A program made the position numbers and the translations under genes. A stretch of 64,000 nucleotides of DNA from Candidatus Methylomirabilia bacterium (GTDB lineage: Bacteria; Methylomirabilota; Methylomirabilia; Rokubacteriales; CSP1-6). The notes under the pieces were generated by a model. The model saw nothing but the letters and a program-made list of their open reading frames with translations, was not told where the DNA came from and made no database searches. Where the stretch lies: positions 7,387 through 71,386 of the forward strand of contig JBGQEL010000010.1 in assembly GCA_041496385.1 (NCBI GenBank), written 5' to 3'. Positions 1-64,000 of the stretch are shown here, one piece after another (the stretch's first letter is position 1; the number at the start of each line of letters is the position of its first letter).

Positions 1-1094
1 AGGAAGGCGGCGATGCTCTTCGGGTCGTGCCGCACTTCCGAGGGGCGCACCGCCTCGTGCGCCTCCTGAGCGCTCCCGCGCGAGCGGTAGACCGGGGCGG
101 TGTCGGGAACGTACTCACGCCCGAGCCGGCCCGTGAGCCACTCCCGCGCCTCGTCCTGCGCCTCCCGCGCGACGCGCACCGAATCGGTTCGCATGTACGT
201 GATGAGGCCTTCGGGGCCCTCCGCGCCGAGGTCGATCCCCTCGTAGAGCTGCTGGGCGACCGTCATCGTCTTCTTCGCGGTGAACCCGAGCTTGCGGCCC
301 GCCTCCTGCTGGAGCGTGGAGGTGATGAACGGCGGCGCGGGGTTCCGGCGGCGCTCGCCGCGCGTGACCGCCTTGACGACGTAGCGCGCGCCCTCGAGCG
401 ACGCCATGAGCGCGCGCGTTCCCTGCTCGTCGGCGAGCGACGCCTTCTCGCCCCCGACCTCCTTGAGCGTGGCCACGAACTCCGGCGGAAGCGTGGTGGC
501 CAGCCGGGCGTGGAGCGACCAGTACTCGACAGGCACGAACGCCTGGATCTCCCGCTCGCGGTCGACGATGATCCGCACGGCCACCGACTGGACGCGGCCG
601 GCCGAGAGGCCTCGCTGGACCTTGTCCCAGAGGAGCGGCGAGAGGCTGTAGCCCACGAGACGGTCGAGGATACGGCGCGCCTGCTGGGCATCCACCTTCT
701 TGAGGTCGATCTTCCCGGGCTTGAGGAACGCCGCCTTCACCGCGCGCTCCGTGATCTCGTTGAAGGTGATGCGGAAGACGTTCTTCTTGTCGACGTCGAG
801 CTCTTGCGCGAGGTGCCAGCCGATGGCCTCGCCCTCGCGATCCGGGTCGGTCGCGACGTAGAGCGTATCCACCTTCTCCGCCGCCTTCTTCAGCTCGTCG
901 AGCACCTTCTTCTTCGTCGGCGACACGACGTACTTCGGCTTGAACCCCTTCTTCGGGTCCACGCCGAGCTGCGATTTCGGGAGATCGCGCACGTGACCCA
1001 TCGAGGCCTTCACGATGAAGGCCGAGCTCAGATACTTCTGGATCGTCTTCACCTTCGTCGGCGACTCCACCACGACCAGCGACCGCTTTGCCAC
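1..1094 (-). CDS. topA: DNA topoisomerase I (5' part; runs off the window edge)
   Basis: Manual translation from GTG at 1094 gives MAKRSLVVVESPTKVKTIQKYL...ATDPDREGEAI...RITFNEIT...QQARRILDRLVGY...SAGRVQS, the Toprim and type IA motifs. The frame is open to the window edge and is not in the ORF track. Confidence 0.95.
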   Translation of the reverse strand, partial: MAKRSLVVVESPTKVKTIQKYLSSAFIVKASMGHVRDLPKSQLGVDPKKGFKPKYVVSPTKKKVLDELKKAAEKVDTLYVATDPDREGEAIGWHLAQELDVDKKNVFRITFNEITERAVKAAFLKPGKIDLKKVDAQQARRILDRLVGYSLSPLLWDKVQRGLSAGRVQSVAVRIIVDREREIQAFVPVEYWSLHARLATTLPPEFVATLKEVGGEKASLADEQGTRALMASLEGARYVVKAVTRGERRRNPAPPFITSTLQQEAGRKLGFTAKKTMTVAQQLYEGIDLGAEGPEGLITYMRTDSVRVAREAQDEAREWLTGRLGREYVPDTAPVYRSRGSAQEAHEAVRPSEVRHDPKSIAAF

Positions 1095-1987
1095 TACGCT
1101 CTCCTCGCTCCAATCGTCACCGAGACCCACCGCTGTCCCGAAAGCTGCCGGGCCCACCCGCCCAGCTCGAGGGCCACGAGCGTCACCGCCGCGCGCGCGG
1201 GCGACAGGCCCGCGCGGGCGATCAGCCGCTCGATCTGCTGAGGCTCGTCCGGCGTCAACAACTCCAGCATTCTGGCTTCGTCACTCCCGTTGTCCGGCGG
1301 CGCCGGCGCGGATTCGCTCACCGATGGACTGCGTACCGCACGCCTCCACGGCTCCGGCAATTCTGACACGATGTCCTGCCAGCCGGTTATCAGTTTAGCA
1401 CCGTCCTGGATGAGACGGTTCGCACCGGCCGACTGCGCAGAGGTGATTCGGCCAGGAATTGCGAACACTTCGCGGCCGAGATCGCCTGCGAATCCGGCGG
1501 TGATGAGTGCGCCGCTGCGCTCCCCGGCCTCGACCACGAGGACGCCCAGCGCGAGCCCCGCGAGGGTCCGGTTCCTGGCCGGAAAGTGGCCCGGGCGTAC
1601 CGGCACCCCGGGCGCGAATTGCGAGACGAGCGCGCCCCGCGCCTCGATCTGGCGCGCCAGCGCGTGGTTCTCGGGCGGATACATGACGTCGAGGCCCGAG
1701 CCGAGCACGGCGATAGTCCGGCCGCCTGCGGCGAGTGCGCCACGGTGCGCCGCCGTGTCGATCCCCCGCGCGAAACCGCTCACGATCGTGACGCCGCGCG
1801 CGGCGAGCTCCCCGGCGAGGCGCTCCGCGACCTCGAGGCCGTACGGGGTGGCGCGGCGCGCGCCCACGATCGCGAGCGCGAGCGCATCCTCGGCCGCGAG
1901 CGCGCCCCGCACCCAGAGGGCGGGCGGCGACGACACGGCGCCGAGGAGCGCGGGATACCCGGGTGCGCCCGGTTCGAGAGGGCTCAT
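1094..1987 (-). CDS. dprA: DNA-processing protein DprA/Smf
   Basis: AIVGARRATPYG, IVSGFARGIDTAAH, FPARNR and VVEAGERSGALITA motifs; classic dprA-topA synteny; start trimmed to ATG 1987. Confidence 0.93.
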   Translation of the reverse strand: MSPLEPGAPGYPALLGAVSSPPALWVRGALAAEDALALAIVGARRATPYGLEVAERLAGELAARGVTIVSGFARGIDTAAHRGALAAGGRTIAVLGSGLDVMYPPENHALARQIEARGALVSQFAPGVPVRPGHFPARNRTLAGLALGVLVVEAGERSGALITAGFAGDLGREVFAIPGRITSAQSAGANRLIQDGAKLITGWQDIVSELPEPWRRAVRSPSVSESAPAPPDNGSDEARMLELLTPDEPQQIERLIARAGLSPARAAVTLVALELGGWARQLSGQRWVSVTIGARRA

Positions 1988-2072
1988 GGTGGCCGCAGCG
2001 CGGCGGCCCCTGAGTACACCGCCCACGCCGGGCTCGCAAGAGAGTCCGGAGTGATACGGTGGGGATGCCCGC

Positions 2073-2864
2073 CTAGCGGATGGCGGATTCGTGACGGCGG
2101 AGCAGTGCCCGGGCGATGGTCGCCGGCTCGCTGCCCCCATGCTCGCGCACCACCGCCTGCCACGCGGCGCGCGCGCGCACGGGGTCGTGCAGGCTCCAGT
2201 GACAGAGCCCGGTCTTCACGAGCGCGTCGGGGACCTTCCCCGCGCCCATCTCGATCACCTTCTGGAACTCGAGCAGCGCCTGCCGGTAGTCCCGCTGCAC
2301 GTAGTAGGCCTCACCGATCCAGTACTGCGCGTTCGCGGCGAGCGGATGCTTCGGGTACTTGCCGATGAGGTCCGTGAAGTCGAGCACCGCCTGACCGTAC
2401 TCACGCGCCCGGTACAGGGCCAGCGCGGTCGCGTAGGCCTGGTCGGGCGCGATCGAGCGCTCCCGCGCCTCGCGCGGCTCGGCACGGCGCTCCACCGGGG
2501 CCCTGGGCGCGGGCGCCGGCGCGGCCGGCGCCGTGGTGGCGGGCGCGGGCGGCGGCGCTTCCACGAGCGCGCGCGTCTTCTTGATCTCGTCTTCGGCGGC
2601 GCTCACGCGCGCGGCGAGCCTCGCGAGGTCGTCCGAGGCCGTGCGCACCCCCGAACCCAGCTCTCGCGTGCGGGCGTCGAGCGCCTGGAGCTCCGATCGG
2701 GCGCGGGCGATCTCGCGGGTCGACAGCTCCTGGGCGGAACGCGCGTCGGCCAGCTCCGCGCGGAGCCTGGTGACGTCGGACTGGAGACGATTCACCGTGC
2801 CCCGGCTCGCGCAGCCGGTCGCGAGGACAGCCGTGACGGCCACCACGCCGAGGGCACGATTCAT
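2073..2864 (-). CDS. cpoB: Tol-Pal-associated TPR lipoprotein, CpoB/YbgF-like
   Basis: Lipobox (LATGC), coiled coil, Pro/Ala linker and C-terminal TPR (YPKHPLAANAQYWIGEAYY...KVPDALVK). Confidence 0.75.
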   Translation of the reverse strand: MNRALGVVAVTAVLATGCASRGTVNRLQSDVTRLRAELADARSAQELSTREIARARSELQALDARTRELGSGVRTASDDLARLAARVSAAEDEIKKTRALVEAPPPAPATTAPAAPAPAPRAPVERRAEPREARERSIAPDQAYATALALYRAREYGQAVLDFTDLIGKYPKHPLAANAQYWIGEAYYVQRDYRQALLEFQKVIEMGAGKVPDALVKTGLCHWSLHDPVRARAAWQAVVREHGGSEPATIARALLRRHESAIR

Positions 2865-2914
2865 CCGCGGCGACCCTAGCACGCGGGCGAAAACGAAGTC
2901 AACGGGGGGGCGCG

Positions 2915-4129
2915 TCAGCGCGCGCGCGGTTCGAGGCCGCGCAGCAGGATGACGTCGACCGCGCCGCCTGCGTCCACGACCGTGTCGGGCGCGACGACCG
3001 CCAGGCCGTCGGCGAGGACCATCGACCGCAGAATGCCGGAGCCCTGGTCGCCGGTGAGCCGGGCGCCCCAGCCGCCGTCCCCCGCGCGGTCGAGCGTGAC
3101 GCGCAGGTACCCTCGCCGGGGGCCGGGATTCGCGATCCGCGCGAGCGCGCGCGCCCGAACCCGCGGCCGCTCGACGTCGACGCAGCCCATCATCCGGCGG
3201 AGCGCCGGACGCACGAAGAGCTCGAACGTCACCATCGCCGAGACGGGATTGCCCGGCAGCCCGAAGACGGGGCGGCCGGCGAGCGAGCCGAACGTGATCG
3301 GCTTGCCCGGGCGCATCGAGACCTTCCAGAGATGGAGCTCCGCTCCGCTGCGCTCGAGCGCGTCGCGCACGAGATCGAGCTCGCCGACCGACACGCCGGC
3401 CGAGGAGACGAGGACGTCGGCCGCGGTCGCCCAGCCCACCCGCTCGACGATCGCCTCGAGGCGATCGGGCGCGACGCCCAGGCTCACCGGTTCGGCGCCC
3501 GCCTCGAGCGTCTGCGCCATCAGCGAGTAGGTGTTCGTGTTCGGGATCTGGCCGGGCCCGGGAGCCGTGCCGAGGTCGGCGAGCTCGTTGCCTGTCGAGA
3601 GAATCGCGACGCGCGGACGCCGATAGACGCGAACCCGGGCGTATCCGAGCGTGGCGAGAAGCCCGACTTCCGCCGAGCCGACCATCTGGCCCGCCGGCAC
3701 CACGACGTCGCCCGCGCGCACGTCCTCACCGGCGGGCCGCACGAACGCGCCGCGCGCCACGGGCTGCCGCAGCTCGATCCGGCCGCCCTCGGCGACCACG
3801 TCCTCCTGCGGCACGACGGCGTCGGAACCCTGGGGCAGCGGCGCACCGGTGAAGATCCGCATCGCCTCGCCCGCGCCGACCCGTCGCGCCGGGAGCTCGC
3901 CCGCGGCCACGCGGCCGACGACCTCGAGCTCGGCGCGGCCGGCCCGCGTGTCGTCGGCCCGGATCGCGTAACCGTCCATCGAGGAGTTGGGCCAGGGCGG
4001 CAGCTCCCGGCCGGCCACGACGGGCTCGGCCAGGACGCGGCCCAGCGCGGCGAGCACCTCGACCTGCTCCGTTCCGAGCGGGCGCACGCGTGAGAGAATC
4101 TGCGCCAGCGCCTCTTCGACGCTCAGCAT
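2915..4129 (-). CDS. moeA: Molybdopterin molybdotransferase MoeA
   Basis: PPWPNSSMDGYA, RIFTGAPLP, STGNEL, SAGVSVG and GLPGNPVSA motifs. Confidence 0.95.
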   Translation of the reverse strand: MLSVEEALAQILSRVRPLGTEQVEVLAALGRVLAEPVVAGRELPPWPNSSMDGYAIRADDTRAGRAELEVVGRVAAGELPARRVGAGEAMRIFTGAPLPQGSDAVVPQEDVVAEGGRIELRQPVARGAFVRPAGEDVRAGDVVVPAGQMVGSAEVGLLATLGYARVRVYRRPRVAILSTGNELADLGTAPGPGQIPNTNTYSLMAQTLEAGAEPVSLGVAPDRLEAIVERVGWATAADVLVSSAGVSVGELDLVRDALERSGAELHLWKVSMRPGKPITFGSLAGRPVFGLPGNPVSAMVTFELFVRPALRRMMGCVDVERPRVRARALARIANPGPRRGYLRVTLDRAGDGGWGARLTGDQGSGILRSMVLADGLAVVAPDTVVDAGGAVDVILLRGLEPRAR

Positions 4130-4160
4130 GCTCGTATTGTAGCGGGGACGGCGCGCCGGT

Positions 4161-5273
4161 CTAGTGGTGGCCCGTGTGCGGCAGGTTCAGGACCGGCCTG
4201 TAGCGGTTGAAGAAGCTCCGCCGGCAGAGCAGGAAGAGGGCGAGGAACCCCAGCGTGATCGCGATGTCCCGCGCGCCGAGCGGGAGCCGGGCGGCGGCCG
4301 AGACCGACGGGAAGACGACGAAGACGCGCTCGAGGAAGATCGCGACCAGGCCGAAGAGCGCGACGACGACCAGCGGCGCGTGCCGGTGCGGCGGTCGCCC
4401 CGTCAGCCGCTTGAGCAGGTACGCAAACGGCACCAGCCAGCCGACGACGAACACGACCCACGCGAGCGTCTGCCAGGGCTGCACGAAGAGGCGTTTGACG
4501 AAGAAGCGCGTCTCGGCGGGCACGTTCCCATACCAGATCACCAGGTACTGCGACCAGAAGAAGTACATCCACATGATCGACAGGGCGAACTGGAGCTTGG
4601 CGACGTCCTGGATCGCGGCCGGGGGGATCGACGCCTGGCCGCGCGCGTTGGCCCGCACCGAGAGGATCGAGAGCAGGCAGAGCGTGGTGTAGAACGTGCT
4701 CACGACGAAGTAGCCGCCGAAGAGCCCGCTGTACCACATGGGCTCGAGCGACATCACGAGGTCGAAGCCCCAGAGCGAGACGACGACCACCCAGAGCATC
4801 AGGAGAACGACCGCGAGCCGGTTGCGGCGCGCACGCTCGCCCGCGTCGTCCGGCGGCATCGCGTCGCGAAGCAGCGCCCGCACGAACGCCATCGCGACCA
4901 GAAAGAGCAGCACCGTCCCGACCCACGTCCGGGCCCAGAAGAAGTTCCAGGTCAGCCAGGGCTCCTTGGCCGGGATGGGGGTCGTGACCCACGGGTAGAG
5001 CGTGACGCCGCCGAGGCTCAGCAGCACGAACAGCACGAACGCGACCGGCAGAAATCCCGAGGTGGTCAGGGCGATGCGGCGGACGCTCGGCGACCAGCGC
5101 GCCTCGGTGAGCTGCATCATCGCCGCGATCGCGGGCCCCGTGACCGCGAGCCCCGACCAGAAGACGAGGTTGACCAGGTAGATCGACCAGACCTGGGCCG
5201 CGTCCGTCGAGCGCGCCCCGGTCAGGAACGCTACTGCGCCGAGCGCCACGATGAGGCCCCAGACGATCGTCAT
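4161..5273 (-). CDS. actF: Alternative complex III subunit ActF (NrfD-like membrane protein)
   Basis: Multi-TM protein with FDLVMSLEPMWYSGLFG and YFFWSQYLVIWYGNVP motifs; last gene of the act cluster; start at ATG 5273. Confidence 0.85.
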   Translation of the reverse strand: MTIVWGLIVALGAVAFLTGARSTDAAQVWSIYLVNLVFWSGLAVTGPAIAAMMQLTEARWSPSVRRIALTTSGFLPVAFVLFVLLSLGGVTLYPWVTTPIPAKEPWLTWNFFWARTWVGTVLLFLVAMAFVRALLRDAMPPDDAGERARRNRLAVVLLMLWVVVVSLWGFDLVMSLEPMWYSGLFGGYFVVSTFYTTLCLLSILSVRANARGQASIPPAAIQDVAKLQFALSIMWMYFFWSQYLVIWYGNVPAETRFFVKRLFVQPWQTLAWVVFVVGWLVPFAYLLKRLTGRPPHRHAPLVVVALFGLVAIFLERVFVVFPSVSAAARLPLGARDIAITLGFLALFLLCRRSFFNRYRPVLNLPHTGHH

Positions 5274-5776
5274 TTCTGCGCGAGGGTCCGGAGGAAGTTC
5301 ACGAGGTGCCACGCCTCTTCGGAGGAGAGCGCCTCGCCGTACGACGGCATCACCGCGCCGCCCACGACGATGTAGCTGTGCCAGTAGCCGTCGGTGCGCT
5401 GCTTCTGGAACTCGGCGTTCGTGAGGTCGGGCGGCGGGATGAACTTCGTCGCCACCGCACCCGTCACCCCGCCCTTGCCCTCGGGCCCGTGGCAGGGCGC
5501 GCAGAAGGTCGCGAAGTGCGCGCGGCCCACCGCGACGGACGCCGCCGAGGGCTTCACCGGGTTCGGCTGCTTCGCCGCGACGTCGCGCTGCTCCCGGGGA
5601 ATCACGAGATCGCCGCCGCGCGGCACCACGCCCGCGGGCATCTTGAAGACGCGCTCGCCCGGCACGATCCGGGCCGTCTGCGTCATGTCGTCCGTCCAGT
5701 GTACGACGACGGCTCCGCCGATCAGCCCGCCGGCGCCGGCGACGGCCAGGAGCGTGAGCATGAAGACCCACTTCAC
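5270..5776 (-). CDS. actE: Alternative complex III monoheme cytochrome c ActE
   Basis: One CAPCH heme motif, distal Met (VMPSYG), N-terminal hydrophobic anchor; GTG start overlaps the actD stop. Confidence 0.82.
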   Translation of the reverse strand: MKWVFMLTLLAVAGAGGLIGGAVVVHWTDDMTQTARIVPGERVFKMPAGVVPRGGDLVIPREQRDVAAKQPNPVKPSAASVAVGRAHFATFCAPCHGPEGKGGVTGAVATKFIPPPDLTNAEFQKQRTDGYWHSYIVVGGAVMPSYGEALSSEEAWHLVNFLRTLAQK

Positions 5777-6285
5777 GGCCGCACGTCCTCCGCGCCCGCC
5801 CCTCGTAGGATTTCCCGGACGGAGCCGCCGCGGCCCGGCGCCACGTGCACGGCCACCCCGAACCGGTCGCTCGTGAAGCGCGGGTCGTAGCTCGCGCTCG
5901 GCTTGAAGCGCGGCAGCCGCGCGAGCACGACCATGCCGATCAGCGTCGCGATGCCGCCGAAGAGGATCGTCAGCTCGAAGGCGATGACGACGAAGGGCGG
6001 AATCGAGACGACCGGCTTGCCGCCCGTCGTGAGGCTCCACTGCATGGCCGACCAGATGGTCAGGAGGAACCCGGACGCGGTCCCCGTCAGGGCGCCGACG
6101 AGCGTGAAGAGGCGCACACGACTCACGGGACGGTCGCGCTCGACGACGGCCTCGATCTCGTGGATCGGCACGGGCGTGTACACCGTGAGGTCGTGGTACC
6201 CCTTCGCCTTGAGGTCTTCCAGCGCGCGGACCGTCGTGTCCACGTGCGCGAAGACGCCGAGGATCGTCTCAGTGGTGGCTGGCAT
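5773..6285 (-). CDS. actD: Alternative complex III subunit ActD (DUF3341-like)
   Basis: YTPVPIHEI, GGKP...FELTILF and YDPRFTSDRF motifs; two TM helices; position in cluster. Confidence 0.88.
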   Translation of the reverse strand: MPATTETILGVFAHVDTTVRALEDLKAKGYHDLTVYTPVPIHEIEAVVERDRPVSRVRLFTLVGALTGTASGFLLTIWSAMQWSLTTGGKPVVSIPPFVVIAFELTILFGGIATLIGMVVLARLPRFKPSASYDPRFTSDRFGVAVHVAPGRGGSVREILRGAGAEDVRP

Positions 6286-7624
6286 GGGCGCGGTCCCGCA
6301 GCGGCGGCGGGAGCGTCTCCTTGACCTCGACGATCGAGAGCGACGGCATCAGCTTGATGAAGCCCAGGAAGAGCAGGAAGAACCACGCGAAGCTGCCGAT
6401 CACGATCGCGGTGTCCGTCGGGCTCGGGTAGTAGATCCCCCACGTGTACGGGTAGAAGTCGTGGGCGAGCCCCGGGACGATGATGTTGAACCGCTCGAAC
6501 CACATGCCGATGAGCACGAGAATCGAGACGACGTAGAGGATCGTCGTGTTCGTTCGCGCCTTCTTCCAGAACAGAATCAGCGGCGCGACGCAGTTGCAGA
6601 AGTACATGGTCCAGAGCGCCCACGCGTAGGACTTCGTCACCTTCCAGAAGAGCGAGGCCTTCTCGAAGTGGTCGCCGCTGTAGACGGCGGTGAAGATCTC
6701 GCAGACGTAGAAATAGGTCAGCACGAGGCCGGTCACCAGGATGAGCCGCGCCATCGCGTCCAGGTGCTTGTCCTGGATGTACGCGTGGAGCTTGAAGTAG
6801 TGCCGCATCGGCAGGACCAGCACGACGACCATCGCGAAGCCGGAGAAGATCGCCCCGTCCACGAAGAACGGCGCGAACAGGGTCGAGTGCCAGCCAGGGA
6901 CCAGCGCCATCGCGAAGTCCCAGGACACGACGCTGTGGACGGACAGGACGAGCGGCGTCGCCAGCGCGGCCAAGAGGCCGTACGCGCGCCGGTAGTGCCG
7001 CCACTGCGAGTCCGCGCCCTCCCAGCCGAGCGCGAGCATCGCGTAGATCCGTCGCCGCCAGCCGGTCGAGGCGTCGCGCAGCGCCGCGATGTCGGGCACG
7101 AGCCCGACGATGAAGAACACCGTGGAGATCGACAGGTAGGTCGAGATCGCGAAGACGTCCCAGACGAGCGGCGAGCGGAAGTTCGGCCAGAGGTAGCGCT
7201 GGTTCGGATAGGGCAGCAGGAAGTACGCGAACCACATGCGGCCCGCGTGGATCAGCGGGAAGAGCCCGGCCGTCAGGACGGCGAAGATCGTCATCGCCTC
7301 GGCGGCGCGGTAGATCGAGGTCCGCCAGCGCGCGCGGAACAGGTACAGGACCGCCGAGATGAGCGTGCCCGCATGCCCGATGCCGATCCAGAAGACGAAC
7401 GTGGTGATGTACATCGCCCACATCTGGGGCGTGCGCTTGCCCGCCATGCCCATGCCCCACCAGATCTGCCCGGCCCACGCGGTGAAGCCCGTCGCGAGGA
7501 CCAGCGCGACGACGCTCATCCAGGCGAAGTAGAGGCGGCCCGGCGGGTCGAGCGTACGGAGGACGTCGCGGTTGACGTCCGCGAACGTCGGTGTCGTGGT
7601 CGGGCCGTCGCCCGCGGCGCTCAT
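6269..7624 (-). CDS. actC: Alternative complex III quinol-binding subunit ActC (NrfD/PsrC family)
   Basis: FVFWIGIGHAGTLISA, WPNFRSPLVWDVFAISTY, LSVHSVVSWDFA and WFERF motifs; start ATG 7624. Confidence 0.93.
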   Translation of the reverse strand: MSAAGDGPTTTPTFADVNRDVLRTLDPPGRLYFAWMSVVALVLATGFTAWAGQIWWGMGMAGKRTPQMWAMYITTFVFWIGIGHAGTLISAVLYLFRARWRTSIYRAAEAMTIFAVLTAGLFPLIHAGRMWFAYFLLPYPNQRYLWPNFRSPLVWDVFAISTYLSISTVFFIVGLVPDIAALRDASTGWRRRIYAMLALGWEGADSQWRHYRRAYGLLAALATPLVLSVHSVVSWDFAMALVPGWHSTLFAPFFVDGAIFSGFAMVVVLVLPMRHYFKLHAYIQDKHLDAMARLILVTGLVLTYFYVCEIFTAVYSGDHFEKASLFWKVTKSYAWALWTMYFCNCVAPLILFWKKARTNTTILYVVSILVLIGMWFERFNIIVPGLAHDFYPYTWGIYYPSPTDTAIVIGSFAWFFLLFLGFIKLMPSLSIVEVKETLPPPLRDRAHASHH

Positions 7625-10518
7625 GCGTGCCCCCGGACGACCTTCTTGAGGTAGGTCACGGACGGCCGCGTGCCGAGCTCGTCGAGCACGTCGTAGGCGC
7701 GCGGCGCGTGGACGAGCTGGGCGAGCGCGCCCTTGCCGTCCTTGAGGTTCCCGAAGGTGATCGCCCGCGTCGGGCACGTCTGCTGGCAGGCGGTCACGAT
7801 GTCGCCGTCCCGCACGGGGCGCTTCTCGTCCTTCGCGTGGTCCTTGCCGGCGACGATGCGCTGGATGCACATCGTGCACTTCTCCATGACGCCGAGCTGG
7901 CGGACCGTGACGTCGGGGTTCAGCTGCACGTCGAGCGGTGTGGGGAACTCGTAGTTGAACCAGTTGAAGCGCCGGACGTGGTACGGGCAGTTGTTCCCGC
8001 AGTAGCGCGTGCCGACGCACCGGTTGTAGACCTGACCGTTCAGCCCCTCCTCCGTGCGGTACGCGGCGAAGACCGGACAGACGGGCTCGCACGGCGCAAC
8101 CTCGCAATGCTGACAGAGCATCGGCAGGAAGGCGCTCGTGGATTGCTCCGCCTTGCCCTCGGCCCAGCGCTCGATGCGGATCCAGTGGAGCTGCCGGCCG
8201 TAGGCGGCCTGCGCCTTGCCGACGACCGGCACGTTGTTCTCGGCGTGGCAGGCGACCACGCACGCCTGGCAGCCGATGCAGGCGTCCACGTCGATGGCGA
8301 GCCCCCAGCGGTATCCGGGATAGACCTTCTCGGGGTACATGCTGATGGGCCGCTCCGGCTCGCGCCGGCCGCGCAGGGCCTCCTCGCGCGCCGCGCGCAG
8401 GTCCACGTGCTGGACCAGCTCGCGATCGTCCTGATCGTGCGTGGCCTGCAGGATCGCGAGCGGGCGCCGCGCGCCCGTCTTCGTGAGCGTCACGCGCACG
8501 CCGAGATAGACGGGGCCGCCCGACGCCGCGTCCGGGGCGCCCGACAGCAGCGCGACCGGGTTCAGCGGCGTCGGCGGCGCCGCGACGTAGCGCGGCACGT
8601 GGTATGCGGCGTAGCGATGGCCGATCGGGATCGCGACGGCCTGGCCGTGGAGCGTCGTCGAGACGTACGCGGGCAGCTCGATCGCGCCGTGCGGCGACGC
8701 GACGCGCAGCACGTCGCCCGTGACGACGCCGAGCGCCGCCGCCGTGGCGGCCGGCACCTCGACCCAGGCGTCCCAGACGGCCTGCGTCATCGTGTCGGGC
8801 GCCTCCTGGAGCCACGCGCGGCTCGCGCCCCGCCCGTCGTAGAACCGGAACGAGGGATACGCGAGCAGGGCCAGGCCGGCCGCATCGCCCTCGAGCTTCA
8901 CCGGCGCGGGCTCGAGCGCGACGGGCTTCGCGGTGACCGGCGCGACCGTGACGTCCCGCCAGAGACCGCCCTGCCGCAGCGCCGCGGCCCACTCGCCCTT
9001 GACGACGGGCTCCCACACGGACTTGAGGTATTGCTCGAACGACCCCCACGGGAGCGGCCCCTTGCCCTCCTCGGTGCCGAGGACGGCGCGCGCGATCGCC
9101 AGCAGCGTGTCGCCCATCGGCTTGGCCTCGCGCGCGGGCGACATCGTGGGCTGCATGAGGCCCGTCACGCCCTCGCGGGGCGTGTAGTCGCCCCACGACT
9201 CGAGCCAGTGCGTGTCGGGCAGGACGAGGCCCGCGAGGGCGGTCGTCTCGTCGGGTACGCTCGCGAAGCTGACGACGAGACCTGCCTTGCGGATCGCGGC
9301 GCCGACCTTGAGGCCGCCCGGAAGTGTGAAGGCCGGGTTGACGCCCGGGCCGAGCAGGAGGAGCTTGATCTCACCACGCTCCATCGCCTTCGCGAGCTCG
9401 ACCACCTCGGCGTACGGTGTCACCTTGCCGTACGCGGCGTCGGGACCGAAGCGCACCGTCCGGCCGATGTTCCCGGCCGCGGCGTTGAGGAGATTGATCG
9501 CCACCAGCGTGTCGGTGGCGTTGGATCCCGTCACGGCGACGCCGCCGCCGACCGCGAGCCCGGGCTTGGCGTGACCGAACACCTCGGCGACGTGCTTGAT
9601 CCGCGCGATGGGCACGCCGCTCTGCTCGGAGACGCGCGTCAGGTCCACCTTCGCCACCGCGTCGGCGAAGCGACGGTCGGCGAGGCCCTCCTCGACCATC
9701 ACCCGGAGCACGGCGAGCGCCAGCATCCCCTCGGTGCCGGGCGCGTTGCGCAGCCACTCGTCGGCGTTCGCCGCCGTGAGCGACTGCCGGGGCTCGACGT
9801 GAATGACCGTTCCGGCGCGCCCGTCCCGGAACGTGTGCATCCGGCCGAACCCCGTGGCGTGCCCCACGTTGGAGAGCCACGTCTCGAGGAAGTCGGCGCC
9901 GAACGAGAGCACCACCTCGGCGTCCTCGAACGCATGGTACGGGATCGCGTCGCGACCGAAGGTGACCCGGTTCGCCGCGCGGATCGCCTCGTAGCCGAAG
10001 GGCTCCAGCGTCACGCGCGGCCGCGCGCCGACCGCCTGGCCCCAGCGGTCCACGAGAGCGCCGAGGCTGCCGTTCTCGAGCTGCGTGACCACCGCGATCG
10101 CGCGCCCCTGGCCGCCGGCCCTGAGCGCGGCGATCGTGTCGCTCACCTGCTTGATCCCGGCCTCCCAGCTCACCGGCTTGACGCCACGCCCCTCGGGGAC
10201 ACCGGGTCCGGCGAAGCGGTCCGGGTGGTAGAGCCCCTGCAGCGCGGCCTGCCCGCGGACGCAGAGCGCGCCCTGGTTGACCGGATGGTCGGGGTTCCCC
10301 TCGAGCTTCACCACGCGACCGTCGCGGTTTCGCGCGAGGACGCCGCAGCCGGCCGGGCACTCGCGGCAGACGGTCGCGAACCACGCCGCGACGCCCGGCA
10401 CGAGCTGCTCGTTCGGCACGACCAGCGGGAGGATGCGCTCCGTCGTCTGCTGACAGCCCGCGACCGTTGCGCTCGCACCGCTCGCGGCCACGATCTTGAA
10501 GAAGTCGCGTCGGTTCAT
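7621..10518 (-). CDS. actB: Alternative complex III subunit ActB (molybdopterin-oxidoreductase-like domain fused to an Fe-S domain)
   Basis: Tat motif (RRDFFK) with lipobox (VAGC); C-terminal CIGCQACVVAC, CQHCEVAPCEPVCP, CVGTRYCGNNCP and EKCTMC...CQQTCP clusters. Confidence 0.9.
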   Translation of the reverse strand: MNRRDFFKIVAASGASATVAGCQQTTERILPLVVPNEQLVPGVAAWFATVCRECPAGCGVLARNRDGRVVKLEGNPDHPVNQGALCVRGQAALQGLYHPDRFAGPGVPEGRGVKPVSWEAGIKQVSDTIAALRAGGQGRAIAVVTQLENGSLGALVDRWGQAVGARPRVTLEPFGYEAIRAANRVTFGRDAIPYHAFEDAEVVLSFGADFLETWLSNVGHATGFGRMHTFRDGRAGTVIHVEPRQSLTAANADEWLRNAPGTEGMLALAVLRVMVEEGLADRRFADAVAKVDLTRVSEQSGVPIARIKHVAEVFGHAKPGLAVGGGVAVTGSNATDTLVAINLLNAAAGNIGRTVRFGPDAAYGKVTPYAEVVELAKAMERGEIKLLLLGPGVNPAFTLPGGLKVGAAIRKAGLVVSFASVPDETTALAGLVLPDTHWLESWGDYTPREGVTGLMQPTMSPAREAKPMGDTLLAIARAVLGTEEGKGPLPWGSFEQYLKSVWEPVVKGEWAAALRQGGLWRDVTVAPVTAKPVALEPAPVKLEGDAAGLALLAYPSFRFYDGRGASRAWLQEAPDTMTQAVWDAWVEVPAATAAALGVVTGDVLRVASPHGAIELPAYVSTTLHGQAVAIPIGHRYAAYHVPRYVAAPPTPLNPVALLSGAPDAASGGPVYLGVRVTLTKTGARRPLAILQATHDQDDRELVQHVDLRAAREEALRGRREPERPISMYPEKVYPGYRWGLAIDVDACIGCQACVVACHAENNVPVVGKAQAAYGRQLHWIRIERWAEGKAEQSTSAFLPMLCQHCEVAPCEPVCPVFAAYRTEEGLNGQVYNRCVGTRYCGNNCPYHVRRFNWFNYEFPTPLDVQLNPDVTVRQLGVMEKCTMCIQRIVAGKDHAKDEKRPVRDGDIVTACQQTCPTRAITFGNLKDGKGALAQLVHAPRAYDVLDELGTRPSVTYLKKVVRGHA

Positions 10519-10525
10519 CGCGCGC

Positions 10526-11116
10526 TCAATGGTGGCAGGTGACGCAGTCGAGCGGCGCCTGCTTGCCCGCCTTCGCGTTCTGCTCCCGGTGGCAGTCGAT
10601 GCACCAGCCCATCGACAGCGGAGGCGCGGCCGGCCGGAAGCCGGCCAGGTTCAACAGGTCGTTCGCGATCCGCGGCCCGGTCTCCGCCGCGAAGGTCGTC
10701 ATCGTCTCGACCGGACCGTGGCACTTCTGGCATGGGATCTCGGCGCGGATGTGCGCCTTGTGCGGAAAGTAGGTGAACTCGGGGAGCTTGTTCACGCGCA
10801 CCCACGGGATCGGCTCCTGCTTGGCGGCGTACTCGGCCAGCTTCTTGATCTCCGGGCGGTCGGCGGCGGTTATCCTGTGACACCCGAGGCAGCGCGTCAC
10901 CGACGGCAACCCGGCGTACTCCGAGCGTCGTGCGTCGCTGTGACAGTACTGGCAGTCGATCTTGTACGTCTGGACGTGCGTGTTGTGCGGGAACTCGATC
11001 GGCTGGATGGAGGCCTTCGCGACTGCGGGCTGGCGACTCCACGACGCGACGGCCAGGAAGATCAGAATGGCGAGGAGCACGACACCCAGTGCTCCAACGC
11101 CCGCCTTTGCGCCCAT
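10526..11116 (-). CDS. actA: Alternative complex III pentaheme cytochrome c ActA
   Basis: Five CxxCH motifs (CQYCH, CLGCH, CQKCH, CIDCH, CVTCH), QPIEFPH and SMGWC motifs, N-terminal TM helix. Confidence 0.92.
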   Translation of the reverse strand: MGAKAGVGALGVVLLAILIFLAVASWSRQPAVAKASIQPIEFPHNTHVQTYKIDCQYCHSDARRSEYAGLPSVTRCLGCHRITAADRPEIKKLAEYAAKQEPIPWVRVNKLPEFTYFPHKAHIRAEIPCQKCHGPVETMTTFAAETGPRIANDLLNLAGFRPAAPPLSMGWCIDCHREQNAKAGKQAPLDCVTCHH

Positions 11117-11153
11117 CGACAGTCGATCGCCCTCCGGGGGATTGGGTAGTGCT

Positions 11154-11188
11154 TGTGAAGCCTATCACCCGCCCCGCGATTGCGTCAA
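11154..11188 (-). promoter_or_regulatory. Sigma70-type promoter of the act operon with an overlapping imperfect palindrome
   Basis: TTGACG (11188-11183), 18 nt, TGa-TAGGCT (11164-11159); TGTGA-N6-TCACC palindrome at 11154-11169. Confidence 0.55.
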
Positions 11189-11204
11189 TCCTTAAGGGCC
11201 GTTC

Positions 11205-12482
11205 CTAGGGGCGCATCAGGGCCTCGGCGGCCGCCCGTGCGGCGAGCTCGACGTCCGCCTCCGTGTGCGCGAGCGACACGAACGCCGCCTCGAACTGCGA
11301 GGGCGCCAGGAACACGCCGCGCTCCCGCATTGCGTGAAAGTAGCGGGCGTAGCGCTTCGTGTCGCTCCGCTTCGCGGAGGCGTAGTCGGTCACCGGCCCG
11401 TCGCAGAAGAACGCCGTCAGCATCGAGCCCACCCGGTTCACGGTGAGCGGGACTCCCGCCGCCTGCGCTGCGTGCCGCAGCCCGAGCTCGAGCTGCGCAC
11501 CGCGCGCCTCGAGCGTCGCGTACGCCGACCGGTCCGCGAGGACCCGGAGGGTGGCGAGCCCCGCCGCGACGGCCAGCGGGTTCCCCGACAGCGTGCCCGC
11601 CTGGTACACGGAGCCGAGCGGTGCCACGTGGCTCATGACCGCCCGCGAGCCGCCGTAGGCGCCCACGGGCATGCCGCCACCGATGATCTTGCCGAGGCAG
11701 GTGAGATCGGGCCGGACGCCGTAGAGCTCCTGGGCGCCGCCGTACGTCACCCGGAAGCCGGTGATGACCTCGTCGAAGATCAGGAGCGCGCCGTGCTCGC
11801 GGGTGATCGCGCGGAGCCCCGCAAGAAAGCCGGGCGCCGGCGGTACCACGCCCATGTTCCCGGCCACCGGCTCGACGATGACCGCCGCGATCTCCGTCCC
11901 GCGCTCGCGGAAGACGGCGCGGACGGCCTCGAGGTCGTTGAAGGGCGCCGTCAGCGTGAGCCCGGCCAGGGGCGCCGGGACGCCGGCGCTGTCCGGGATC
12001 GAAAAGGTCGCGCCGCCCGAGCCCGCCTTCACGAGCAGGCTGTCGGCGTGGCCGTGGTAGCAGCCGTCGAATTTCAGCAGCAGCGGCCGGCCCGTGGCGC
12101 CCCGCGCGACGCGGATCGCGCTCATCGCCGCCTCGGTCCCGGAGCTCACGAGGCGGACGAGCTCGACCGACGGGTACGCGGCCGTGATCGCCTCGGCCAT
12201 CTCGACCTCGAGGGGCGTCGGCGCGCCGTAGCTCGTCCCCCGCGCCGCCGCCGCGGTGATCGCCTCCACGACGCTCTTCGGCGCGTGGCCGAGGATTAGC
12301 GGCCCCCACGATCCGAGGAAGTCGACGTACTCGCGCCCGTCGACGTCCCAGATCCGTGCGCCCGCGCCGCGGTCGACGAAGAAGGGCTCGCCGCCGACGC
12401 CGCGGAAGGCGCGCACGGGGCTGTTCACCCCTCCCGGGATCACGCTGCACGCGCGCTCCCACAGCCCCTTGGAGTCCGTCAT
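11205..12482 (-). CDS. hemL: Glutamate-1-semialdehyde 2,1-aminomutase
   Basis: [42 protein letters not shown] and [12 protein letters not shown]; start ATG 12482. Confidence 0.96.
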
Positions 12483-12958
12483 GTCCGCTCTCTCCTCCCG
12501 CCGGCCGTCTCGAGGCCGAGGTCCACCGGCAGAAAATCGCGTCGCGCGCCGTCCCAGCGGAACGCGGCGACCGTCTCCACCCGCCCGCCGGCGACCGACG
12601 TCACCACGTAAGTCGCGCCCGGATAGGCGGGCTCGCCGCCGATCAGGGCCTGACGCTTGTCGGTGTCGGAGAAGTAGGCGCCGGCGTCCACGTGGGAGTG
12701 GTAGATGACCTCCACCCCGAAGCCCTCCACTTCGAGCCGCGCGATCCGCAGCAGATCGGCGGCGTCGATGTAGTACGCCGTCCGCGCGTCGCGCGGATGC
12801 CGGAGGGGATCCCTGGCGTGGAGCTCGTTCTGGGCGTTCTTGCAGCGCACGAGGCGTCGCTCCGCACCGCGCGCGACGACCACCCCGCACGACTCGTGCG
12901 GATACTCCTCGAGCGCCTGACCACGGATCGCCTCCAGCTCCTCCGGTGTCAGGATCAC
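12479..12958 (-). CDS. JAB/MPN (M67, Mec-like) sulfur-carrier peptidase
   Basis: EYPHESCG and YHSH-x7-S-x2-D JAMM motif ([15 protein letters not shown]). Confidence 0.88.
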
Positions 12959-13236
12959 CGGCCGCCGCCCGCCAGGGCGGGAATGATCGCCAGCTCGTCG
13001 CCGTCCCGGAGCGGCGTGGAGAGCCCCTGGAGCGCCTCGATCGCCTCGTCGTTCACGTAGATGTTCACGTGGTGATGGACCTCGCCGCCCTCGTTGCGGA
13101 CGAGCCCGCGGAGCCCGGTGAACGCGCCCTCGAGCTCGTCGAGGACGCCGCCGACGGTCGTCGCGGCCGCCTGCACGCGGTCCTTGTTGTTCGTCGCCCT
13201 GCGGAACGGCGTCGGGATATAGATGGTCACGGCCAT
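12955..13236 (-). CDS. MoaD/ThiS/CysO-family ubiquitin-like sulfur carrier
   Basis: Beta-grasp pattern (IPTPFR...NIYVNDE...[16 protein letters not shown]) followed by a GR extension. Confidence 0.9.
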
Positions 13237-13255
13237 GCCTCGTCTCCTCGGACGC

Positions 13256-14173
13256 TCAGCCCTGGCTGAGGTAGCGCTCCCCGGTATCGGGCAGCACGGT
13301 CACGACGAGCTGCTCGGCCGCGAGCTCGGCGGCGACCGCGCACGCGGCGAACGCCGCGGCGCCCGCCGAGACGCCGACCAGCAGCCCCTCCTCGCGCGCC
13401 AGCCGCCGCGACCACGCGAGCGCGTCCTCGTCGCGGACCTGGATGATGCGATCGATGACGTCGCGATTCAAAACGCCTGGGACGAACGACGCGCCGATCC
13501 CCTGGATCGCGTGCGGGCGCGCCTTGCCTCCCGACAGCACGGGCGACTTCGCCGGCTCGACGGCGATCACGCGAACGCCCGGGACCTTCTCCTTCAGCAC
13601 CTCGCCCACGCCGGTCAGCGTGCCCCCCGTGCCGACGCCCGCCACGAACGCGTCGAGCCGGCCGCCGACGGCATCGAGAATCTCGAGCGCGGTGGTGCGC
13701 CGGTGGGCCTCGGGGTTCGCGGGATTCTGGAACTGCTGCGGCATGAAGTAGTCGGGGTGCTCGCGCAGGAGCTCCTGCGCCGCGTGAACGGCGCCCGTCA
13801 TCCCCTCGATCGCGGGCGTCAGGTGGAGCTCGGCGCCGAATCGCGCCAGGAGCCGCTGGCGCTCCACGCTCATGTCGTCGGGCATCGTGAGAATGAGACG
13901 GTAGCCCTTGACCGCGGCCACCATGGCCAGCCCGACGCCGGTGTTGCCGCTCGTGGGCTCGACGATGGTCGACCCGGCCTTGAGCAGGCCGCGTCCCTCC
14001 GCATCGTCCAGCATCGCGACGGCGATCCGGTCCTTGACGCTCCCGCCCGGGTTGACGGACTCGAGCTTGGCGACGACACGCGCGCCGTCCGGCCTCGGCA
14101 GGCGGTTCAGCCGGACGAGCGGCGTCCGGCCGATCAGCTCGAGCACGCTCGCGGCGATCTTCGGCCGGGTCAT
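13256..14173 (-). CDS. cysK: Cysteine synthase A (O-acetylserine sulfhydrylase)
   Basis: [16 protein letters not shown] (PLP lysine), [24 protein letters not shown] and PDTGERYLS. Confidence 0.92.
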
Positions 14174-14613
14174 ATGTGGTACATCGGCCGGGCGGCGCTC
14201 CGGCGCGCCCGCGCGCGTTCGGCGAGGTCGCCGAAGCTGACCCGGTCCACGACCTCGGAGACGGCCGTCGAGATCTCGCCCCAGAGCTCGCCCAGGTCGA
14301 CCGTCTCGCCGCCGTTTCGTCCGCCCGGCCGGCGCTGCGTCTCGATGGGCGACTGGACGCCCTCGACCGCCCGGAGAACGTCGCCCACGCTGATCTGCTC
14401 GGGCGGGCGCGTCAGGAGGTAGCCGCCGGCCGACCCGCGCTTGGAGCCGAGGATCCCGGCACGCTTGAGCGAGAGCAGCACCTGCTCGAGGTATCGCTGC
14501 GGGATCCTCTGGCGGGCGGCGATGTCCTGGATCGGCACGAGCCCGTGCCCGTCGCCGAGCGACAGATCCAGCACCGCCAGGATCGCGTACTCCCCTTTGG
14601 CCGAGATCCTCAC
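14170..14613 (-). CDS. Rrf2-family regulator, CymR-like (no Cys ligands)
   Basis: [10 protein letters not shown]...YLEQVL...SKRGSAGGY; no cysteines; C-terminus PMYHI; GTG start 14613. Confidence 0.85.
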
Positions 14614-15599
14614 CGCTCGCCCCGGCCGCTCTCCAGGAGTCGCGCCGCTTCCTTGGCGAAGTAGGTGATGACGACGTCGGCGCCGGCGCGTCGGATCGCG
14701 GTGAGCGCCTCCAGCATCGCGCGCTCTTCGTCGAGCCAGCCGAGCTGACCCGCGGCGCGGATCATCGCGTACTCGCCCGAGACCGAGTACGCGGCGAGCG
14801 GCACGCCGAACTCCGCCTTCGCCCGCGCGATCACGTCCAGGTACGGCAGCGCCGGCTTGACCATCACGATATCCGCGCCCTCGTCGAGGTCGAGCGCGAT
14901 CTCGCGCATCGCCTCCAGGCTGTTGGCCGGGTCCATCTGATACGAGCGCCGGTCGCCGAACTGCGGCGCGGACTCCGCCGCATCCCGGAACGGCCCGTAG
15001 AAGCTCGAGGCGTACTTGGCCGAGTAGGCCATGATCGGGGTGTCGCTGAAGCTGGCCTCGTCGAGCGCCTCGCGGATGGCGCCCACGCGGCCGTCCATCA
15101 TGTCCGAGGGCGCCACCATGTCGGCGCCCGCCTCGGCGTGGGAGACGGCGACGCGGGCCAGGAGCTCGATCGTCGGATCGTTCCTGACGCTGCCGCCCTC
15201 GACGACCCCGCAGTGGCCATGGCTCGTGTACTGACAGAGGCAGACGTCGGTCACGATGAGCAGGTCGGGCACGACGTCCTTCACGGCGCGCGACGCCTGC
15301 TGCACGATGCCGTCGTCGGCCCACGCCTCCGAGCCGCGCGGGTCCTTCTCGGCCGGCAGGCCGAAGAGCAGCACGGCGGGTATCCCCAGGCTCGCGACGT
15401 CCTTGACGTCCTTGACCAGCTCGTCGATCGAGAGCCGGAACTGCCCCGGCATGGAGCCGATGGGCTCGCGGACGCCCCGGCCGTGGACGACGAAGAGCGG
15501 GTAGATCAGGTCGTCGGCGGCGAGCCGCGTTTCGCGCACGAGCTTTCTCAGGAGCGACTTCTCGCGTAGACGCCTCGGACGGAACATCGCATGGGCCAT
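14610..15599 (-). CDS. hemB: Porphobilinogen synthase
   Basis: [40 protein letters not shown] and MVKPAL. Confidence 0.96.
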
Positions 15600-16450
15600 C
15601 AGTCGCCCCTCCTGCCACGGCGTGCGGGATTTTTCGGCAGCCGGGAGAAATAGTCGGCGAGCGCCCGCGCCAGCGCGGGGATCGTGTACTCGCTCGGCAT
15701 CACGTCCGTCGCGAGGCCGTACTCGGCCGCGGTCGCGGCTGTGATCGGTCCGATGGACGCGACGGCCACGCGGCCGTGCCAGGCACGGCGCTCTTCCGCA
15801 CTGAACAGCTCGGCGAAGTTGCGCGCCGTGGACGAGCTCGTGAACGTGACCGCGTCCACGGCGCCCTTGGCGAGCGCCTCGCGCACCCGCTCCACGCCGT
15901 TCTCGACGCGACGGGTCTGGTAGGCCGGCACCTCGGTCACCGTGGCGCCGAGCCGGCGAAGCTCCAGGACCAGGACGTCGCGGGTTTCCTTGGCCCGCGG
16001 CAGCAAGACCCGGTCGCCGGGCGCGAGCGTCGCCCGCAGCCGCTCGACGAGCGCCTCCGCCCGATACTCGCGCGGCACCGCCTCGACCCGCACGCCGTGC
16101 TCGGCGAGCGCCTCCGCCGTCGCCGGACCGATGGCCGCGACGCGCCGCCGCGCCAGCCCCGCCCAGCCGAGGCCGCGGGTCGAGAGCCGCTTGTCCACCA
16201 TGAGCACGCCGTTGACGCTCGTGAAGATCACCCAGGCGAAGGTGTCGAGCGCCGCGAGCGCCGCGTCGAGCGGCTCCCACGACGGCGGCGGCTCGATCGC
16301 GATCGTCGGCGCCTGGACGACCCGCGCGCCGGCGTCCTCCAGGAGCTGCACGAACCGCTGCGCCTGCGCGGCGGCGCGGGTGACGACGATCGTCCGCCCC
16401 GCCAGCGGTCCGGCTCCCGTCGCGCGCGCGGTCCGGGCCATCGAGCTCAC
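15599..16450 (-). CDS. hemD: Uroporphyrinogen-III synthase
   Basis: [35 protein letters not shown] and SIGPITA; the start could instead be ATG 16441. Confidence 0.9.
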
Positions 16451-17352
16451 ACCCTCAGCGCCGTCACGGCGGCGGCGCCGCGCTCGAGCAGCGTCTCGGC
16501 GAGCCGGCGACCGATCCGCTCGGCGTCCTCCGGGGGACCGCCGTCCTCCGCGCGGAGCACCTGCTGCCCGTCCTCACTCGCGACGAGCGCCGTCACCCGG
16601 AGGCGCCCGCCCGCGAGGGTGGCGTGGGCCGCCATGGGCGAGTTGCAGGAGGCGCCGAGCCGCCCGAGGTAGGCCCGCTCGGCGACCGCGCAGACGCGTG
16701 TCGGCGCGTCGTCGATCGCGTCGAGCAGCGCCCGCGCGCGGCGGTCCGTCTCCCGCGCCTCGACGGCGAGGATCCCCTGGCCCACCGCGGGGACGAAGAT
16801 CTCCGGGTCGAGCGGCCGGACGTGGGCGGGAACGAGACCGAGCCGGACCAGCCCCGCGGCCGCGAGCACCACGGCGTCGAAGGCGCCCTCCGCCAGCTTC
16901 CGGAGCCGCGTGTCCACGTTGCCGCGGATCGGCTCCACCGCCAGGTCGGGCCGCAGCGCCAGCACGAGCGCCCGGCGGCGCGGGCTCGAGGTGCCCACGA
17001 CCGCGCCGGCCGGCAGATCGTCGAGGCCGCCGGCCCGGCGCGTCACGAGCACGTCGCCCGGCGCCTCACGCGGCGGGAACGCCGCGAGCACGAGCCCCGC
17101 GGGCGTCGACGCCGGGAGATCTTTCAGGCTGTGCACGGCGCAGTCCAGGCGATCGGCGAGCAGCGCCTCCTCGATCTCCCGGACGAAGAGTCCCTTGCCG
17201 CCGAGCGCCGTCAGGCGGGCGTCCGCCAGCCGATCGCCCTCGGTCCGCATGCTCACGATCTCGACGACCTCGCCGCGCCCGCGGAGGCGCTCGGCGACCG
17301 CGGCCGCCTGGGCCAGCGCGAGCGCGCTCCCGCGGGTCCCCAGCCGGATCAC
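16447..17352 (-). CDS. hemC: Hydroxymethylbilane synthase
   Basis: [48 protein letters not shown] and [12 protein letters not shown]. Confidence 0.95.
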
Positions 17353-18620
17353 GACCCGCGCCTCAGGCCGAAGAGCTCGTGGACGAGCTCCAGCCACGAC
17401 CGGTGGGCGCCGGCGCGCGAGGACTCGCGGAGCTTCGAGATCGGCGCGTGCAGGATCTTGTTGACGATGGCCGAGGAGAGGGCGTCGATCGCCTGGCGCG
17501 TCTCCATAGACGCATCGGGGAGCCGCGCCAGCGTCTTCCGGACCTCGCCCGCGCGGATCTCCTCGAGCCGTTCGCGCAGCGACACGATCGTCGGAATCAC
17601 CTCGACGTCGCGCAACCGGAGGAGGAACTTCGCCGTCTCGCGCTCGACGAGCCCCTCGGCCCGCTGCGCCTCGCGCAGGCGCTCGCGGATGTTCGCATCC
17701 ACGACCTGCTTGAGGTCGTCGATGTCGTAGCGGTAGACGTCCCCCAGGCCGTCCACACCCTCCTCGACGTCGCGCGGGACCGCGATGTCGATGAAGAAGA
17801 GCGGCCGCGCGCGCCGGCCGTGCGTCACGCGCTGGACGGCCGCGCGCGTGATCACGGGTTCGGGCGCCCCGGTGGACGTGATGACGATGTCCACGCCGCC
17901 GAGCGCGGTCTCGAGCTCGTCCCACGGCACCGCGGTGCCGGACAGGGCGCGCGCCATCTCCTGCGCACGGGCCCAGGTGCGGTTGACGACGTAGACGGGG
18001 AACGCGCCCTGCTCGACGAGGTGGCGCGCCGCGAGCTCGCCCATCTTGCCCGCGCCGACCAGCAGCACGGCCTTGCCCGCGAGCCCGGCGAAGATCTTCT
18101 TCGCGAGCTCGACGGCGGCGAACGACACCGACACCGCGTGCCGGGCGATCTCGGTCTCGGTGCGCACCTTCTTCGCGACGGCGAAGGCCTGGGTGAACAG
18201 CGTGTGGAGGCTCGGGCCGATCGTCTCGCAGGCCTGCGCGAGGGCGAACGCATCCTTCACCTGCCCCAGGATCTGCGGCTCGCCGATCATCATCGAGTCG
18301 AGGCTCGCCGTGACGCGGAAGGCATGGCGGATGGCCTCCGTCTCGACGTGCGTGTAGAGCAGCGGCTCGACGAGGCCCAGGCTCACGCCGCGGTGCTGGC
18401 AGAGGTGGCGGAACGCCGCGGTCCGCGCCTCGCCCGGGACCGGCGCGACGCCGTACACCTCGACGCGGTTGCACGTGGAGAGGATGAGCGCCTCGCCGAC
18501 GGCGCCGGTGGCGGCGACGTCGCGCAGGAGCTCGCGCAGCTTGTCCTCGTCCACCGCGAGCCGCTCGCGCAGCTCGATCGGCGCGTTCTTGTGCGAGAGG
18601 CCCGCGACGAAGAGCGGCAT
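17349..18620 (-). CDS. hemA: Glutamyl-tRNA reductase
   Basis: GLSHKNAPIELRE, LSTCNRVEVY, SLDSMMIGEPQILGQVK, GAGKMG and DIAVPRD. Confidence 0.96.
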   Translation of the reverse strand: MPLFVAGLSHKNAPIELRERLAVDEDKLRELLRDVAATGAVGEALILSTCNRVEVYGVAPVPGEARTAAFRHLCQHRGVSLGLVEPLLYTHVETEAIRHAFRVTASLDSMMIGEPQILGQVKDAFALAQACETIGPSLHTLFTQAFAVAKKVRTETEIARHAVSVSFAAVELAKKIFAGLAGKAVLLVGAGKMGELAARHLVEQGAFPVYVVNRTWARAQEMARALSGTAVPWDELETALGGVDIVITSTGAPEPVITRAAVQRVTHGRRARPLFFIDIAVPRDVEEGVDGLGDVYRYDIDDLKQVVDANIRERLREAQRAEGLVERETAKFLLRLRDVEVIPTIVSLRERLEEIRAGEVRKTLARLPDASMETRQAIDALSSAIVNKILHAPISKLRESSRAGAHRSWLELVHELFGLRRGS

Positions 18621-19426
18621 CAGCCGCCGTGCCTCCCCGGGAGGAACAGCCCGGCCCCCAGCGTGAGCAGGAGCGCGGCGAACCCGGCGATCGCGCAGTA
18701 GGCGGCCCGGCGCCCACGCCAGCCCGCGGCCGCGCGGCCCGCGAGGGTCGCCGCGTAAATCGCCCAGGCGACGAACGAGAGCACCGCGAGCGGGTCGAAG
18801 GTGAAGACGCTTCCCCAGGCGCGACCGGCCCAGAGGAGGCCGAGCAGGATGCCCGTCGTCAGGAACGGGAAGCCCAGCGCGAGCGTGCGGTAGGTCAGCC
18901 GGTCGAGCGTTTCGAGCGCCGGCAACCGGTAGTACAGGTTGCCCGGGCGCTTGGCGCGGACCTGGCGCTCCTGCAGGAGATACATCACGGCGCCGGCGAA
19001 GTTGAGGACGAACGCCGCGATGCCGACGAGCGCCAGGCCGATGTGCACCCAGAGCCACGCGCCCGAGAGCGCGGGCTCGAGGCCGGGCAGCACGCGCGAG
19101 CTCGCCGACTTCACGCTGAACATGAGGACGACGGGCAGCACGAAGGCGCCGAGCACCTTGACGCCGTACTGCCGCTCGGCCCAGAGCGCCAGCAGCACGA
19201 TCACCCAGACCGCGACGGACACGGCTTCCGGCAGGGTCCCGAGCGGGGGACGGCCGAGCTCGAGGCCGCGCGCCAGTAGCGCGATCGTGTGCAGGACCCA
19301 GCCCGCGACGGTAGCGAGCGAGGCGACGCGGTGGATCCACTCCTCGCGCTGGACGAGGTACGCGAGCGACAGACCCGTCGCCACGACGTACGCGATGATC
19401 GCGAGGTTCAAGAGAGTCGGGTGCAT
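18620..19426 (-). CDS. Cytochrome c assembly (CcsA/HemX-like) membrane protein
   Basis: Multi-TM with conserved His residues (HTIAL, WVHIG) and GLLWAGRAWG...DP tryptophan-rich motif; directly upstream of hemA. Confidence 0.85.
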   Translation of the reverse strand: MHPTLLNLAIIAYVVATGLSLAYLVQREEWIHRVASLATVAGWVLHTIALLARGLELGRPPLGTLPEAVSVAVWVIVLLALWAERQYGVKVLGAFVLPVVLMFSVKSASSRVLPGLEPALSGAWLWVHIGLALVGIAAFVLNFAGAVMYLLQERQVRAKRPGNLYYRLPALETLDRLTYRTLALGFPFLTTGILLGLLWAGRAWGSVFTFDPLAVLSFVAWAIYAATLAGRAAAGWRGRRAAYCAIAGFAALLLTLGAGLFLPGRHGG

Positions 19427-19498
19427 GGCGAAGAAAAAGTTAAGTTCAGCGAGAGTTTACCACATTCCCGATGAGGATTACCCCGGCCGACGCCGGGC

Positions 19499-20353
19499 TC
19501 AGGCGAGCATGAGGAGCGTCGGAAGAGGACGCCAGTAGCCCGCGCGTCGCGCGATCAGGTCGAGGTGTGGAGAGCCCCAGTCCTCGACGAGCGCTGACTG
19601 GGCGTTCCAGCGCACCCGCCGGTCGAGCTCCTTGAGGTAGCCCTGACACTCCCGGCACGCGTGGATCACGTAGCCCTGGTCGCGTTCCTCGGCCTCGAGC
19701 CGGACGAGGTCCTGGCTCCGCTCGTTGCCGCAGAACGGGCAGCGGACGCGCTCGAAAGTCCAGCCGCCGCCGCAGAGGTGGCAGGCCAGACGCCGATGAC
19801 CGGTCTCGAGCACGTCCGAGAAGCCCGCCGGCCCTCCGCAGAACGGGCACACGCCGAGTTTCCACACGTGCTCGTCGAGGTGCGCCCGGCAGCCGGCGAA
19901 GTAGTGCTCCAGGGGTGGCCGCAGGCATCCGGAGGCGAGGAACGCGACGATCTCCGCCGGCAGGCCCGAAGCCTCCTCGATCGCCGTCGAGCCCATACGG
20001 CCGCGCGCGGGGAAGAGCCCCGCGGGCACGATGACACCGCGGTCCCACGCCTCGGCGAACTCCCGGAGCTGTCGGGCCGCGGTCTCCCTGACCTCGGCGA
20101 CGCGCTCCATCACGACGGCCAGCAGGTCTTCGAGCTCGTCGGCTGGAATCGAGGGCGGCGCCTCGGCGAGCAGGGGGACACCGCGTTCCCACCGCCGGCG
20201 GCACTCGTCAGGGCCCCAGGACAGGGGCGTCAGATGCGCGGGGGACCACTGTCCCCACGCGTCGAGGATGTCCTCGTAGACGGCGAGGGCGCCCCGGAAT
20301 TCGGGGCGCCGGGACAGGAGGTCCGCCCACTCCTCCTTGAGACTCGCGATCAG
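19499..20353 (-). CDS. fdhE: Formate dehydrogenase maturation protein FdhE
   Basis: CPFCGG, CHLC...W...RVRCPFCG and CRECQGYLKELD motifs. The frame stays open upstream of the track start (20113) to a CTG at 20353 overlapping the upstream TGA. Confidence 0.85.
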   Translation of the reverse strand: MIASLKEEWADLLSRRPEFRGALAVYEDILDAWGQWSPAHLTPLSWGPDECRRRWERGVPLLAEAPPSIPADELEDLLAVVMERVAEVRETAARQLREFAEAWDRGVIVPAGLFPARGRMGSTAIEEASGLPAEIVAFLASGCLRPPLEHYFAGCRAHLDEHVWKLGVCPFCGGPAGFSDVLETGHRRLACHLCGGGWTFERVRCPFCGNERSQDLVRLEAEERDQGYVIHACRECQGYLKELDRRVRWNAQSALVEDWGSPHLDLIARRAGYWRPLPTLLMLA

Positions 20354-21174
20354 GACTGGATGGACATCAGCACCACGTAACGGAGCACGAAGCCGCCCGC
20401 GAGCACGAGGACCGCGGACAGCGCCGCCAGGGTCTTGACGCGGTGACCGACGAAGTCGAGCAACAACGGAACGACCAGGCCGACACCGACCAGGCCGCCC
20501 CAGAAGAGCGGGGCAAAGTGACCGCTCGTGAGCGGCTGCGCGGCCGAGCCGAGGAGTCCGAGAAAGATCGCGAGCACGACCAGCTCGAAGATCATCGAGT
20601 AGCGGTCGGCCTTCTTCACCTTGCCCCAGCCCTCACCCGCCGAGGCCCCGGTGAGGAACATGATGAGCGAGATCGCGGCCATGCCCGTCGAGGCTCCCGA
20701 CGCGAGGAAGAGCGCGCCCATGAGACGCGCCTCGCTCCAGAACGGCTGGGCGCTGCTCGAGAGCAGGACGCCCGTGTAACTCGCGAGGAAGAAGCCGAAG
20801 AAGATGCCGACGAGTCCTAGTTTCCGCCGCAGCGCGGCCGCCGTCTCCGACGCCGAGAAGCTCAGCACCGACGAGGCGAACGAGAAGGCCCCGAAGACGC
20901 CGACAGCCCAGGCGCCGATGGACATCGGGTCCCAGAACTTGAAGACCCTGAGCATGTTGAGGAAGCGCGTGGGCACCCCGAGGTCGGCGATCAGCAATAT
21001 GCCGCAGGCCATGACGAGCGGCAGTGACAGCAGGTAGCCGACCTTGGCGACGGCGCGGTCGCGCGGGCCGCCGAAGTTGTCCGCGATCGCCGCCGTGAAG
21101 TACGCCCCCCCGGCGATGCCGCCCAGAAAGAAGTACCAGACGATCATCATCTCCCAGCCGGGTGTCTTAAGCAC
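20350..21174 (-). CDS. NrfD/PsrC-family membrane anchor of the FDH complex
   Basis: WYFFLGGIAGG, DLGVPTRF, PMSIGAW, SYTGVLL...PFW, FLASGASTG and GGFVLRY; about 8 TM helices. Confidence 0.88.
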   Translation of the reverse strand: MLKTPGWEMMIVWYFFLGGIAGGAYFTAAIADNFGGPRDRAVAKVGYLLSLPLVMACGILLIADLGVPTRFLNMLRVFKFWDPMSIGAWAVGVFGAFSFASSVLSFSASETAAALRRKLGLVGIFFGFFLASYTGVLLSSSAQPFWSEARLMGALFLASGASTGMAAISLIMFLTGASAGEGWGKVKKADRYSMIFELVVLAIFLGLLGSAAQPLTSGHFAPLFWGGLVGVGLVVPLLLDFVGHRVKTLAALSAVLVLAGGFVLRYVVLMSIQS

Positions 21175-21946
21175 CGTCGTCGCCCCCCTTGCCCCGATCG
21201 CGGAACGCGAGGAGCGCCCCCAGCCCGACGATCAGCGCCGAGCCGATCGACAGGAGCGAGTCGACCACGACGTTGCGCTGCGGGAGCTTCGGATTCTCAG
21301 GCAGGTTGTAGGTCGACGGCTTGGAGAGCAGCAGGAAGAAGGCGTTCAGCCCGCCGAGGAAGCCCTTGGTGTCGGCGCCGTAGAGCTGCGCCTCCTTGAA
21401 TCCCATGGCCTTCAGCTTCTCGACGCGCTTCTGCGCCTTCGCCACCAGGTCGTCGCGGAAGCCGAACTGGATCGACTCGGTCGGGCACGCCTTGGCGCAG
21501 GCCGGCCCGAGCCCGTTGTGGATGCGGTCGTTGCAGAAGGTGCACTTCTTCGCGGTGCCGGTGGCCTCGTTGAACGCGACGACGCCGAACGGACAGGAGG
21601 AGACGCAGTAACGACAGCCGTTGCAGACGTCCTGGTTGATGTTGACCGTGCCGAATTCGGTCCGGTAGATGGCGCCGGTCGGGCACGCCTCGAGACAGCC
21701 CGCGTCCGCGCAGTGCTTGCAGACGTCGGACATCAGCAGCCACGCCATGTCCCCGGTCGGCTTCGGCTCCTCGATGAAGCGCACGAGCCGGAAGGTCTGA
21801 TCCGTGAAGTGCGCGTGGTTCTGATAGGTACCGGTCCACTCCGGCACCTCCATGCCGAGCTCGTTCCACTGCTTGCACGCCACCTGGCACGCGCGACAGC
21901 CGATGCAGAGGGAGGTGTCCGTGAACATCGCCAGCGTGCGGGCCAT
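21167..21946 (-). CDS. fdnH: Formate dehydrogenase Fe-S (beta) subunit
   Basis: CIGCRACQVACKQWN, CKHCADAGCLEACP, CNGCRYCVSSCP and CTFC...CAKACP; C-terminal TM helix. Confidence 0.92.
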   Translation of the reverse strand: MARTLAMFTDTSLCIGCRACQVACKQWNELGMEVPEWTGTYQNHAHFTDQTFRLVRFIEEPKPTGDMAWLLMSDVCKHCADAGCLEACPTGAIYRTEFGTVNINQDVCNGCRYCVSSCPFGVVAFNEATGTAKKCTFCNDRIHNGLGPACAKACPTESIQFGFRDDLVAKAQKRVEKLKAMGFKEAQLYGADTKGFLGGLNAFFLLLSKPSTYNLPENPKLPQRNVVVDSLLSIGSALIVGLGALLAFRDRGKGGDDGA

Positions 21947-21948
21947 GG

Positions 21949-24900
21949 CTACACCACCCCCTTCTTCACGCTACAGACGAAGGCTTTCGTCTCTTGGATG
22001 TAGACGTTGGGGTCACCCACCGTGGCCGAGAGATCGTTGGTGATGTCGCCCTTGCTGCCAGGCAACCCCTCGATGCCCTTGTAGCCCCAGTGCCATGGCA
22101 CGCCGATCTGGTGGATCTTCTTGCCGTCGATGGTGAACGGCTTGAGCCGGTTCGTCACCATCGCCTTGACGTGGATCTTGCCCCGCGGCGTCGCGACCGT
22201 GACCATGTCGCCGTTCTGGAGACCGAGCTCGCCGGCCAGCTCGTGGCTGATCTCGGCGAAGTGCGACTCGAACAGCTCGGCCAGCATGGGCAGGTAGCGC
22301 GACATGACCCCGGAGAGGTGGTGCTCGGTGAGCCGGTAGGTCGTGATGACGTACGGATAGTCGGGCGAGCCCACCGGCGCGAGGTCGTTCTTCTGATCCG
22401 GCACCTGCCAGATCTTGGCCACCGGGTTGTTCTGTCGCTTCGACAGCAGATTCTTCACCGGCGACTCGATCGGCTCGTAGTGCTCGGGGAACGGCCCGTC
22501 GTTGAGGGGTCCGAAGAAGCCGCCGACGAGGTCGGTCCGCATGATGAACGGCTTGTCGCCGTTCTTGGCGTCGGGCGCCAGGAAGGCGTTGAAGTCCGGG
22601 ACGTCGAGCCCCACCCACTTCCCTTTCTTGTCGGGCTCGTTGCCCGGTGCCTCCGGATCCCACCAGATGAGCTTCTTCCTTTCGCTCCAGGGCTTGCCCT
22701 GGAGGTCCGCCGAGGCACGGTTGTAGAGGATGCGCCGATTGGCCGGCCACGCGAAGCCCCAGCCGTGGCCGAGGTAGTCCTTGTCATCGGCCGGCTTGCG
22801 CGCGTTCGCGCGGTTCACGAGCTTGCCATCCGGCCCCTCGACCGTCACGCCGGTGTAGATCCAGCAGCCGCCGGCGGTCTTGCCGTCGTCGGTCATGTGC
22901 GCGAAGGTGTTGAGCGGCTGGTCTTTCTTGTAGACGACCTTGCCGTCCTTGTCTTTGATCTCCTCGGTCGCGAAGCCGTTGACCTCCTTCAGCACGAGCT
23001 GCATGTCGGGTTCTTTCGGGTTGTCGCCGTACTTGAAGCCGGCGGCGAGGAAGCCCTTGTCCCGCTCCTTCTTCGAGCCCGCGTAGAGCTTCTGGAGCCG
23101 CTGGGCCAGGCTGCAGAAGAACTCGGCGTCGGACGTCACGTCGCCGGGCGGCGTCACGGCCTTCTCGTGCCACTGGATCAGCCGCATCGTGTTCGTCAGC
23201 GATCCGTCCTTCTCCGCGGCCGGCGCCGCCGGCAGGAAGAAGATCTCGGTCTTGACGTCCTTTGGATTGACACCCGGGGCCTTCCAGATTTCGGCCGTCT
23301 CCGTGATGAAGATGTCCTTCACCACGAGCCAGTCGAGCCGCTGCATCGCGGCGCGGGCGAGCTTCGCGTTCGGGCCGCCGACCGCCGGGTTTTGCCCGTC
23401 GGCCAGGAAGCCCTTGATGACGCCGTTGTACATGTCCACGAACATGTGCTGGTGGCTGTAGGCGTCGGCCAAGGCGCGCTTCGGCAGCCACTGATAGCCG
23501 AACTCGTTGTCCTTGGTGGCGGCGTCGCCGTAGAAGGCCTTCAGCAGGCTCACGAAGAACTTCGGCTTGTTCGTCCAGAAGCCGCCCTTGGGCGTCTCCT
23601 TCTCGAGATACGTCTTGAGGTCCGGATGGGCGTCACGCAGCGGCTGGGCCATGTACCCCGGCAGCTCGTGGTAGAGCAGCTCGAGGTCCGTGGCGCCCTG
23701 CACGTTGGCGTGGCCGCGGAGCGCGACGACGCCGCCGCCCGGGCGGCCGACGTTGCCGAGCAGGAGCTGGAGCATGCAGAGGGCGCGGATATTCTCCACG
23801 CCGTTCGTGTGCTGCGTGAGGTTGAGGGCGTAAGTGATCGACCCGGTCTTCTCCGGACCGGAGTTGCTGCAGTAGAGCTGCGCGACCTCCTCGAACTTGG
23901 CCTTCGGGATGCCGCAGATACGCTCCACCATCTCGGGCGTGTAGCGGCTGTACTGGCGGCGCAGGAGCTGGAAGACGCTGTTCGGGTCCCGCAGCGTCAG
24001 GTCACGCTTGGGATTCCCCTCGCCGTCGAGCTGATACTTCCAGGACCCCTTGTCGTAGGTCCGCTTGGCCTCGTCGAATCCGGTGAAGAGCCCACCCAGG
24101 TCGGTGGCGGTCTGGAATGCCGGGTCGATCAGGAACGAGGCGTTCGTGTAGGGGACGACATAGTCCCTGAAGTAGAGATTCTTCTGGATCGCGTAGTTGA
24201 TGAGCCCGCCGAAGAACGCGATGTTCGTCCCGGAGCGGATCGGGACGTGGATGTCGGCGGCGGCGCTCGTGCGCGTGAACCGCGGATCGACGTGGATGAA
24301 CTTGGCGCCGCGCTCCTTGGCCTTCATCACCCACTGGAAGCCGACGGGGTGGTTCTCGGCCATGTTGGACGTGGCCATGATCACATCCGAGTGCTGCATG
24401 TCGATGAGGTTCGTCGTCATCGCCCCGCGACCGAACGTGGTCCCCAAAGCTGGGACCGTGGCGGAGTGTCAGACTCGGGCCTGGTGCTCGTGGTAGACGA
24501 TGCCGAGCGTCCGGTTCAGCTTCGACAGGAGGTAACACTCCTCGTTGTCGATGCACGCCGAGCCGAGCGAGGCGATCGCCTCCAGGCGGTTCACGGTGAC
24601 CAGGTTGCCGTCCTTGTCCTTCTCCTTCTCGATGAAGTACTTCTCGCGCGCGTCGTAGTAGCGCTTGGCCACCTGCTCGTACATCCACTCCAGCGGCTTC
24701 TCTTCCCACGCGTCCGAGCCCGGCGCCCGGTAGAGAGCCTTCGTCGGCCGGAGCGGGTTGTTGGAGAGCTGGATCGTCGCGGCACCCTTCGGGCAGAGGC
24801 GTCCTTGCGTGTGCGGCGTGTCGGGATCGCCCTCGATGTCGATGATCCGATCGCCCTTGGCGTAGATGAGCTGTCCGCAGCCGACCGCGCAGTACGGACA

Positions 24901-25047
24901 GACACCGTGGAACGCTTTGGCCTCTTTGATCTTGAGCGAGGTGGCCGCGGCTTCCACCGGGGCGAGATCGACTCCCCTGCCGGTGACCGCGACGCCCGCC
25001 GCCGTCGCGCTTCCGAACTTTAGGAAATCACGTCGCGAAAGAGCCAT
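21949..25047 (-). CDS. fdnG: Selenocysteine-containing formate dehydrogenase alpha subunit (Tat-exported, Mo/W-bisPGD)
   Basis: Tat signal MALSRRDFLK, CPYCAVGC...LCPKG, and HQARV-U-HSATVPALGTTFGRGAM read through the in-frame TGA at 24471-24469; ALRGHANVQG; SD GAGGAGG upstream of ATG 25047. The ORF track splits it in two. Confidence 0.95.
24439..24457 (-). promoter_or_regulatory. Bacterial SECIS hairpin
   Basis: GGUCCC-AGCUUUG-GGGACC begins exactly 11 nt after the UGA, the spacing established for E. coli fdhF/fdnG SECIS elements. Confidence 0.88.
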
Positions 25048-25083
25048 GGACAACCTCCTCGCGGAGACTGGGAGTCGTCGGAT

Positions 25084-25356
25084 CTACCACTCGGGGCTCG
25101 TCAGCTCGTTCCAGGCGTGCCGCAGCACGACGATCCGCCGCGGTCCTGTCTGGTTGCCTTCGAGTCGAACGATGTCGCCGGGGCTCAGCGCGCCGAGGTC
25201 TGCGCTCGTCCCTTCATCGGAGACGACGAGCGTCGCGTCCGAGCAGGCCAGATCTGTGCACGTTTCCGACTCGCCCCTGACGCGCACATGCCCGGTAGAC
25301 TTGTCGACGGAGACGACCATCATTCGGGACTGCTGGAGGGATTCGGTGAAGCTCAT
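25084..25356 (-). CDS. Small hypothetical beta-rich protein, first gene of the fdh operon
   Basis: 90 aa, strong SD (AGGAGG), between a consensus promoter and fdnG. Confidence 0.75.
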   Translation of the reverse strand: MSFTESLQQSRMMVVSVDKSTGHVRVRGESETCTDLACSDATLVVSDEGTSADLGALSPGDIVRLEGNQTGPRRIVVLRHAWNELTSPEW

Positions 25357-25397
25357 CGCCCTTTCCTCCTCGTCGAGGCTGGCGCTAACTTGCCGGA

Positions 25398-25426
25398 ATG
25401 GTAGTGTCGTCAGACCACGCTGTCAA
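25398..25426 (-). promoter_or_regulatory. Sigma70 promoter of the fdh operon
   Basis: TTGACA (25426-25421), 17 nt, TACCAT (25403-25398). Confidence 0.75.
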
Positions 25427-25470
25427 GGAACAACGCGTGTAAAGTCGCGCCTGAGCGGGCGACGCGGAGC

Positions 25471-25764
25471 CTACTCGTTGCTCTCGGGCGGAGCGTACAG
25501 CGTCAGCCGCTCGTTGAGGAGGCGCCGGGCCTCTTCGAGCTCTCCGCCCTGTAGCAACTCCAGGATCCTTCGACGGGTTCCGAGGTCGACGATCGGCGCA
25601 TCGACGAGTGGATTGTAGAAGCGACCCAGCTCCAGAAGTATCCGATCTACCCTAACGATATCGGTAATATGAGCCTCGGCCTCTCGAAACAACTCGATGG
25701 CATGATCATCCCGCTTCCTGAACCTCAGGCCCCGTCGGTGCCGGCGCTCCTCGGCTTCTTCCAC
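25471..25764 (-). CDS. Hypothetical protein (97 aa)
   Basis: ORF fills the gap downstream of fdhD; protein-like helical composition; no family recognised. Confidence 0.6.
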   Translation of the reverse strand: MEEAEERRHRRGLRFRKRDDHAIELFREAEAHITDIVRVDRILLELGRFYNPLVDAPIVDLGTRRRILELLQGGELEEARRLLNERLTLYAPPESNE

Positions 25765-25778
25765 GATGAGTCCCGGCG

Positions 25779-26552
25779 TCAGACCTTCGGCGCCGCCGCT
25801 GTCTGGGTCAGACGCAGGCCGTCGCCGGCGTAGAGATTGAGGCTGTCGGGCCCGACGTACCCGCAGACCGTGAGGTTGAGCTGTTCGGCCAGGGCCACGG
25901 CCATCTCGGTGGGCGAGGTGCGTGAGGCCACCACCGGCACCCCCATGCGGGCCGCCTTCAGGAGCATCTCGGAGGAGATCCGGCCGGTCGAGAGCAGGAT
26001 GCGGTCCTCCGTCGGGATCCCGCGCAGCAGCGCCTCGCCCTTCACCTTGTCCACCGCGTTGTGACGACCCACGTCCTCGGCGACGACGAGCAGCCGCTCG
26101 CCGTCGCTCAGCGCGGCCCCGTGGATGCCCCGCGACTCACGGTAGTGGACGGCCGCCGCGAACAGTTCCTTCATCCGCGCCGAGACCGTCTCGGGATCGA
26201 CGCGGAGAGACGACGAGAGGCGCGGGAAGAGCCGGTGGTCGATGCGAAACGTGATCCCGCCGCCGCAGCCCGAGGTCAGGATGCGCTCGGTCGGAAGCGT
26301 GACGGGATGCGTGAGCGTCACGTCGGCGCGGCCGTCGACCGGGGACACGTCGACCCGCGCGATCTCGTCGAGGCCGCCGATCACCTTCTCCATCCAGAGG
26401 TAACCGACGACGAGCGCCTCGAGCTTCAGGGGTGAGCAGAGCAGCGTGAGGAACTTCTCGCCGTTGACGTACACGGTCAGCGGCTGCTCGCGGACGACCT
26501 CGCCGACGACCTCGTCGGTGCGACCGTGGCGGATCCGGAGATACGTGCGCAT
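25779..26552 (-). CDS. fdhD: Formate dehydrogenase sulfurtransferase FdhD
   Basis: EQPLTVYVNG, TSGCGGG, HGAAL, EDVGRHNAVDK and TGRISSEMLLKA. Confidence 0.93.
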   Translation of the reverse strand: MRTYLRIRHGRTDEVVGEVVREQPLTVYVNGEKFLTLLCSPLKLEALVVGYLWMEKVIGGLDEIARVDVSPVDGRADVTLTHPVTLPTERILTSGCGGGITFRIDHRLFPRLSSSLRVDPETVSARMKELFAAAVHYRESRGIHGAALSDGERLLVVAEDVGRHNAVDKVKGEALLRGIPTEDRILLSTGRISSEMLLKAARMGVPVVASRTSPTEMAVALAEQLNLTVCGYVGPDSLNLYAGDGLRLTQTAAAPKV

Positions 26553-26573
26553 CGGGCGGGCTCGTCGGCGATT

Positions 26574-27320
26574 CTAGCGCGGATAGACGACGCGGACCAG
26601 CGCGAGGCCTTGCGCGGGCGCCGTCGCGCCCGCCAGACGGCGGTCGCCCGAGGCGAGCACCTTCGCGAGCCACTCCGGATCGCGGGCACCGCGGCCGACG
26701 GCGACGGCGCTGCCGACGATGTTGCGCGCCATGTGGTGGAGAAAGCGGTCCGCGGAGAAGACCAGCGCGACGCGGTCGCCGCGACGGACGACGTGCACCG
26801 CCCGGATGCGGCAGAGGGGATTCTTCTGCCGTCCGGGCGCAGCGCAGAAAGCGCCGAAATCGTGGCGGCCGATCAGGTGGCCGAGCGCCCGCCGCATCGC
26901 CTGGAGATCGAGCCGCTCGGGCACGTGCCAGGCGTACCGGCGGAGCAGCGGGCTGGCCACGCGCCCAGTGTCCAGCAGATACGCGTAGCGTTTGCCGACG
27001 GCGGCGTGCCGGGCGTCGAAGCCGTCGGCGGCGGCGCGGGCCGAGAGGATCCGGATGTCGCGCGGCAGCCGCGCGTTGAGCGCGCCGGCAATGGCCTCCG
27101 GTGCCAGTCGTGCGGACGTCGTCAGCGACGCCGCCTGGCGAAGCGCGTGGACGCCCGCGTCGGTTCGCGAGGCGCCGACGACGCGCGCGTCGGCGTCGAG
27201 TGTCTGCGCCGCGCGGAGCAGCGTGCCCTGCACCGTCGCGCCCGCGGCCTGGACCTGCCAGCCGCGGTAGTCGGTGCCGTCGTAGGACAGCACGAGCAGG
27301 ACGGTGGAGACGGGCGCTAT
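26574..27320 (-). CDS. truA: tRNA pseudouridine(38-40) synthase TruA
   Basis: SYDGTDYRGWQVQ, GASRTDAGVHA, GRHDFGAF, FLHHMARNIVG and TAPAQGL. The start is uncertain; an ATA at 27320 overlapping the upstream TAG is tentative. Confidence 0.92.
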   Translation of the reverse strand: MAPVSTVLLVLSYDGTDYRGWQVQAAGATVQGTLLRAAQTLDADARVVGASRTDAGVHALRQAASLTTSARLAPEAIAGALNARLPRDIRILSARAAADGFDARHAAVGKRYAYLLDTGRVASPLLRRYAWHVPERLDLQAMRRALGHLIGRHDFGAFCAAPGRQKNPLCRIRAVHVVRRGDRVALVFSADRFLHHMARNIVGSAVAVGRGARDPEWLAKVLASGDRRLAGATAPAQGLALVRVVYPR

Positions 27321-27646
27321 CGCGGCGGCGGGCGGCGGCGGTCCGCCTGGACGGGCATCACCGTCAGCCAGACGATCGCGACCAGGACGAAGAGCACGAT
27401 GTCCACGATGACGCCGAGGTCCAGGTGCGTCAGCTGCTCGGGGATGCCGCGCTGCTTGAGCCATTCCTGGCGCTGGGAGTCCTTGGGCTCGTAGTAGGCG
27501 GGCGCGTAGCCCTGGAGCGCGTCGATGTAGCGCACGACGACCGGCACCGCGACGTAAGCGACGACGATGATCGTCAGGATCACCGCCAGGTGGAACCGCT
27601 CCTGATAGCCGAAGCGCCGGTGGTAGTAGCGCCGGAGCGACATCAT
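27317..27646 (-). CDS. Small two-TM hypothetical membrane protein
   Basis: 109 aa with two hydrophobic stretches and an SD upstream. Confidence 0.65.
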   Translation of the reverse strand: MMSLRRYYHRRFGYQERFHLAVILTIIVVAYVAVPVVVRYIDALQGYAPAYYEPKDSQRQEWLKQRGIPEQLTHLDLGVIVDIVLFVLVAIVWLTVMPVQADRRRPPPR

Positions 27647-27682
27647 CCGCGCCCACTCCTTCCGTGCGGGTCGAGCCTGGGG

Positions 27683-28687
27683 CTACCCCAGCAGCAGCTC
27701 GGCAATCTGCACCGCGTTCGTGGCCGCGCCCTTCCGCAGCTGGTCGCCGACCACCCAGAAGCAGAGGCCGGTCGGGCTCCCGAGGTCCTCGCGGATCCGG
27801 CCCACGAAGCAATCGTCCTGCCCCTCGACCTCCACGGGCATCGGGTAGCGGTGCCGGGCCGGGTCGTCCCAGAGACGGAGCCCCGGGAACCGCGCGAAGA
27901 GCTCGCGCGCCCGCTCGGGCGTCACCCGCGTCTCGGTCTCAGCGGTCACGGCGACGGAGTGGCAGGTGAAGACCGGCACGCGCACGGTCGTGGGCGTGAT
28001 GAGGACGTCCGGCGCCTCGAGGATCTTGCGCGTCTCGTGGACAAGCTTCATCTCCTCGCCCGTGTAGCCGTTCGGCCCGAACGTGTCGATGGCGGGGATC
28101 AGGTTGAAGGCGATGCGGTGCGGGAAGTGGCGCGGCGTCATCGCCTCGCCGCGCGCCCAGGCGAGCGTCTGCTCCCGCAGCTCGGCGATTCCGTTCACGC
28201 CGGCGCCGGAGACCGCCTGGTAGCTCGTGGCGACCACGCGGCGGAGCCGGCCCGCGTCGTGGAGCGGCTTGAGCGGCATGACGGTGACGATCGTGGTGCA
28301 GTTCGGTGACGCGAGGATTCCGCGGTGGCTCTTCGCCGCATGCGCGTTGATCTCGGGAACGACGAGGGGCACGTGGGGATCCATCCGGAACGCGTTCGAC
28401 TTGTCGATGACGGTCGCGCCCGCCCGCACGATCATGGGCGCGTACTCCTTCGACTGGGCCGAGCCCGCAGAGCAGAACGCGATCTCGACGCCCTCGAAGG
28501 CCGCCGGCTCGATGCGCTGGACGCGGACCGGCTCGCCCCGAAAGGTCACGCTCGTGCCGACCGAGCGCTCGGAGGCGAACGCCCGGAGCTCGCGCACCGG
28601 GAACTTCCGCTCCTCGAGGATCCGGAGGGTCATTTGTCCGGCCGCGCCCGTGGCGCCGACCAGGGCGACCGTCACGCCCGATGCCAT
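27683..28687 (-). CDS. asd: Aspartate-semialdehyde dehydrogenase
   Basis: VGATGAAG, SPNCTT, SYQAVSGAG, VRVPV and DQLRKGAATNAVQIAE. Confidence 0.95.
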   Translation of the reverse strand: MASGVTVALVGATGAAGQMTLRILEERKFPVRELRAFASERSVGTSVTFRGEPVRVQRIEPAAFEGVEIAFCSAGSAQSKEYAPMIVRAGATVIDKSNAFRMDPHVPLVVPEINAHAAKSHRGILASPNCTTIVTVMPLKPLHDAGRLRRVVATSYQAVSGAGVNGIAELREQTLAWARGEAMTPRHFPHRIAFNLIPAIDTFGPNGYTGEEMKLVHETRKILEAPDVLITPTTVRVPVFTCHSVAVTAETETRVTPERARELFARFPGLRLWDDPARHRYPMPVEVEGQDDCFVGRIREDLGSPTGLCFWVVGDQLRKGAATNAVQIAELLLG

Positions 28688-29772
28688 CAGTACTGGGCCT
28701 CCACCATCTTCACGATCAGATCCCCCATGGCGCGCGTTCCGACCGGCTTCGTCCCCGCACCCGCGACGTCCGCGGTGCGATGCCCCTGCTCGAGCACCCC
28801 CTGCACCGCCCGCTCGACCCGGTCGGCGTCCTTCTCCATGTCGAGGGAGTATCGCAGGAGCAGGGCCGCCGAGAGGATCGCCGCGATCGGGTTCGCGATC
28901 CCCTTGCCGGCGATGTCCGGCGCCGTCCCGTGCACGGGCTCGTAGAGGCCCACGGTTCCGCCGAGCGACGCCGACGGCAACATGCCCATCGAGCCCGCGA
29001 GAATCGCGGCCTCATCGGACAAAATATCACCGAAGGTGTTCTCGGTCACAATTGTGTCGAAGTGGGTGGGCTTGTGGACGAGCGCCATGGCGCAGTTGTC
29101 CACCAGCACGTGCTCGAGCGCCACGTCCGGGTAGTCCCCTCCGACGCGCGTCACGACCTCCCGCCAGAGCTGCGAGACGACGAGCACGTTCGCCTTGTCC
29201 ACCGAGGCGAGGCGCTTGCGGCGCTTGCGCGCGACCTCGAAGCCCATCCGTGCGATCCGCTCGATCTCCCGCTCCGTGTACACCATCGTGTTGACGGCGC
29301 GCGCCCCGCCGGCGCCGGAGCGCTCGATGCCCCGCGGCTCGCCGAAGTACAGGCCGCCGGTCAGCTCGCGAATGACCATCAGGTCGGTGCCCTCGACGAC
29401 CGACCGCTTGAGCGGCGAGGCGTCGACGAGCATCGGGAAGCACTTCGCGGGGCGCAGGTTCGCGTAGAGGTCGAGCTCCTTGCGCAGCGCGAGAAGCCCG
29501 CGTTCGGGGCGCGTCTCATGCGGGACGTTGTCCCACTTCGGGCCGCCGACCGCGCCGAAGAGGATGGCGTGGGAGGCGCGGCACAGCTCGAGCGCCCCCG
29601 GGGCGAGCGGCCGGCCCGTCGCATCGATCGCGGCGCCGCCCACGAGCGCCTCCTCGAACTCGAAGGCCGCCCCGGTGCCCCTGGCGACCGCCTTCAGCAC
29701 GCGCACCGCCTCCGGGGTGACCTCCTGACCGATGCCGTCGCCGGGCAGGAGCGCGATCTTGTAGGTGGGCAT
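28687..29772 (-). CDS. leuB: 3-isopropylmalate dehydrogenase
   Basis: [49 protein letters not shown] and ANPIAAILS. Confidence 0.95.
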
Positions 29773-29788
29773 CAGGCGCCCACGATCG

Positions 29789-31333
29789 TCATGGCCCGAC
29801 TTCCTTGACGCGCTGGACGGCCGGCTGCGCGATGCGGTTGACCGCCGACAGGTAGGCGCGGGCGCTCGCCTCGATCACGTCGGTCGAGGAGCCCTTGCCC
29901 GAGACGATCGTCCCGTCGAAATCGACCTTCATCGCCACCTCGCCGATCGCGTCCTTGCCCGAGGTCGCCGCGCGCAGCGAGTAGTCCTGGAGCCGGCCCT
30001 TGAGCCCCGTGATCGCGTCGATCGCGGCGAGCACGGCGTCGACCGGGCCGTCGCCGACCCCCGAGTCCTGGAACACCTGTCCGTCCTTCTTGAGCTTCAC
30101 CGTGGCCGACGGCACCACGCCCGTGCCGCTGATGACGTGGAGGTACTCGATCTCGTACCCGGCCACCTGCTGGGTCACCTCGTCGGTGACGATCGCCATC
30201 AGGTCCTCGTCGTAGACCTCCTTCTTGCGGTCGGCGAGGCCCTTGAAGGACTTGAAGGCGCGGTCGAGGTCCACGGCCGGCAGGTCGAAGCCGAGATCCT
30301 TCAGCCGCGCCGCCAGCGCGTGGCGTCCCGAGTGCTTGCCGAGCACGAGCTTGTTCGACGGCCGTCCGATGTCCTCCGGCCGCATGATCTCGTACGTGAG
30401 CTTCTCCTTCAGCACGCCGTCTTGATGGATCCCCGCCTCGTGCGCGAACGCATTCTCGCCGACGATCGCCTTGTTGGGCTGGACGTGCACGCCCGTGATG
30501 TGGGAGAGAAGGCGCGACGTCTTGAAGATCTGCTCGGTCCGCACGCGCGTGTCGACGCCGAAGAAGTCCTTGCGCGTCTTGAGCGCCATCACGATCTCCT
30601 CCAGCGAGGCGTTGCCCGCGCGCTCGCCGATCCCGTTGATCGTGCACTCGATCTGGCGCGCGCCGCTCATGAGCGCCGTGAGGGAGTTGGCGACCGCCTG
30701 GCCGAGGTCGTTGTGGCAGTGCACCGAGAGGACGACGCGGTCGATCCCCTGCACCCGCTCGCGGATCCGCGCGATCCGCTCGCCCCATTCGCGCGGGACC
30801 GCGTAGCCCACCGTGTCCGGAATGTTGATCGTCCCGGCGCCCGCCTCGATGACCGCCGAGAGCACGTCGCACATGTAGTCGAAGTCGGAGCGCGAGGCGT
30901 CCTCGGGCGAGAACTCGACGTCCCCGCAGTACCCCCGCGCGTGCCGGACGGCCTCGACGGAGGCCTTCAGGATCTCGGCGCGCGACTTGCGGAGCTTGTA
31001 CTTCAGGTGGATGTCCGAGGTCGCGACGAAGGTGTGGATGCGCGGCTTGGTCGCGTACTTCACCGCCTCCCAGCAGCGGTCGATGTCGCCGAGCCCGACG
31101 CGTGAGAGGCCGCAGATGGCCGGCGCGCCCTCCAGCGTCCCGACCTGCTTGGCGACCTCGCGTGTGGCCTCGAAATCCTCGTCCGACGAGATCGGGAACC
31201 CGGCCTCGATCACGTCCACCTGGAGCCGGGCCAGCTGGCGGGCCATCTCGAGCTTCTCCATCGTGTTCATCGAGAAGCCGGGCGCCTGCTCGCCGTCCCG
31301 CAACGTCGTGTCGAAGATGATGACGCGATCCAT
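29789..31333 (-). CDS. leuA: 2-isopropylmalate synthase
   Basis: [35 protein letters not shown] and LGKHSGR, plus a C-terminal regulatory domain. Confidence 0.95.
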
Positions 31334-31347
31334 GTGCCCCCCCCGAC

Positions 31348-32145
31348 TCACGGATGCTCCTTGACGTGCTCGATCGGTACGGCAGCGGGCGCCGGCGCGC
31401 GTCCCACGATCAGCCGCCGGACCGGGCCCGAGAGCGCGTACCCGACGAAGATAAGAAACAGGAAGAGCTCGTGGCTCGTGGCCACGATCATGACGCCCAG
31501 CACGACCACCAGCAGCGTCTGCAGCGGCCGGCGGCGCGCGAAGTCGAGCTCCTTGAAGCTCCAGTAGCGAAAGGTCGACACCATCAGCAGCGCGACGAGG
31601 TAGGTGCCGACGGCGATCGAGACGAGCAGCGAGCGCGAGGCGGGCGCGCCCTGGAGCAGGATCACGGCGGAGCCCACCACGCCCGCGGCCGCCGGCGTCG
31701 AGAGGCCGACGAAGTACCGGCGGTCCACCGTGCCCGTGTGGATGTTGAAGCGCGCCAGGCGCAGCGCGCCGCAGATCACGAACAGGAAGGCGCCGAACCA
31801 CGCCGGGCGCCCCAGCGCCGAGAGCGCGAACGAGTAGACGAGAAACGCCGGCGCCACGCAGAACGAGACGACGTCGGCGAGCGAGTCGAACTCCACGCCG
31901 AACTGGCTGGTCGCCTTCATGAGTCGCGCCACGCGCCCGTCCAGAAGATCCATGATCATCGCCACGAAGATCGCGAGCGCCGCCTCCGTGTAGCGATTCT
32001 CGACCGTCAGGAGCAGCGCGAAAAAGCCGCAGAACAGGTTGCCCGTCGTGAGCAGACTCGGGAGCAGGAAGATCCCGCGGCTCCGCTTCTCCCGAAGGTC
32101 GTGCCAGCGCCGCCGCCTGGGTCCCCTGTTGTGCCGCCGGATCAC
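31348..32145 (-). CDS. pssA: CDP-diacylglycerol--serine O-phosphatidyltransferase
   Basis: LPSLLTTGNLFCG, DLLDGRVAR...SQFGVEFDSLADVVSF and ALRLARFN. Confidence 0.93.
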   Translation of the reverse strand: MIRRHNRGPRRRRWHDLREKRSRGIFLLPSLLTTGNLFCGFFALLLTVENRYTEAALAIFVAMIMDLLDGRVARLMKATSQFGVEFDSLADVVSFCVAPAFLVYSFALSALGRPAWFGAFLFVICGALRLARFNIHTGTVDRRYFVGLSTPAAAGVVGSAVILLQGAPASRSLLVSIAVGTYLVALLMVSTFRYWSFKELDFARRRPLQTLLVVVLGVMIVATSHELFLFLIFVGYALSGPVRRLIVGRAPAPAAVPIEHVKEHP

Positions 32146-32771
32146 GCCGCCACTCCGAGCACCGTCACGCCGCCGACGACGCGATCGCCGGCCCGCACGC
32201 GCACGTCCGTCCCGCGCGGCATGACGCAGTCCGTCCGCGAGCCGAAGCGGATCATCCCAAAACGCTCGCCCGCCTCGAGCTTGTCGCCGGGCCCGACGCG
32301 GCACACGATCCGGCGCGCGACGACGCCCGCGATCTGCACGACCGTCACGCGGAGGCTCTCGCCCTGCAGGTGCACGGTGCAGCGCTCGTTCGCCGCCTCC
32401 GCCTCCCGCCGGTAGGCGGCGAGGTACCGTCCGCGCGCATACACGGTACCCACGACGAGGCCCGCGATCGGCGAACGGTTGACGTGGACGTCGAGCGGCG
32501 ACAGGAAGATCGCCACGCGCACGGCCGGCCCCACGAACCGCTCCTCGATCTCGTCCACCGAGAGCACGCGCCCGTCGGCGGGCGCGAGGACGCCGCCCGG
32601 CACCGACGGCACGTCGCGCTCGGGGTCACGGAAGAAGCCGAGCGCGGCGAGCGACGCGGCGGCGAACGGCGCGGCGAGCGCGCGGCGGCCCGTCAGCGCG
32701 AGCCCCGCGGCCACGATGCCCGGGACCAGGATAAAGGGCCAGCCTTCGCGCGCGACGGGGAGCTTCGTCAC
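32142..32771 (-). CDS. psd: Phosphatidylserine decarboxylase proenzyme
   Basis: FFRDPER, APADG, IFLSPLDVHVNRSP, QIAGVVARRI and RFGSR cleavage motif. Confidence 0.92.
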   Translation of the reverse strand: MTKLPVAREGWPFILVPGIVAAGLALTGRRALAAPFAAASLAALGFFRDPERDVPSVPGGVLAPADGRVLSVDEIEERFVGPAVRVAIFLSPLDVHVNRSPIAGLVVGTVYARGRYLAAYRREAEAANERCTVHLQGESLRVTVVQIAGVVARRIVCRVGPGDKLEAGERFGMIRFGSRTDCVMPRGTDVRVRAGDRVVGGVTVLGVAA

Positions 32772-32772
32772 G

Positions 32773-33777
32773 TCACATTCTCGGCGGCTTGATCCAGGAC
32801 ATCATCGCCCGGAGCCGCTTGCCGACGTCCTCGATCGGATGCTCGGCGTCGCGCCGGCGCATCGCGAGGAACCCGGCGCGGTTGGCCTGGTTCTCGAGCA
32901 CCCACTCGCGCGCGAACTGCCCCGACTGGATCTCGCCGAGGATCTTCTTCATCTCGGCCTTCGTCTCGGGGCTCACGATGCGCGGGCCGCGCGTGTAGTC
33001 GCCGTACTCCGCGGTGTCCGAGACCGAGTAGCGCATGTAGGCGAGCCCGCCCTGGTAGAACAGGTCGACGATCAGCTTCATCTCGTGCATGCACTCGAAG
33101 TACGCGACCTCGGGCTGGTAGCCGGCCTCGACGAGCGTCTCGAACGCCGCCTTGATCAGGTGCGAGATACCGCCACAGAGCGCCGCTTGTTCGCCGAAGA
33201 GATCCGTCTCCGTTTCTTCCTTGAACGTCGTCTCGAGCACGCCCGCGCGGGTGCACCCCACGCCCTTGCCGTACGCGAGCGCCATGTCGCGCGCCTTGCC
33301 GCTGACGTCCTGGTAGACGGCGAGCAGCGCGGGGACACCCGGCCCCTGCGTGAACAGGTCGCGCATCACGTGGCCCGGTGCCTTGGGCGCGATCATCGTG
33401 ACGTCCACGTCGGGCGGCGGCACCACCTGGTTGAAGTGGATGTTGAAGCCGTGGGCGAACATCAGCATCTTGCCCTTCCCGAGTCCGCCCTTGATCTCCG
33501 ACTCGAAGACCTGGCGCTGGCTCTGGTCGGGCAGCAGCACCATGATCGCCTCCGCCATCTGGGCGGCCTCGTTCACGGTCGCCACCCGGAGCCCTTCCTT
33601 CTCGGCCTTCGCCCAGCTCTTCGAGCCCTTGTAGAGGCCGACGACGACGTCCAGGCCCGAGTCCTTCAGGTTCAGCGCGTGGGCGTGCCCCTGGCTGCCG
33701 TAGCCGATGATCGCGATCTTCTTGCCCTTGAGCAGGCCGAGATCGGCGTCCTGGTCGTAGTAGATCTTCGCGGGCAT
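32773..33777 (-). CDS. ilvC: Ketol-acid reductoisomerase
   Basis: [36 protein letters not shown] and SDTAEYGD. Confidence 0.97.
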
Positions 33778-33803
33778 CTCGTGTGTCCTTTCGTCTGTGA
33801 GTG

Positions 33804-34378
33804 TTAGTCGGCGAAGCCGACCACCTTCGGATCGTCGGTGACGCGCGGCTTCCGGGGCGCCTCGGCGCGCCGCGCGCGCGTCTTCGGGCCGCGCGCGATC
33901 ACGACCTTGCCCGTCCGCACGACCTCCTGGATCCCCATGGGGCGCAGCAGCTCGACCAGGGCCTCGAGCTTGCCCTCGTCGCCCGTGGCTTCGAGGACGA
34001 ACGAGCTCTGGGTGACATCGATCACGCGCGCCCGGAAGATGTCGGCCGTCCGGAGGATCTCCGCCCGGTTCGACGGTTCCGCGTTCACCCGGATGAGGAC
34101 GAGCTCGCGCTCGACGTGACTCTCGTCGGTGAGATCGGTCACCTTGATCACGTCGATGAGCTTGTGCAGCTGCTTCGTCACCTGCTCGATGACGAACTCG
34201 TCGCCGCGCACGACGAGGGTCATCCGGGAGACCGACGGGTCGAGCGTCTCGCCCACCGACAGGCTCTCGATGTTGTAACCGCGCGCCGAGAACAGCCCGG
34301 CGACCCGCGAGAGGACGCCGAACTTGTTCTCGACCTGGACCGCGATCGTGTGCTTCCGGGGCTCGCTGCCGTTCTGCA

Positions 34379-34379
<1 letters not shown>
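33804..34379 (-). CDS. ilvN: Acetolactate synthase small (regulatory) subunit
   Basis: [33 protein letters not shown] and ERELVLI. Confidence 0.95.
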
Positions 34380-36133
<1,754 letters not shown>

Positions 36134-36190
36134 TGACAGGTCCTCCCAGAGCAGTCCGGCCGTGGCCGGGACTTCCTCGCTGAGTCGGCG

Positions 36191-38896
36191 CTACGCATTC
36201 GGGGCCCCTTCGGCCGACGCCTCGCGCACCTTGAGCCGGGCCTGCGCCGCGCTGAGCCGCGCGATCGGGATCATGAACGGCGAGCACGACACGTAGCTCA
36301 TGTTCACCCGGTGGCAGAACTCCACGGACGACGGCTCGCCGGCGTGCTCGCCGCAGATGCCGATCTTGAGGTCCGGCCGCGTGCGGCGGCCGCGCTCGAT
36401 GCCGATCTTGATCAGCTCGCCGACACCCTCCTGGTCGAGAACCGAGAAGGGATCGTGCGCCAGCACCCCCTTCTGCAGGTAGTCCGGCAAGAACTTCGCG
36501 ACGTCGTCCCGGCTGTACCCGAACGTCATCTGGGTGAGGTCGTTGGTGCCGAAGGAGAAGAATTCGGCGTCCTGCGCGATCTTGTCGGCGATGAGCGCCG
36601 CGCGCGGGACCTCGATCATGGTGCCGATCAGGTACTTGACCGGCACGCCCATCTCCACGAGGACGGCGTCGGCGACCTTCTTGGTGTTGTCGTGCGTGAG
36701 CCGCATCTCACCGACGGTGCCGGTGAGCGGGATCATGATCTCGGGCTCGACCTTCACGCCGCGCTCGGCCACGGTACAGGCCGCCTCCATGATGGCGCGC
36801 ACCTGCATCGCGTAGATCTCGGGCGAGGTGATGCCGAGCCGGCAACCGCGGTGGCCGAGCATCGGGTTGGCCTCGCGCAGCGAATCGATCTTGCCGATCT
36901 TCTCGTCGAGCTCGGCCTGGAGCGCCGGGTTGATGTTGAGCGCCTCGAGGCGCGCCCGCTCCTCGAGCATGTCGCGGTACTCCTTGGGATTCGCGAGGAA
37001 CTCGTGCAGCGGCGGATCGAGGAGCCGGATCGTCACGGGCAGACCATCCATCGCCTCGAAGATTCCGACGAAGTCGTCGCGCTGGAACGGCAGCAGCTTC
37101 TGCACGGCCGCGCGGCGCTTGACATGGTCGCCGGCCATGATCATCTCGCGCATGATCGGGATACGGTCGGCGGCGAAGAACATGTGCTCCGTACGCACGA
37201 GCCCGATGCCCTCGGCGCCGAAGTCGCGCGCCTTCCGCGCGTCCTCCGGCGTGTCGGCGTTGGCGCGGACGCCGAGCGTGCGATACCGGTCCGCCCACGC
37301 CAGGAACTCCTTGAACTCCGGGGCGAGGCCGCCCTCGATGGTCTTCACCGCATCGAGGATCACTTCGCCGCTCCCGCCGTCGATCGAGACGATATCGCCC
37401 TCGCGCACCTTCCGGCCCGCGGCCGTGAAGATCCGCCGCGTCTCGTCGACGACGATCTCCCCGGCGCCCACGATGCAGGACTTCCCCATCCCCACGGCCA
37501 CGACGGCGGCGTGCGACGTCCGCCCGCCGCGCGCGGTCACGATCCCGCGCGACGCGTACATGCCCGCGACGTCCTCCGGCGAGGTCTCCGGCCGGACGAG
37601 GATCACGGCGCGGCCCTCCTTGCCCCACTCCACCGCGCGGTCGGCGTCGAAGACGACCTCGCCCACCGCCGCGCCGGGCGCCGCGGGGAGCCCCCGGGCG
37701 AGCAACCGTCCGCGCGCGATCGCCTGCTCCTTGTCGGCGGCGTCGAAGCCCGGATGAAGCACCTGGTGCAGATCTTGAGGTCGGACGCGCAGGAGCGCCG
37801 TGTGCTGGTCGATGACCGCCTCGTGCACGAGGTCGACGGCCACCTTCACCGCGGCCGCCGCCGACCGCTTGCCGGCGCGAGTCTGGAGCAGGTAGAGCCT
37901 GCCCTCCTGGATCGTGAACTCGATGTCCTGCATGTCCTTGTAGTGACGCTCGAGCCGCCCGGCGATGGCGAGCAGGTCGTCGTAGATCTCCGGCATCCGC
38001 CGCTTGAGGTCGTCGATGTGCTCGGGCGTCCGGATGCCCGCCACCACGTCCTCGCCCTGAGCGTTGGCGAGGAACTCCGCGTAGAAGCGCTGCTCGCCCG
38101 TGCGCGGGTCGCGCGTGAACCCGACGCCGGTGCCGGAGGTCTCGCCGAGGTTCCCGAAGACCATCGCCATCACGCTGACGGCCGTCCCCCAGTCCGCCGG
38201 GATGTTGTTGATCCGCCGGTACTCCGTCGCCTTCTTGCCGAACCAGGAGTCGAACACGGCCTTGACCGCGAGATGCAGCTGTTCCTTGGGATCCTGCGGG
38301 AACGGCGCGCCCGTGCGCGAGCTGACGAGATCCTTGTACGTCTCCGTCAGCTTGCGCAGCTCGGCGGCCGGCACCTCGGGATCGGTTTTGATGCCGAGGC
38401 GCGCCTTGAGCGCGCTCAGGTGCTCGTCGAACACCTCACGCCGGATGCCCAGAACCACGTCGCCGAACATCGTGACGAACCGACGGTAGCAGTCCCAGGC
38501 GAACCGTTCGTTGTGCGTCCACGCGGCGAGCCCCTCGACCGTCGCGTCGTTGAGACCGAGGTTGAGGACCGTCTCCATCATGCCGGGCATGGAGACGCGC
38601 GCCCCCGAGCGGACGGAGACCAGGAGAGGGCGCTTGGGGTCGCCGAGGCCGAGGCCGGCGTCGTGCTCGAGCTTCTCGAGGGCGCCGGCAACCTGCTCCC
38701 ACAGGTCGTCCGGAACCTGCCGCTTCGTCCGGTTGTAGTGCGCCCAGGCCTGCGTGGTGATCGTGAAGCCGGGCGGCACCGGAATGCCGAGGTTCGTCAT
38801 CTCGGCGAGCTCGCATCCCTTGCCGCCCAGGAGGTTGCGCATCACGGACGAGCCTTCAGCCTTGCCCGAACCGAAGGAGTAGACGTACTTGATCAT
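36191..38896 (-). CDS. ppdK: Pyruvate, phosphate dikinase
   Basis: GGKG, SVRSGARVSMPGMM, GGRTSHAAVVA (phospho-His), GLVRTEHMF, FSFGTNDLTQ and GICGEH. Confidence 0.97.
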   Translation of the reverse strand: MIKYVYSFGSGKAEGSSVMRNLLGGKGCELAEMTNLGIPVPPGFTITTQAWAHYNRTKRQVPDDLWEQVAGALEKLEHDAGLGLGDPKRPLLVSVRSGARVSMPGMMETVLNLGLNDATVEGLAAWTHNERFAWDCYRRFVTMFGDVVLGIRREVFDEHLSALKARLGIKTDPEVPAAELRKLTETYKDLVSSRTGAPFPQDPKEQLHLAVKAVFDSWFGKKATEYRRINNIPADWGTAVSVMAMVFGNLGETSGTGVGFTRDPRTGEQRFYAEFLANAQGEDVVAGIRTPEHIDDLKRRMPEIYDDLLAIAGRLERHYKDMQDIEFTIQEGRLYLLQTRAGKRSAAAAVKVAVDLVHEAVIDQHTALLRVRPQDLHQVLHPGFDAADKEQAIARGRLLARGLPAAPGAAVGEVVFDADRAVEWGKEGRAVILVRPETSPEDVAGMYASRGIVTARGGRTSHAAVVAVGMGKSCIVGAGEIVVDETRRIFTAAGRKVREGDIVSIDGGSGEVILDAVKTIEGGLAPEFKEFLAWADRYRTLGVRANADTPEDARKARDFGAEGIGLVRTEHMFFAADRIPIMREMIMAGDHVKRRAAVQKLLPFQRDDFVGIFEAMDGLPVTIRLLDPPLHEFLANPKEYRDMLEERARLEALNINPALQAELDEKIGKIDSLREANPMLGHRGCRLGITSPEIYAMQVRAIMEAACTVAERGVKVEPEIMIPLTGTVGEMRLTHDNTKKVADAVLVEMGVPVKYLIGTMIEVPRAALIADKIAQDAEFFSFGTNDLTQMTFGYSRDDVAKFLPDYLQKGVLAHDPFSVLDQEGVGELIKIGIERGRRTRPDLKIGICGEHAGEPSSVEFCHRVNMSYVSCSPFMIPIARLSAAQARLKVREASAEGAPNA

Positions 38897-38927
38897 GAGC
38901 GCGTGTCTCCCTCACGACAGACAAAAA

Positions 38928-38966
38928 AGTCTTGTAAGACTACAGGATGGAGAGCATTCGCGTCAA
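38928..38966 (-). promoter_or_regulatory. Candidate internal ppdK promoter with an overlapping palindrome
   Basis: TTGACG (38966-38961), 18 nt, TAGTCT (38942-38937); AGTCTT-GT-AAGACT inverted repeat at 38928-38941. Confidence 0.5.
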
Positions 38967-39009
38967 TCTTTCTCACGCCTTCTCCGTTCGAAAGAAGCCT
39001 CGGTCCCTG

Positions 39010-39047
39010 AAAAGCGAAAGGGCCACGGGTCGCTTCACCCGTGGCCC
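39010..39047 (-). terminator. Intrinsic terminator of the attenuator
   Basis: 11-bp stem GGGCCACGGGT/ACCCGTGGCCC with a 6-nt loop, followed by TTTCGCTTTT. Confidence 0.85.
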
Positions 39048-39101
39048 CCAGAGTTTCCATCGCCACGGGCCCATCTCCTGCCCGTGGCATCCGATCTCGC
39101 G

Positions 39102-39185
39102 TTACTTCGCGGATGCTCCGGGCAGGCCCGGCAGCGCCAGCAGAATAATGCCTAGCGATGGTACCCGCGAGGTCATTGACGTCAT
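39102..39185 (-). CDS. Branched-chain amino acid leader peptide MTSMTSRVPSLGIILLALPGLPGASAK
   Basis: 27-aa ORF, absent from the track; control codons GTA...CTA GGC ATT ATT CTG CTG GCG CTG, including AT-ending codons that are rare here. Confidence 0.78.
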   Translation of the reverse strand: MTSMTSRVPSLGIILLALPGLPGASAK

Positions 39186-39220
39186 GGTGAAGGCAGCATA
39201 CGCGTTGACGCGACCGCCTG

Positions 39221-39985
39221 TCAAGATCGCTTGCCCCGTCCCCGCCCCCCCTCGTCGTCCCTGCCGAGCACGAGCTCCTCGACAGCCTCGAGGTGGTCGA
39301 CCATGGCCCGTCGCGCCTCACGCTCGTCGCGCGCGGCGATCGCGGCCAGGATGCGCTGGTGATCCTGGTGCGAACGCGTCGGCCGGCCGGGCGTGTTGAG
39401 CGATTCCTCCCGGCTCTGGGTGAGAAGGTCCATGACCGCGTGCGCGATCCGCGTGATCGCGCGGTTGTGCGCCGCCGCGCCGATGGCCGCGTGGAAGGCC
39501 GCGTCCTGGGTCAGGCCGGTCTTGCCGTCCGCGATCTCGCGCGCCTGCTCCGCGAGGATCCGCTCCATCTCCTGGATCTCCTCCCGGGTGGCGCGCGCCG
39601 CGGCGAGCTCCGCGAGCGCCGGCTCGAGGAGCCGGCGCGCCTCGAAGAGCTCGCCGATCGCCTCGCGCTGCGACGTCATCACCAGCGCGAGCGGCTCGAC
39701 CAGCGCCTCGATCGACACCTCGCGGACGAACGTCCCCTCCCCGGCGCGGATCTCGAGGAGCCCCAGACTTTCGAGCGCGCGCAGCGCCTCGCGGACCGAG
39801 GTGCGGCTCACGACGAACTTCTCGGCCAGGTCGCGCTCGGGCGGGAGCTGATCGCCGCTCTTGAGTCGCCCCTCGGCGATCATCTGCTTGACCTGGCGGA
39901 CGATCTCCTCGTAGATGCGCGTGGACTTGATCGGCGAGAGGCTCACGGTACGGTCGGGGCGCCGCGCGCGCCCACGGGCGGGCAT
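39221..39985 (-). CDS. GntR/FadR-family transcriptional regulator
   Basis: GDQLPPERDLAEKFVVSRTSVREAL wHTH plus FCD domain (DAAFH...AAHN, HQRIL); start may instead be GTG 39946. Confidence 0.93.
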   Translation of the reverse strand: MPARGRARRPDRTVSLSPIKSTRIYEEIVRQVKQMIAEGRLKSGDQLPPERDLAEKFVVSRTSVREALRALESLGLLEIRAGEGTFVREVSIEALVEPLALVMTSQREAIGELFEARRLLEPALAELAAARATREEIQEMERILAEQAREIADGKTGLTQDAAFHAAIGAAAHNRAITRIAHAVMDLLTQSREESLNTPGRPTRSHQDHQRILAAIAARDEREARRAMVDHLEAVEELVLGRDDEGGRGRGKRS

Positions 39986-40689
39986 CAGGGGCTCCTCCGC
40001 GCGTGCGCGTGGCCGTGGCGCCGCGCGCGCGCGAACCACCAGCCGAGCGCCGCGATGAGCGCGCCGATGGCCGGAGGCGTCACGCGGTGAAGCGTTCCCG
40101 CCGCGTCGCCGAGCCAGCGCGTCACGAGCCGGTCCTCCAGGACCATCTCGCCCGCGACGTAGCCCAGGAGCCCGCCCCCCAGCCAGACGATCCACGCGTA
40201 GCGATTCATCAGGTAGGCGAGAAGCCCCGCGCCCCAGACCACGATGGGCAGCGAGAGCCCGATCCCGAACATGACGAGGAGGAGATCGCCGTGCGCCGCC
40301 GCCGCGATCGCCAGCACGTTGTCCAGGCTCATCGTCACGTCGGCGACGATGATGATCCAGACGGCCTCCCAGAGGGACGTCCCGTGCCGCACGCCGCCGT
40401 CCGCGTCCGCGCCCGGTCGCACGAGCCGGGCGGCGATCCAGATGAGCAGCAGCCCGCCCGCGAGCTGGAGCAGCGGCACCCTGAGGAGCACGCTCACGAT
40501 CGCGACGAAGACGAGCCGCAGCACCACCGCGCCGACCGCACCCCAGATCTGCCCCAGCACGCGCTTGCGTTTGGGCAGCGCGCGCACGGCGAGCGCGATG
40601 ACCAGCGCGTTGTCGCCGGACAGGATGAGATTCAGGAAGCCAATCCCGAGGAGACGCACCCAGAACTCGGGGTCGAGGAGGACGGCCAT
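39985..40689 (-). CDS. TerC-family (YjbE-like) membrane protein
   Basis: NLILSGDNALVIALA and ADVTMSLDNVLAIA motifs. Confidence 0.9.
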   Translation of the reverse strand: MAVLLDPEFWVRLLGIGFLNLILSGDNALVIALAVRALPKRKRVLGQIWGAVGAVVLRLVFVAIVSVLLRVPLLQLAGGLLLIWIAARLVRPGADADGGVRHGTSLWEAVWIIIVADVTMSLDNVLAIAAAAHGDLLLVMFGIGLSLPIVVWGAGLLAYLMNRYAWIVWLGGGLLGYVAGEMVLEDRLVTRWLGDAAGTLHRVTPPAIGALIAALGWWFARARRHGHAHARRSP

Positions 40690-42194
40690 CAGGCGCCCGG
40701 CGCCGGCGCCCCGCGCATCCGGCGCCACCACGGCGTCAGCACGGGGAGGGCGAAGAAGAGAAGGGCGACGCCGGTGATCGCGCCCGCGATCGGTCGCGTG
40801 ACGAAGATCGCGACCGAGCCCTGCGACATGATGAGGCTCTGGCGGAGCGCGTTCTCGGCGAGGTCGCCCAGCACGAGGGCCAGGACCAGCGGCGCCAGCG
40901 GGTAGTCGAGCTTCTTGAACACGTAGCCCACCACGCCGAAGATCACCATGTACCAGATGTCGATCATGCTGTTGTGCACGGCGTAGGAGCCGACGGCGCA
41001 CACGACCACGATCACGGGCGTCAGGATCGCAAACGGGATGCGGAGGATCATGGCGAAGAACGGCACGAACGCCAGGACCATCAGCACGCCGATGATGTTC
41101 CCGGTGTACATGCTCGCGATGAGTCCCCAGACGAACTCGGGGCGTTCCTTGAAGAGGAGCGGCCCGGGCTGGAGACCCCAGATGATGAGCCCGCCGAGCA
41201 TCACGGCCGCGGTCGGTGAGCCCGGGATGCCCAGCGTGAGCATCGGCAGCATCGCGGCGACGCCCGCCGCGTGGGCGGCGGTCTCGGGCGCCACGACCCC
41301 CTCCAGCTCGCCCTGCCCGAACCGTTCCGGATGCCGTGAGAAGCGCTTGGCGAAGGCGTAGCTCATGAACGAGGCGGGCGTGGCGCCTCCCGGTTTGAAG
41401 CCCATCCAGAAGCCGATGAACGAGCCGCGCACGAACGTGCGCCAGTAGCGCGGCAGGATCTTCCAGGTCTCGAGGACGACCCCGAGCTTCATGCCCGTGG
41501 GCGCGCTGCGGAACGAGAGCCCCTCCTCGACCGACAGGAGGATCTCGCCGACCCCGAACAGGCCGATGACGGCGACGATGAAGTCGAAGCCTTTCATCAG
41601 ATCCACGAAGCCGAAGGTCATCCGGAGCTGGCCGGTGACGATGTCGAGCCCCACCGCGGCGAGGATGAAGCCGAGCAGGATCGAGACGAGCGACTTGAGC
41701 GGGTTACCGCCGCCGAGGCCGACGAAGCTCGAGAAGGTCAGGAGCTGGATCGCGAAGAACTCGGGCGGCCCGAACTTGAGGGCGATCTCCGCCAGGACCG
41801 GCGCGAAGAAGGTGATCAGGACGATCGAGAAGAAGGCGCCGACGAACGACGAGGTGAACGCGGCGGTCAGCGCCTGGCCCCCCTTCCCCTGGCGCGCCAG
41901 CGGGTAGCCGTCGAACGTCGTTGCGACCGACCACGGCTCACCGGGGATGTTGAAGAGGATAGACGTGATGGCCCCGCCGAAGAGCGCGCCCCAGTAGAGC
42001 GACGTCAGCAAGATGATCGCGGAGGTCGGCGGCATGGTGAACGTGAGCGGCAGCAGGATCGCGACACCGTTGGCCCCACCCAGCCCCGGCAGGACGCCGA
42101 TGATGGTGCCGAGGGTGATGCCGACGACGGCGACGAACAGGTTGTAGGGCGTGATCGCGACGTGGAAGCCGAGGACGAGGTTTTCGATGCCCAT
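40689..42194 (-). CDS. tctA: Tripartite tricarboxylate transporter, large subunit
   Basis: GVLPGLG, LFNIPGEP, DGYPLARQG, APETAAHA and LTLGIPGS; about 12 TM helices. Confidence 0.92.
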   Translation of the reverse strand: MGIENLVLGFHVAITPYNLFVAVVGITLGTIIGVLPGLGGANGVAILLPLTFTMPPTSAIILLTSLYWGALFGGAITSILFNIPGEPWSVATTFDGYPLARQGKGGQALTAAFTSSFVGAFFSIVLITFFAPVLAEIALKFGPPEFFAIQLLTFSSFVGLGGGNPLKSLVSILLGFILAAVGLDIVTGQLRMTFGFVDLMKGFDFIVAVIGLFGVGEILLSVEEGLSFRSAPTGMKLGVVLETWKILPRYWRTFVRGSFIGFWMGFKPGGATPASFMSYAFAKRFSRHPERFGQGELEGVVAPETAAHAAGVAAMLPMLTLGIPGSPTAAVMLGGLIIWGLQPGPLLFKERPEFVWGLIASMYTGNIIGVLMVLAFVPFFAMILRIPFAILTPVIVVVCAVGSYAVHNSMIDIWYMVIFGVVGYVFKKLDYPLAPLVLALVLGDLAENALRQSLIMSQGSVAIFVTRPIAGAITGVALLFFALPVLTPWWRRMRGAPAPGA

Positions 42195-42197
42195 CGT

Positions 42198-42659
42198 CTA
42201 GAAACCGAGCCACGCTTCGAGCGGACCCTTCGGCATCGGGACCAGAAACCACTTCTCGAAGACCAGGAACGTCGCGAGCGGGAACAGGATCGCCATCGCC
42301 AGGACGGCCAGCCACCCGTGGCGGCCGATCCAGCGCATGTAGAACCCCGTGTAGAGCGCGGCCGCGACGTAGAGCCCGAGCCACTGCGTGAGGACGACCA
42401 GCGCCACCGCCGGCCAGAGGACTTTCAGCACCGGCCCGAGCTGCGCCTGCGTCACGAAGGGCCGTCCGGCCGGGCCGCGCGCCGCCTGGAGGACGATGAC
42501 GGCGCAGGCCGCGATCATGAACACACCGAGCCAGAACGGGAAGAAGCCGCTCTGCGGGCCGTCGGTCCCCCAGCCGATGCCGAGCCGGGCCGAGTCGAAA
42601 ACGACGACGCCGGCCAGCAGCATCAGGAACGACGCGGTGACGAGATCCGCGATACGCAT
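42198..42659 (-). CDS. tctB: Tripartite tricarboxylate transporter, small subunit
   Basis: Four TM helices; GPQSGFFP and FEKWFLVPMPKG. Confidence 0.85.
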   Translation of the reverse strand: MRIADLVTASFLMLLAGVVVFDSARLGIGWGTDGPQSGFFPFWLGVFMIAACAVIVLQAARGPAGRPFVTQAQLGPVLKVLWPAVALVVLTQWLGLYVAAALYTGFYMRWIGRHGWLAVLAMAILFPLATFLVFEKWFLVPMPKGPLEAWLGF

Positions 42660-42672
42660 GGCGTGGGGCGCG

Positions 42673-43644
42673 CTACTTCTTGAGCAGCCCCCCCTTGGCC
42701 ATCAGCTCCTTGTGGAGCTTCTCGTTCTCCTCGACCCAGGCCACGTACTCGGCGCCCTCGGCGAACGCCGGCTTGAGCGCGCCCTCGGTCAGGTATTTCT
42801 GAAAGTCGGGCGTGTCGTAGACCTTCTTCAGCAGGGCGACGTACCAGTCCACGGCCTCCTTGGGCATGTTCGGAGGCCCGAACATGCCGCGCAGCATGAG
42901 GTAGTGGACGTCGACGCCCAGCGCCTCCTTGACCGTCGGGATGTCCTTCCACTCCGCGACGGGAATGCGCGCGGTGTCGAAGACCGCGAGCGGCCGGACC
43001 CGCCCGCCCTTCCAGTGGCTCGCGCACTCGATCGGGTTGTTCACGGTCGAGTCGACGTGCTTGCCCACGAGGTTCACGCACACCTCGCCGCCGCCCTTGA
43101 ACGGCACGTAGATGAACTTGAGGCCGAGCGCCTGCTCCAGCTGGATCGTGAGGATCTGATCCTCCTGCGCGGAGCCGGTGCCACCCATCTTCTTGCCCAA
43201 GGGCTTCTCCTTCACGGCGGCGATGTAGTCCTTGGCCGTCTTGTAGGGCATCTCGGCGTTCACCCAGAGGATGAACTGGTCGAGCGCCATGCGGGCGATC
43301 GGGCTGAGGTCGCGCCAGTTGAACGGAATGCCGGTATGCAGCGGGGTCGTGAACAGGTTCGAGAGGGTGATGATCATCGTGTGGGCGTCGCCCTTCCGGC
43401 CCTTGACGTCGAGGAAGCCCTCGGCACCGGCGCCGCCCGCTTTGTTCACCACGATGATCGGCCGGGGGGAGAGCTTGTGCTTCTCGGCGATGCCCGAGAT
43501 CAGGCGCGCCATCTGGTCGGCGCCGCCTCCCGTGCCGGCGGGTACGACGAGCTCGATGGGTTTGGTCGGCTCCCAGGCCGCGGCGGGCGCGCCCAGGGAC
43601 ACGATCAGGATCGCGATCAGCGCGAGTACGGTGATGAGCCTCAT
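42673..43644 (-). CDS. tctC: Tripartite tricarboxylate transporter substrate-binding protein (Bug/TctC)
   Basis: Signal peptide, WEPTKPIELVVPAGTGGGAD, VVNKAGGAG and VPFKGGG. Confidence 0.9.
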   Translation of the reverse strand: MRLITVLALIAILIVSLGAPAAAWEPTKPIELVVPAGTGGGADQMARLISGIAEKHKLSPRPIIVVNKAGGAGAEGFLDVKGRKGDAHTMIITLSNLFTTPLHTGIPFNWRDLSPIARMALDQFILWVNAEMPYKTAKDYIAAVKEKPLGKKMGGTGSAQEDQILTIQLEQALGLKFIYVPFKGGGEVCVNLVGKHVDSTVNNPIECASHWKGGRVRPLAVFDTARIPVAEWKDIPTVKEALGVDVHYLMLRGMFGPPNMPKEAVDWYVALLKKVYDTPDFQKYLTEGALKPAFAEGAEYVAWVEENEKLHKELMAKGGLLKK

Positions 43645-43751
43645 CGCTCGACTCCTTGCGGACCGGCGCCGCGGTTGTCTCCCGTGACGGTCGAATCTCG
43701 ATGGTGCGTGACGCGTCGGTGTCGGTTGGCTCCTCGGGCGGGTTATGAACG

Positions 43752-43787
43752 GCGGGCCGGGCCCCGGGACGCCGGGGCCCGGCCCGC
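43752..43787. repeat. Perfect 16-bp all-GC inverted repeat with a 4-nt loop
   Basis: GCGGGCCGGGCCCCGG-GACG-CCGGGGCCCGGCCCGC in the oxidoreductase-to-tctC spacer. Confidence 0.85.
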
Positions 43788-43835
43788 GCCGCGGTTACGC
43801 GACGTCGAACCGGCCGGTCGCGTCCATCGGGTGCG

Positions 43836-44867
43836 CTACTTGGTCTCGAGCGCGGCCTTGGTCGCGTCGAGCCGCCGGAACGGGACGACCGCAGGGATTT
43901 CCCACTGCTCCCACATCTCGTCCACCTTCTTCTGGAAGTAGTGAAGATCCTCTTCGAGGAAGTGGGCGAAGCGGCCCTGTTTCAGGAGGTACTCGCGCAC
44001 CGGCTTGCGCGCGCGCCCCTCGACGATCGCCTTGGTCTTGCCGTAGTACTTCACCTGGCCGTCCTCCACCTCGTAGAGGGGGAAGATCCCGGTCTCGATC
44101 GCCAGCTCGCCGAGCTCGTGGGAGAGCATCGGGTCGTAGTCCCAGCCCTTCGGGCACGGGTCGAGCGAGTGGATGAAGGTCGGGCCGCCGATCGAGAGGG
44201 CGCGGCGGACCTTGTTCATCATCTCGACCGCGTAGGACGGGCAGACGGTCGCGACGTACCGGCACTCCGTGTGGCCCGCCGCCAGCATGCCCGCCGTGTT
44301 CTTCTTCCAGCGCGTGTGGATGAGGCGCTTGACCGTGCCCGGCGGGCTGAACGTCGTGTTGGCGCCGTAGGGCGTCGAGCCCGAGAGCTGGATGTCGGTG
44401 TTCGCGTACGACTCGTTGTCGTAGAGCAGGATGAGGCTGTTGTACTCCTTGTGGGTCAGCGTCGCGGAGATCGCGCCGAGCCCCATGTCCGCCCCGCCGC
44501 CGTCGCCGCAGAACGCTATAACATTGATCGGCTCGGACTTCATCTTGCCCTTCTTCATGAGCGCCTTGAGGCCCGCGGCGGTGCCGAGCGCGGCGGAGCC
44601 CGAGGAGCCGAGCTGCGTGTGCATCCACGGCACCACCCACGGCGTTGTGTAATAGGTCGTGTTGGCGACGTACATGCAGCCCGTCGAGCCCAGCACGATC
44701 GTGCGGGGGCCGGACGCCTTCACCATGAGCTTCATGACGAGGGCGGACTCGCAGCCCTGGCAGGTCCGGTGGCCCGACGTGAAGTACTCCTCGATCGTGA
44801 CCTTCTTGACGCCCCGGAACGGCTCCAGGATCTGCGTGGCGTTGGTGAACGTCGTGGTCTCAGCCAT
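43836..44867 (-). CDS. 2-oxoacid:ferredoxin oxidoreductase beta subunit, oxalate oxidoreductase-like
   Basis: GHRTCQGC, TGCMYVANT, GDGG...YDNESYANT (TPP-binding) and PCPKGW. Confidence 0.88.
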   Translation of the reverse strand: MAETTTFTNATQILEPFRGVKKVTIEEYFTSGHRTCQGCESALVMKLMVKASGPRTIVLGSTGCMYVANTTYYTTPWVVPWMHTQLGSSGSAALGTAAGLKALMKKGKMKSEPINVIAFCGDGGGADMGLGAISATLTHKEYNSLILLYDNESYANTDIQLSGSTPYGANTTFSPPGTVKRLIHTRWKKNTAGMLAAGHTECRYVATVCPSYAVEMMNKVRRALSIGGPTFIHSLDPCPKGWDYDPMLSHELGELAIETGIFPLYEVEDGQVKYYGKTKAIVEGRARKPVREYLLKQGRFAHFLEEDLHYFQKKVDEMWEQWEIPAVVPFRRLDATKAALETK

Positions 44868-44879
44868 GGCCGTGCTCTC

Positions 44880-46109
44880 CTATTCTCGAACGCCGAGCCA
44901 GTGCGTCTTCGAGTCCGACTTGCCCGACTGCGCGGCACCGTAGCACATGTCGGTCGCCTTGTTGACGTCCTCCAGCGTGACCTCGCGCCCGCCGAGGCCG
45001 CAGATGAACGAGAGGAGCGGCGGGCGCCGCGCGGCGTTGTACATGGCCGCGCGGATCTCGTTGGCGACCACGCCCGAGGCGAACGGCGAGCCGAACGAGT
45101 AGTTCCGGTCGATGACACCGATCGCCTGCGCCTTGGACAGGGCCGCCACCAGCCGGTCGGTCGGGAACGGCCGGAACCAGCGGAGCCGCACGAGGCCGAC
45201 CTTCTTGCCCTTGGCGCGCATCTCGCGGATCGCGACCTTGATGGGGAGCGAGATGGTCCCCATCCCGACGAGGATCACCTCCGCGTCGTCCGTCATGTAC
45301 TCCTCGAACCAGGGGTTCTCGGGCCCGCGGCCGAACACGCGCCGGAAATCGGCGTACGCTTCCTCGATGACCGTGTAGGCACGCTTCATCGCCTCGTCGT
45401 TCTGGCGGCGGATCTCGATGACCCAGTCCTCGTTCGCCTGCGGCGCGACGGTGATCGGGTTGTCCGGATGGAGCAGCAGATCGCCCCGGTTGTATCGCGG
45501 CAGGAAGGCGTCCACCTTCGCCTTGGGCGGCACCATCGTGAGCGCCTGCGAGTGCGTCAGGAACGCGCCGTCGGCCGAGATCGCGATTGGCAGGAAGATC
45601 CGCCGATCCTCGGCCACGCGGTAGGCGATCAGCGTCGTGTCGAGCGCCTCCTGCGAGGTATCGATCCAGCAGAGGAGCCAGCCGAGGTCGCGGACGACCA
45701 GCGCGTCGTTGTGCTCGACGCCGAACGCCCCGGGATCGTCGAGCGCGCGGTTGCCGACGAGCGCGACCATCGGCACCCGCAGCGGCGGCGTCACGACCAG
45801 GCACTCCATCGCGTACATCCAGCCCACGCCCGACGAGCCGCAGAAGACGCGGGCGCCCACCGTCGAGGCGTGCTTGACGATCTCGAACTGGCTGTGCTCG
45901 CCCTCCGCCACGATGTACTCGGCGACCAGATTGCCGTTGGCGATCTTCTTCGCGATCGCCTGCATCACCGTGTCGTACGGCCGGATCGGGTACGCCGTCA
46001 CCACGTCGATGTCGGCCAGGGTCAGGGCCTCGGCCACGGCCTCGCTGCCCGAGATCAGGAGCTCTTTGTCTTCGCTCGCGGCCGGCGCCGCCTTCGTCAC
46101 CACCGCCAT
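44880..46109 (-). CDS. 2-oxoacid:ferredoxin oxidoreductase alpha subunit, oxalate oxidoreductase-like
   Basis: YPIRP in place of the PFOR YPITP motif, EGEH, NRALDDPGAFG and FRPFP. Confidence 0.88.
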   Translation of the reverse strand: MAVVTKAAPAASEDKELLISGSEAVAEALTLADIDVVTAYPIRPYDTVMQAIAKKIANGNLVAEYIVAEGEHSQFEIVKHASTVGARVFCGSSGVGWMYAMECLVVTPPLRVPMVALVGNRALDDPGAFGVEHNDALVVRDLGWLLCWIDTSQEALDTTLIAYRVAEDRRIFLPIAISADGAFLTHSQALTMVPPKAKVDAFLPRYNRGDLLLHPDNPITVAPQANEDWVIEIRRQNDEAMKRAYTVIEEAYADFRRVFGRGPENPWFEEYMTDDAEVILVGMGTISLPIKVAIREMRAKGKKVGLVRLRWFRPFPTDRLVAALSKAQAIGVIDRNYSFGSPFASGVVANEIRAAMYNAARRPPLLSFICGLGGREVTLEDVNKATDMCYGAAQSGKSDSKTHWLGVRE

Positions 46110-46124
46110 CGTCGTCCTCCAGCC

Positions 46125-47333
46125 CTACGAGGTCTTGTGCTGCGCGTTCTCGCCCGGGATGCCCGCCGTGATCTCGACACCGCCCGTGTCCAGCTCCGTC
46201 TTCAGCTCTTCCTCGTACTGGCCGCGGAACCGGAAGCCGTGCGAGCGGACCGTCGCCTGCTTGTCGTCGATCTTTCCGGTCATCCAGGTCCGGTACGCGT
46301 CCTTGTCCTTCCGCCACATCTCCCACTGGCTGGCGTTGTCGTCGAACACCGACTCGTTCACCATCGTGATGCACTTCTCGACGGGACAGACCGCCTCGCA
46401 GACGCCGCAGCCGCAGCACGAGTCCATGTTGGCGTCATAGGTGCCGTCGGGCATCACGTCGAAGCAGGAGTCGGGGCACTGGATCCAGCAGAGCGTGCAC
46501 TTGACGCAGGTGTCGAAGTTGATCACCGGGCGCATCGTGCGCGTCGTGTACTTCTTGAAGTACGGGTTGCGCTCCGGGACGTAGCCCTTCCCCGCCTCCT
46601 TCGGCTTGCCGAGCGGGATCGCCGGGATCGTCACACCCTCACGCATCTCCCACCACTTGGGCATCTCGAACGAGAACGGCACCTCGTCGTTGCCCTCGGT
46701 GAGCTTCACCTCGCGGGTCTCGATCCGGTCGTAGGCCTTCTTCGCGGACTCGACCTTGATGTCGGAGCCCCACTCCATCTCGCGGATCGCCTGACTGACC
46801 CCGTCGAGGCTCAGGAACGACGGGGCGATCCTGGCGAGCGCGCCCAGGATGCGCACCTCGGTGTGGTCCTCCTTGTAGACCCAGAGGCCCGAGAACGAGG
46901 CCTTGGCGCGGATCAGCGAGAGCTTGTACGGAGCATCCTTCTTGTGGATGTCCTCGAGCAGGTCGTCGAACCTCTGCAGCGAGGTCATCAGCACCGTGCC
47001 GTTCGGCACGGTGAGCCGGTTGATCGGCTGGAGCCCGTACCAGGCCCACGACTCGACGCCCTTGGAGAGCGTGTCGTCCACGCAGATCGTGACGTCCACG
47101 TGCTTGGGCTCGTAGCGGGCCATGTTCTGCTCGAGCTCTTCCTTGCTGTCCGCGACGATCGCGAAGTCCTTCGCCGGGATGCCGTTGCGCTGCGGGCTGT
47201 CGCCGTAGCGGCCGAACGCGATGCCCCAGCGGCCGGACTTGCGCGCCGACAGCACGATGCCGCGCGCGATGCGGGCGGCGAGGTTCTTCTGGAAGATGCC
47301 GCGATAGACGATCTCGCAGATCAGGGCTGCCAT
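46125..47333 (-). CDS. Fused gamma-delta subunit (divergent gamma domain plus 2x[4Fe-4S] ferredoxin), OorD-like
   Basis: CVKCTLCWIQCP and CCGCGVCEAVCP; no GxGGQG loop in the N-terminal domain. Confidence 0.85.
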   Translation of the reverse strand: MAALICEIVYRGIFQKNLAARIARGIVLSARKSGRWGIAFGRYGDSPQRNGIPAKDFAIVADSKEELEQNMARYEPKHVDVTICVDDTLSKGVESWAWYGLQPINRLTVPNGTVLMTSLQRFDDLLEDIHKKDAPYKLSLIRAKASFSGLWVYKEDHTEVRILGALARIAPSFLSLDGVSQAIREMEWGSDIKVESAKKAYDRIETREVKLTEGNDEVPFSFEMPKWWEMREGVTIPAIPLGKPKEAGKGYVPERNPYFKKYTTRTMRPVINFDTCVKCTLCWIQCPDSCFDVMPDGTYDANMDSCCGCGVCEAVCPVEKCITMVNESVFDDNASQWEMWRKDKDAYRTWMTGKIDDKQATVRSHGFRFRGQYEEELKTELDTGGVEITAGIPGENAQHKTS

Positions 47334-47376
47334 GCGCGTCTCCTCACCGGGGCGCCGGCCCCCGGGACTTGGCTAC

Positions 47377-47427
47377 TGGTCGAATGGTCTGACCGGAGAA
47401 TACCCCGGGCGGGGACTGAGCTGTCAA
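47377..47427 (-). promoter_or_regulatory. Promoter and FadR-type operator upstream of the oxidoreductase operon
   Basis: TTGACA (47427-47422), 19 nt, TATTCT (47402-47397); TGGTC-gaa-TGGTCTGACC at 47377-47394. Confidence 0.6.
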
Positions 47428-48215
47428 GGGGCCCTCGACAGGAACCCCTCGAGAGCCCGCGTAAAGGCCTCAGGCTGCTCGATATTCGACAGATGTGACG
47501 CGGACTTGATTATCGTCAGCTCAGATCCGGCGATATGCTCGTGGATCACCCGAGCGGCCGCGACCGGCGTCCCCAGATCATCCTCGCCGACGATGACGAG
47601 CGTCGGGATCTTGATGACGCCGAGCCGATCCGTGAGGTCGAGCTTCGAGATCGCGTGACAGCAGCCGGCGTAGCCCGCGGGGTTCGTTCCTCGGATCATC
47701 GCGGCCACGCGCTGGACGACCTCCGGACGCTTCTCCCTGAAGGGCGGCGTGAACCAGCGGCCCAGCGTGGGCTCGACGAGCGGCTCCATGCCCTGGGTCT
47801 CCGCGGTGCGGATCCGGTCATCCCACGCCGCGCGCATCTCGGGAGGCACGCGGCTGGACGTGTCGCAGAGGGCGAGGCTTGCGAAGAGGCCGGGCGCCTT
47901 GAGCGCGAGGGTCTGGCCGATCATGCCGCCCATCGAGAGCCCGACCCAGTGCGTCTTCGCGATCCCGAGCGCCCCGAGGAGCGCGCGGGCGTCCTCCGCG
48001 AGCTGGTCGAGCGTGTACGCCCCCCGGGGCGCGTCGGTCGCGCCGTGGCCCCGCGTCTCGTACTGGAGCACCCGGTACCGCCTCGCCAGCGCCGTGAGCT
48101 GCGGCTCCCACATGGCGAGCGTGGTCGCAAGCGAATGACTCAGCGTGACCACCGGGGCCCCGGCGGGGCCCTCGAGCGAGTAGTTGACGGAGATCCCGTT
48201 GACCGTGACCTTCAT
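47424..48215 (-). CDS. Alpha/beta hydrolase, 3-oxoadipate enol-lactonase-like
   Basis: SHSLAT, RGHG, GLSMGG nucleophile elbow and SHLSNIEQP. Confidence 0.85.
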   Translation of the reverse strand: MKVTVNGISVNYSLEGPAGAPVVTLSHSLATTLAMWEPQLTALARRYRVLQYETRGHGATDAPRGAYTLDQLAEDARALLGALGIAKTHWVGLSMGGMIGQTLALKAPGLFASLALCDTSSRVPPEMRAAWDDRIRTAETQGMEPLVEPTLGRWFTPPFREKRPEVVQRVAAMIRGTNPAGYAGCCHAISKLDLTDRLGVIKIPTLVIVGEDDLGTPVAAARVIHEHIAGSELTIIKSASHLSNIEQPEAFTRALEGFLSRAP

Positions 48216-48847
48216 GACGCTCCTCCTTGGGTCCGGTGCGCGTCGATCGTCCACTGGACCGCGTCGGCCGCCCGGTGGTCGTTCGGCCGCGCGCGGCGGC
48301 GCAGCTCGTCCACGATCTTCGCGCGCGCGTCCGGCGTGCGGTTCTGCGCGAGCTTGAATTTCGGACGACGGGCCCGGATGTCGAGCCGGACCGCCGCGAT
48401 GTGGGCGATCGCGCCCCGATAGAGCGGGTCGTCCGGGGTCACCGGCCGGAAGCCCCCCTCCGGCTGGTACCGGCCGAGCAGCTTCGTCTGCTGCGCGGCC
48501 AGCGCCCCCGCGTCGTCGGACACCGTGGCCTGGCAGTCGAAGATGACCGTCCGGTGATACGCCGTCGCCATGACCGCGTTCTCCGGATGCACCCAGTACG
48601 AGGGGATAACCGCGAGCACTTCGTCGACCTCGAAGAGGCAGCGCGGCCGCGCCCGGAGGTCTTCGATCTGCTCGTCCTTGCGGACCAGGTGAATCTCGAA
48701 TGCGTCACCGTCGTACACGAAGGGGTAGAGCCCGATGTGGGGCGTCCCCCCGGCGTCGGCGGTGACGAGACGCCCCATCTCCTGGGAGCGGACGAACCGG
48801 TCCACCTCGTCCCGCGGCACGTCCGCGTAGTAGTCGTGGAAGATCAC
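48212..48847 (-). CDS. FMN-binding split-barrel protein, PaiB-like
   Basis: PHIGLYPF, IPSYW...ATAY and KFKLAQNR pattern; GTG start overlaps the pdxT stop. Confidence 0.7.
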   Translation of the reverse strand: MIFHDYYADVPRDEVDRFVRSQEMGRLVTADAGGTPHIGLYPFVYDGDAFEIHLVRKDEQIEDLRARPRCLFEVDEVLAVIPSYWVHPENAVMATAYHRTVIFDCQATVSDDAGALAAQQTKLLGRYQPEGGFRPVTPDDPLYRGAIAHIAAVRLDIRARRPKFKLAQNRTPDARAKIVDELRRRARPNDHRAADAVQWTIDAHRTQGGAS

Positions 48848-49449
48848 GCGCGCGCTCCTTTGGCCGCTCGCCGGACCATGTCGCGAAAGTAGCGGTGCAC
48901 GGCCTGCTCGCCCGTCACCTCCGGGTGGAAGGTCGCCACGAGCACCCCGCCCTGCCGGGCCATGACGGGATCGTCGCCCTGACGCGCGAGCACGTCGACG
49001 CCCGCGCCGACCCGCCGGATGCGCGGGGCGCGGATGAACATCATGTCGATGGGTGTCGGCCGCCCGTCGAGCATCGCCGTCCCCCGGCTCTCGAACGACT
49101 CCCGCTGGCGCCCGTAGGCGTTTCGCTCGACGGTGACGTCGATCAGGCCGAGAGAGAACTGCCGGGGGTTCTCGACCTCCCGCGCGAGCACGATGAGACC
49201 CGCGCAGGTGCCGAAGATGGGTCTGCCCTCGGCGTGGAACTTCTCGATCGCGGGGACGAATCCCCACTCGTCCATGAGCTTGAGCAGCGTCGTCGACTCG
49301 CCACCCGGAATGAGCAGGCCGTCCACGTCGGCCAGCTCGGCCGGCTTGCGGACCTCGACCGCCGCGACGCCGCACGTCGCGAGCGCCGCGGCGTGGAGGC
49401 CGAAATCGCCCTGAAGGGCGAGCACGCCGATTTTCACGTTTTCGGTCAT
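48844..49449 (-). CDS. pdxT: PLP synthase glutaminase subunit
   Basis: GVLALQGDF, PGGEST, GTCAG, RNAYGRQ, FIRAP and FHPE. Confidence 0.95.
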   Translation of the reverse strand: MTENVKIGVLALQGDFGLHAAALATCGVAAVEVRKPAELADVDGLLIPGGESTTLLKLMDEWGFVPAIEKFHAEGRPIFGTCAGLIVLAREVENPRQFSLGLIDVTVERNAYGRQRESFESRGTAMLDGRPTPIDMMFIRAPRIRRVGAGVDVLARQGDDPVMARQGGVLVATFHPEVTGEQAVHRYFRDMVRRAAKGARA

Positions 49450-49505
49450 TTCACCGCTCACCTCGGACGGCGGGGCCGCAGCCCCGCGACGTCCTGCGGC
49501 TCGCA

Positions 49506-50402
49506 CTACCAGCCCCGGGTCTGGAGCAGGTCCTTCTCCTCGAGCTTCGAGGTCTCGATCCCGGGCATCGCCTCGCCCAGCTCCTCCGAGACGCGCGCGA
49601 GGACGTCGGCATCCTTGAAGTGGGTCGTCGCCTGGACGATCGCCTTGGCGCGCTTGGCCGGATCGCTCGACTTGAAGATGCCCGAACCGACGAACACCGA
49701 CTCGGCGCCGAGCTGCATCATGAGCGCGGCGTCGGCCGGCGTCGCGATGCCACCCGCCGAGAAGTTCGGTACCGGGAGCTTGCCGGTCTTCGCCACCCAG
49801 CGCACGAGCTCGTAGGGCGCGCCGAGGGTCTTCGCCTCGGTCATGAGCTCCTCGGGCGAGAGCAGCGTCAGCCGCCGCATCCCGGACACGAGCGCCCGCA
49901 TGTGGCGCACGGCCTCGACGATGTTGCCCGAGCCGGCCTCGCCCTTCGTGCGGATCATCGCCGCGCCCTCGCCCACACGGCGGAGCGCCTCGCCGAGGTC
50001 GCGCGCGCCGCACACGAACGGCACCCGGAAGGCGAACTTGTCGATGTGAAAATGCTCATCCGCGGGCGTCAGCACCTCCGACTCGTCGATGAAGTCCACG
50101 CCGAGGGCCTCGAGGATCTGCGCCTCGACGAAGTGGCCGATGCGCGCCTTGGCCATCACGGGGATCGTCACCGTCTTCTGGATCTCCCGGATCTTCCTCA
50201 CCGGCGACATCCGCGCGACGCCGCCCTCCTTGCGGATGTCCGCGGGCACACGCTCGAGCGCCATCACGGACACCGCGCCCGCGTCCTCGGCGATCTTCGC
50301 CTGCTCGGCGTTGGTGACGTCCATGATGACGCCGCCCTTCAGCATCTCCGCGAGGCCGATGTGCTTCTTGTCCGCGATGCGCAGCCCGTTCACGTCCATC
50401 AT
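49506..50402 (-). CDS. pdxS: PLP synthase lyase subunit
   Basis: [37 protein letters not shown] and [11 protein letters not shown]. Confidence 0.97.
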
Positions 50403-50446
50403 GTGGATCTCCTTTGTCTTGGCCGGTCGGCCAGTCGATTCCTACC

Positions 50447-51976
50447 CTAGACCAGCGGAACCGTCGCGCGTGCCGCCCGCTCGCGCTCCGGGACCCGTCC
50501 GCGCGCCGCCCGGATCGTCTCCGCCAAACGCTTGACCCCCTCGTCGATCCGCGCCGCCGCCACCGACGAGAACGAGAGCCGCAGGGTCCTCTCGCCGCCC
50601 CCGTCCACGAAGAACGCGGCGCCCGGCGTGAACGCGACGCCGCGCTCGCCCGCGGCGGGCAGCAGCGCGCCGGCGTCGAGCCCGGGCGGCAGCGTCACGA
50701 GGAGCGAGAACCCGCCCTGCGGCTCGGTCCACGTGACCTCGGCCGGCATCCGTCGACGGAGCGCCGCCAGCAGGAGCGCGCGTCGCCGCGCGTACTCGCG
50801 GGCGACCCGCGTCACGTGACGGTCCAGGAGCTTGCGCTCGCAGAACCGGTAGACCGCGGCCTGGAGCAGCGCGCTCGTGTGCAGGTCGGCGAGCTGCTTG
50901 GCCGCGAGGAGCCGGTCGAGGACCGGCCGCGGGCCGACGAGCCAGCCGAGCCGCAGCCCGGGAAAGAGGATCTTCGAGAACGTCCCGATGTAGATCACGA
51001 CCCCGTCCCGGTCGAGCGCCTTGAGCGGGACCGCCGGCCGCTCGCCGTAGTAGAGGCTGCCGTCGAAGCCGTCTTCGACCACCGGCACCTGATGGCGCGC
51101 GGCGACGTCCAGGAGGCGCCGCGCCGTCTCGAGCGTGAGGGAGAGTCCGGTCGGGTTGTGCGCGCTGGGCTGGCAGTAGAAGAGCTTCGGCGCGTGACGC
51201 TCGAGGAGCCGCTCGAAGGCGTCCACCCGCGGGCCCGACGTGTCCCAGGGCACCGCCAGCAGCTGGGCGCCGAAGGAACGGAAGACCTGCAGCGCGCGGG
51301 GGTAGGTCGGATCCTCGATCGCGACGGCATCTCCCGGGTCGAGCAGCGTGCGGGCGATCAGGTCGAAGCCCTGCTGGGAGCCGTTGACGATGATGATGTC
51401 GTCGGGCCGCGCCTCGAGCCCGAATCTCAGGAGATAGGTCGAGAGATACTGCCGGAGCGGCGGATAACCGCCGGCGGGGTAGTACTGCAGGAGCGCGGCG
51501 CCGTCCTCGCGGATCACGTCGTTCAGCACGCGGCGGAAGGCGTCGGTCGGGAAGAGCCCGCTGTCGGGCATGCCACCCGCGAACGAGATGACCGCGGGAT
51601 TGGCTGCCGCCGTGCTCGCGAGGGCCCGCGTCCGGTCCTCCTCGGCGACCACGATCTGCGCGCTCCGCGAGAACAGGCCCGGCCAGTTGAGCGGCACCTG
51701 GGACGGGACCTGAGCCTCGGGCGCCGCCTGGGTCCCGGGCGACTCGGCGACGAAGGTCCCCTGGCCCACGTGGGCCCGGGCCCAGCCCGCGGCCACGAGC
51801 TCCTCGTAGGCCTGCGCGACGGTGGCGCGGTTGACGCCGAGCTGCTGCGCGAGGTCGCGCGTGGCCGGCAGCTTCATCCCGGGCGTCAGGAGCCGCTCGC
51901 GGATGAGGCGCTCCAGGTACGCCTGGATCTGGCGCGGCAGCGCGACGGGCTTCTCGCGGTCGAGCGGGATGTGCAC
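50447..51976 (-). CDS. MocR/GabR-family PLP-dependent regulator (PdxR-like)
   Basis: wHTH (KLPATRDLAQQLGVNRATV) plus aminotransferase-like domain (GTFSKILFPGLRLG); SD AAGGAG before GTG 51976; adjacent to pdxST. Confidence 0.9.
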   Translation of the reverse strand: MHIPLDREKPVALPRQIQAYLERLIRERLLTPGMKLPATRDLAQQLGVNRATVAQAYEELVAAGWARAHVGQGTFVAESPGTQAAPEAQVPSQVPLNWPGLFSRSAQIVVAEEDRTRALASTAAANPAVISFAGGMPDSGLFPTDAFRRVLNDVIREDGAALLQYYPAGGYPPLRQYLSTYLLRFGLEARPDDIIIVNGSQQGFDLIARTLLDPGDAVAIEDPTYPRALQVFRSFGAQLLAVPWDTSGPRVDAFERLLERHAPKLFYCQPSAHNPTGLSLTLETARRLLDVAARHQVPVVEDGFDGSLYYGERPAVPLKALDRDGVVIYIGTFSKILFPGLRLGWLVGPRPVLDRLLAAKQLADLHTSALLQAAVYRFCERKLLDRHVTRVAREYARRRALLLAALRRRMPAEVTWTEPQGGFSLLVTLPPGLDAGALLPAAGERGVAFTPGAAFFVDGGGERTLRLSFSSVAAARIDEGVKRLAETIRAARGRVPERERAARATVPLV

Positions 51977-52088
51977 CGTGGTCTCCTTACAGGGCCATTC
52001 TCCGAGTATTCCTGGCGACGTCAAGGGCCAATTGGCCTGCTCGGTACCAGGCCACGCTATAATCCTCCGCACCGGGAGGAGGCCCCTC

Positions 52089-52268
52089 ATGTCCCTGGGC
52101 GAGGCGCCGATCAGGCAGGCCGTGAAGTGGATCGAGGACCGGCTGCGCGACGACCCGGCGGCCGATCGCCTCAGGCTCGTCGACGAGGCGTCGCGGCAAT
52201 TCGACCTGACGCCGCTCGATGAGGACTTCCTCCTCCGGCACCTGGCCGAGCGCCGCAAGGACGGATGA
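52089..52268 (+). CDS. Small hypothetical protein (59 aa)
   Basis: TATAAT at 52058-52063, SD GGAGGAGG, ATG 52089; stop overlaps the next start. Confidence 0.8.
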   Translation: MSLGEAPIRQAVKWIEDRLRDDPAADRLRLVDEASRQFDLTPLDEDFLLRHLAERRKDG

Positions 52269-53041
52269 GCGAGGCGCAGACCCGCCGCGTCCAGGCGCAA
52301 TTCGGCGCGACCCCGCAGGCCTACGTCGCGAGCGTCGGTCACGCCGGCGGCGCCGATCTCGAAACGCTGCTGGCCTGGGGACGCGCCCGCCGCCCGGCGC
52401 GGGTCCTCGACGTCGCCACCGGGGGCGGTCACACGGCCCTCGCCTTCGCCGGACTCCCGGCGCGCGTCGTCGCGTTCGACCTGACGGAGGCGATGCTCCG
52501 CGCCGCGCGCGACTTCGTCGGCGGCCGCGGCGCGACGGGCGTGAGCTTCGTCGCGGGCGACGTCGAGGCGCTCCCCCTCCGCGAGGGCGCCTTCGACCTC
52601 GTGACCTGCCGGATCGCCGCCCACCACTTCGCCGACGTCGCCGCCGCCGTCCGCCAGATCCAGCGCGTGCTGCGCCCCGGTGGCTCCTTCCTCGTGCAGG
52701 ACATCCTCGGTCACGACGATCCCGAGGCGAGCGCCTTCATCACCGAGGTCGAGCGACGCCGCGACCCCTCCCATGTCCGCGCCTACCGCGCGACGGAGTG
52801 GAAGGCCTTCCTGAAGGCCGCCGGCATGACGGTGATGGCCGAGGCGATCGTGAGCAAGGTCCGTCCGTGGGGCGACTGGACGGCCCGGATGGGGATGAGC
52901 GTCGAGGCGCGGCGTGAGCTCGAGGCCTTCGTGCGCGGCGCGCCCGAGCCCTGCCGCCGCGCCTTCGACGTGAGACTCGCGGGCGACGCGGTCGAATCGT
53001 TCGCCGACCGCATGATCCTGCTCCGCGCCGACCGCGACTAG
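52265..53041 (+). CDS. Class I SAM-dependent methyltransferase
   Basis: VLDVATGGG, GDVEALP, FDLVTCRIAAHHF and RVLRPGG. Confidence 0.9.
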   Translation: MSEAQTRRVQAQFGATPQAYVASVGHAGGADLETLLAWGRARRPARVLDVATGGGHTALAFAGLPARVVAFDLTEAMLRAARDFVGGRGATGVSFVAGDVEALPLREGAFDLVTCRIAAHHFADVAAAVRQIQRVLRPGGSFLVQDILGHDDPEASAFITEVERRRDPSHVRAYRATEWKAFLKAAGMTVMAEAIVSKVRPWGDWTARMGMSVEARRELEAFVRGAPEPCRRAFDVRLAGDAVESFADRMILLRADRD

Positions 53042-53322
53042 CCCTTCAGCCTCACGAGCGTCGCGCCCCAGCCTCCCCGCTCCGGCGGGGCGTCGCCGAA
53101 CGCGGCCACGAGCGGATGCCTGGCGAGAACGGATCGGACGATCTCACGCTGCACGCCGACGCCGCGGCCGTGGACCAGGCGTACCTCCCGGAAGCCGCGC
53201 GCGTGGGCGGCCACCAGGTACTCGGCGACCAGCGACGGAACGTCCCGCGGCGCGAACGGGTGGAGGTCGAGGGCGTCCTCGATCGGGACGCGTACGGGGG
53301 CGTCGGGTGCCGCGTCGTCTAC
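53038..53322 (-). CDS. Stand-alone Smr/MutS2 domain protein (start uncertain)
   Basis: LDLH...VRLVHGRGVG...GGWGATLV. Confidence 0.82.
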   Translation of the reverse strand, partial: VDDAAPDAPVRVPIEDALDLHPFAPRDVPSLVAEYLVAAHARGFREVRLVHGRGVGVQREIVRSVLARHPLVAAFGDAPPERGGWGATLVRLKG

Positions 53323-53396
53323 AGCCGCGGCCCCTGCAGCACGTGCTGCTGCCAGTGATCGAAGCTCAGGAGATCCTCCCCCGAGAGCTTGCACTG

Positions 53397-53807
53397 TCAG
53401 AAGGTCGCGGCCCGCTCGAAGAACGTGACGTCGACGACGCCGACGTTCTCGGCGCGCGCCGTTTCGGCGACCTTCTGCGTGACCATCTGGCGGACGAACG
53501 GGATCGGAATCCGGCCGAGCCGGTGGATGACCTCGTCGGTGCACCGGATGCGCGTCCCGGGAAGCACCGGGCCGGCCGCGACGACCGCGGCCTCCTCCCG
53601 TTCCGGGTGCTCGCACGTCTCCGGCACGAGCTGCTGCAGGCGCAGCGATACGTACTCGGTCACCCACTGCTGGATGCCGCGCTTCATCTCGTCCGGGCTG
53701 CCCCCGCCGCGCTCCGGCGTATCACCGCCGCCGGTGAGCAGGCTCTCCAGCCGGCCGAGGCGGGTCTCGAGCGCCGCCAGGCGCTGCTCCAATCCCTGAT
53801 CCGTCAT
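53397..53807 (-). CDS. Hypothetical protein with an N-terminal coiled coil and a C-terminal PCP_red-like domain
   Basis: TDEVIHRLGRIPIPFVRQMVTQKVAETARAENV resembles the BchB/ChlB C-terminal domain pattern. Confidence 0.65.
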   Translation of the reverse strand: MTDQGLEQRLAALETRLGRLESLLTGGGDTPERGGGSPDEMKRGIQQWVTEYVSLRLQQLVPETCEHPEREEAAVVAAGPVLPGTRIRCTDEVIHRLGRIPIPFVRQMVTQKVAETARAENVGVVDVTFFERAATF

Positions 53808-53850
53808 CTCATCCTCCGAGCGGCGCGAGCCTTCGCAGCGCGCCGCGGCG

Positions 53851-55266
53851 TCATGCCACCACTGGGCGCCGCGCGTGCCAGTCCGTGAGGCGCTGGTAGG
53901 CGTCGCCGGCGCGCATCACCGTCGCCTCGTCGAACGGCCGCCCGACGAGCTGCAGGCCAATCGGCAGACCGCCGGCCGTGAACCCGCAGGGCACGGAGCA
54001 GCAGGGATGCCCCGAAAAGTTGAACGGGCGCGTCAGCCGGATCAGCGCCGCGCGCACGTCGGACGTCCCGTCGCCGAGCTCCACCGTCCGCTCGCCGAGC
54101 ACGGGCGCCGGGATCGGCGTCGCCGGCGCCAGGAGCACGTCGCGCCGCGCGAGCGCCGCGTCCACCTCCTGGCGCACGAGCTGACGCACCTGCTGGGCGC
54201 GCACGTAGTGGACACCGCTCACGAACGCGCCCATCTTGAGCCGCTCGCGCACGTCCGGCTGGTAGTCCGCGGCGCGCGTCCGCATCCATTCGGCATGGTA
54301 CGCGAGCGCCTCGGCGGCGACGATCGCGAACGCCGCCGCCGCCACGTGCGGGATCTGCTCGAGGCGCACCTCGTCGACCACCGCGCCGGCCTGCGCCAGC
54401 GTGGTGGCGGCCCGCTCGACCGCCGCGCGCACCTCGGGCACGGCCGCGTCGGTGAAGTGCGGCCGCAGGAGCCCGACGCGCAGCCCCTTCACGTCGCCCG
54501 TGAGCGCCGCGGCGTAGTCGGGCACGGGCAGGACGCTCGTGGTCGGGTCCGCGGGATCGTAGCCGGCCATCGCGCGGAGCATGAGCGCGCAGTCCTCGAC
54601 CGTTCGCGCCATCGGCCCCGCGTGGTCCATGGACCAGGACAGCGGCAACACGCCCGCACGGCTCACGCGCCCGTAGGTCGGTTTCACGCCACTGATCCCG
54701 CAGAGCGACGCGGGAATGCGGATCGAGCCGCCCGTGTCCGAGCCCAGCGCGCCGGGGCAGAGCCCCGCGGCGACCGCCACGCCCGAGCCCGAGGACGAGC
54801 CCCCGGCCGCGCGGTGCGCGCCCATGTCCCAGGGGTTCATCGCGTCGCCGTAGTGCGCGTTGAGGCCCTCGGGGCCGTAGGCGAACTCGTGCATGTTGAG
54901 TTTGCCGAGGACGATCAGCCCGGCGGCGCCGAGCCGCGCGACGACGGTCGCGTCCTGGGCCGGCACGAAGTCCGCCAGGATCTTCGAGCCGCCCGTGGTC
55001 CGCACGCCCTTGGTGCTGTAGAGGTCCTTCGGCCCGTAGGGCACGCCATGCAGCGGGCCCGCCACGCGCCCCGCGACCAGCTCCGCCTCGGCGGCGCGCG
55101 CGGCCGCGAGTGCGCCGTCCCCGCAGACGGTGATGAACGAGCGGAGTCGGCCGTCGAGCGCGGTGATGCGCTCGAGGTGGGCCTGGACGACCTCGACCGG
55201 CGAGACTTCCTTCCTCGCGATCATCCGGCCCAGCTCGGCCATCGAGCGCCAGACGAGATCGGCCAT
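53851..55266 (-). CDS. Amidase-signature family enzyme (GatA/AtzE-like)
   Basis: KD, GKLNMHEFA, GGSSSGS and LGSDTGGSIRIPA. Confidence 0.92.
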   Translation of the reverse strand: MADLVWRSMAELGRMIARKEVSPVEVVQAHLERITALDGRLRSFITVCGDGALAAARAAEAELVAGRVAGPLHGVPYGPKDLYSTKGVRTTGGSKILADFVPAQDATVVARLGAAGLIVLGKLNMHEFAYGPEGLNAHYGDAMNPWDMGAHRAAGGSSSGSGVAVAAGLCPGALGSDTGGSIRIPASLCGISGVKPTYGRVSRAGVLPLSWSMDHAGPMARTVEDCALMLRAMAGYDPADPTTSVLPVPDYAAALTGDVKGLRVGLLRPHFTDAAVPEVRAAVERAATTLAQAGAVVDEVRLEQIPHVAAAAFAIVAAEALAYHAEWMRTRAADYQPDVRERLKMGAFVSGVHYVRAQQVRQLVRQEVDAALARRDVLLAPATPIPAPVLGERTVELGDGTSDVRAALIRLTRPFNFSGHPCCSVPCGFTAGGLPIGLQLVGRPFDEATVMRAGDAYQRLTDWHARRPVVA

Positions 55267-55267
55267 G

Positions 55268-55444
55268 TCAGAACACGCGGTACTGGGTCGCGGGCTCGAC
55301 GTCCCCGAGGGGAAGCGTCTCGAGCCGCGCCAGCATGTCGAGCGTCCGTTCCAGCGTCGGGCGGATCGCCTCCAGCTCGGCGTCCGTCCAGGGGAATCCG
55401 CCGAGCCGGGCGATGCCGCGCAGGGTGTCGAGGTTTATTTCCAT
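55268..55444 (-). CDS. Small GatC/AtzG-like amidase partner (58 aa)
   Basis: MEINLDTLRGIARLGGFPWTDAELEAI...LETLPLGDVEP; stop lies 1 nt before the amidase start. Confidence 0.7.
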   Translation of the reverse strand: MEINLDTLRGIARLGGFPWTDAELEAIRPTLERTLDMLARLETLPLGDVEPATQYRVF

Positions 55445-55475
55445 GGGCGGGAGCATACCACTAGAATGAAAGGCG

Positions 55476-57359
55476 ATGGCCGTGGCGCTCACGATTCTGA
55501 CCGATCCGCGCGATCCGGCGGCGCGCCGCGTGCTCGATCCGGATCCCGGAGCATCGATCCTCAAGGCGGCGCACGCCGCCGGCATCGACATCACGGCGAC
55601 CTGCGGCGGCCGCGGCCGGTGCACCTCGTGCCGCGTCAAGTTCGTGAGCGGCACCGTGCCGCCGCCGACGATCATGGACGAGGTCCAGCTCGGCGACGAC
55701 CTCGTGCGCGAGGGCTTCCGCCTCGCCTGTCAGTGCGTGCCGGGTGAGCCCGTGACGGTCCAGGTCGCGCCCCCGCTCGAGGAGCTCTCGTTCCAGATCC
55801 TCGGCGCCGGCCCGGGCCCGCGTCAGCTCGGCCGTATGACGCTCGACTCCGGCATCCAGAAACAGCTCGTCAAGGTCGCCCTGCCCCGCGAGGAGCACCA
55901 TCAGACCTCCGACCTCGAGCAGCTCTGCGCCGCGGTAGGCGCGACGCCGGCCGAGGTCGGCGCCAGCGTCCTGGCGACGCTCCCGGCCGCGCTCCGCGAC
56001 GACCCCGACGGCGTCACCGTGACGACGTTCGCCGTCGGGGGCGGCCATCAACAAGTGTTGGCGGTCGAGCGCGGCGACACCGCCGGCATGAAGTTCGGCC
56101 TCGCGGTGGACATCGGCACGACCAGCGTCGTCACGACGCTGCTGGCACTCGACTCGGGCGAGCAGCTCGCCACGGTCTCGAGCCTGAATCCCCAGGCGGT
56201 GTTCGGCGGCGACCTCATGTCGCGCATCGCGTTCGCGCAGTTCAACCCGGCGAATCTCCGGAAGCTGCACACGCGCATCGTCGGGCTGCTCAACCAGCAC
56301 GTCGAGCAGATCTGCCGCGAGTCGGGCGTCCTGGCGAAGTGGATCTACAAGGTCGTCGTCGTCGGCAACACGTGCATGCATCACATCCTGCTCGGGATCG
56401 ACCCCTCGTACGTGGGCCTGGCACCCTACGCCCCGGTGATGCGCCACCCTCTGGTGCTGCCTGCGCGCGAGCTCTTTCTCAAGGTCGCGCCCGACGCCCG
56501 TGTCTGTCTCCTGCCGATCGTCGCGGGCTTCGTCGGCGCCGACGCGGTCGCGGTCGCGCTCGCCACGCGGATCTACGAGAGCCCCGAGGTCCGCATCGCG
56601 GTGGACATCGGCACGAACGGCGAGGTCCTCCTGGGCTCGCGCGACCGTCTCTGGGCGTGCTCGGCCCCCGCGGGTCCGGCGCTCGAGGGCGGGCAGATCC
56701 GCCACGGCATGCGCGGCGCGCTCGGTGCGATCGACCGCGTTGCCGTGGACGACGACATCCGCGTGCACACGATCGGCGAGGGGGCGGCGCTCGGCATCTG
56801 CGGCTCGGGATTGATCGACCTCCTCGCGGGCCTGCTCGACGCCGGCGCGATCGACCCGACGGGGCTCATCCAGGTGGAGGCCCGCGACACGCTGCCCGCG
56901 ACGCTCCGCGACCGGGTGGAGATGCGCGGCGAGGAGCGCGTGATCGTCGTCCTGCGCCCGGGCGAGGCGGGCGCGCGCGGGGAGATCGTCCTCACCCAGG
57001 ACGACGTCCGCCAGGTCCAGCTCGCGAAGGGCGCGATCGCCGCGGGCGCCGCGATGCTCCAGCACGTGGCCGGAATGCCGAGCGCGCGGGTGGCCGAGCT
57101 CATGCTGGCGGGCGGCTTCGGCAACTACGTCTCGATCGCCAGCGCGCTGCGCATCGGACTGATCCCGCCGCTTCCGCTCGGGCGGATCCGCTACGTGGGC
57201 AACGCGGCCTCCCTCGGGGCCCAGCTCTGCCTGCTCTCCGAGACCGAGCGCGCGCGCGCCGCCGAGATCGCGGGGCGGATCGAGCACGTGTCCCTGGCCG
57301 CCCATCCCGACTTCGAGCGGATCTTCGTGGACTCGATGAACTTCCCGCCGGCGCCATGA
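55476..57359 (+). CDS. RACo/RamA-family ASKHA ATPase with an N-terminal [2Fe-2S] ferredoxin (corrinoid reductive activator-like)
   Basis: CGGRGRCTSC...RLAC, AVDIGTT, FGGDLMSRI, DIGTNGE, AGPALEGG, GICGSG and AGGFG...GNAA. Confidence 0.9.
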   Translation: MAVALTILTDPRDPAARRVLDPDPGASILKAAHAAGIDITATCGGRGRCTSCRVKFVSGTVPPPTIMDEVQLGDDLVREGFRLACQCVPGEPVTVQVAPPLEELSFQILGAGPGPRQLGRMTLDSGIQKQLVKVALPREEHHQTSDLEQLCAAVGATPAEVGASVLATLPAALRDDPDGVTVTTFAVGGGHQQVLAVERGDTAGMKFGLAVDIGTTSVVTTLLALDSGEQLATVSSLNPQAVFGGDLMSRIAFAQFNPANLRKLHTRIVGLLNQHVEQICRESGVLAKWIYKVVVVGNTCMHHILLGIDPSYVGLAPYAPVMRHPLVLPARELFLKVAPDARVCLLPIVAGFVGADAVAVALATRIYESPEVRIAVDIGTNGEVLLGSRDRLWACSAPAGPALEGGQIRHGMRGALGAIDRVAVDDDIRVHTIGEGAALGICGSGLIDLLAGLLDAGAIDPTGLIQVEARDTLPATLRDRVEMRGEERVIVVLRPGEAGARGEIVLTQDDVRQVQLAKGAIAAGAAMLQHVAGMPSARVAELMLAGGFGNYVSIASALRIGLIPPLPLGRIRYVGNAASLGAQLCLLSETERARAAEIAGRIEHVSLAAHPDFERIFVDSMNFPPAP

Positions 57360-58210
57360 AAGGCGCGATCCCCGGCAAGGTCGTCGGCCTCGAGGTCGGC
57401 GCCGTCAGCCAGACGCTGGACGCGCGCTGGCTCATGGCCTACGCGGCGGGGCTGGGCGAGACCGACCCGCGCTACTACGACACGGAGGCGCCCGGCGGGC
57501 CGCTGGCCCACCCGATGTTCGCCGCGTGCTACGAGTGGCCCGTGGCGCTCTCGCTGCGCGCGAAGACGATCAAGCCCGAGCTGCTGCCCCTCGGCGTCCA
57601 GACGAGCCACCACCTCGTCATCCACCGGCAGCCCGCGGCGAGTGATCGCCTGCTCACCCGCGGGCAGGTCGTCACGGTCAAGCCGGTCCGCGCGGGCACC
57701 CTCGTCGTCACGCGCTATTCCAGCGTGGACCGCAACGGCCGGCCCGTCACGACGACCGACTATGGCTCGATCTTCCGCCGCGTGACCACGGAGGGCGAGG
57801 CGAGCGCCGCCGTGCCGCCGCTGCCACGTCCGGAGCCGCCGGCGGGCGACGAGGTGCGCTGGATCGCGACGGTCGCCGTCGGCCTGCAGGCCGCCCACGT
57901 CTACTCCGAGTGCGCGCGCATCTGGAACCCGATCCACACCGACATCGCCGTCGCCCGCGCCGCGGGGCTTCCCGGGCTGATCCTGCACGGCACCGCGACC
58001 ATCGCGCTCGCGGTCTCGCAGGTGATCCAGCGCGACCTGGCCGGCGACCCGACGCGGGTCGCCGAGCTCACCGCGAGGCTCGCGGGCATGGTCTCGATGC
58101 CGTCGAGCCTCGTCGTTCGCGGCCGCGCGCGCGCCGGGAACCGGGTCGCCTTCGACGTCATGAACGAGCGTGGCGAGCCGGTGCTGAGCGACGGCGTCAT
58201 CCGCGCATGA
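57356..58210 (+). CDS. Tandem hot-dog MaoC-family dehydratase
   Basis: N-terminal MaoC-like domain (YAAGLGE...AHPMF) and C-terminal WNPIHTD...GLILHG motif. Confidence 0.82.
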   Translation: MKGAIPGKVVGLEVGAVSQTLDARWLMAYAAGLGETDPRYYDTEAPGGPLAHPMFAACYEWPVALSLRAKTIKPELLPLGVQTSHHLVIHRQPAASDRLLTRGQVVTVKPVRAGTLVVTRYSSVDRNGRPVTTTDYGSIFRRVTTEGEASAAVPPLPRPEPPAGDEVRWIATVAVGLQAAHVYSECARIWNPIHTDIAVARAAGLPGLILHGTATIALAVSQVIQRDLAGDPTRVAELTARLAGMVSMPSSLVVRGRARAGNRVAFDVMNERGEPVLSDGVIRA

Positions 58211-59229
58211 AGCAGATGGGGCGGCGCGAACGGCTCCAGGCCGCGATCAACCGGGAACCCGTGGATCGGACCCCGTATGCGGTCTGGCGCCACTTCCCGG
58301 CCGTGGACCGCTCGCCCGCCGGCCTCGCGCAGGCGACGCTCCGCTTCCATGAGCGCTACGGCTCGGACTTCATCAAGATCACACCGCGCGGCGGCTACGC
58401 GGTCGAGGCGTGGGGCTGCGTCGAGAGCGACGAGCCCAGGCCCGACGGCCACCGGCCCTGCCGCTCCTGCGCCGTGCGCGAAGCCTCGGACTGGAAGAAG
58501 ATCCGGCCGCTGGACCCCACGTCCGCGCCCGGCTGGTCCGAGCAGTTCGAGACGATCGTCCGCATGGGCTTCGACCGGCGCATCGGCGACGCGCCGGTGC
58601 TGCCGACGCTCTTCTCGCCGCTCTCGCTCGCGCGGAAGCTCTCGGGTGACCGCCTCACGCACGACCTGCGCGAGCAGCCCGGCTCGGTCACCGACGCCCT
58701 CGAGGTCATCACCGAGACAGTCGTCCGGTTCGCGGCGCTGGCGCTCGCCGAGGGCGTCTCGGGCATCTTCTACTCGATCCAGGCGGCGAGCCGCTCGGCC
58801 GGCTCCGAGGACGACTACGCGCGCTTCGGCGAGCCCTACGACCGCCGCGTGCTCGAGTCCGTCCGCGACAAGTCCAGCCTGACGATCATCCACTGCCACG
58901 GGGATCGCCTCATGTTCGACCGGCTGGCCTCGCTCCCCGGCCACGCCTGGAACTGGGACGACCGGACGGCCGGCCCGTCCCTGGCCGAGGTCAAAGGCAA
59001 GACGGTCGGCGCGGTCATCGGCGGGCTCGATCAGTGGGGGACGCTGCGGGACGGAACTCCGGACCAGGCTGTGGCCGAGGCGCAGGATGCCCTCGCCCAG
59101 ACCGGGGCTCTCGGGCTCATCGTGGGTCCCGGATGCGTGCTGCCGGCGAACACGCCGGACGCGAACGTCGCGGCGGTCGTGCAGGCTCTCGGCGGTCCAC
59201 TCAGGAAGATCCCCGGCGTCACGCCCTGA
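58207..59229 (+). CDS. UroD/MtaA-superfamily TIM-barrel protein
   Basis: RERL...DRTPYAVWRHF, TLFSPLS, GIFYS, IIHCHG and IVGPGCVLP. Confidence 0.82.
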   Translation: MKQMGRRERLQAAINREPVDRTPYAVWRHFPAVDRSPAGLAQATLRFHERYGSDFIKITPRGGYAVEAWGCVESDEPRPDGHRPCRSCAVREASDWKKIRPLDPTSAPGWSEQFETIVRMGFDRRIGDAPVLPTLFSPLSLARKLSGDRLTHDLREQPGSVTDALEVITETVVRFAALALAEGVSGIFYSIQAASRSAGSEDDYARFGEPYDRRVLESVRDKSSLTIIHCHGDRLMFDRLASLPGHAWNWDDRTAGPSLAEVKGKTVGAVIGGLDQWGTLRDGTPDQAVAEAQDALAQTGALGLIVGPGCVLPANTPDANVAAVVQALGGPLRKIPGVTP

Positions 59230-59244
59230 GTGGCGCTCCGGAAT

Positions 59245-59388
59245 CTAACGCGAGCGGAGACGCGACGCGCGGACGCGCTCGACCCGGCGGCGCCGCTCGA
59301 TGCGCGCTTCGCGCCACTCGAAGGCAGCGACCCCGCAGGCGGTCAAGCCGGCCATCATGCCCCACACCGCGATCATCATCCAGTCCAT
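59245..59388 (-). CDS. Putative small membrane protein (47 aa)
   Basis: MDWMMIAVWGMMAGLTACGVAAFEWREARIERRRRVERVRASRLRSR: one TM helix plus an Arg-rich tail, filling an otherwise empty gap. Confidence 0.5.
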   Translation of the reverse strand: MDWMMIAVWGMMAGLTACGVAAFEWREARIERRRRVERVRASRLRSR

Positions 59389-59534
59389 GCGTATAGGACG
59401 CTGCATCCGAAATGCCAGATGCGAAAGGCCCAGGAATCTTGATGTCCGCTCGGCAGCGTCGTTGAAGCTCGGGCGAAAACGGACCAGCGTCGGGCGCCGC
59501 CCGGCGCATTCCTGTCAGGGCGCGCTCGTCTCGA

Positions 59535-60614
59535 TCACTTCCCGACGTTAAACCGGAAATGGCAGACCTCGCCGTCCTGGACGACGTAGTCCTTGCCCTC
59601 GAGTCGGAGCTGGCCCTTGGCGCGCAGGTCGGCGAACGAGCCTTCTGCTGCGACGAGCTCCGCGTAGCCGTTGACCTCGGCCCGGATGAAGCCGCGCGCG
59701 ATGTCGGAATGCACGGTCCCGGCGGCGTCCTGGGCCCTGGTTCCCGCCGGGATCGGCCAGGCGCGGACCTCATCCTCACCGACCGTGAAGAACGAGACGA
59801 GTCCAAGCAACGCGAAACAGTCACTTAGGACTCGATTGATGGCAGGCTCCTTGAGGCCGAGATCGGCCAGAAAGGCCTCCTGCTCCTCCCCGGAGAGCTG
59901 AGCCACCTCGGTCTCGATGACGGCCGAGACCCATCCCACGCGGGTCTTCGCCTGGGCGGCCACCGGCGCGAGCCCGTACTTGTCGGCGACCCGGGGTCCG
60001 TCGCCAATCGCCTTCTCGTCGAGATTCAGGCAGTGGAGGATCGGCTTCTCGGAGAGGAAGGTGAAGCCGCGGATGGCCTTGGTCTCGTCGGCCGAGAGAT
60101 CCACCGACCGGAGCGGGGTCTCGGCCTCGAGCGCCGCCTTCAGGCGGCGGAGAATCTCCTGCTCCTTGACCTCCGCCTCCTTGCGCTGCTTCTTGATCGA
60201 TACCTCCAGACGCTCGAGCCGCCGTTCGACGACCTCCAGGTCCGCGAGCAGCAGCTCGGTCTCCAGGTCGACGATGTCGCGCCTGGGGTCCGGGGCCCCC
60301 GCGACCTCGTCGGCAAAGGCCCGCACCACGTGCAGGAGCGCGTCGGCGTTCCTGAATTCCTTGGTCTCGAGCCCTCCGCGCTCGCCCTTGGCGATGCCGG
60401 CGAGGTCGACGACCTCGAACGTCGCGAACGTGGTCTTCTTCGGCTTGAAGAGCGCCGAGAGCCGATCCACGCGCGGGTCGGCGACCCTGGCGACGCCCGC
60501 GTGCAGCTCGGCGCGCCCCGTGTCGAAGCGGGCCGTCTGCACGTTCGAGCCCGTGAGCAGGTTGAACAGCGTCGTCTTTCCGGACTTCGGGAGCCCGATC
60601 AGGCCGATCTTCAT
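59535..60614 (-). CDS. ychF: Ribosome-binding ATPase YchF
   Basis: GLPKSGKTTLFN, VDLAGI, FFTVGEDEVRAW, AGTVHSDIARGFIRAE and EGKDYVVQDG. Confidence 0.95.
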   Translation of the reverse strand: MKIGLIGLPKSGKTTLFNLLTGSNVQTARFDTGRAELHAGVARVADPRVDRLSALFKPKKTTFATFEVVDLAGIAKGERGGLETKEFRNADALLHVVRAFADEVAGAPDPRRDIVDLETELLLADLEVVERRLERLEVSIKKQRKEAEVKEQEILRRLKAALEAETPLRSVDLSADETKAIRGFTFLSEKPILHCLNLDEKAIGDGPRVADKYGLAPVAAQAKTRVGWVSAVIETEVAQLSGEEQEAFLADLGLKEPAINRVLSDCFALLGLVSFFTVGEDEVRAWPIPAGTRAQDAAGTVHSDIARGFIRAEVNGYAELVAAEGSFADLRAKGQLRLEGKDYVVQDGEVCHFRFNVGK

Positions 60615-60652
60615 GGATCGATTATGCCAGGTGTCGTATCGTTAGGGGCGCT

Positions 60653-61534
60653 CTGAGCCATCCCGCCAAAGGCATCGACGCCAAGGGCGCAATCCTCGCG
60701 CTGGTCGTCTCGCTCCTTTGGGGCGCCAACCCGGTCGCCATCAAGCTCGGGCTCGACGACGCGCCGCCCATCCGCTTGGCCTGGATGCGCTTCCTCGTGG
60801 GCGGCGTCGTGATCACGCTTTGGGCGTGGACGACGGGACGGTTCGCCAGCTTCCGGATCGAGCGCGACGAGTGGCGCCCGCTCACCGTCGTGGGCCTTCT
60901 CCTGACCACGCAGGTCGGCTTCATGAACGTGGGCACCTCGCTGACGAGCGCCGCGCACTCCGCGATCCTCTTGAACCTCTACGCGGTCCACACCGTCCTC
61001 CTCGCCCACTTCCTCATCCCGGGCGACCGGCTGACCCCGCGCAAGCTCGTCGGCGTGCTCATCGCCTACGCAGGCATCGTCCTGCTCCTCGCCGGCCAGG
61101 CGGCGCACGGCTCGGCCACGCTGCTCGGCGACGCCATCATGTTCGTCTCCTCGCTCATCCTGGCCGAGCGAACGATCTTCCTCGCGCGCGCCGTCCAGCA
61201 CCTCGATCCAGCCAAGCTCCTGCTCGCCCAGGCGCTCATCGGCACGGTGATCTTCGTCGTCGTCTCGGCCGTGTTCGAGCCCGCGCCGACACGCTGGACC
61301 GCAAACCTCGCCGGCTCGATCGCCTACCAGGGCGTCGTCATCGCGGGGTTCAACTTCGTCGTGAATCTCTGGCTCCTGCGGCACTACCGCCCGAGCGCGC
61401 TCGCCGCCTTCTTCCTGACCCAGCCGCTCTTCGGCGTCGTGGCGGCCGCCCTCGTCACGGGCGACCGCCTCACGGCGGACCTCCTCCTGGCGGGCGTCGC
61501 GGTCACGATCGGCATCGGCCTCACGAACCGCTGA
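60653..61534 (+). CDS. DMT/EamA-family transporter
   Basis: Two EamA repeats (LLWGANPVAIK...; QPLFGVVAA). The frame is open upstream of the track start (60776) to CTG 60653, restoring the first TM helix. Confidence 0.88.
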   Translation: MSHPAKGIDAKGAILALVVSLLWGANPVAIKLGLDDAPPIRLAWMRFLVGGVVITLWAWTTGRFASFRIERDEWRPLTVVGLLLTTQVGFMNVGTSLTSAAHSAILLNLYAVHTVLLAHFLIPGDRLTPRKLVGVLIAYAGIVLLLAGQAAHGSATLLGDAIMFVSSLILAERTIFLARAVQHLDPAKLLLAQALIGTVIFVVVSAVFEPAPTRWTANLAGSIAYQGVVIAGFNFVVNLWLLRHYRPSALAAFFLTQPLFGVVAAALVTGDRLTADLLLAGVAVTIGIGLTNR

Positions 61535-61552
61535 GCCCGGTATAATCGGGCC

Positions 61553-61918
61553 ATGCCGACGCGGCCCTCCAAGACCATCGAGGTCGTGCCGAACCCCCAT
61601 CCCGACCGCGACTACGAGGTCGCGATGACCGTGCCCGAGTTCACCTGCCTCTGCCCGCTCACGGGGCAGCCCGACTTCGCGACGATCCGGATCCGCTATG
61701 TGCCCGACCAGCACCTGGTCGAGCTGAAGGCGCTGAAGCTCTACATCTGGTCGTATCGCGACGAGGGCGCGTTCCACGAGGACGTCACCAACCGCATCCT
61801 GGACGACCTCGTGGCGGCGGCCCGGCCGCGGTGGGCCGAGGTGATCGGCGACTTCAGCGTGCGCGGGGGCATCAAGACCGAGGTGCGCGCGACCCACGGA
61901 AAGCGCCCCGAACTCTAG
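61553..61918 (+). CDS. queF: NADPH-dependent preQ0 reductase (type I)
   Basis: [34 protein letters not shown] and VRGGI. Confidence 0.95.
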
Positions 61919-64000
61919 CGCGCGCCGCCGCCGTCCCCCACCAGCACGAACGGCGCCCAGAAGACCGGGTGCGCGTAGCTCGCGATCACCTGCTTCGTCG
62001 CTGCGTCCACCAGCGCGCCGTCGTCGATCATCCAGTTCAGCGTCCGCTGGAGCGCGCGCGCGCGCGTGAGGCGCGCGTCGGCGGCCTGGCGCCGGAAGAG
62101 GTCCGTCGTGAGCGCGCGCGCCGAGGTGGTTTCCACGGCCCAGTGGCTCACGAGCAGCGCGCGTGCGCCCGCATAAAAGAACGCGCGCCCGAGCCCGGAG
62201 ACCGCCTCCGACCCGGCGCCGTTGCCGCTGGCCGTGTTGCAGGCCGAGAGCACGACCCAGTCGGCGTCGAGGCGGAGCGCCAGGATCTTCTCGAGCGTAA
62301 GGAGGCCGTCGCCGTCGACCTGCGCGACCTCCGGCGCGGCGAGCGCCAGGGCGGGCTGCGTCAGGCCGTCCAGGTCCCCCGCGACGAGCCCGTGGGTTGC
62401 AAACGCGATGACGCGATAGCGCGCGAGGTCGAGCGACTCCACGCTGCCCTCGTTCGCGCGCCGGCCGAGGAACACGTCCCGGGCGGGATCGGCCCGCAGG
62501 GCGCCGGCGATGCTCCGGATCTCGTCGGCGGTGTCGGGCAGGCGCGGGAGCAGCTCCAGGCGCACGCTGTCGCTCAGCCGGACCCGGATGTTCCGGAGCG
62601 AGACGGTGGCGCTCCGCAGGCTCATCTCGGGGCGCGGCGGGGGACCGCCCTCGGCCTCGCGCGCCTGCTCGAGACTGAAGTAGGGATCGCCGAAGCCCAC
62701 GAACGGCCGCCGCCCGGGCGCGCCCGGAGGCACGCTCCGGAGCGTCACCAGCGCTCCGGCCGAGGGGAGCACGGTCACGGCGTGGGTCCTCACGAGCCAC
62801 GGCACGCTCCGGTAGCGGGAGAAGAGCGCGCCCTCCTCGGGCCCGAGCGTCGCGGGCCGCGTGGGCAGCAGCGCGAACGGGAGCTGCCCGAGCGGGCCGT
62901 GGGGCACGACGATCAGGCTCTGGGCGCCCGCCCATGCGCTCCTCACCGGCTCCAGGACCTGCCGGTACAGCTCCTGCGCCGCGGGCACGTCGAACTCCGG
63001 GATCTCGCCAAAAGTTCGCGCGCCGATGTCGAGCGCCTCCCGGAGGTGTCGCACCGTCGCCTCGAGCGGCGCGGCGCCGACCGCCGTCGACGCGAACGCC
63101 ACGGGACCGGTGGCGGGCACGCCCCAGACGAACGTGCGCTCGGCCGTCACGAAGATCGAGACGACCGCCTCGCCCGGTCGCAGCGCGGTACGGACCTGGG
63201 CGATCGTCGCCGGCGAGGGCTGGACGAGCTGGGCGTAGGCCGGGAACGCCCGGTGGATCTCCGCGGCGGCCGCCGCCCGCTCCGCGCGCAGTCGCTCGAC
63301 CTCCACGCGGAGCTGGCGCGCCGCCTGCTCGTCCTGCGCGGTGCTCAGCAGCGCAGCCAGGTGCCCCTGGAGCGCGGCCAGCTGCTTGGCGGCGTCCTGC
63401 TCGCGCCGCACGAGCCCGGCCAGCGCCGGCGTGGCGGCCGCGGCGCGAGCCGCGCTCGCGTCGAGCGCCCGCTCGACCGCGCGGCCGCGCACGACCTCCG
63501 CCACCCGGAAGGCCTCGCCGACGGCGTCGGTCCCGTCCGCGAGCGGGGTCCCCTGCACCTCGGCGAGCAATCGGATGTAGCGCGCCAGGATGAAGGCGGC
63601 CTGGCGGTCGCGGGCGGTGCGGCTCGACGCCTCGTCGTCGGTGTCCTGCGCGCGCGCGAGCAGAAGGGGCGTGACCTCGGCGAACTCCGCCAGCGCGCTC
63701 CGCCGGTCGCCGCGTTCCGCGTTGATGACCGCACGGAACCCCCGGTACAGCACGACCACCGGATCGCGCTCGGCGGGATCCCGGCGCTGGCTCGCGATCA
63801 CCCGCTGGCACATCTGGAGCGCCTCCCCCACACGACCGGCGTGCAACAGCGCCAGCGCGAAATCGGGGTCGCCGAGGAGGAACCGCGCGGCCGCCGCGTC
63901 CGCAGATCGCTCGCGGATCCGGTCGTACTCGACGAGGGCGTCCTGCCAGCGCTCCTGGCCGATCAGGGCGAGGGCGAGGAACTTCCGCGCGCGTCCGACC
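61915..64000 (-). CDS. TPR plus CHAT (caspase-like) protein, 5'-truncated by the window
   Basis: [18 protein letters not shown] (His), VVLSACNT (Cys), [11 protein letters not shown] and HPVFWAPF; frame open to the window edge. Confidence 0.9.

Follow-up and report, generated by a model that had tools for sequence, protein, structure and literature searches.

A CymR-like Rrf2 gene heads a cysteine synthase, sulfur carrier and JAMM peptidase cassette conserved within the tetrapyrrole operon of Rokubacteria/Methylomirabilota

The window analysed here (that is, the whole stretch of DNA under study, 64 kb in length) comes from an uncultured sediment bacterium of the Rokubacteria/Methylomirabilota, an abundant but uncultured group of soil and sediment whose physiology is accessible in few ways, operon structure among them. 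About 60 genes were called in it by codon-position GC; 41 of these, including the four cassette genes, were scanned against Pfam, and annotated orthologs gave the identities of most of the remaining ones (hem and ACIII). On the minus strand, hemB is followed by genes for an Rrf2 regulator (rrf2), a cysteine synthase (cysK), a CysO-like carrier (cysO) and a JAMM peptidase (jab), and then by hemL (Table 1). The identities that an earlier, sequence-only reading had given to the four inner genes were borne out by Pfam (Rrf2, PALP, ThiS and Prok-JAB, respectively), and re-reading the junctions on the minus strand confirmed its description of a cassette wedged between hemB and hemL by overlaps and one 19-nt gap. 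The hemB stop TGA and the Rrf2 GTG share GTGA (14613-14610), the Rrf2 stop and the cysK ATG share ATGA (14173-14170), the carrier ATG (at 13236) follows 19 nt after the cysK stop behind a GGAGACGAGG ribosome-binding site, the carrier stop and the JAB GTG share GTGA (12958-12955), and the JAB stop and the hemL ATG share ATGA (12482-12479). This overlap coupling is not peculiar to the cassette: along the whole string from ccsA to hemL every junction is a 1- or 4-nt start/stop overlap, with the cysK/carrier spacer as the single exception.

Table 1. Features of the coupled gene string and of its surroundings in the window
Feature	Positions	Strand	Basis
Conserved promoter element ATCGGGAATGTGGTAAACT, extended -10 TGGTAAACT, ~45 nt upstream of ccsA	19454..19472	-	conserved motif
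ccsA/HemX-like cytochrome c assembly family membrane protein, first in the coupled string	18620..19426	-	ortholog (locus L001) PF01578; TGATG overlap with hemA
hemA, glutamyl-tRNA reductase	17349..18620	-	ortholog Pfam GlutR_N/Shikimate_DH/GlutR_dimer; junctions
hemC, porphobilinogen deaminase	16447..17352	-	annotated ortholog; junctions
hemD, uroporphyrinogen-III synthase	15599..16450	-	annotated ortholog; junctions
hemB, porphobilinogen synthase, 329 aa, start overlaps hemD stop by 1 nt	14610..15599	-	annotated ortholog; junctions
Rrf2-family regulator of 147 aa with CymR-like features: cluster-less, no Cys, C-terminal ...RPMYHI	14170..14613	-	Pfam, models, homologs
CysK-type O-acetylserine sulfhydrylase, 305 aa	13256..14173	-	Pfam, equivalog models, motifs
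Sole spacer of the string, 19 nt, GGAGACGAGG ribosome-binding site	13237..13255	-	sequence
CysO-like ThiS/MoaD sulfur-carrier pro-protein, 93 aa, Gly-Gly plus two further residues	12955..13236	-	Pfam, solved-structure match
JAMM/Mec-like metallopeptidase, 159 aa, HxHx7Sx2D	12479..12958	-	Pfam, motif
hemL, glutamate-1-semialdehyde aminomutase, final gene in the coupled string	11205..12482	-	ortholog annotation
Promoter-like TTGACG-N18-TAGGCT in the 124-nt gap before actA	11159..11188	-	pattern match only

Annotation of both flanks agreed with the formate dehydrogenase and ACIII claimed for them: a molybdopterin/Fer4/NrfD/FdhE formate-dehydrogenase-like set lies upstream and ACIII (actA-actB-actC-actD) downstream, and MoeA and FdhD are also encoded in the window. 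A tie of the cassette to heme, Fe-S or molybdopterin supply for these complexes is speculation. The string comprises the same six gene families leading to uroporphyrinogen III as the Bacillus-type hemAXCDBL operon, including a CcsA-family HemX-like membrane protein, but differs from it in that the string opens with the HemX-like gene, has four cysteine genes between hemB and hemL, and runs on towards ACIII.

Conservation was assessed in the best 80 species-representative genome loci (all from Rokubacteria/Methylomirabilota except three differently labelled MAGs), to which five metagenome contigs were added for an 85-locus set. This synteny survey, a check proposed with the sequence-only reading, found the layout kept: rrf2, cysK, cysO and jab are contiguous in 77 of the 80 species loci, and in 61 they are both contiguous and located between hemB and hemL, the rest being truncated contigs, the eight variant loci and a handful in which a match was missed or lay at a greater spacing. 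Because of these two counts, chance co-localisation of the cassette with the hem genes is ruled out. In the variant loci (8 of 85), 5-6.4 kb of unrelated genes lie between hemB and the cassette, no hemL follows downstream and the cassette has its own promoter; even there, with the hemB/hemL linkage broken, the four genes remain together. Likewise, wherever both genes are present (84 loci, the hem-unlinked ones included), rrf2 directly precedes cysK, mostly overlapping it or within ~100 nt (maximum, 327 nt), and the 4-nt cysO/jab overlap recurs in 50 of 82 loci.

The conserved ATCGGGAATGTGGTAAACT element before ccsA is likely the start of the transcription unit that bears the cassette. In 30 of 49 species loci its motif stands before ccsA at a distance of up to 120 nt; elsewhere in the loci it is absent. 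It is also the only intergenic ATCGGRAW-type site within the window. By consensus scan, there is no promoter directly before rrf2 in the window, and neither an internal promoter nor a convincing terminator between 19.4 and 11.2 kb; the pattern match before actA suggests that ACIII may have a promoter of its own. The window organism's own sequence is present in DNA runs only, soil metatranscriptomes holding related sequence alone (~4% of words). Contigs of relatives from soil metatranscriptomes, which are short and for which DNA carry-over is possible, cross the hemB/rrf2 and rrf2/cysK junctions, and one 1.8-kb metatranscriptome contig of a relative covers hemL, jab and cysO. Gene overlaps and conserved synteny strongly imply that the cassette would be co-expressed with the hem genes, and the relatives' contigs add weak support. 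The co-expression with tetrapyrrole genes that had been proposed is supported on these grounds; in 8 of 85 loci the cassette is hem-unlinked and has its own promoter.

By models and motifs, the cassette synthase is CysK-type and not CysM-type, as the sequence-only reading had it. It matched PALP (5.6e-79), passed the cysK equivalog TIGR01139 (436.6 bits versus a cut-off of 350.95) and failed the cysM models (305.6 versus 394.2 and 278.8 versus 413); it carries PHAIQGIG, the PLP-lysine SVKDR and the TSGNTG loop, and its best solved matches are Geobacillus CysK and M. tuberculosis CysK1. The characterised thiocarboxylate-using synthase, CysM of M. tuberculosis, is CysM-type and O-phosphoserine-specific, which counts against use of a carrier thiocarboxylate by the CysK-type enzyme. 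The neighbouring carrier (PF02597, ThiS; 2.1e-14) has its best solved match in M. tuberculosis CysO (3dwg_C; 4.6e-17), aligned from 1-91 to 1-93 and including the N-terminal MxVTxxIPT motif; by this match and its place beside a cysteine synthase and a JAMM gene, it is assigned as CysO-type. The peptidase matched Prok-JAB (PF14464, 6.9e-15) and the solved structure 2kcq (6.2e-9), and its JAMM motif E...HxHx7Sx2D is intact, the E being held by EEYPHESCG. With the full-length CysO match and this intact motif, the CysO/Mec-like pair that had been described is upheld.

An alternative is that the carrier and the JAMM peptidase serve another sulfur transfer (MoaD-like for FDH/ACIII-type molybdoenzymes, or for another thio-cofactor) and that CysK uses free sulfide only. 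The molybdopterin enzymes, MoeA and FdhD in the window would fit such a role, as would a carrier score of 44.7 bits against moaD_arch (below its cut-off of 49.5) and a CysK-type synthase where the known CysO user is of CysM type. However, the carrier fell far short of the MoaD equivalog (TIGR01682; 21.6 versus 66.15), no MoaE gene adjoins the cassette in the window or in any locus, the CysO match is full-length with the MxVTxxIPT motif, in 77 of the 80 species loci the carrier gene is the next one after cysK, and operons of ThiS, JAB and cysteine synthase recur across phyla. We regard this alternative as unlikely; a MoaD role as the main reading is ruled out by the model score and the lack of MoaE.

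As encoded, the Gly-Gly of the carrier is never terminal (81 of 81 loci), with GR following it in the window, whereas the CysO chain 3dwg_C ends exactly at GG. One residue follows the Gly-Gly in 20 of these loci, two in 26, three in seven and 5-37 in 19, and in nine the carrier is fused in frame to JAB, two of these fusions running on into HemL; JAB-HemL fusions occur in 12 species. This feature, which the sequence-only reading had missed, is the most informative one of the locus. Since all 81 carriers are extended or fused past Gly-Gly, the JAMM peptidase is inferred to mature the carrier by cutting after it. In Pseudomonas fluorescens, the residues that follow Gly-Gly in the pro-carrier QbsE are removed by the JAMM peptidase QbsD. 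A fused MoaD-MoaE, MoaX of M. tuberculosis, is cleaved at Gly-Gly (PMC4326299). The cassette resembles these systems in that an extension or fusion calls for a cut after Gly-Gly and in the adjoining JAMM peptidase gene, but it differs from them in its pathway (cysteine rather than siderophore or molybdopterin synthesis), in the highly variable extension (1 to 37 aa) and in fusion to the peptidase itself. The 81 species thus amount to a natural experiment in which the carrier is always pro-form or peptidase-fused, which argues that the JAMM enzyme may be both maturase and product-releasing hydrolase.

Processing and fusions of this kind also resemble ubiquitin precursors, and the carrier might be a ubiquitin-like modifier (SAMP/TtuB-like) with the JAMM enzyme as its processing or deconjugating enzyme and CysK, HemL or others as targets. 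The carrier just passed the NCBI SAMP1 model NF041918 (60.5 versus 60), a borderline score from a bacterial host against a model of an archaeal modifier that is conjugated through UbaA and is itself MoaD-like; the peptidase weakly matched a desampylase model (43 versus a cut-off of 130), and the JAB-HemL fusions also favour a modifier. Yet no E1/E2 genes lie nearby, and the gene conserved alongside encodes a cysteine synthase, which matches the M. tuberculosis pathway whose biochemistry has been solved. A modifier function is thus highly improbable, although dual roles are possible.

The Rrf2 protein (Pfam Rrf2, 3.5e-32; 147 aa) has no Cys and ends in ARPMYHI, as had been noted; 113 of 120 close homologs also have none, and the Fe-S ligand positions are replaced in an alignment with Cys-bearing relatives. 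All 85 loci encode the tail [MIV]-Y-[HQ]-I, while the residues next to it vary. An AF2 model gave a normal Rrf2 fold (pLDDT 82.8); in it, residues 87-98, where the cluster loop would be, are disordered, and the six C-terminal residues lie outside the final helix. In B. subtilis, CymR carries a C-terminal aromatic-x-Ile motif and binds CysK in a complex responsive to O-acetylserine, a C-terminal Ile being a known docking signal for the CysK active site. Because it combines the absence of Cys with an invariant ...MYHI tail, the cassette Rrf2 looks CymR-like, sharing a cluster-less fold and an aromatic-x-Ile tail with the CymR-CysK systems of B. subtilis and S. aureus; its gene is directly upstream of cysK, as rrf2 is in Clostridium acetobutylicum (CAC2236-CAC2235), where cymR-cysK adjacency is known. 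Unlike CymR of B. subtilis and S. aureus, however, it belongs to a different phylum, has no separate promoter, its gene being translationally coupled in mid-operon, and failed the CymR equivalog NF047409 (95.7 bits versus 195). Its score against IscR (TIGR02010; 90.2 versus 207.6) is close to its CymR score, and it passed only the Rrf2 superfamily model. The CymR assignment made earlier therefore stands for the missing Cys and the tail but not for membership by model, and the tail is not CymR-specific: 43 of 96 tail-bearing Rrf2 cluster representatives have three or more Cys. As the motif is common in Fe-S-type Rrf2 proteins too, the tail alone is no proof of CysK binding.

The same observations feed a different reading of the regulator, namely a general repressor of the hem/respiratory operon, apo-IscR-like or of another kind, that does not sense cysteine through CysK, its ...MYHI inherited with another role or none and its adjacency to cysK only operonic. 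Consistent with this, the near-equal IscR and CymR scores are both below cut-off, T. potens IscR (4cic, which ends MYYI) is the protein's top match among solved structures, the tail occurs in the Cys-bearing representatives above, the nearest relatives from outside the Rokubacteria carry four Cys, and a conserved element lies on the hem promoter. Against it stand the invariance of the tail amid varying neighbours (85 of 85 loci), the position of rrf2 upstream of cysK in 84 of 84 loci even where hem linkage is broken, and the docking function of a C-terminal Ile. In addition, a TauE/APS-reductase-like/sulfite-reductase-TusA operon is headed by Rrf2 genes of a more distant clade that also lacks the cluster and bears the tail; a metagenome scan with the outgroup alignment did not find this clade beside cysK. 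We give the general-repressor reading a low but appreciable probability.

No E1 activator (ThiF, MoeB) or rhodanese, and no cysE, was found among the ~60 genes of the 64-kb window. In M. tuberculosis, the E1 for CysO is encoded apart from its cluster. With mec+-cysO-cysM of that organism (Rv1334-Rv1336) the cassette shares a CysO-type carrier with adjacent JAMM peptidase and PLP cysteine synthase; besides the synthase type and the residues after Gly-Gly, it differs in gene order, in the Rrf2 regulator and in its hem-operon location. Actinomycetes also have a dedicated adjacent transcription factor, AosR (PMC8280819). The three-protein core matches the ThiS/MoaD, JAB and cysteine synthase (plus E1-rhodanese) operons of types 4c/4d in many phyla described by Iyer, Burroughs and Aravind 2006 (PMC1779556), from which the cassette departs by having no E1-rhodanese gene in the cluster, an added Rrf2 and surrounding hem genes. 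The components of the claimed 'hybrid' system are thus combined as described, but since these operons and the clostridial cymR-cysK adjacency are already known, it is a recombination of known modules. The conserved layout is real, every part of it is a variant of a known system, and none of these results overturns current knowledge; what they add is that the carrier-protein cysteine route, for which mycobacteria offer the best-known case, appears to be paired with a CysK-type synthase and hard-wired to a CymR-like regulator outside Firmicutes.

Taken together, the four genes probably constitute one module for cysteine synthesis and cysteine sensing that has become fixed in the uroporphyrinogen-III ('heme trunk') operon of Rokubacteria/Methylomirabilota. 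The genes ccsA-hemA-hemC-hemD-hemB-rrf2-cysK-cysO-jab-hemL would be co-transcribed from the conserved promoter before ccsA and translated by coupling. The carrier would be made as a pro-protein whose Gly-Gly is exposed by the JAMM peptidase, and a MoeZ-like E1 encoded elsewhere may then adenylate and thiocarboxylate it. By homology, CysK would form a PLP-aminoacrylate from O-acetylserine, possibly also from O-phosphoserine, and take its sulfur from the carrier thiocarboxylate, free sulfide or both. As in M. tuberculosis, the JAMM peptidase that matures the carrier would also hydrolyse the resulting carrier-cysteine adduct. The cluster-less Rrf2 may act like CymR: its flexible ...MYHI tail would dock in the CysK active site, and at low levels of the acceptor substrate the complex would repress its target promoters. 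The question of whether tetrapyrrole synthesis is under the control of cysteine status can now be put directly.

A more far-reaching and unlikely version has the CymR-like Rrf2, kept on DNA by CysK, repress the ccsA-hemA promoter, with ...MYHI and the ...GG-thiocarboxylate of the matured carrier competing for the CysK active site. If so, the status of cysteine or of the acceptor substrate would gate synthesis of the entire tetrapyrrole trunk in Rokubacteria, the repressor would sense the charged sulfur carrier besides O-acetylserine, and the JAMM-HemL and CysO-JAMM-HemL fusions would reflect physical coupling of both pathways. The ATCGGGAATGTGGTAAACT element is a candidate operator half-site: ATCGGRAA occurs both at the hem promoter and in rrf2 leaders, and its possible likeness to the B. 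subtilis CymR box serves as a lead only.

The window, ~70% in G+C, carries nearly all of its genes on the minus strand. By reading this strand from 14720 to 12380, every junction that had been claimed between hemB, rrf2, cysK, the carrier gene (cysO), jab and hemL was borne out. Because overlaps are found at all other junctions, the ten genes from ccsA to hemL (19426-11205) make up one translationally coupled string, with the 19 nt ahead of the carrier gene as its lone spacer.

Junctions, fusions and other features of the window and of the compared loci (locus handles, L)
Feature	Window position	Strand	Detail
ccsA/hemA overlap		-	TGATG
hemA/hemC overlap		-	GTGA
hemC/hemD overlap		-	GTGA
hemD/hemB overlap		-	TGATG
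hemB stop/Rrf2 start overlap	14613-14610	-	GTGA; minus-strand reading
Rrf2 stop/cysK start overlap	14173-14170	-	ATGA; minus-strand reading
cysK stop, spacer, carrier ATG	13256 (stop), 13236 (ATG)	-	19 nt with GGAGACGAGG; minus-strand reading
Carrier stop/JAB start overlap	12958-12955	-	GTGA; minus-strand reading
JAB stop/hemL start overlap	12482-12479	-	ATGA; minus-strand reading
ATCGGRAWTGTGGTAAACT-type element	19472-19454	-	only intergenic site of its kind in window
Sigma-70-like promoter match	25398-25426	-	TTGACA-17-TACCAT
FDH alpha gene	~21949-24957	-	in-frame TGA at 24469-24471, context ARV-TGA-HSATV
FdhD gene	25779-26552	-	
PdxT, PdxS and fusion-regulator genes	48844-52774	-	
Corrinoid activase group	55476-59229	+	
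CHAT-domain protein	61915-63999	-	
CysO-JAB fusion			L017, L029, L030, L036, L043, L073, L080
CysO-JAB-HemL fusion			L042, L050
JAB-HemL fusion			L011, L012, L014, L020, L022, L023, L039, L046, L069, L007

The four cassette proteins were assigned by Pfam to Rrf2, PALP, ThiS and Prok-JAB, respectively. The synthase is indeed of the CysK type that had been proposed, as it passes the NCBIfam equivalog for cysK at 436.6 bits (cut-off 351) and is not placed in cysM; among solved structures, Geobacillus CysK and M. tuberculosis CysK1 are closest to it. The claimed CysO/Mec-like pair was likewise recovered: the solved structure closest to the carrier is M. tuberculosis CysO, with an alignment from residue 1 to the terminal Gly-Gly of CysO, and the JAB protein has a complete JAMM motif with EEYPHESCG N-terminal of it. 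In two metagenome contigs (L004 and L005), the JAB gene (L004 9655-10224) has an insertion, HSHADAQERGGGTGAYFSETD, in the JAMM motif, with a longer spacing between the His pair and Ser-x-x-Asp.

Close homologs of the Rrf2 protein bear the taxon names Candidatus Rokubacteria, Methylomirabilota or NC10, and the DNA runs containing the window are sediment metagenomes. Contigs whose homologs are 70-78% identical share one gene order: molybdopterin enzyme, Fer4, NrfD, FdhE, ccsA, hemA, hemC, hemD, hemB, Rrf2, PALP, ThiS, JAB, hemL and ACIII actA-D. A genome scan in which each species was represented by a single genome gave 552 loci containing a relative; among the best 80 of these 552 (tblastn), rrf2-cysK-cysO-jab is unbroken in 77, and hemB, the four genes and hemL are unbroken in 61. 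Outside the 61 are cut contigs, a few loci in which a hit was missed or lay farther off, and eight variant loci with the cassette apart from hemB. In these eight, hemB and rrf2 lie 5-6.4 kb apart with unrelated genes in between (in L078, the sole variant locus scanned, these encode a zinc alcohol dehydrogenase and an ABC transporter of the peptide type), rrf2 is preceded by its own sigma-70-like promoter, and no hemL follows jab, the cassette being directly followed by actA/actB. As the cassette stays intact there though its hem linkage is broken, it is the four genes that are conserved as a unit; their embedding among hem genes is seen in the majority of loci but is not universal. The same Rrf2 (65-73% identity) and cassette order were also found in three MAGs labelled Candidatus Binatia (L036 and L082) and Verrucomicrobiia (L079); either these labels reflect mis-binning or mislabelling, or the arrangement reaches beyond the phylum.

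Of 49 species loci, 30 have a conserved element, ATCGGRAWTGTGGTAAACT, ~45 nt ahead of ccsA, and it is absent elsewhere in the loci; the element reads as a predicted promoter of the extended -10 type, and its spacer is unusually conserved. The ATCGGRAA core of the element was found again in the outgroup clade, within the rrf2 leaders (TTGATCGGAAAGGTAGGAATT), while rrf2 leaders of the variant loci have TTGACCGGATA in its place, TTGAYCGGAWA being common to these and the outgroup leader. The element may resemble the right half of the B. subtilis CymR box, and possible autoregulation of the hem promoter by Rrf2 is treated as no more than a lead. A promoter-like site of its own appears to precede ACIII. 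Soil metatranscriptome contigs of relatives span the rrf2/cysK and hemB/rrf2 junctions, and one of 1.8 kb covers hemL, jab and cysO; such junction-crossing contigs are suggestive, but not proof, of co-transcription. The best sigma-70-like promoter match within the scanned 10400-26000 lies upstream of a small ORF and the FDH genes.

The sequence-only reading had overlooked a feature of the carrier. Among the 81 loci with a readable carrier, none has the conserved ...PALAGG at the C-terminus: Gly-Gly is followed by one residue in 20 loci, two in 26 (GR in the window), three in 7 and 5 to 37 in 19. In 50 of 82 loci, the end of cysO shares 4 nt with the start of jab; moreover, carrier and JAMM protein are fused in frame in nine species, with two of these fusions extending on into HemL, and a single JAMM-HemL ORF of ~585 aa is found in twelve species, the fusion regions being free of N. 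Why JAB should be joined to HemL is not obvious in functional terms. Since adenylation of the carrier requires an exposed Gly-Gly, the variable extensions and the carrier-peptidase fusions argue that the JAMM enzyme would cut the carrier after Gly-Gly; in M. tuberculosis, the same chemistry frees cysteine from the CysO-Cys adduct. Neither an E1 (ThiF/MoeB/rhodanese) nor cysE was found within the 64-kb window, and the CysK-type synthase is a putative user of the carrier thiocarboxylate.

For the regulator, which the sequence-only reading had called a CymR, the verdict is divided. The C-terminus of B. subtilis CymR carries an Ile motif, as in CysE and the CdiA toxin, and CymR binds CysK in a complex whose formation responds to O-acetylserine; in C. 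acetobutylicum, a CymR candidate is directly upstream of cysK. In keeping with the CymR claim, Cys is absent from 113 of 120 close homologs and the C-terminus is [MIV]-Y-[HQ]-I, after variable residues, in all 85 loci (80 species representatives plus metagenome contigs L001-L005). The AF2 model (pLDDT 82.8) has the usual Rrf2 fold, with the would-be cluster-binding loop (residues 87-98) disordered and the final six residues outside the last helix. However, only the superfamily model of NCBIfam is passed, the protein being below the cut-offs of the CymR (95.7 versus 195) and IscR (90.2 versus 207.6) models, and its closest solved structure is Thermincola potens IscR, which has a similar end (MYYI). 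The tail is also common beyond cluster-less proteins: an aromatic-x-Ile end is found in 96 of the 150 best-ranked cluster representatives of this Rrf2 branch (exhaustive HMMER search), 43 of the 96 have at least three Cys, and the nearest non-Rokubacteria relatives have four. The widespread tail and these four-Cys relatives count against a simple CymR identity. In a more distant cluster-less, tail-bearing Rrf2 clade, the rrf2 gene comes first in an operon with genes for TauE/SafE, an APS-reductase-like flavoprotein, ferredoxin and a sulfite reductase-TusA fusion, a context that favours a sulfur role for Rrf2. The low-GC outgroup loci L086-L098, with cluster-less, tail-bearing rrf2 genes heading a TauE/AprA-like/Fer4/sulfite reductase-TusA operon, have, ~20-60 nt ahead of the Rrf2 start (for example, L093 5940-6000), a canonical TTGACA-N17-TATAAT promoter and, after it, a leader that is strictly conserved, AAWYTTGATCGGAAAGGTAGGAATTATG.

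The hem location could reflect (i) the siroheme requirement for sulfite reduction, (ii) the need of Fe-S proteins and c-type cytochromes for cysteine or (iii) simple housekeeping co-expression. ThiS/JAB/cysteine-synthase operons were reported in 2006 from several phyla (PMC1779556), and there are precedents for the CysO pathway, for the CymR-CysK complex and for the processing of pro-carriers. Three points are new. A single coupled cassette combines CysO-type, CymR-like and pro-carrier modules with a CysK-type synthase; throughout an uncultured phylum, this cassette has become fixed, as the majority though not universal state, within the heme-trunk operon; and the carrier is obligatorily made as a pro-form, natural fusions joining it to the peptidase and to HemL.

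Elsewhere in the window, the in-frame TGA that splits the molybdopterin formate-dehydrogenase-like alpha subunit (FDH alpha) falls at the usual selenocysteine position of FdhA-type enzymes, thus FDH alpha is probably one selenocysteine-containing protein rather than two genes. FdhD, the FDH molybdenum-cofactor sulfurtransferase, is encoded just upstream of the promoter and FDH genes. A RACo-type corrinoid activase (Fer2 and RACo domains) is grouped with a MaoC/FAS1-dehydratase-like protein and a URO-D-family protein, the latter more likely a corrinoid methyltransferase than hemE. The PLP-synthase genes PdxT (SNO) and PdxS (SOR/SNZ) are preceded on the same strand by a GntR-aminotransferase fusion regulator (PdxR/MocR type), and a large CHAT-domain (caspase-like) protein extends past the window end.

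Follow-up and report, generated by a model that had tools for sequence, protein, structure and literature searches.

Organization of the ppdK-ilvB locus

The locus comes from a member of the Rokubacteria, abundant uncultured soil bacteria, whose genome (G000) measures 4.56 Mb. Coordinates are those of the window, the whole 64-kb stretch of DNA that was analysed, and all were re-checked on the minus strand, which carries every feature described below. Families of the order are labelled f1 to f4, and genera, genomes and loci bear g-, G- and L-numbers.

The gene lying upstream of the operon (39221..39985) encodes a FadR-subfamily GntR regulator, with a GntR helix-turn-helix domain (Pfam, 5.9e-23) followed by an FCD domain (1.9e-27). 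It is the final cistron of an oxidoreductase/TTT-transporter operon and its stop codon directly adjoins the −35 hexamer of a promoter that we call P1. Its start is approximate, as a long ORF reaches 40195 and overlaps the TerC gene. The nearest NCBIfam models for this regulator, NanR, LldR and PdhR, all scored below cut-off.

P1 (TTGACA-18-TATGCT, 39195..39224) is the single match of our promoter scan (10/12 matches) and is kept in relatives as TTGAC-N18-TATACT. The leader transcript that it would produce carries a Leu/Ile attenuator (39008..39185), delineated by terminator scan, folding and alignment. A leader ORF of 27 codons encodes the peptide MTSMTSRVPSLGIILLALPGLPGASAK, which contains LGIILLAL, and the segments GCCACGGGC, GCCCGTGGC, GGCCACGGG and CCCGTGGCC allow alternative pairings. 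The intrinsic terminator has its stem at 39049-39018, followed by a T-run. The leader folds with a z-score of −3.9, almost all stem columns are invariant in an alignment of 21 sequences, and the covariance model R1 scores 85-152 bits across most f1 genera. The ORF with clustered codons, the alternative pairings, the T-tailed terminator and the conservation are those of a leader-peptide transcription attenuator, except that a promoter lies between the attenuator and the first structural gene. No Rfam family was matched in the whole window.

The first cistron of the operon is ppdK (36191..38896, ATG at 38896), which encodes pyruvate phosphate dikinase (PPDK). Its product matches TIGR01828 over its full length (residues 3-888 on profile positions 2-865) with 1309 bits for a cut-off of 843, and its GC content of 0.66-0.71 is in line with that of neighbouring genes. 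It is followed by ilvB-ilvN-ilvC-psd-pssA-leuA-leuB (28687..36133) and by asd (28687-27683), each assigned by an NCBIfam equivalog match (824 bits for ilvB against TIGR00118). According to the ORF coordinates, the genes from ilvB to asd overlap or stand 0-26 nt apart. The G000 assembly contains no pyruvate kinase gene (pyk), which may be an assembly gap, and no PEP synthase was found in it. We rejected the replacement of pyruvate kinase by PPDK as a general rationale, since 34 of 41 relatives, among them congeners, possess pyk. The recruitment of ppdK to supply pyruvate, the alternative raised in the earlier note, is conceivable. Our literature search found no paper tying ppdK to an ilvB operon or treating PPDK in Rokubacteria.

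Conservation of the gene order in the Rokubacteriales

The succession FadR-like gene, P2 (the promoter downstream of the attenuator), ppdK, aldolase gene, ilvBNC was found in four families of the order. In 20 of the 22 ppdK loci of f1, ppdK is followed on its own strand by the aldolase gene, where this persists, and by ilvB. Of the other two loci, L016 is interrupted by the end of its contig, and in L026 the aldolase gene is followed by ilvC. The same order occurs in G008 and G017, and also in f2 (G025), f3 (G026) and the f4 genera g26 and g29. The PpdK proteins of the order are orthologs and form a single clade. Their tree, which is a gene tree and contains at least one transfer event, places the attenuator-free f2+f4 lineage as sister to f1. 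Genomes from the other orders of the class carry ilvD, or a membrane-protein gene and a promoter, ahead of ilvB. Their ilvB loci lacked ppdK, the aldolase gene, a FadR ortholog and any match to R1.

The attenuator is far less widespread. R1 matches above 85 bits are limited to f1; the sequences 5′ of P2 gave none in f2, f3, f4 or the f1 clade g4/g5/g7/g16. In all attenuator-bearing relatives, P2 sits 42-250 nt downstream of the attenuator terminator. By parsimony, a single gain on the f1 stem with two losses and an older gain with three or four losses are close.

The earlier note had proposed that an ancestral attenuator-ilvB unit was split by ppdK arriving with its own promoter, and suggested looking in relatives for attenuator-ilvB against attenuator-ppdK-ilvB. 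The layout of the window (attenuator, promoter, ppdK, and ilvB just 57 nt further) invites this reading, as does the rarity of ppdK beside ilvB outside this order: only 2 of 78 ppdK loci from other phyla have an ilvB-like gene within 6 kb. The comparison speaks against it. The attenuator directly precedes ilvB in no locus examined, the 30 best R1 matches all have ppdK next (30/30), and f2, f3 and f4 carry P2-ppdK-aldolase-ilvB without the attenuator, which only part of f1 possesses. The outgroup orders have no leader at ilvB. In g28, ppdK is gone from the locus while P2 is kept before the aldolase gene and ilvB, so P2 is a feature of the operon rather than of ppdK. The unremarkable composition of ppdK also weighs against this scenario, and the lack of a GC anomaly together with its orthology across the order led us to reject a recent horizontal insertion in the window. 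Finally, the 57-nt junction is a deletion scar rather than an insertion joint, as detailed below. An insertion into an attenuator-ilvB junction is thus very improbable.

A deleted aldolase gene at the ppdK-ilvB junction

The tight junction described in the earlier note was borne out: ppdK stops (TAG) at 36193-36191 and ilvB begins with a GTG at 36133, leaving 57 nt, or 63 nt if ilvB starts at the ATG two codons further on. No U-tailed terminator separates the two genes. The attenuator terminator is the sole match of a terminator scan from 35900 to 39400, and scan and folding together revealed no terminator between P2 and ilvB. The spacer folds no better than its shuffles (z = +1.2), so a hairpin acting there as a processing or terminator element was rejected; this hairpin is a leftover of the 3′ end of an aldolase gene.

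The same-genus genomes G001 and G002 retain this gene intact. There, the ppdK stop and the aldolase start overlap (ATGCGTAG), and 12 nt separate the aldolase stop from ilvB. Aligned with these congeners, the spacer (36134..36190) consists of a 5′ remnant, ATGCGTAGCG..., overlapping the ppdK stop, and of a 3′ remnant, ...GGAAGTCCCGGCCACGGCCGGACTGCTCTGGGAGGA, containing the ilvB Shine-Dalgarno sequence. Judging from this alignment, the gap is the scar of a gene for a 295-aa HOGA-like aldolase of the DHDPS family, deleted in the lineage of the window. The best PDB match of the intact G001 ortholog is the human 4-hydroxy-2-oxoglutarate aldolase HOGA1 (3s5n/3s5o, 239 bits), compared to 137 bits for the best DHDPS, and its score against the dapA model TIGR00674 (170) is below the cut-off of 206. 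The lost gene is nearer to HOGA than to DapA or NanA, and its product is predicted to be 4-hydroxy-2-oxoglutarate aldolase-like. Scars in other lineages have different boundaries, which indicates that the gene was lost repeatedly, at least five times, with ppdK still adjoining ilvB each time.

P2, a conserved promoter downstream of the attenuator

A second promoter, separate from P1 and beyond the attenuator terminator, had been noted as TTGACG-18-TAGTCT (38937..38966), and it is present there. Its −35 hexamer TTGACG (38966-38961) and its −10 hexamer TAGTCT (38942-38937) are separated by 18 nt. P2 falls below the threshold of our promoter scan because the −10 of the window matches consensus at only 3 of 6 positions; this −10 and the TTGACG of the −35 count against it. 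We compared it in 34 distinct relatives, which gave the consensus TTGACa-N4-tGc-N5-ATCC-N2-TAg..T: TTGAC and −10 positions T1, A2 and T6 are invariant, and the spacer measures 18 nt. Two relatives carry an extended −10 (TGnTAGAAT or TGnTAATAT), and a homologous P2 was found in f3 and f4. P2 thus combines the hexamers, the 16-18 nt spacing and the orthologous conservation of a sigma-70-type promoter, and this phylogenetic conservation argues that it is a real one. In attenuator-free relatives it is the only recognisable promoter of the operon.

The TGC and ATCC of the spacer are private to P2. Among 152 genomic sites of the form TTGACN-N16-18-TAnnnT, P2 is the only one to carry both (1/152), and we rejected them as a general promoter feature of the host.

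A conserved box at the predicted P2 start

The −10 of P2 is overlapped by the inverted repeat AGTCTT-AC-AAGACT (38941-38928), followed by T6. With at most one mismatch, this palindrome occurs once in the window, versus no occurrence in 100 shuffles, and the 4.56-Mb genome contains no other copy. The earlier note saw in it a perfect palindrome and, by implication, an operator. The repeat is indeed there, but the perfect dyad is not conserved: it is found in only 7 of the 34 sequences, with a single compensatory case and with the central pairs broken in about half of them. Pairing of the arms (73.0%) equals that of shuffles (72.9%), so we discarded conservation as a dyad. The left arm corresponds to the −10 hexamer, and conservation is confined to the right arm.

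The conserved unit is instead a box with the consensus aAAGaCTTTTTcg (38923..38935), nearly invariant in the 34 sequences, which holds the right arm (38933-38928) and the following T-run. As AAAGACTTTTTCG, it is kept in the 34 distinct relatives at the predicted P2 start (about 38929-38931). AAGACTTTTT is unique in G000, and no regulon was found: extra copies in 40 relatives are no commoner than those of a reversed control pattern.

Could the palindrome and T6 act as an additional, weak terminator of the intrinsic kind that reduces read-through from P1 ahead of ppdK? A 6-bp inverted repeat directly followed by six T has the appearance of one. The hairpin, however, is rich in AU, has a loop of 2 nt and is not part of the minimum-energy fold of its 36-nt context (−5 kcal/mol in total). 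Moreover, it is not reported by the terminator scan, and the free variation of its left arm among relatives is not compensated. We regard this possibility as negligible.

A repressor site is another possibility. The palindrome or the box might be the operator of the adjacent FadR-like protein, sensing a carboxylate (pyruvate, glyoxylate or oxalate) and gating P2. An ortholog of the regulator gene lies directly 5′ of P2 or P1 in f1, f3 and f4; the box occupies the stretch from the −10 to +12, where repressors classically bind, and its uniqueness in the genome fits a local regulator. In g28, the box (GGTTAGACT or GATCAGACT) matches 6 of the 8 specified positions of GGTCnGACC, and its distance to the −10 equals that of GGTCnGACC at the promoter of the upstream operon. 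That motif also poses a difficulty. GGTCnGACCA, the likely operator of the regulator, is kept in both f1 and f4 at the promoter of the upstream operon (47380-47430 in the window) and is absent from f1 P2, AGAC alone being common to both, and the half-sites are spaced by 6 nt in the window palindrome versus 1 nt in the operator. The palindrome lacks the GGT-N(1-3)-ACC form with both arms conserved or covarying that defines FadR-type operators. In addition, G033 keeps P2 and the box though a different gene precedes P2, and the adjacency may be mere conserved synteny of two operons. We therefore consider control of P2 by this protein rather unlikely, and the palindrome cannot be upheld as the operator first proposed.

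Alternatively, the conserved AAGACUUUUUCG may work at the RNA level rather than as a DNA operator. Placed at the very 5′ end of transcripts from P2, it would serve the first cistron as a U-rich translation enhancer, a ribosome standby site or a stability element. The box begins at the predicted +1, and its T-run is as conserved as its GAC. In G001, G002 and G004, the ppdK ATG is located 19 nt past the −10, so that the box makes up nearly the entire 5′ UTR, devoid of a Shine-Dalgarno sequence. The attenuator-free f1 clade also has a pyrimidine tract, GTCTTTTTC, farther along its 5′ UTR. On the other hand, an RNA role leaves TGC and ATCC, in the untranscribed spacer, unexplained; the g28 box is less U-rich (AGACTTTGC); neither a partner sequence nor a structure came to light; and a hairpin with the left arm, itself weak, would require RNA read through from P1. 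This role is conceivable, though the balance is somewhat against it.

The positions conserved specifically at P2, from about −29 to +12, comprise TGC, ATCC and the AAAGACTTTTTCG box. They most probably reflect a sequence-specific core-promoter factor, a 5′-terminal mRNA element, or both. Tentatively, the signature of about 40 bp formed by TGC-N5-ATCC and by AAAGACTTTTTCG at +1 might be the site of a regulator of the pyruvate node, a proposal that we hold with some doubt.

Discussion

Taken together, the data make it fairly probable that ppdK was the ancestral first gene of a P2-driven operon, which carries an upstream attenuator in one family and lost the aldolase gene in the lineage of the window. 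The Rokubacteriales pyruvate and branched-chain amino-acid operon would originally have read ppdK, HOGA-like aldolase gene, ilvBNC, psd, pssA, leuAB and asd, driven by P2 just 3′ of the FadR-like gene that closes the neighbouring operon. In f1, a Leu/Ile attenuator with its own promoter P1 lies upstream of P2. Transcripts from P1 would enter ppdK-ilvB only upon read-through of the attenuator terminator. We infer that P2 fires, that its transcripts begin around 38930, past this terminator and hence unattenuated, and that ppdK and ilvB are co-transcribed; an internal ilvB promoter inside the 3′ end of ppdK is possible. As P2 is conserved and separate and the ppdK-ilvB junction is tight and terminator-free, the operon can take two inputs. 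With a start downstream of the terminator, its output would be the sum of an amino-acid-gated P1 input and a second, P2 input. Such two-input control, attenuated at P1 and unattenuated at P2, is plausible on sequence grounds.

If the P2 signature is indeed the site of a regulator of the pyruvate node, the locus is a combined PPDK and branched-chain amino-acid operon of unusual layout, with a regulated main promoter downstream of an attenuated auxiliary promoter, where starvation-triggered read-through adds to, or disturbs, initiation set by carbon status. No general principle is altered by this locus. Its interest lies in the order-wide, selectively maintained joining of the central-carbon gene ppdK to the branched-chain amino-acid pathway, in the unusually strong conservation of a promoter that has its own private cis-element, and in the position of the attenuator, ahead of P2 instead of between this promoter and the genes. 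Heterologous work could draw on concrete parts, namely P1, the attenuator, P2 and the box. For automated annotation, a leader before an operon does not imply that all transcription of the operon passes through it.

Operons for branched-chain amino-acid synthesis with leader-peptide attenuators include ilvBN and ilvGMEDA of E. coli and ilvBNC of Corynebacterium glutamicum. The Rokubacteriales attenuator resembles them in its short leader ORF rich in Leu, Ile and Val codons upstream of the acetolactate synthase genes, and in its mutually exclusive hairpins ending in a Rho-independent terminator. It differs in that a conserved promoter and the 2.7-kb ppdK, ancestrally with the aldolase gene, separate the terminator from ilvB. 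Since P2 lies beyond the terminator, part of the transcription would begin past the attenuator. Initiation downstream of an attenuator is known from trp p2 and the internal promoters of ilvGMEDA in E. coli, which ensure unattenuated basal transcription of distal genes. Those promoters are weak, lie within coding regions and serve distal genes only, whereas P2 is intergenic, strongly conserved and positioned to serve all structural genes.

The FadR-subfamily operators of the PdhR, LldR and GlcC type follow TGGT-N3-ACCA. The short palindrome just 3′ of the −10, beside a FadR-family gene, recalls their arrangement, and GGTCnGACCA at the upstream operon's promoter fits their type. The P2 palindrome AGTCTT-N2-AAGACT departs from it by its half-site spacing and its unconserved left arm.

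The ilv-leu operon of Bacillus subtilis combines a T-box leader with CcpA, CodY and TnrA at its promoter and thus receives carbon and nitrogen inputs. The Rokubacteriales locus would share this pairing of a termination switch responsive to amino acids with distinct inputs at the promoter, which is the two-input logic first proposed in the earlier note. In B. subtilis, however, a single promoter stands upstream of the switch, while here a second promoter lies downstream and the gene of a central-carbon enzyme leads the operon.

Organization of the locus

The genes concerned all lie on the minus strand and are described here from 5' to 3'. The gene of a FadR-subfamily GntR regulator (GntR and FCD domains) ends at 39221. 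Next come promoter P1 (TTGACA-18-TATGCT, 39224-39195), a 27-codon leader ORF (MTSMTSRVPSLGIILLALPGLPGASAK) between P1 and the terminator, and mutually exclusive hairpins, the last of which (39049-39018) is a terminator with a T-run and the sole terminator-like site in the region. A second promoter, P2 (TTGACG-18-TAGTCT, 38966-38937), is overlapped by the palindrome AGTCTT-AC-AAGACT (38941-38928), itself followed by TTTTTT. It precedes ppdK (38896-36191; TIGR01828, 1309 bits), a spacer of 57 nt (between 36191 and 36133) and ilvB (from 36133; TIGR00118, 824 bits), downstream of which ilvN, ilvC, psd, pssA, leuA, leuB and asd follow with gaps of 0-26 nt or overlaps. On re-checking, every coordinate of the earlier note proved correct. 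No T-tailed hairpin was found in the 57-nt spacer, which folds no better than shuffled sequence.

Gene order and age of the attenuator

We compared loci found by tblastn with ppdK, ilvB, ilvC, the regulator and the intervening gene as queries: 22 from f1, the family of the window, represented in the genome library by dozens of genera of uncultured organisms; further loci from f1 and the Rokubacteriales families f2, f3 and f4; and 30 from other orders of the class. Four layouts were observed. The first consists of the regulator, P1 and the attenuator, P2, ppdK, a 295-aa aldolase gene of the dihydrodipicolinate synthase (DHDPS) family and ilvBNC; it is found in most f1 genera, including the window's own genus (both other genomes). 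The second is the same without the attenuator (f1 genera g4, g5, g7, g8 and g16; f2; f3; f4 genera g26 and g29). The third, confined to f4 genus g28, has the regulator, a P2-like promoter, the aldolase gene or its remnants and ilvBNC, with ppdK elsewhere. The fourth, the first minus the aldolase gene, is that of the window and of loci L002, L003, L006, L013-L015, L031 and L032; the aldolase gene is also gone from the attenuator-free locus L030. At the ilvB loci of the other orders, the gene follows either ilvD or a membrane-protein gene and a promoter. These loci lack ppdK, the aldolase gene, an ortholog of the regulator and a branched-chain-rich leader ORF, and show no match to R1, our covariance model of the Leu/Ile leader-peptide attenuator. 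In other phyla, an ilvB-like gene lies within 6 kb of ppdK in only 2 of 78 ppdK loci, neither in the Rokubacterial arrangement. The ppdK-ilv gene fusion is unusual and stable.

Two loci are irregular. L026 (genome G009, genus g8) holds ppdK, the aldolase gene and ilvC and lacks ilvBN. At L164 (G026, family f3), three genes (ppdK, ilvB and the aldolase gene) each seem to be broken in two, through frameshifts, pseudogene formation or misassembly.

R1, built from 21 sequences, scores 85-152 bits in most f1 genera and gives only weak matches elsewhere; upstream of P2 it has no match in f2, f3, f4 or the f1 clade of g4, g5, g7 and g16. Each of the 30 best R1 matches is followed by ppdK. In the PpdK tree, f2 and f4 are sister to f1, whose earliest branches already carry the attenuator. 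This device may have been gained on the f1 stem and lost twice, or gained earlier and lost more often. Under both scenarios, the attenuator adjoins ilvB at no locus examined, and the P2-ppdK-ilvB unit is no younger than the attenuator. Insertion of ppdK, with its promoter, into an ancestral attenuator-ilvB junction, as the earlier note proposed, is thus not supported.

A second R1 match in G000, the genome of the window, lies outside the window (contig C28:17562-17695, minus strand) and is a different attenuator of related architecture: a Phe/Tyr/Trp-rich leader (MGSPARWSSFVTFFYFAEVCPGTLT) and a terminator upstream of a DAHP synthase gene. This DAHP synthase attenuator probably accounts for the weaker R1 matches seen across most Rokubacteriales genomes.

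The unlinked ppdK copies of g28 (L017, L019-L025; family f4) form a clade supported at 100/100 inside the f1 crown, sister to L031 at 96/91. Given this strongly supported nesting, the g28 gene appears to be a xenolog, acquired horizontally, that replaced the operon-resident copy. The PpdK of the window (36191-38896) groups with g22, g23 and the MAG SMAG_U3913, apart from G001 and G002 of its own genus, which suggests recombination at the locus or a loose genus assignment.

The ppdK-ilvB junction

Alignment with the congeners G001 and G002 identifies the 57-nt junction as the scar of a deletion. In both genomes, the 295-aa gene starts over the ppdK stop codon (ccATGCGTAGcgtcgaa...) and ends (...GGAAGTCCTGGCGACGGCCGGACTGCTCTAGGAGGA) 12 nt upstream of the ilvB GTG. 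The window retains a 5' remnant (ATGCGTAGCGCCGA...) and a 3' remnant (...GGAAGTCCCGGCCACGGCCGGACTGCTCTGGGAGGA), the latter encoding the C-terminal ATAGLL and including the ribosome-binding site of ilvB; the small hairpin of the spacer is part of this aldolase-gene remnant. Scars of other lineages have different boundaries and measure 16 to 364 nt in the coordinates of this comparison; a repeated element fills two of them. Since the boundaries differ between lineages, several independent losses removed the middle gene, with ppdK and ilvB remaining fused. Human 4-hydroxy-2-oxoglutarate aldolase (3s5n, 239 bits; best dihydrodipicolinate synthase, 137 bits) is the best match of the intact gene, which scores under the dapA cut-off. 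No ortholog was found elsewhere in G000, where the best match is 32% identical.

In two genera, an element of about 95 nt (..GGGGGTATGGGGGCCATGTCGGGGCCCC..GAGGAGCGCCCCGGGTACCCCGGGGCGCTGCCGAGCGG..) takes the place of the deleted gene (L002:4182-4546, with two tandem copies, and L014:4182-4328, oriented coordinates); it resembles a small mobile or REP-like repeat. In some g28 genomes, the aldolase gene that lies between P2 and ilvB is decaying.

Conservation of P2 and its palindrome

The 34 distinct orthologous sequences of P2 give the consensus aTTGACa-N4-tGc-N5-ATCC-N2-TAg..T-t.aAAGaCTTTTTcg, in which TTGAC, positions 1, 2 and 6 of the -10 element and the 18-nt spacer length are invariant. A homologous promoter occurs in f3 and f4 (tttcgccTTGACA...GGTTTnGnTGCTAnnnT, then (A/G)GACTTT), and in g28 a P2-like promoter still precedes the aldolase gene and ilvB, though ppdK has left the locus. 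This conservation argues that P2 is a real and old promoter; its homologs across families and its retention in g28 point to the promoter of the operon rather than a passenger of ppdK. The earlier note was right to place a promoter after the attenuator, but not to assign it to ppdK. Its guess of the start site agrees with our prediction of about 38929-38931, 6-8 nt past the -10.

At L010, L012 and L007 (G001, G002 and G004), the ppdK ATG lies just 19 nt past the P2 -10: compared with the window, about 21 nt have been deleted, which takes out the Shine-Dalgarno sequence and leaves a U-rich 5' UTR of about 12 nt. In the attenuator-free f1 clade (L161, L162, L029 and L030; g7, g16, g5 and g4), P2 reads TTGACA-N17-TAGCAT, PpdK is extended at its N-terminus by about 20 aa rich in Arg and Lys, and the longer 5' UTR contains a GGCCC-N4/5-GGGCC hairpin and TGTCTTTTTCT, which could be a different leader device.

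The perfect palindrome is present as described and unique in the 4.56-Mb genome (70.8% G+C); allowing up to one mismatch, it occurs once in the window and never in 100 shuffles. It is not conserved as a dyad, however. The left arm consists of -10 positions 2-6 and one T, and the right arm is part of the box, the conserved sequence at the predicted start. The arms pair in 73.0% of cells across the 34 sequences, on a par with column-preserving shuffles (72.9%). About half of the sequences have both central pairs disrupted, only 7 of 34 have a perfect dyad, and one compensatory change was found (AGCCTT/AAGGCT in G004). Conservation is confined to the right arm and its T-run, plus TGC and ATCC in the spacer. 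The palindrome itself appears to be incidental. As RNA it is too weak for a terminator, and we rejected that role.

Candidate partners of P2

The two spacer motifs are private to P2 (of the genome's 152 TTGACN-N16-18-TAnnnT sites, this one alone has them), and the box shows no enrichment elsewhere in 40 relatives over a reversed control. P2 carries a putative private cis-element. The adjacent FadR-like regulator is the last gene of an upstream oxidoreductase/TTT-transporter operon, and a FadR-type operator candidate, GGTCnGACCA, lies just past the -10 of that operon's promoter (window 47380-47430); it is kept in f1 and f4 relatives (L199-L208), with two copies in L200. This regulator is unlikely to bind P2 of the window: f1 P2 has just AGAC in common with the candidate operator, and the window half-sites are 6 nt apart instead of 1 nt. 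The P2-like box of g28 (GGTTAGACT, GATCAGACT) does agree with the operator at 6 of 8 specified positions and lies equally far from the -10, which is no more than suggestive. A role of the box in the RNA is at least as likely, as the box makes up nearly the whole 5' UTR in G001, G002 and G004, but it would leave the conserved spacer motifs unexplained.

Metabolic context

As annotated, the operon brings together enzymes that make or use pyruvate: the aldolase, whose products would be pyruvate and glyoxylate, as well as PPDK, acetolactate synthase and isopropylmalate synthase. A whole-genome search of G000, an assembly rated 100% complete, detected neither pyruvate kinase (TIGR01064) nor PEP synthase, which would fit the earlier note's idea that ppdK supplies pyruvate. 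However, pyruvate kinase was found in 34 of 41 relatives, congeners among them, so its absence may be an assembly gap; either this holds, or PPDK is the sole enzyme interconverting PEP and pyruvate in G000. Across the order, PPDK more probably runs from pyruvate to PEP. Two-input control of the operon is plausible, and would combine known kinds of system: an attenuated amino-acid operon and a promoter that bypasses the attenuator.

Follow-up and report, generated by a model that had tools for sequence, protein, structure and literature searches.

A candidate leaderless leader-peptide attenuator precedes the ppdK-ilv-leu gene cluster of soil Rokubacteria

The enterobacterial leu, ilvGMEDA, ilvBN, his, and trp leaders are the classical examples of attenuation. 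In Staphylococcus aureus, a Leu-rich leader peptide reportedly attenuates a combined ilv-leu operon, as we propose for the locus described here; unlike the latter, the S. aureus attenuator is from the Firmicutes, is said to work together with CodY, and is not reported to be leaderless. Classical enterobacterial attenuation has been modeled (PMC1183508), and for ilvBNC of Corynebacterium glutamicum an attenuator with the leader peptide IlvL and a three-hairpin model has been described (PMC11857589, PMC10272879). In the related actinobacterial ilvB leaders of Streptomyces, mutation of control codons had an ambiguous outcome (PMC1262725). The leaderless ilvL attenuator of C. glutamicum is the closest known system to the element that we analyzed in a 64,000-nt stretch of DNA (the window). 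As judged from its sequence and conservation, this element is most probably an attenuator of transcription of the ribosome-mediated, leader-peptide type, in which the speed of translation through Leu, Ile, and Val codons is the signal. Mechanisms of this class are found in textbooks, and C. glutamicum provides a precedent for a leaderless attenuator of ilv genes (PMC11857589). A literature search found no paper tying ppdK to attenuation or to a leader peptide, and nothing relevant on a ppdK-ilvB operon or on attenuation in Rokubacteria.

As shown in Table 1, the minus-strand promoter P1, the 27-codon ORF that follows it, the helix between segments A and 1', and the 1:2, 2:3, and 3:4 complementarities were all found where the initial annotation of this DNA had placed them. 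P1 was the sole sigma-70-type match in a promoter scan of positions 33000-41000, for which shuffled sequences gave 0.5 matches, and the pattern TTGAC-N18/19-TANNNT-N7/10-ATG occurred twice in the window against 0.01 expected. The 186-nt leader folded at -91.8 kcal/mol, compared with -74.5 +/- 4.2 kcal/mol for shuffled sequences (z = -4.1; 0 of 200 as good). The sequence GCCACGGG was present in 14 copies in the window (6.25 expected), 4 of which lie inside 67 nt of the leader. A terminator exists and lies at segments 3 and 4, as had been claimed; its stem, described earlier as 11 bp, proved to have 13 pairs when scanned. The element had also been called directly upstream of ppdK, and ppdK is indeed the first gene after the terminator; the two are not adjacent, being separated by 113 nt between the U tract and the ppdK ATG (38896) that contain another conserved promoter-like element, P2.

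Table 1. Features of the leader region and of the neighboring genes in the window
Feature	Position	Strand	Sequence or remarks
FadR-type GntR regulator gene	39221-39985	-	GntR HTH and FCD domain (Pfam); always adjoins the module
P1 -35 hexamer	39224-39219	-	TTGACA; shares bases with the TGA that ends the upstream GntR-type gene
P1 -10 hexamer	39200-39195	-	TATGCT; 18-nt spacer from -35
Leader ORF	39185-39102	-	MTSMTSRVPSLGIILLALPGLPGASAK; 27 codons and TAA; ATG 9 nt past -10, without Shine-Dalgarno
Control codons 8-18	39164-39132	-	GTA CCA TCG CTA GGC ATT ATT CTG CTG GCG CTG
Segment A0	39132-39127	-	GCCGGG; predicted to pair with segment 2 when the RNA is untranslated
Segment A	39126-39111	-	CCTGCCCGGAGCATCC; within the ORF, toward its 3' end; 5' strand of anti-antiterminator A:1'
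Segment 1'	39092-39077	-	GGATGCCACGGGCAGG; partner of A, 14 bp around a 2x2 internal loop
Segment 1	39088-39080	-	GCCACGGGC; core of 1'; partner is A or segment 2
Segment 2	39070-39062	-	GCCCGTGGC; partner is segment 1, segment 3 (antiterminator), or A0
Segment 3	39049-39037	-	GGGGGCCACGGGT; terminator 5' arm
Segment 3 core	39045-39037	-	GCCACGGGT; also pairs with segment 2
Segment 4	39030-39018	-	ACCCGTGGCCCTT; 3' arm of the 13-bp terminator stem; contains the shared segment ACCCGTGGC
Terminator stem and U tract	39049-39010	-	Stem scanned at 39049-39018; 13 pairs, 9 of them G-C
Terminator U tract	39010-39019	-	TTTCGCTTTT; expected 3' end of the attenuated transcript; T-rich in 20 of 20 loci
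P2 promoter-like element	38966-38924	-	TTGACG 38966-38961, 18 nt, TAGTCT 38942-38937, then conserved AAGACTTTTT 38933-38924
ppdK (pyruvate, phosphate dikinase)	36191-38896	-	901 aa; first gene after the attenuator
ilvB-ilvN-ilvC-psd-pssA-leuA-leuB-asd	27683-36133	-	Tightly packed after ppdK; 57-nt ppdK-ilvB spacer

The whole module was present in 20 diverged Rokubacteria loci (the window and 19 others), always between a GntR-type gene and ppdK, with 73-88% identity of the ppdK N-terminus in the metagenome loci. TTGAC was exact in 19 of the 20, and all carried TAnnnT, mostly TATACT, after a spacer of 17-18 nt. Every locus had a leader ORF of 25-28 codons, with indels in multiples of three and a fixed stop position, and the spacers between conserved elements varied freely in length and sequence. 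The ATG followed the -10 hexamer by 7-10 nt and a Shine-Dalgarno sequence was absent in all 20 loci, implying a 5' UTR of ~0-4 nt. This spacing predicts a leader mRNA that is leaderless or nearly so, a point that the initial annotation had not drawn out. A plus-strand ORF at 38947-39399, which overlaps the leader, was rejected as coding because the segment spacers vary by non-multiples of three.

A covariance model of the leader element found no second copy in the window, no copy in 160 loci that included 75 ilvB and 59 ppdK loci of other phyla, and none in four leader-less Rokubacteria (L002, L004, L099, and L100). Minus-strand echoes of the model were merely palindromic hairpins. No Rfam family, including Leu_leader, Thr_leader, His_leader, Trp_leader, and the other curated leaders, reached its gathering score anywhere in the window, and at E values up to 10 the region 38000-40000 gave only chance-level matches to unrelated families.

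The alignment was compatible with two alternative folds. In the antiterminating fold 98.0% of cells were paired and in the terminating fold 98.2%, compared with 31-51% in slid controls; by helix, the values were 98.9% for A:1', 98.9% for 1:2, 96.7% for 2:3, and 97.7% for 3:4. Compensatory changes affected 7 pairs (15 cells), 2 in A:1' and 5 in 3:4, 4 of the latter at the stem base outside the overlap with 2:3; covariation is limited, with an effective sequence number of 1.33 in the covariance model and a single clade represented. In six of the 7 pairs, neither nucleotide has a second alternative partner; the exception, pair 214:222 of the terminator (one cell), includes the final base of the 2:3 segment. 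The remaining positions of the shared 9-mers were invariant or changed only to G-U. RNAalifold independently recovered A:1', A0:2, and 3:4. A0:2 is a further conserved pairing, absent from the initial annotation, each pair of which formed in 18-20 of the 20 sequences in the RNAalifold consensus. A pairing of CCAUCGCUAGGC, within the control codons, with GCGAUGG past segment 2, suggested by the minimum-energy fold of the single sequence, was dropped because the 3' partner is not conserved in relatives; the conserved pairing is that of GCCGGG with segment 2. Triple complementarity of the type 1:2, 2:3, 3:4 is an automatic consequence of duplicating a hairpin in tandem.

The helix energies were -28.6 (A:1'), -19.9 (1:2), -18.2 (2:3), and -27.5 kcal/mol (3:4), the antiterminator 2:3 being weaker than the terminator 3:4 by 9 kcal/mol. 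Helix energies of the same pattern are known from the E. coli trp leader. When the footprint of a ribosome was masked, A:1' was kept with the A site up to codon 17, and 1:2 formed instead from codon 18 to the stop; in stepwise folds, 2:3 formed with a stalled ribosome and 1:2 formed once segment 2 emerged with a ribosome at the stop. This ribosome-constrained switch between A:1' and 1:2 agrees with the logic claimed earlier, in which a stalled ribosome leaves A free to sequester segment 1. The terminator was part of the minimum-energy fold at equilibrium in every case, so that read-through would hang on a kinetic window, which we propose, for 2:3 to compete with 3:4. Equilibrium folds of transcripts ending after segment 3 contained 2:3 at nearly every ribosome position and did not discriminate between the states. 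The informative fold evidence is thus the A:1'/1:2 switch and the stepwise folds.

We propose that P1 gives a leaderless mRNA starting at, or a few nucleotides from, the AUG of the 27-codon ORF, and we infer that this ORF is translated. When charged tRNA for Leu, Ile, or Val is scarce, the ribosome would slow at about codons 8-17 (GUA, CUA, AUU AUU, CUG CUG). Segment A would then be free to capture segment 1, with A0 covered by the ribosome, and segment 2 would be free to pair with the emerging segment 3, so that the terminator could not form and RNA polymerase would go on through P2 into ppdK-ilvBNC-psd-pssA-leuA-leuB-asd. A ribosome at the stop codon would instead cover A0 and A, allowing 1:2 and then the 13-bp 3:4 terminator to form, and the transcript would end at the U tract near 39010. 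In an untranslated leader, such as that in transcripts reading through from the GntR gene, which would give the leader no Shine-Dalgarno sequence, A:1', A0:2, and 3:4 would all be possible and termination would be the default. P2 would give attenuation-independent expression of the operon in most relatives, with P1 and the attenuator acting as a supplement inducible by Leu/Ile starvation. Conservation in 20 loci, the ~98% pairing of both folds, and the masked folds support the reading of this leader as a leader-peptide attenuator, which the initial annotation had put forward.

The genes from ppdK to asd follow the attenuator in the order described earlier, with no recognizable promoter or terminator between ppdK and ilvB. 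PpdK scored 1309 bits against TIGR01828 (cut-off 843) and carries the Pfam domains PPDK_N, PEP-utilizers, and PEP-utilizers_C. No convincing terminator or conserved promoter was found between the genes of the series ppdK to asd, and the ppdK-ilvB gap of 13 loci contained no conserved promoter or terminator; we infer that ppdK is co-transcribed with the ilv and leu genes. The ilvBNC, leuA, and leuB products belong to Leu and Val biosynthesis, those of ilvBNC also to that of Ile.

P2 was kept in most relatives, including the leader-less L099 and L100, and L002 and L004 have a comparable promoter-like site (TTGAC-17-TACGAT/TAACAT) farther upstream of ppdK. Since P2 is conserved even where the leader is missing, ppdK and the ilv genes are probably not controlled by attenuation alone; the attenuator would add Leu/Ile-responsive transcription rather than be the sole control of the operon. 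Because P2 lies past the terminator, the operon does not need P1, and the attenuator could contribute little to the expression of ppdK and the ilv genes. P2 may be regulated by the neighboring GntR/FCD protein, whose nearest NCBIfam models (NanR, LldR, and PdhR) all scored under their cut-offs. A second copy of the P2 motif AAGACTTTTT, a possible operator, was sought elsewhere in the window and none was found. P2 is absent in L097 and its -35 is lost in L098, leaving P1 as the only recognizable promoter in those two loci; both keep the leader module, at 46-68 nt from the ppdK ATG.

The conservation of P2 beside ppdK, even in relatives that have no leader, and a strong terminator that enters every equilibrium fold would also suit an autonomous short unit that ends at a constitutive terminator of its own and yields either a small RNA or a hydrophobic peptide of 27 residues resembling a signal peptide; such a unit would also insulate ppdK from the GntR gene. 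The ppdK-ilv genes would then be transcribed from P2 only, and the alternative pairings would arise incidentally because the two hairpins have stem sequence in common. By eye, the peptide R-V-L-S-L-G-L-I-L-L-A-L-P-G-L-P-G-A-S-A resembles a Sec signal peptide, and attenuator-derived RNAs and leader peptides of Sinorhizobium can act in trans (PMC6614838, PMC7298713). However, secretion would leave a product of only about one residue, and in the codons for the C-terminal LPGLPGASA all three positions are conserved, which argues for a constraint on the RNA rather than on a protein. Covariation at single-partner positions, together with invariance of the four 9-mers, is what would be expected if the cores have to keep two partners. 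Moreover, the element was found only before a Leu/Val/Ile biosynthesis operon, its conserved codons are those for Leu, Ile, and Val, and L097 and L098 retain the module after losing P2. We consider an autonomous unit unlikely.

The codons themselves favor a leader-peptide attenuator that responds to the supply of branched-chain amino acids. Control codons 8-18 encode Val, Leu, two Ile, and three further Leu, and several of them are very rare. Codon counts from 11 window genes (4513 codons) bore out the earlier claim of rare control codons in a GC-rich window: ATT makes up 3% of Ile codons, and CTA accounts for 0 of 401 Leu, GTA for 2 of 417 Val, CCA for 1 of 239 Pro, and TCA for 5 of 191 Ser codons, the rare codons of the leader being GTA, CCA, CTA, ATT, ATT, and TCA. 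Rare codons would be equally expected in an ORF that simply does not code. Across the 20 loci, the leaders contain 5-10 Leu, 0-3 Ile, and 0-4 Val codons. Alignment of relatives upheld the compensatory stem changes and the Leu codons, which are universal, and upheld the other control codons in part, with ATT at the main Ile position in 16 of the 20 leaders and Val variable. The amino acids specified match the products of the operon, which encodes IlvB, IlvN, IlvC, LeuA, and LeuB downstream. In codons 7-18, variability was 0.90 bits at the third position versus 0.47 and 0.41 bits at the first and second; third positions are thus twice as variable, pointing to a coding-type constraint. In codons 19-25 the three codon positions were equally conserved, pointing to a constraint at the RNA level.

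Most of the leader Leu codons are CUG, the second commonest Leu codon (34%), and the runs are of at most 2-4 codons, so that sensitivity may be modest. Such fairly common codons in short runs would fit a translation-coupled attenuator that reports general capacity (ribosome availability, the efficiency of leaderless initiation, or the stringent response) rather than the supply of Leu, Ile, and Val specifically. Leaderless initiation itself depends on conditions. In addition, control-codon mutations in S. coelicolor ilvB had no regulatory effect according to the account cited within PMC1262725. Against such a general sensor, the amino acids of the control block are conserved with synonymous variation, the rare ATT holds the main Ile position in most leaders against its low use in the window genes, and the cargo is the Leu/Val/Ile pathway. 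Furthermore, replacement of Val codons in C. glutamicum ilvL abolished valine-dependent expression (PMC11857589). We regard a general-capacity sensor as quite improbable. Although spurious ORFs are many in high-GC genomes and rare codons are typical of non-coding sequence, a chance ORF beside an ordinary terminator of the GntR gene, with no regulatory function, is very unlikely given the comparative data, since promoter, ATG spacing, frame, stop, and pairing segments are conserved in 20 loci with free spacers, and fold z score and pattern statistics are far from chance.

Taken as a leader-peptide attenuator, the module has an unusual placement, with ppdK as the next gene and a second promoter in between, which suggests coordination of pyruvate supply with the synthesis of branched-chain amino acids. 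Tentatively, this clade may have extended amino-acid attenuation to an enzyme of central carbon metabolism, with Leu/Ile starvation inducing PPDK (and, in some genomes, a DapA-family enzyme that depends on pyruvate) alongside acetolactate synthase and the enzymes for leucine, and with P2, perhaps under the PdhR/LldR-like neighbor, giving independent control by carbon status. If so, the supply of pyruvate as precursor and the capacity of the pathway would rise together, and the two-input design (amino acid or carbon) would be one not described for ilv operons. The element would represent a new, well-supported cis-regulatory RNA family, absent from Rfam, in a candidate phylum that has no cultured model and whose regulation is almost unknown. 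Annotations of Rokubacteria genomes should include the 27-codon ORF and the putative attenuator and should count ppdK as a member of the ilv-leu operon.

Like the C. glutamicum ilvL attenuator, the element described here is proposed to be a leader-peptide transcription attenuator ahead of acetolactate synthase genes; both have mixed Ile/Val/Leu control codons, and both can be described by three successive, mutually exclusive hairpins (anti-antiterminator, antiterminator, and terminator). The C. glutamicum transcript is leaderless, starting 1 nt from the start codon, and here the ATG lies 7-10 nt past the -10 hexamer; leaderless leader-peptide attenuation would thus not be confined to Actinobacteria. 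In contrast, no sequence relationship between the two was detected, and nothing in Rfam matches the leader described here. The ilvL peptide is Val-rich with 15 residues, whereas the one here is dominated by Leu with 27; the first gene is ilvB in C. glutamicum and ppdK here, where an extra promoter stands between the terminator and the first gene; and C. glutamicum belongs to the Actinomycetota, whereas the present locus is from the Methylomirabilota (Rokubacteria).

As in the element described here, the short ORF of the enterobacterial leaders contains control codons for the cognate amino acid, the 1:2, 2:3, and 3:4 pairings overlap and have a terminator stabler than the antiterminator, and the stop codon is placed so that a terminating ribosome blocks upstream pairing. 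The his leader also has an extra upstream segment and the alternation A:1 / 1:2 / 2:3 / 3:4. The enterobacterial leaders differ in possessing both a 5' UTR and a Shine-Dalgarno sequence, in their mostly longer runs of control codons (leuL, for example, has four Leu codons), and in lying immediately next to the first biosynthetic gene; their Rfam models do not match the leader here. The leaderless polycysteine short ORFs of mycobacteria (bioRxiv 10.1101/834739) likewise head a polycistronic transcript for amino-acid biosynthesis and use codons for the pathway product as the sensor. They sense Cys, however, and comparative work detected no obvious intrinsic terminator in the cys leaders (PMC1262725), whereas the leader here has a canonical terminator and antiterminator.

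The gene array ilvB-ilvN-(ilvC)-psd-pssA-leuA also occurs in Geomonas, other Desulfuromonadota-like MAGs, and Nitrospira. There, the T-box model RF00230 matched at 102-119 bits between pssA and leuA, in five loci from other phyla; none was matched in the window, where pssA and leuA overlap. T-box leaders resemble the present element in being RNA-level sensors of aminoacylation that act by termination or antitermination. Unlike it, they read uncharged tRNA directly, without translation, and stand inside the array before leuA, whereas the sensor proposed here heads the operon and depends on translation of a leader. The RNA sensor with which this array is equipped thus appears to differ between phyla, some having a T-box and Rokubacteria a translated leader.

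The initial annotation described a promoter, an ORF, complementary RNA segments and a U tract on the minus strand, and all are present (see the table). Promoter and terminator scans agree: P1 was the only sigma-70-type match in 8 kb, and the terminator stem was found, although its 13 pairs (including 9 G-C) exceed the 11 bp first claimed. The fold of the 186-nt leader was 4.1 standard deviations more stable than those of dinucleotide shuffles, 4 of the 14 window copies of GCCACGGG fall inside 67 nt, and 64 kb contain two instances of the arrangement TTGAC-N18/19-TANNNT-N7/10-ATG, where 0.01 would be expected. The remark on rare codons was strikingly borne out. In a count of 4513 codons from 11 genes of the window, ATT makes up 3% of Ile codons, and CTA accounts for 0 of 401 Leu, GTA for 2 of 417 Val, CCA for 1 of 239 Pro and TCA for 5 of 191 Ser codons; the leader contains GTA, CCA, CTA, ATT, ATT and TCA.

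Features of the leader region in the window and T-box leaders in loci from other phyla (L numbers)
Feature	Sequence or content	Position	Strand	Basis
P1 promoter	TTGACA, 18 nt, TATGCT	39224-39219; 39200-39195	minus	sequence reading
Leader ORF	27 codons, MTSMTSRVPSLGIILLALPGLPGASAK	ATG at 39185, TAA at 39104-39102	minus	ATG 9 nt past -10
Segment A0	GCCGGG	39132-39127	minus	RNAalifold, pairs with segment 2
Segment A		39126-39111	minus	complementarity
Segment 1'	core GCCACGGGC	39092-39077	minus	complementarity
Segment 2	GCCCGTGGC	39070-39062	minus	complementarity
Segment 3		39049-39037	minus	complementarity
Segment 4		39030-39018	minus	complementarity
U tract	TTTCGCTTTT	reaches 39010	minus	sequence reading
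P2 promoter-like element	TTGACG, 18 nt, TAGTCT, then conserved AAGACTTTTT and ppdK Shine-Dalgarno	38966-38961; 38942-38937	minus	sequence and alignment
T-box, L008	directly upstream of leuA	13981-14264		RF00230
T-box, L009	directly upstream of leuA	13776-13997		RF00230
T-box, L010	directly upstream of leuA	8579-8797		RF00230
T-box, L015	directly upstream of leuA	13994-14248		RF00230
T-box, L021	directly upstream of leuA	14964-15209		RF00230

About 26 Rokubacteria loci came from two scans, one of species-representative genomes with ilvB and one of metagenomes with ppdK. BLASTN detected the leader in 20 related loci, of which L086 has only part of it because the contig ends there; the other 19 were aligned with the window (20 sequences). 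The leader lies between gntR and ppdK in every aligned locus, the ppdK N-termini of the aligned metagenome loci are 73-88% identical to that of the window, and L002, L004, L099 and L100, which are more distant, have no leader. All 20 sequences carry a TTGAC-type -35 (exact in 19), with a spacer of 17-18 nt and a -10 of the form TAnnnT, mostly TATACT. In all 20, an ATG without Shine-Dalgarno, 7-10 nt past the -10, opens an ORF of 25-28 codons. With this spacing the 5' UTR would be some 0-4 nt long, and the leader mRNA would therefore be leaderless or nearly so. A second TTGAC-N19-TAGGGT-N8-ATG in the window (2902-2862, minus strand) suggests another leaderless gene and leaderless mRNA use in the organism; its ATG at 2864 comes six codons into the longest ORF (2882-2073), and the product would start MNRALGVVAVTAVLATGC..., a signal of lipoprotein type that includes a lipobox.

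Every indel in the aligned leader ORFs is a multiple of three nucleotides; the stop (TAA or TAG) is fixed in place relative to segment 1'. The peptides have a variable N-terminus followed by a common R-V-L-S-L-G-L-I-L-L-A-L-P-G-L-P-G-A-S-A, with 5-10 Leu, 0-3 Ile and 0-4 Val per leader, and the main Ile position is the rare ATT in 16 of 20. Column entropy showed the N-terminal codons to be free at all positions. Codons 7-18, with 0.90 bits at the third position versus 0.47 at the first and 0.41 at the second, appear to be under coding-type constraint on codon identity. Codons 19-25 are equally fixed at all three positions (0.1-0.2 bits) and coincide with segments A0 and A, a zone that by this measure is under RNA-level constraint.

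The Leu/Ile codon block and stems initially described are conserved across the 20 sequences, with compensatory changes. The antiterminating configuration (A:1' with 2:3) is paired in 98.0% of alignment cells and the terminating configuration (1:2 with 3:4) in 98.2%, against only 31-51% when partners were slid by 1-3 columns. Compensatory double changes occur at 2 pairs in A:1' (for example, GCAUCC:GGAUGC to GCGUCC:GGACGC or to GCAACC:GGUUGC) and at 5 in the terminator. In six of the seven pairs neither nucleotide has a second possible partner; the seventh (terminator 214:222, one cell) includes the final base of the 2:3 segment, and the other positions of the dual-pairing 9-mer cores are invariant or show a G-U change only. 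Judged from the alignment, this distribution is the one predicted for a switch, unlike that for two independent hairpins. Unguided RNAalifold recovered A:1' and 3:4 and added a conserved pairing of A0 with segment 2.

Helix energies in the window were -28.6 (A:1'), -19.9 (1:2), -18.2 (2:3) and -27.5 kcal/mol (3:4). The antiterminator is weaker than the terminator, as in the E. coli trp leader, and the switch decision would have to be kinetic. In folds masked with a 27-nt ribosome footprint, A:1' was kept for A-site codons up to 17, and 1:2 took its place at codon 18 and beyond, as far as the stop, placing the switch between codons 17 and 18. Stepwise folds gave A:1' first and 2:3 next with the ribosome stalled at Ile13 or Leu15, and 1:2 once segment 2 emerged with the ribosome at the stop codon. 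The logic proposed in the initial annotation, in which a stall keeps A:1' and then allows 2:3 while a ribosome at the stop gives 1:2, was thus reproduced in these folds.

The element shows each hallmark of a leader-peptide attenuator that is open to in silico testing, and ribosome-mediated attenuation is the most likely mechanism. Slow decoding of the Leu/Ile/Val block would leave A free to hold segment 1 with A0 covered by the ribosome, so that 2 would pair with 3 and polymerase would read into ppdK-ilv-leu. With fast decoding, the ribosome would pass over A0 and A to the stop, 1:2 would form and 3:4 would terminate. An untranslated leader would fold A:1', A0:2 and 3:4 and terminate; this would also end transcripts from the GntR-type gene, whose TGA stop lies inside the P1 -35 hexamer TTGACA (window 39221-39224). 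No terminator was found between this regulator gene and the leader, and the attenuator terminator therefore probably ends the regulator transcript too.

The attenuator had been placed directly upstream of ppdK. ppdK is indeed the next gene with no terminator between, but the promoter-like element P2 occupies part of the stretch from the U tract (39010) to the ppdK ATG (38896). P1 read-through transcripts must enter ppdK, because no terminator intervenes. Most relatives have a P2 of consensus aTTGACA-N17/18-TAG(G/A/T)(A/C)T-N2-AAAGACTTTTT. P2 is present in L099 and L100, both without leader, and in leader-less L002 and L004 a similar promoter-like site (TTGAC-17-TACGAT/TAACAT) lies at a greater distance upstream of ppdK; P2 is therefore probably older, with the P1-attenuator module upstream of it. 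P2 is missing in L097 and its -35 is deleted in L098, two loci in which the attenuator lies 46-68 nt from the ppdK ATG. The operon would thus have two inputs, P2 and attenuator-gated P1. The P2 region (window 38966-38906, minus; same place in L001, L003, L082-L096 and L099-L101) is conserved beyond promoter needs, with 'ATCC' in the spacer just 5' of the -10 and AAAGACTTTTT right after it, and may be an operator for the adjoining FadR-type GntR regulator. The nearest models to this regulator were NanR, LldR and PdhR, all below cut-off, and the window holds no second copy of AAGACTTTTT.

The existence of P2 and the strength of the terminator speak for a different reading, in which the leader is a self-contained unit for a small transcript or peptide and its terminator is constitutive, but the pattern of invariance and covariation, the conservation of the peptide C-terminus at the RNA level, the Leu/Ile/Val block and the loci without P2 argue against it, and we consider it unlikely. 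Less likely still is a sensor of general translation, not of branched-chain amino acids. The leader signal is above chance, and a chance ORF next to an ordinary terminator is hardly credible.

The attenuator lies within a minus-strand array in a window of 70% G+C, ordered tctC/tctA-type transporter, membrane protein, FadR-type GntR regulator (GntR and FCD), leader, ppdK, ilvB, ilvN, ilvC, psd, pssA, leuA, leuB and asd. The acetolactate synthase is 91% identical to a Rokubacteria (Methylomirabilota) MAG protein, and ppdK scored 1309 bits on TIGR01828 (cut-off 843). Spacers from ppdK to asd are 0-57 nt, and a window scan found no convincing terminator among these genes. The gntR-ppdK order is held in every Rokubacteria locus with enough flank, and ilvB-ilvN-ilvC-psd follows ppdK wherever the contig extends far enough, in some after an intervening DapA-family gene. 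The ppdK-ilvB linkage is clade-specific: ilvB was near ppdK in 0 of 59 ppdK loci from other phyla, and ppdK near ilvB in 1 of 75 ilvB loci, likewise from other phyla. On the boldest reading, possible but tentative, amino-acid attenuation would deliberately couple the supply of pyruvate to Leu/Val/Ile synthesis, next to a promoter that responds to carbon status.

Without an intervening gene, ppdK-ilvB spacers are 19-192 nt and unconserved, with no promoter or terminator motif found across the loci compared. In several loci the spacer is what remains of a deleted DapA-family gene, namely its last codons, followed by the ilvB Shine-Dalgarno; this DapA/dihydrodipicolinate-synthase-family remnant (last ~45 nt) forms the spacer in the window (36134-36190), L003 (9880-10000) and L094. 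The gene is intact in L004 (8923-9807), L005, L088 and L095; in L004 an ~80-nt direct repeat flanks it, which could account for its loss through recombination. REP-like palindromes of high G+C (GGGGGTTTGGGGGCC...GGGGCCCCC) appear repeatedly in intergenic spacers of several Rokubacteria contigs (L084 about 8700-8890, two copies; L082 about 2770-2815; L095 about 4290-4390; L081 about 1500-1560), both between ppdK and ilvB and between attenuator and P2. In metagenome contigs L101 (2067-2145, pieces overlapping) and L098 (1859-1888) the ppdK match is in two pieces, suggesting a frameshift, assembly error or local divergence.

No Rfam family matches the leader, which therefore lies outside every curated leader family by sequence and structure. 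Full-text literature searches, in which absence is not proof, found no paper that links ppdK to leader-peptide attenuation or to an ilvB operon, nor any that deals with attenuation in Rokubacteria. The mechanism is already known, and the leaderless form has precedent too. New are the occurrence in this phylum, a leader family with no relationship to those already described, ppdK as first cargo (plus a DapA-family gene in some genomes) and an attenuator placed upstream of a second conserved promoter; for the specialist, this is neat more than surprising. Among described systems, the C. glutamicum ilvBNC attenuator comes closest (PMC11857589). Mycobacterium and Streptomyces have candidate ilvB leaders with terminators, and codon mutations in S. 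coelicolor were without effect (PMC1262725); mycobacterial cys operons are attenuated by leaderless polycysteine short ORFs (bioRxiv 10.1101/834739). Geomonas, related MAGs and Nitrospira carry an ilvB-ilvN-(ilvC)-psd-pssA-leuA array with a T-box (102-119 bits) right before leuA and, where detected, pssA upstream of it, whereas in the Rokubacteria window pssA and leuA overlap and no T-box is present. One conserved array thus carries different RNA sensors in different phyla.
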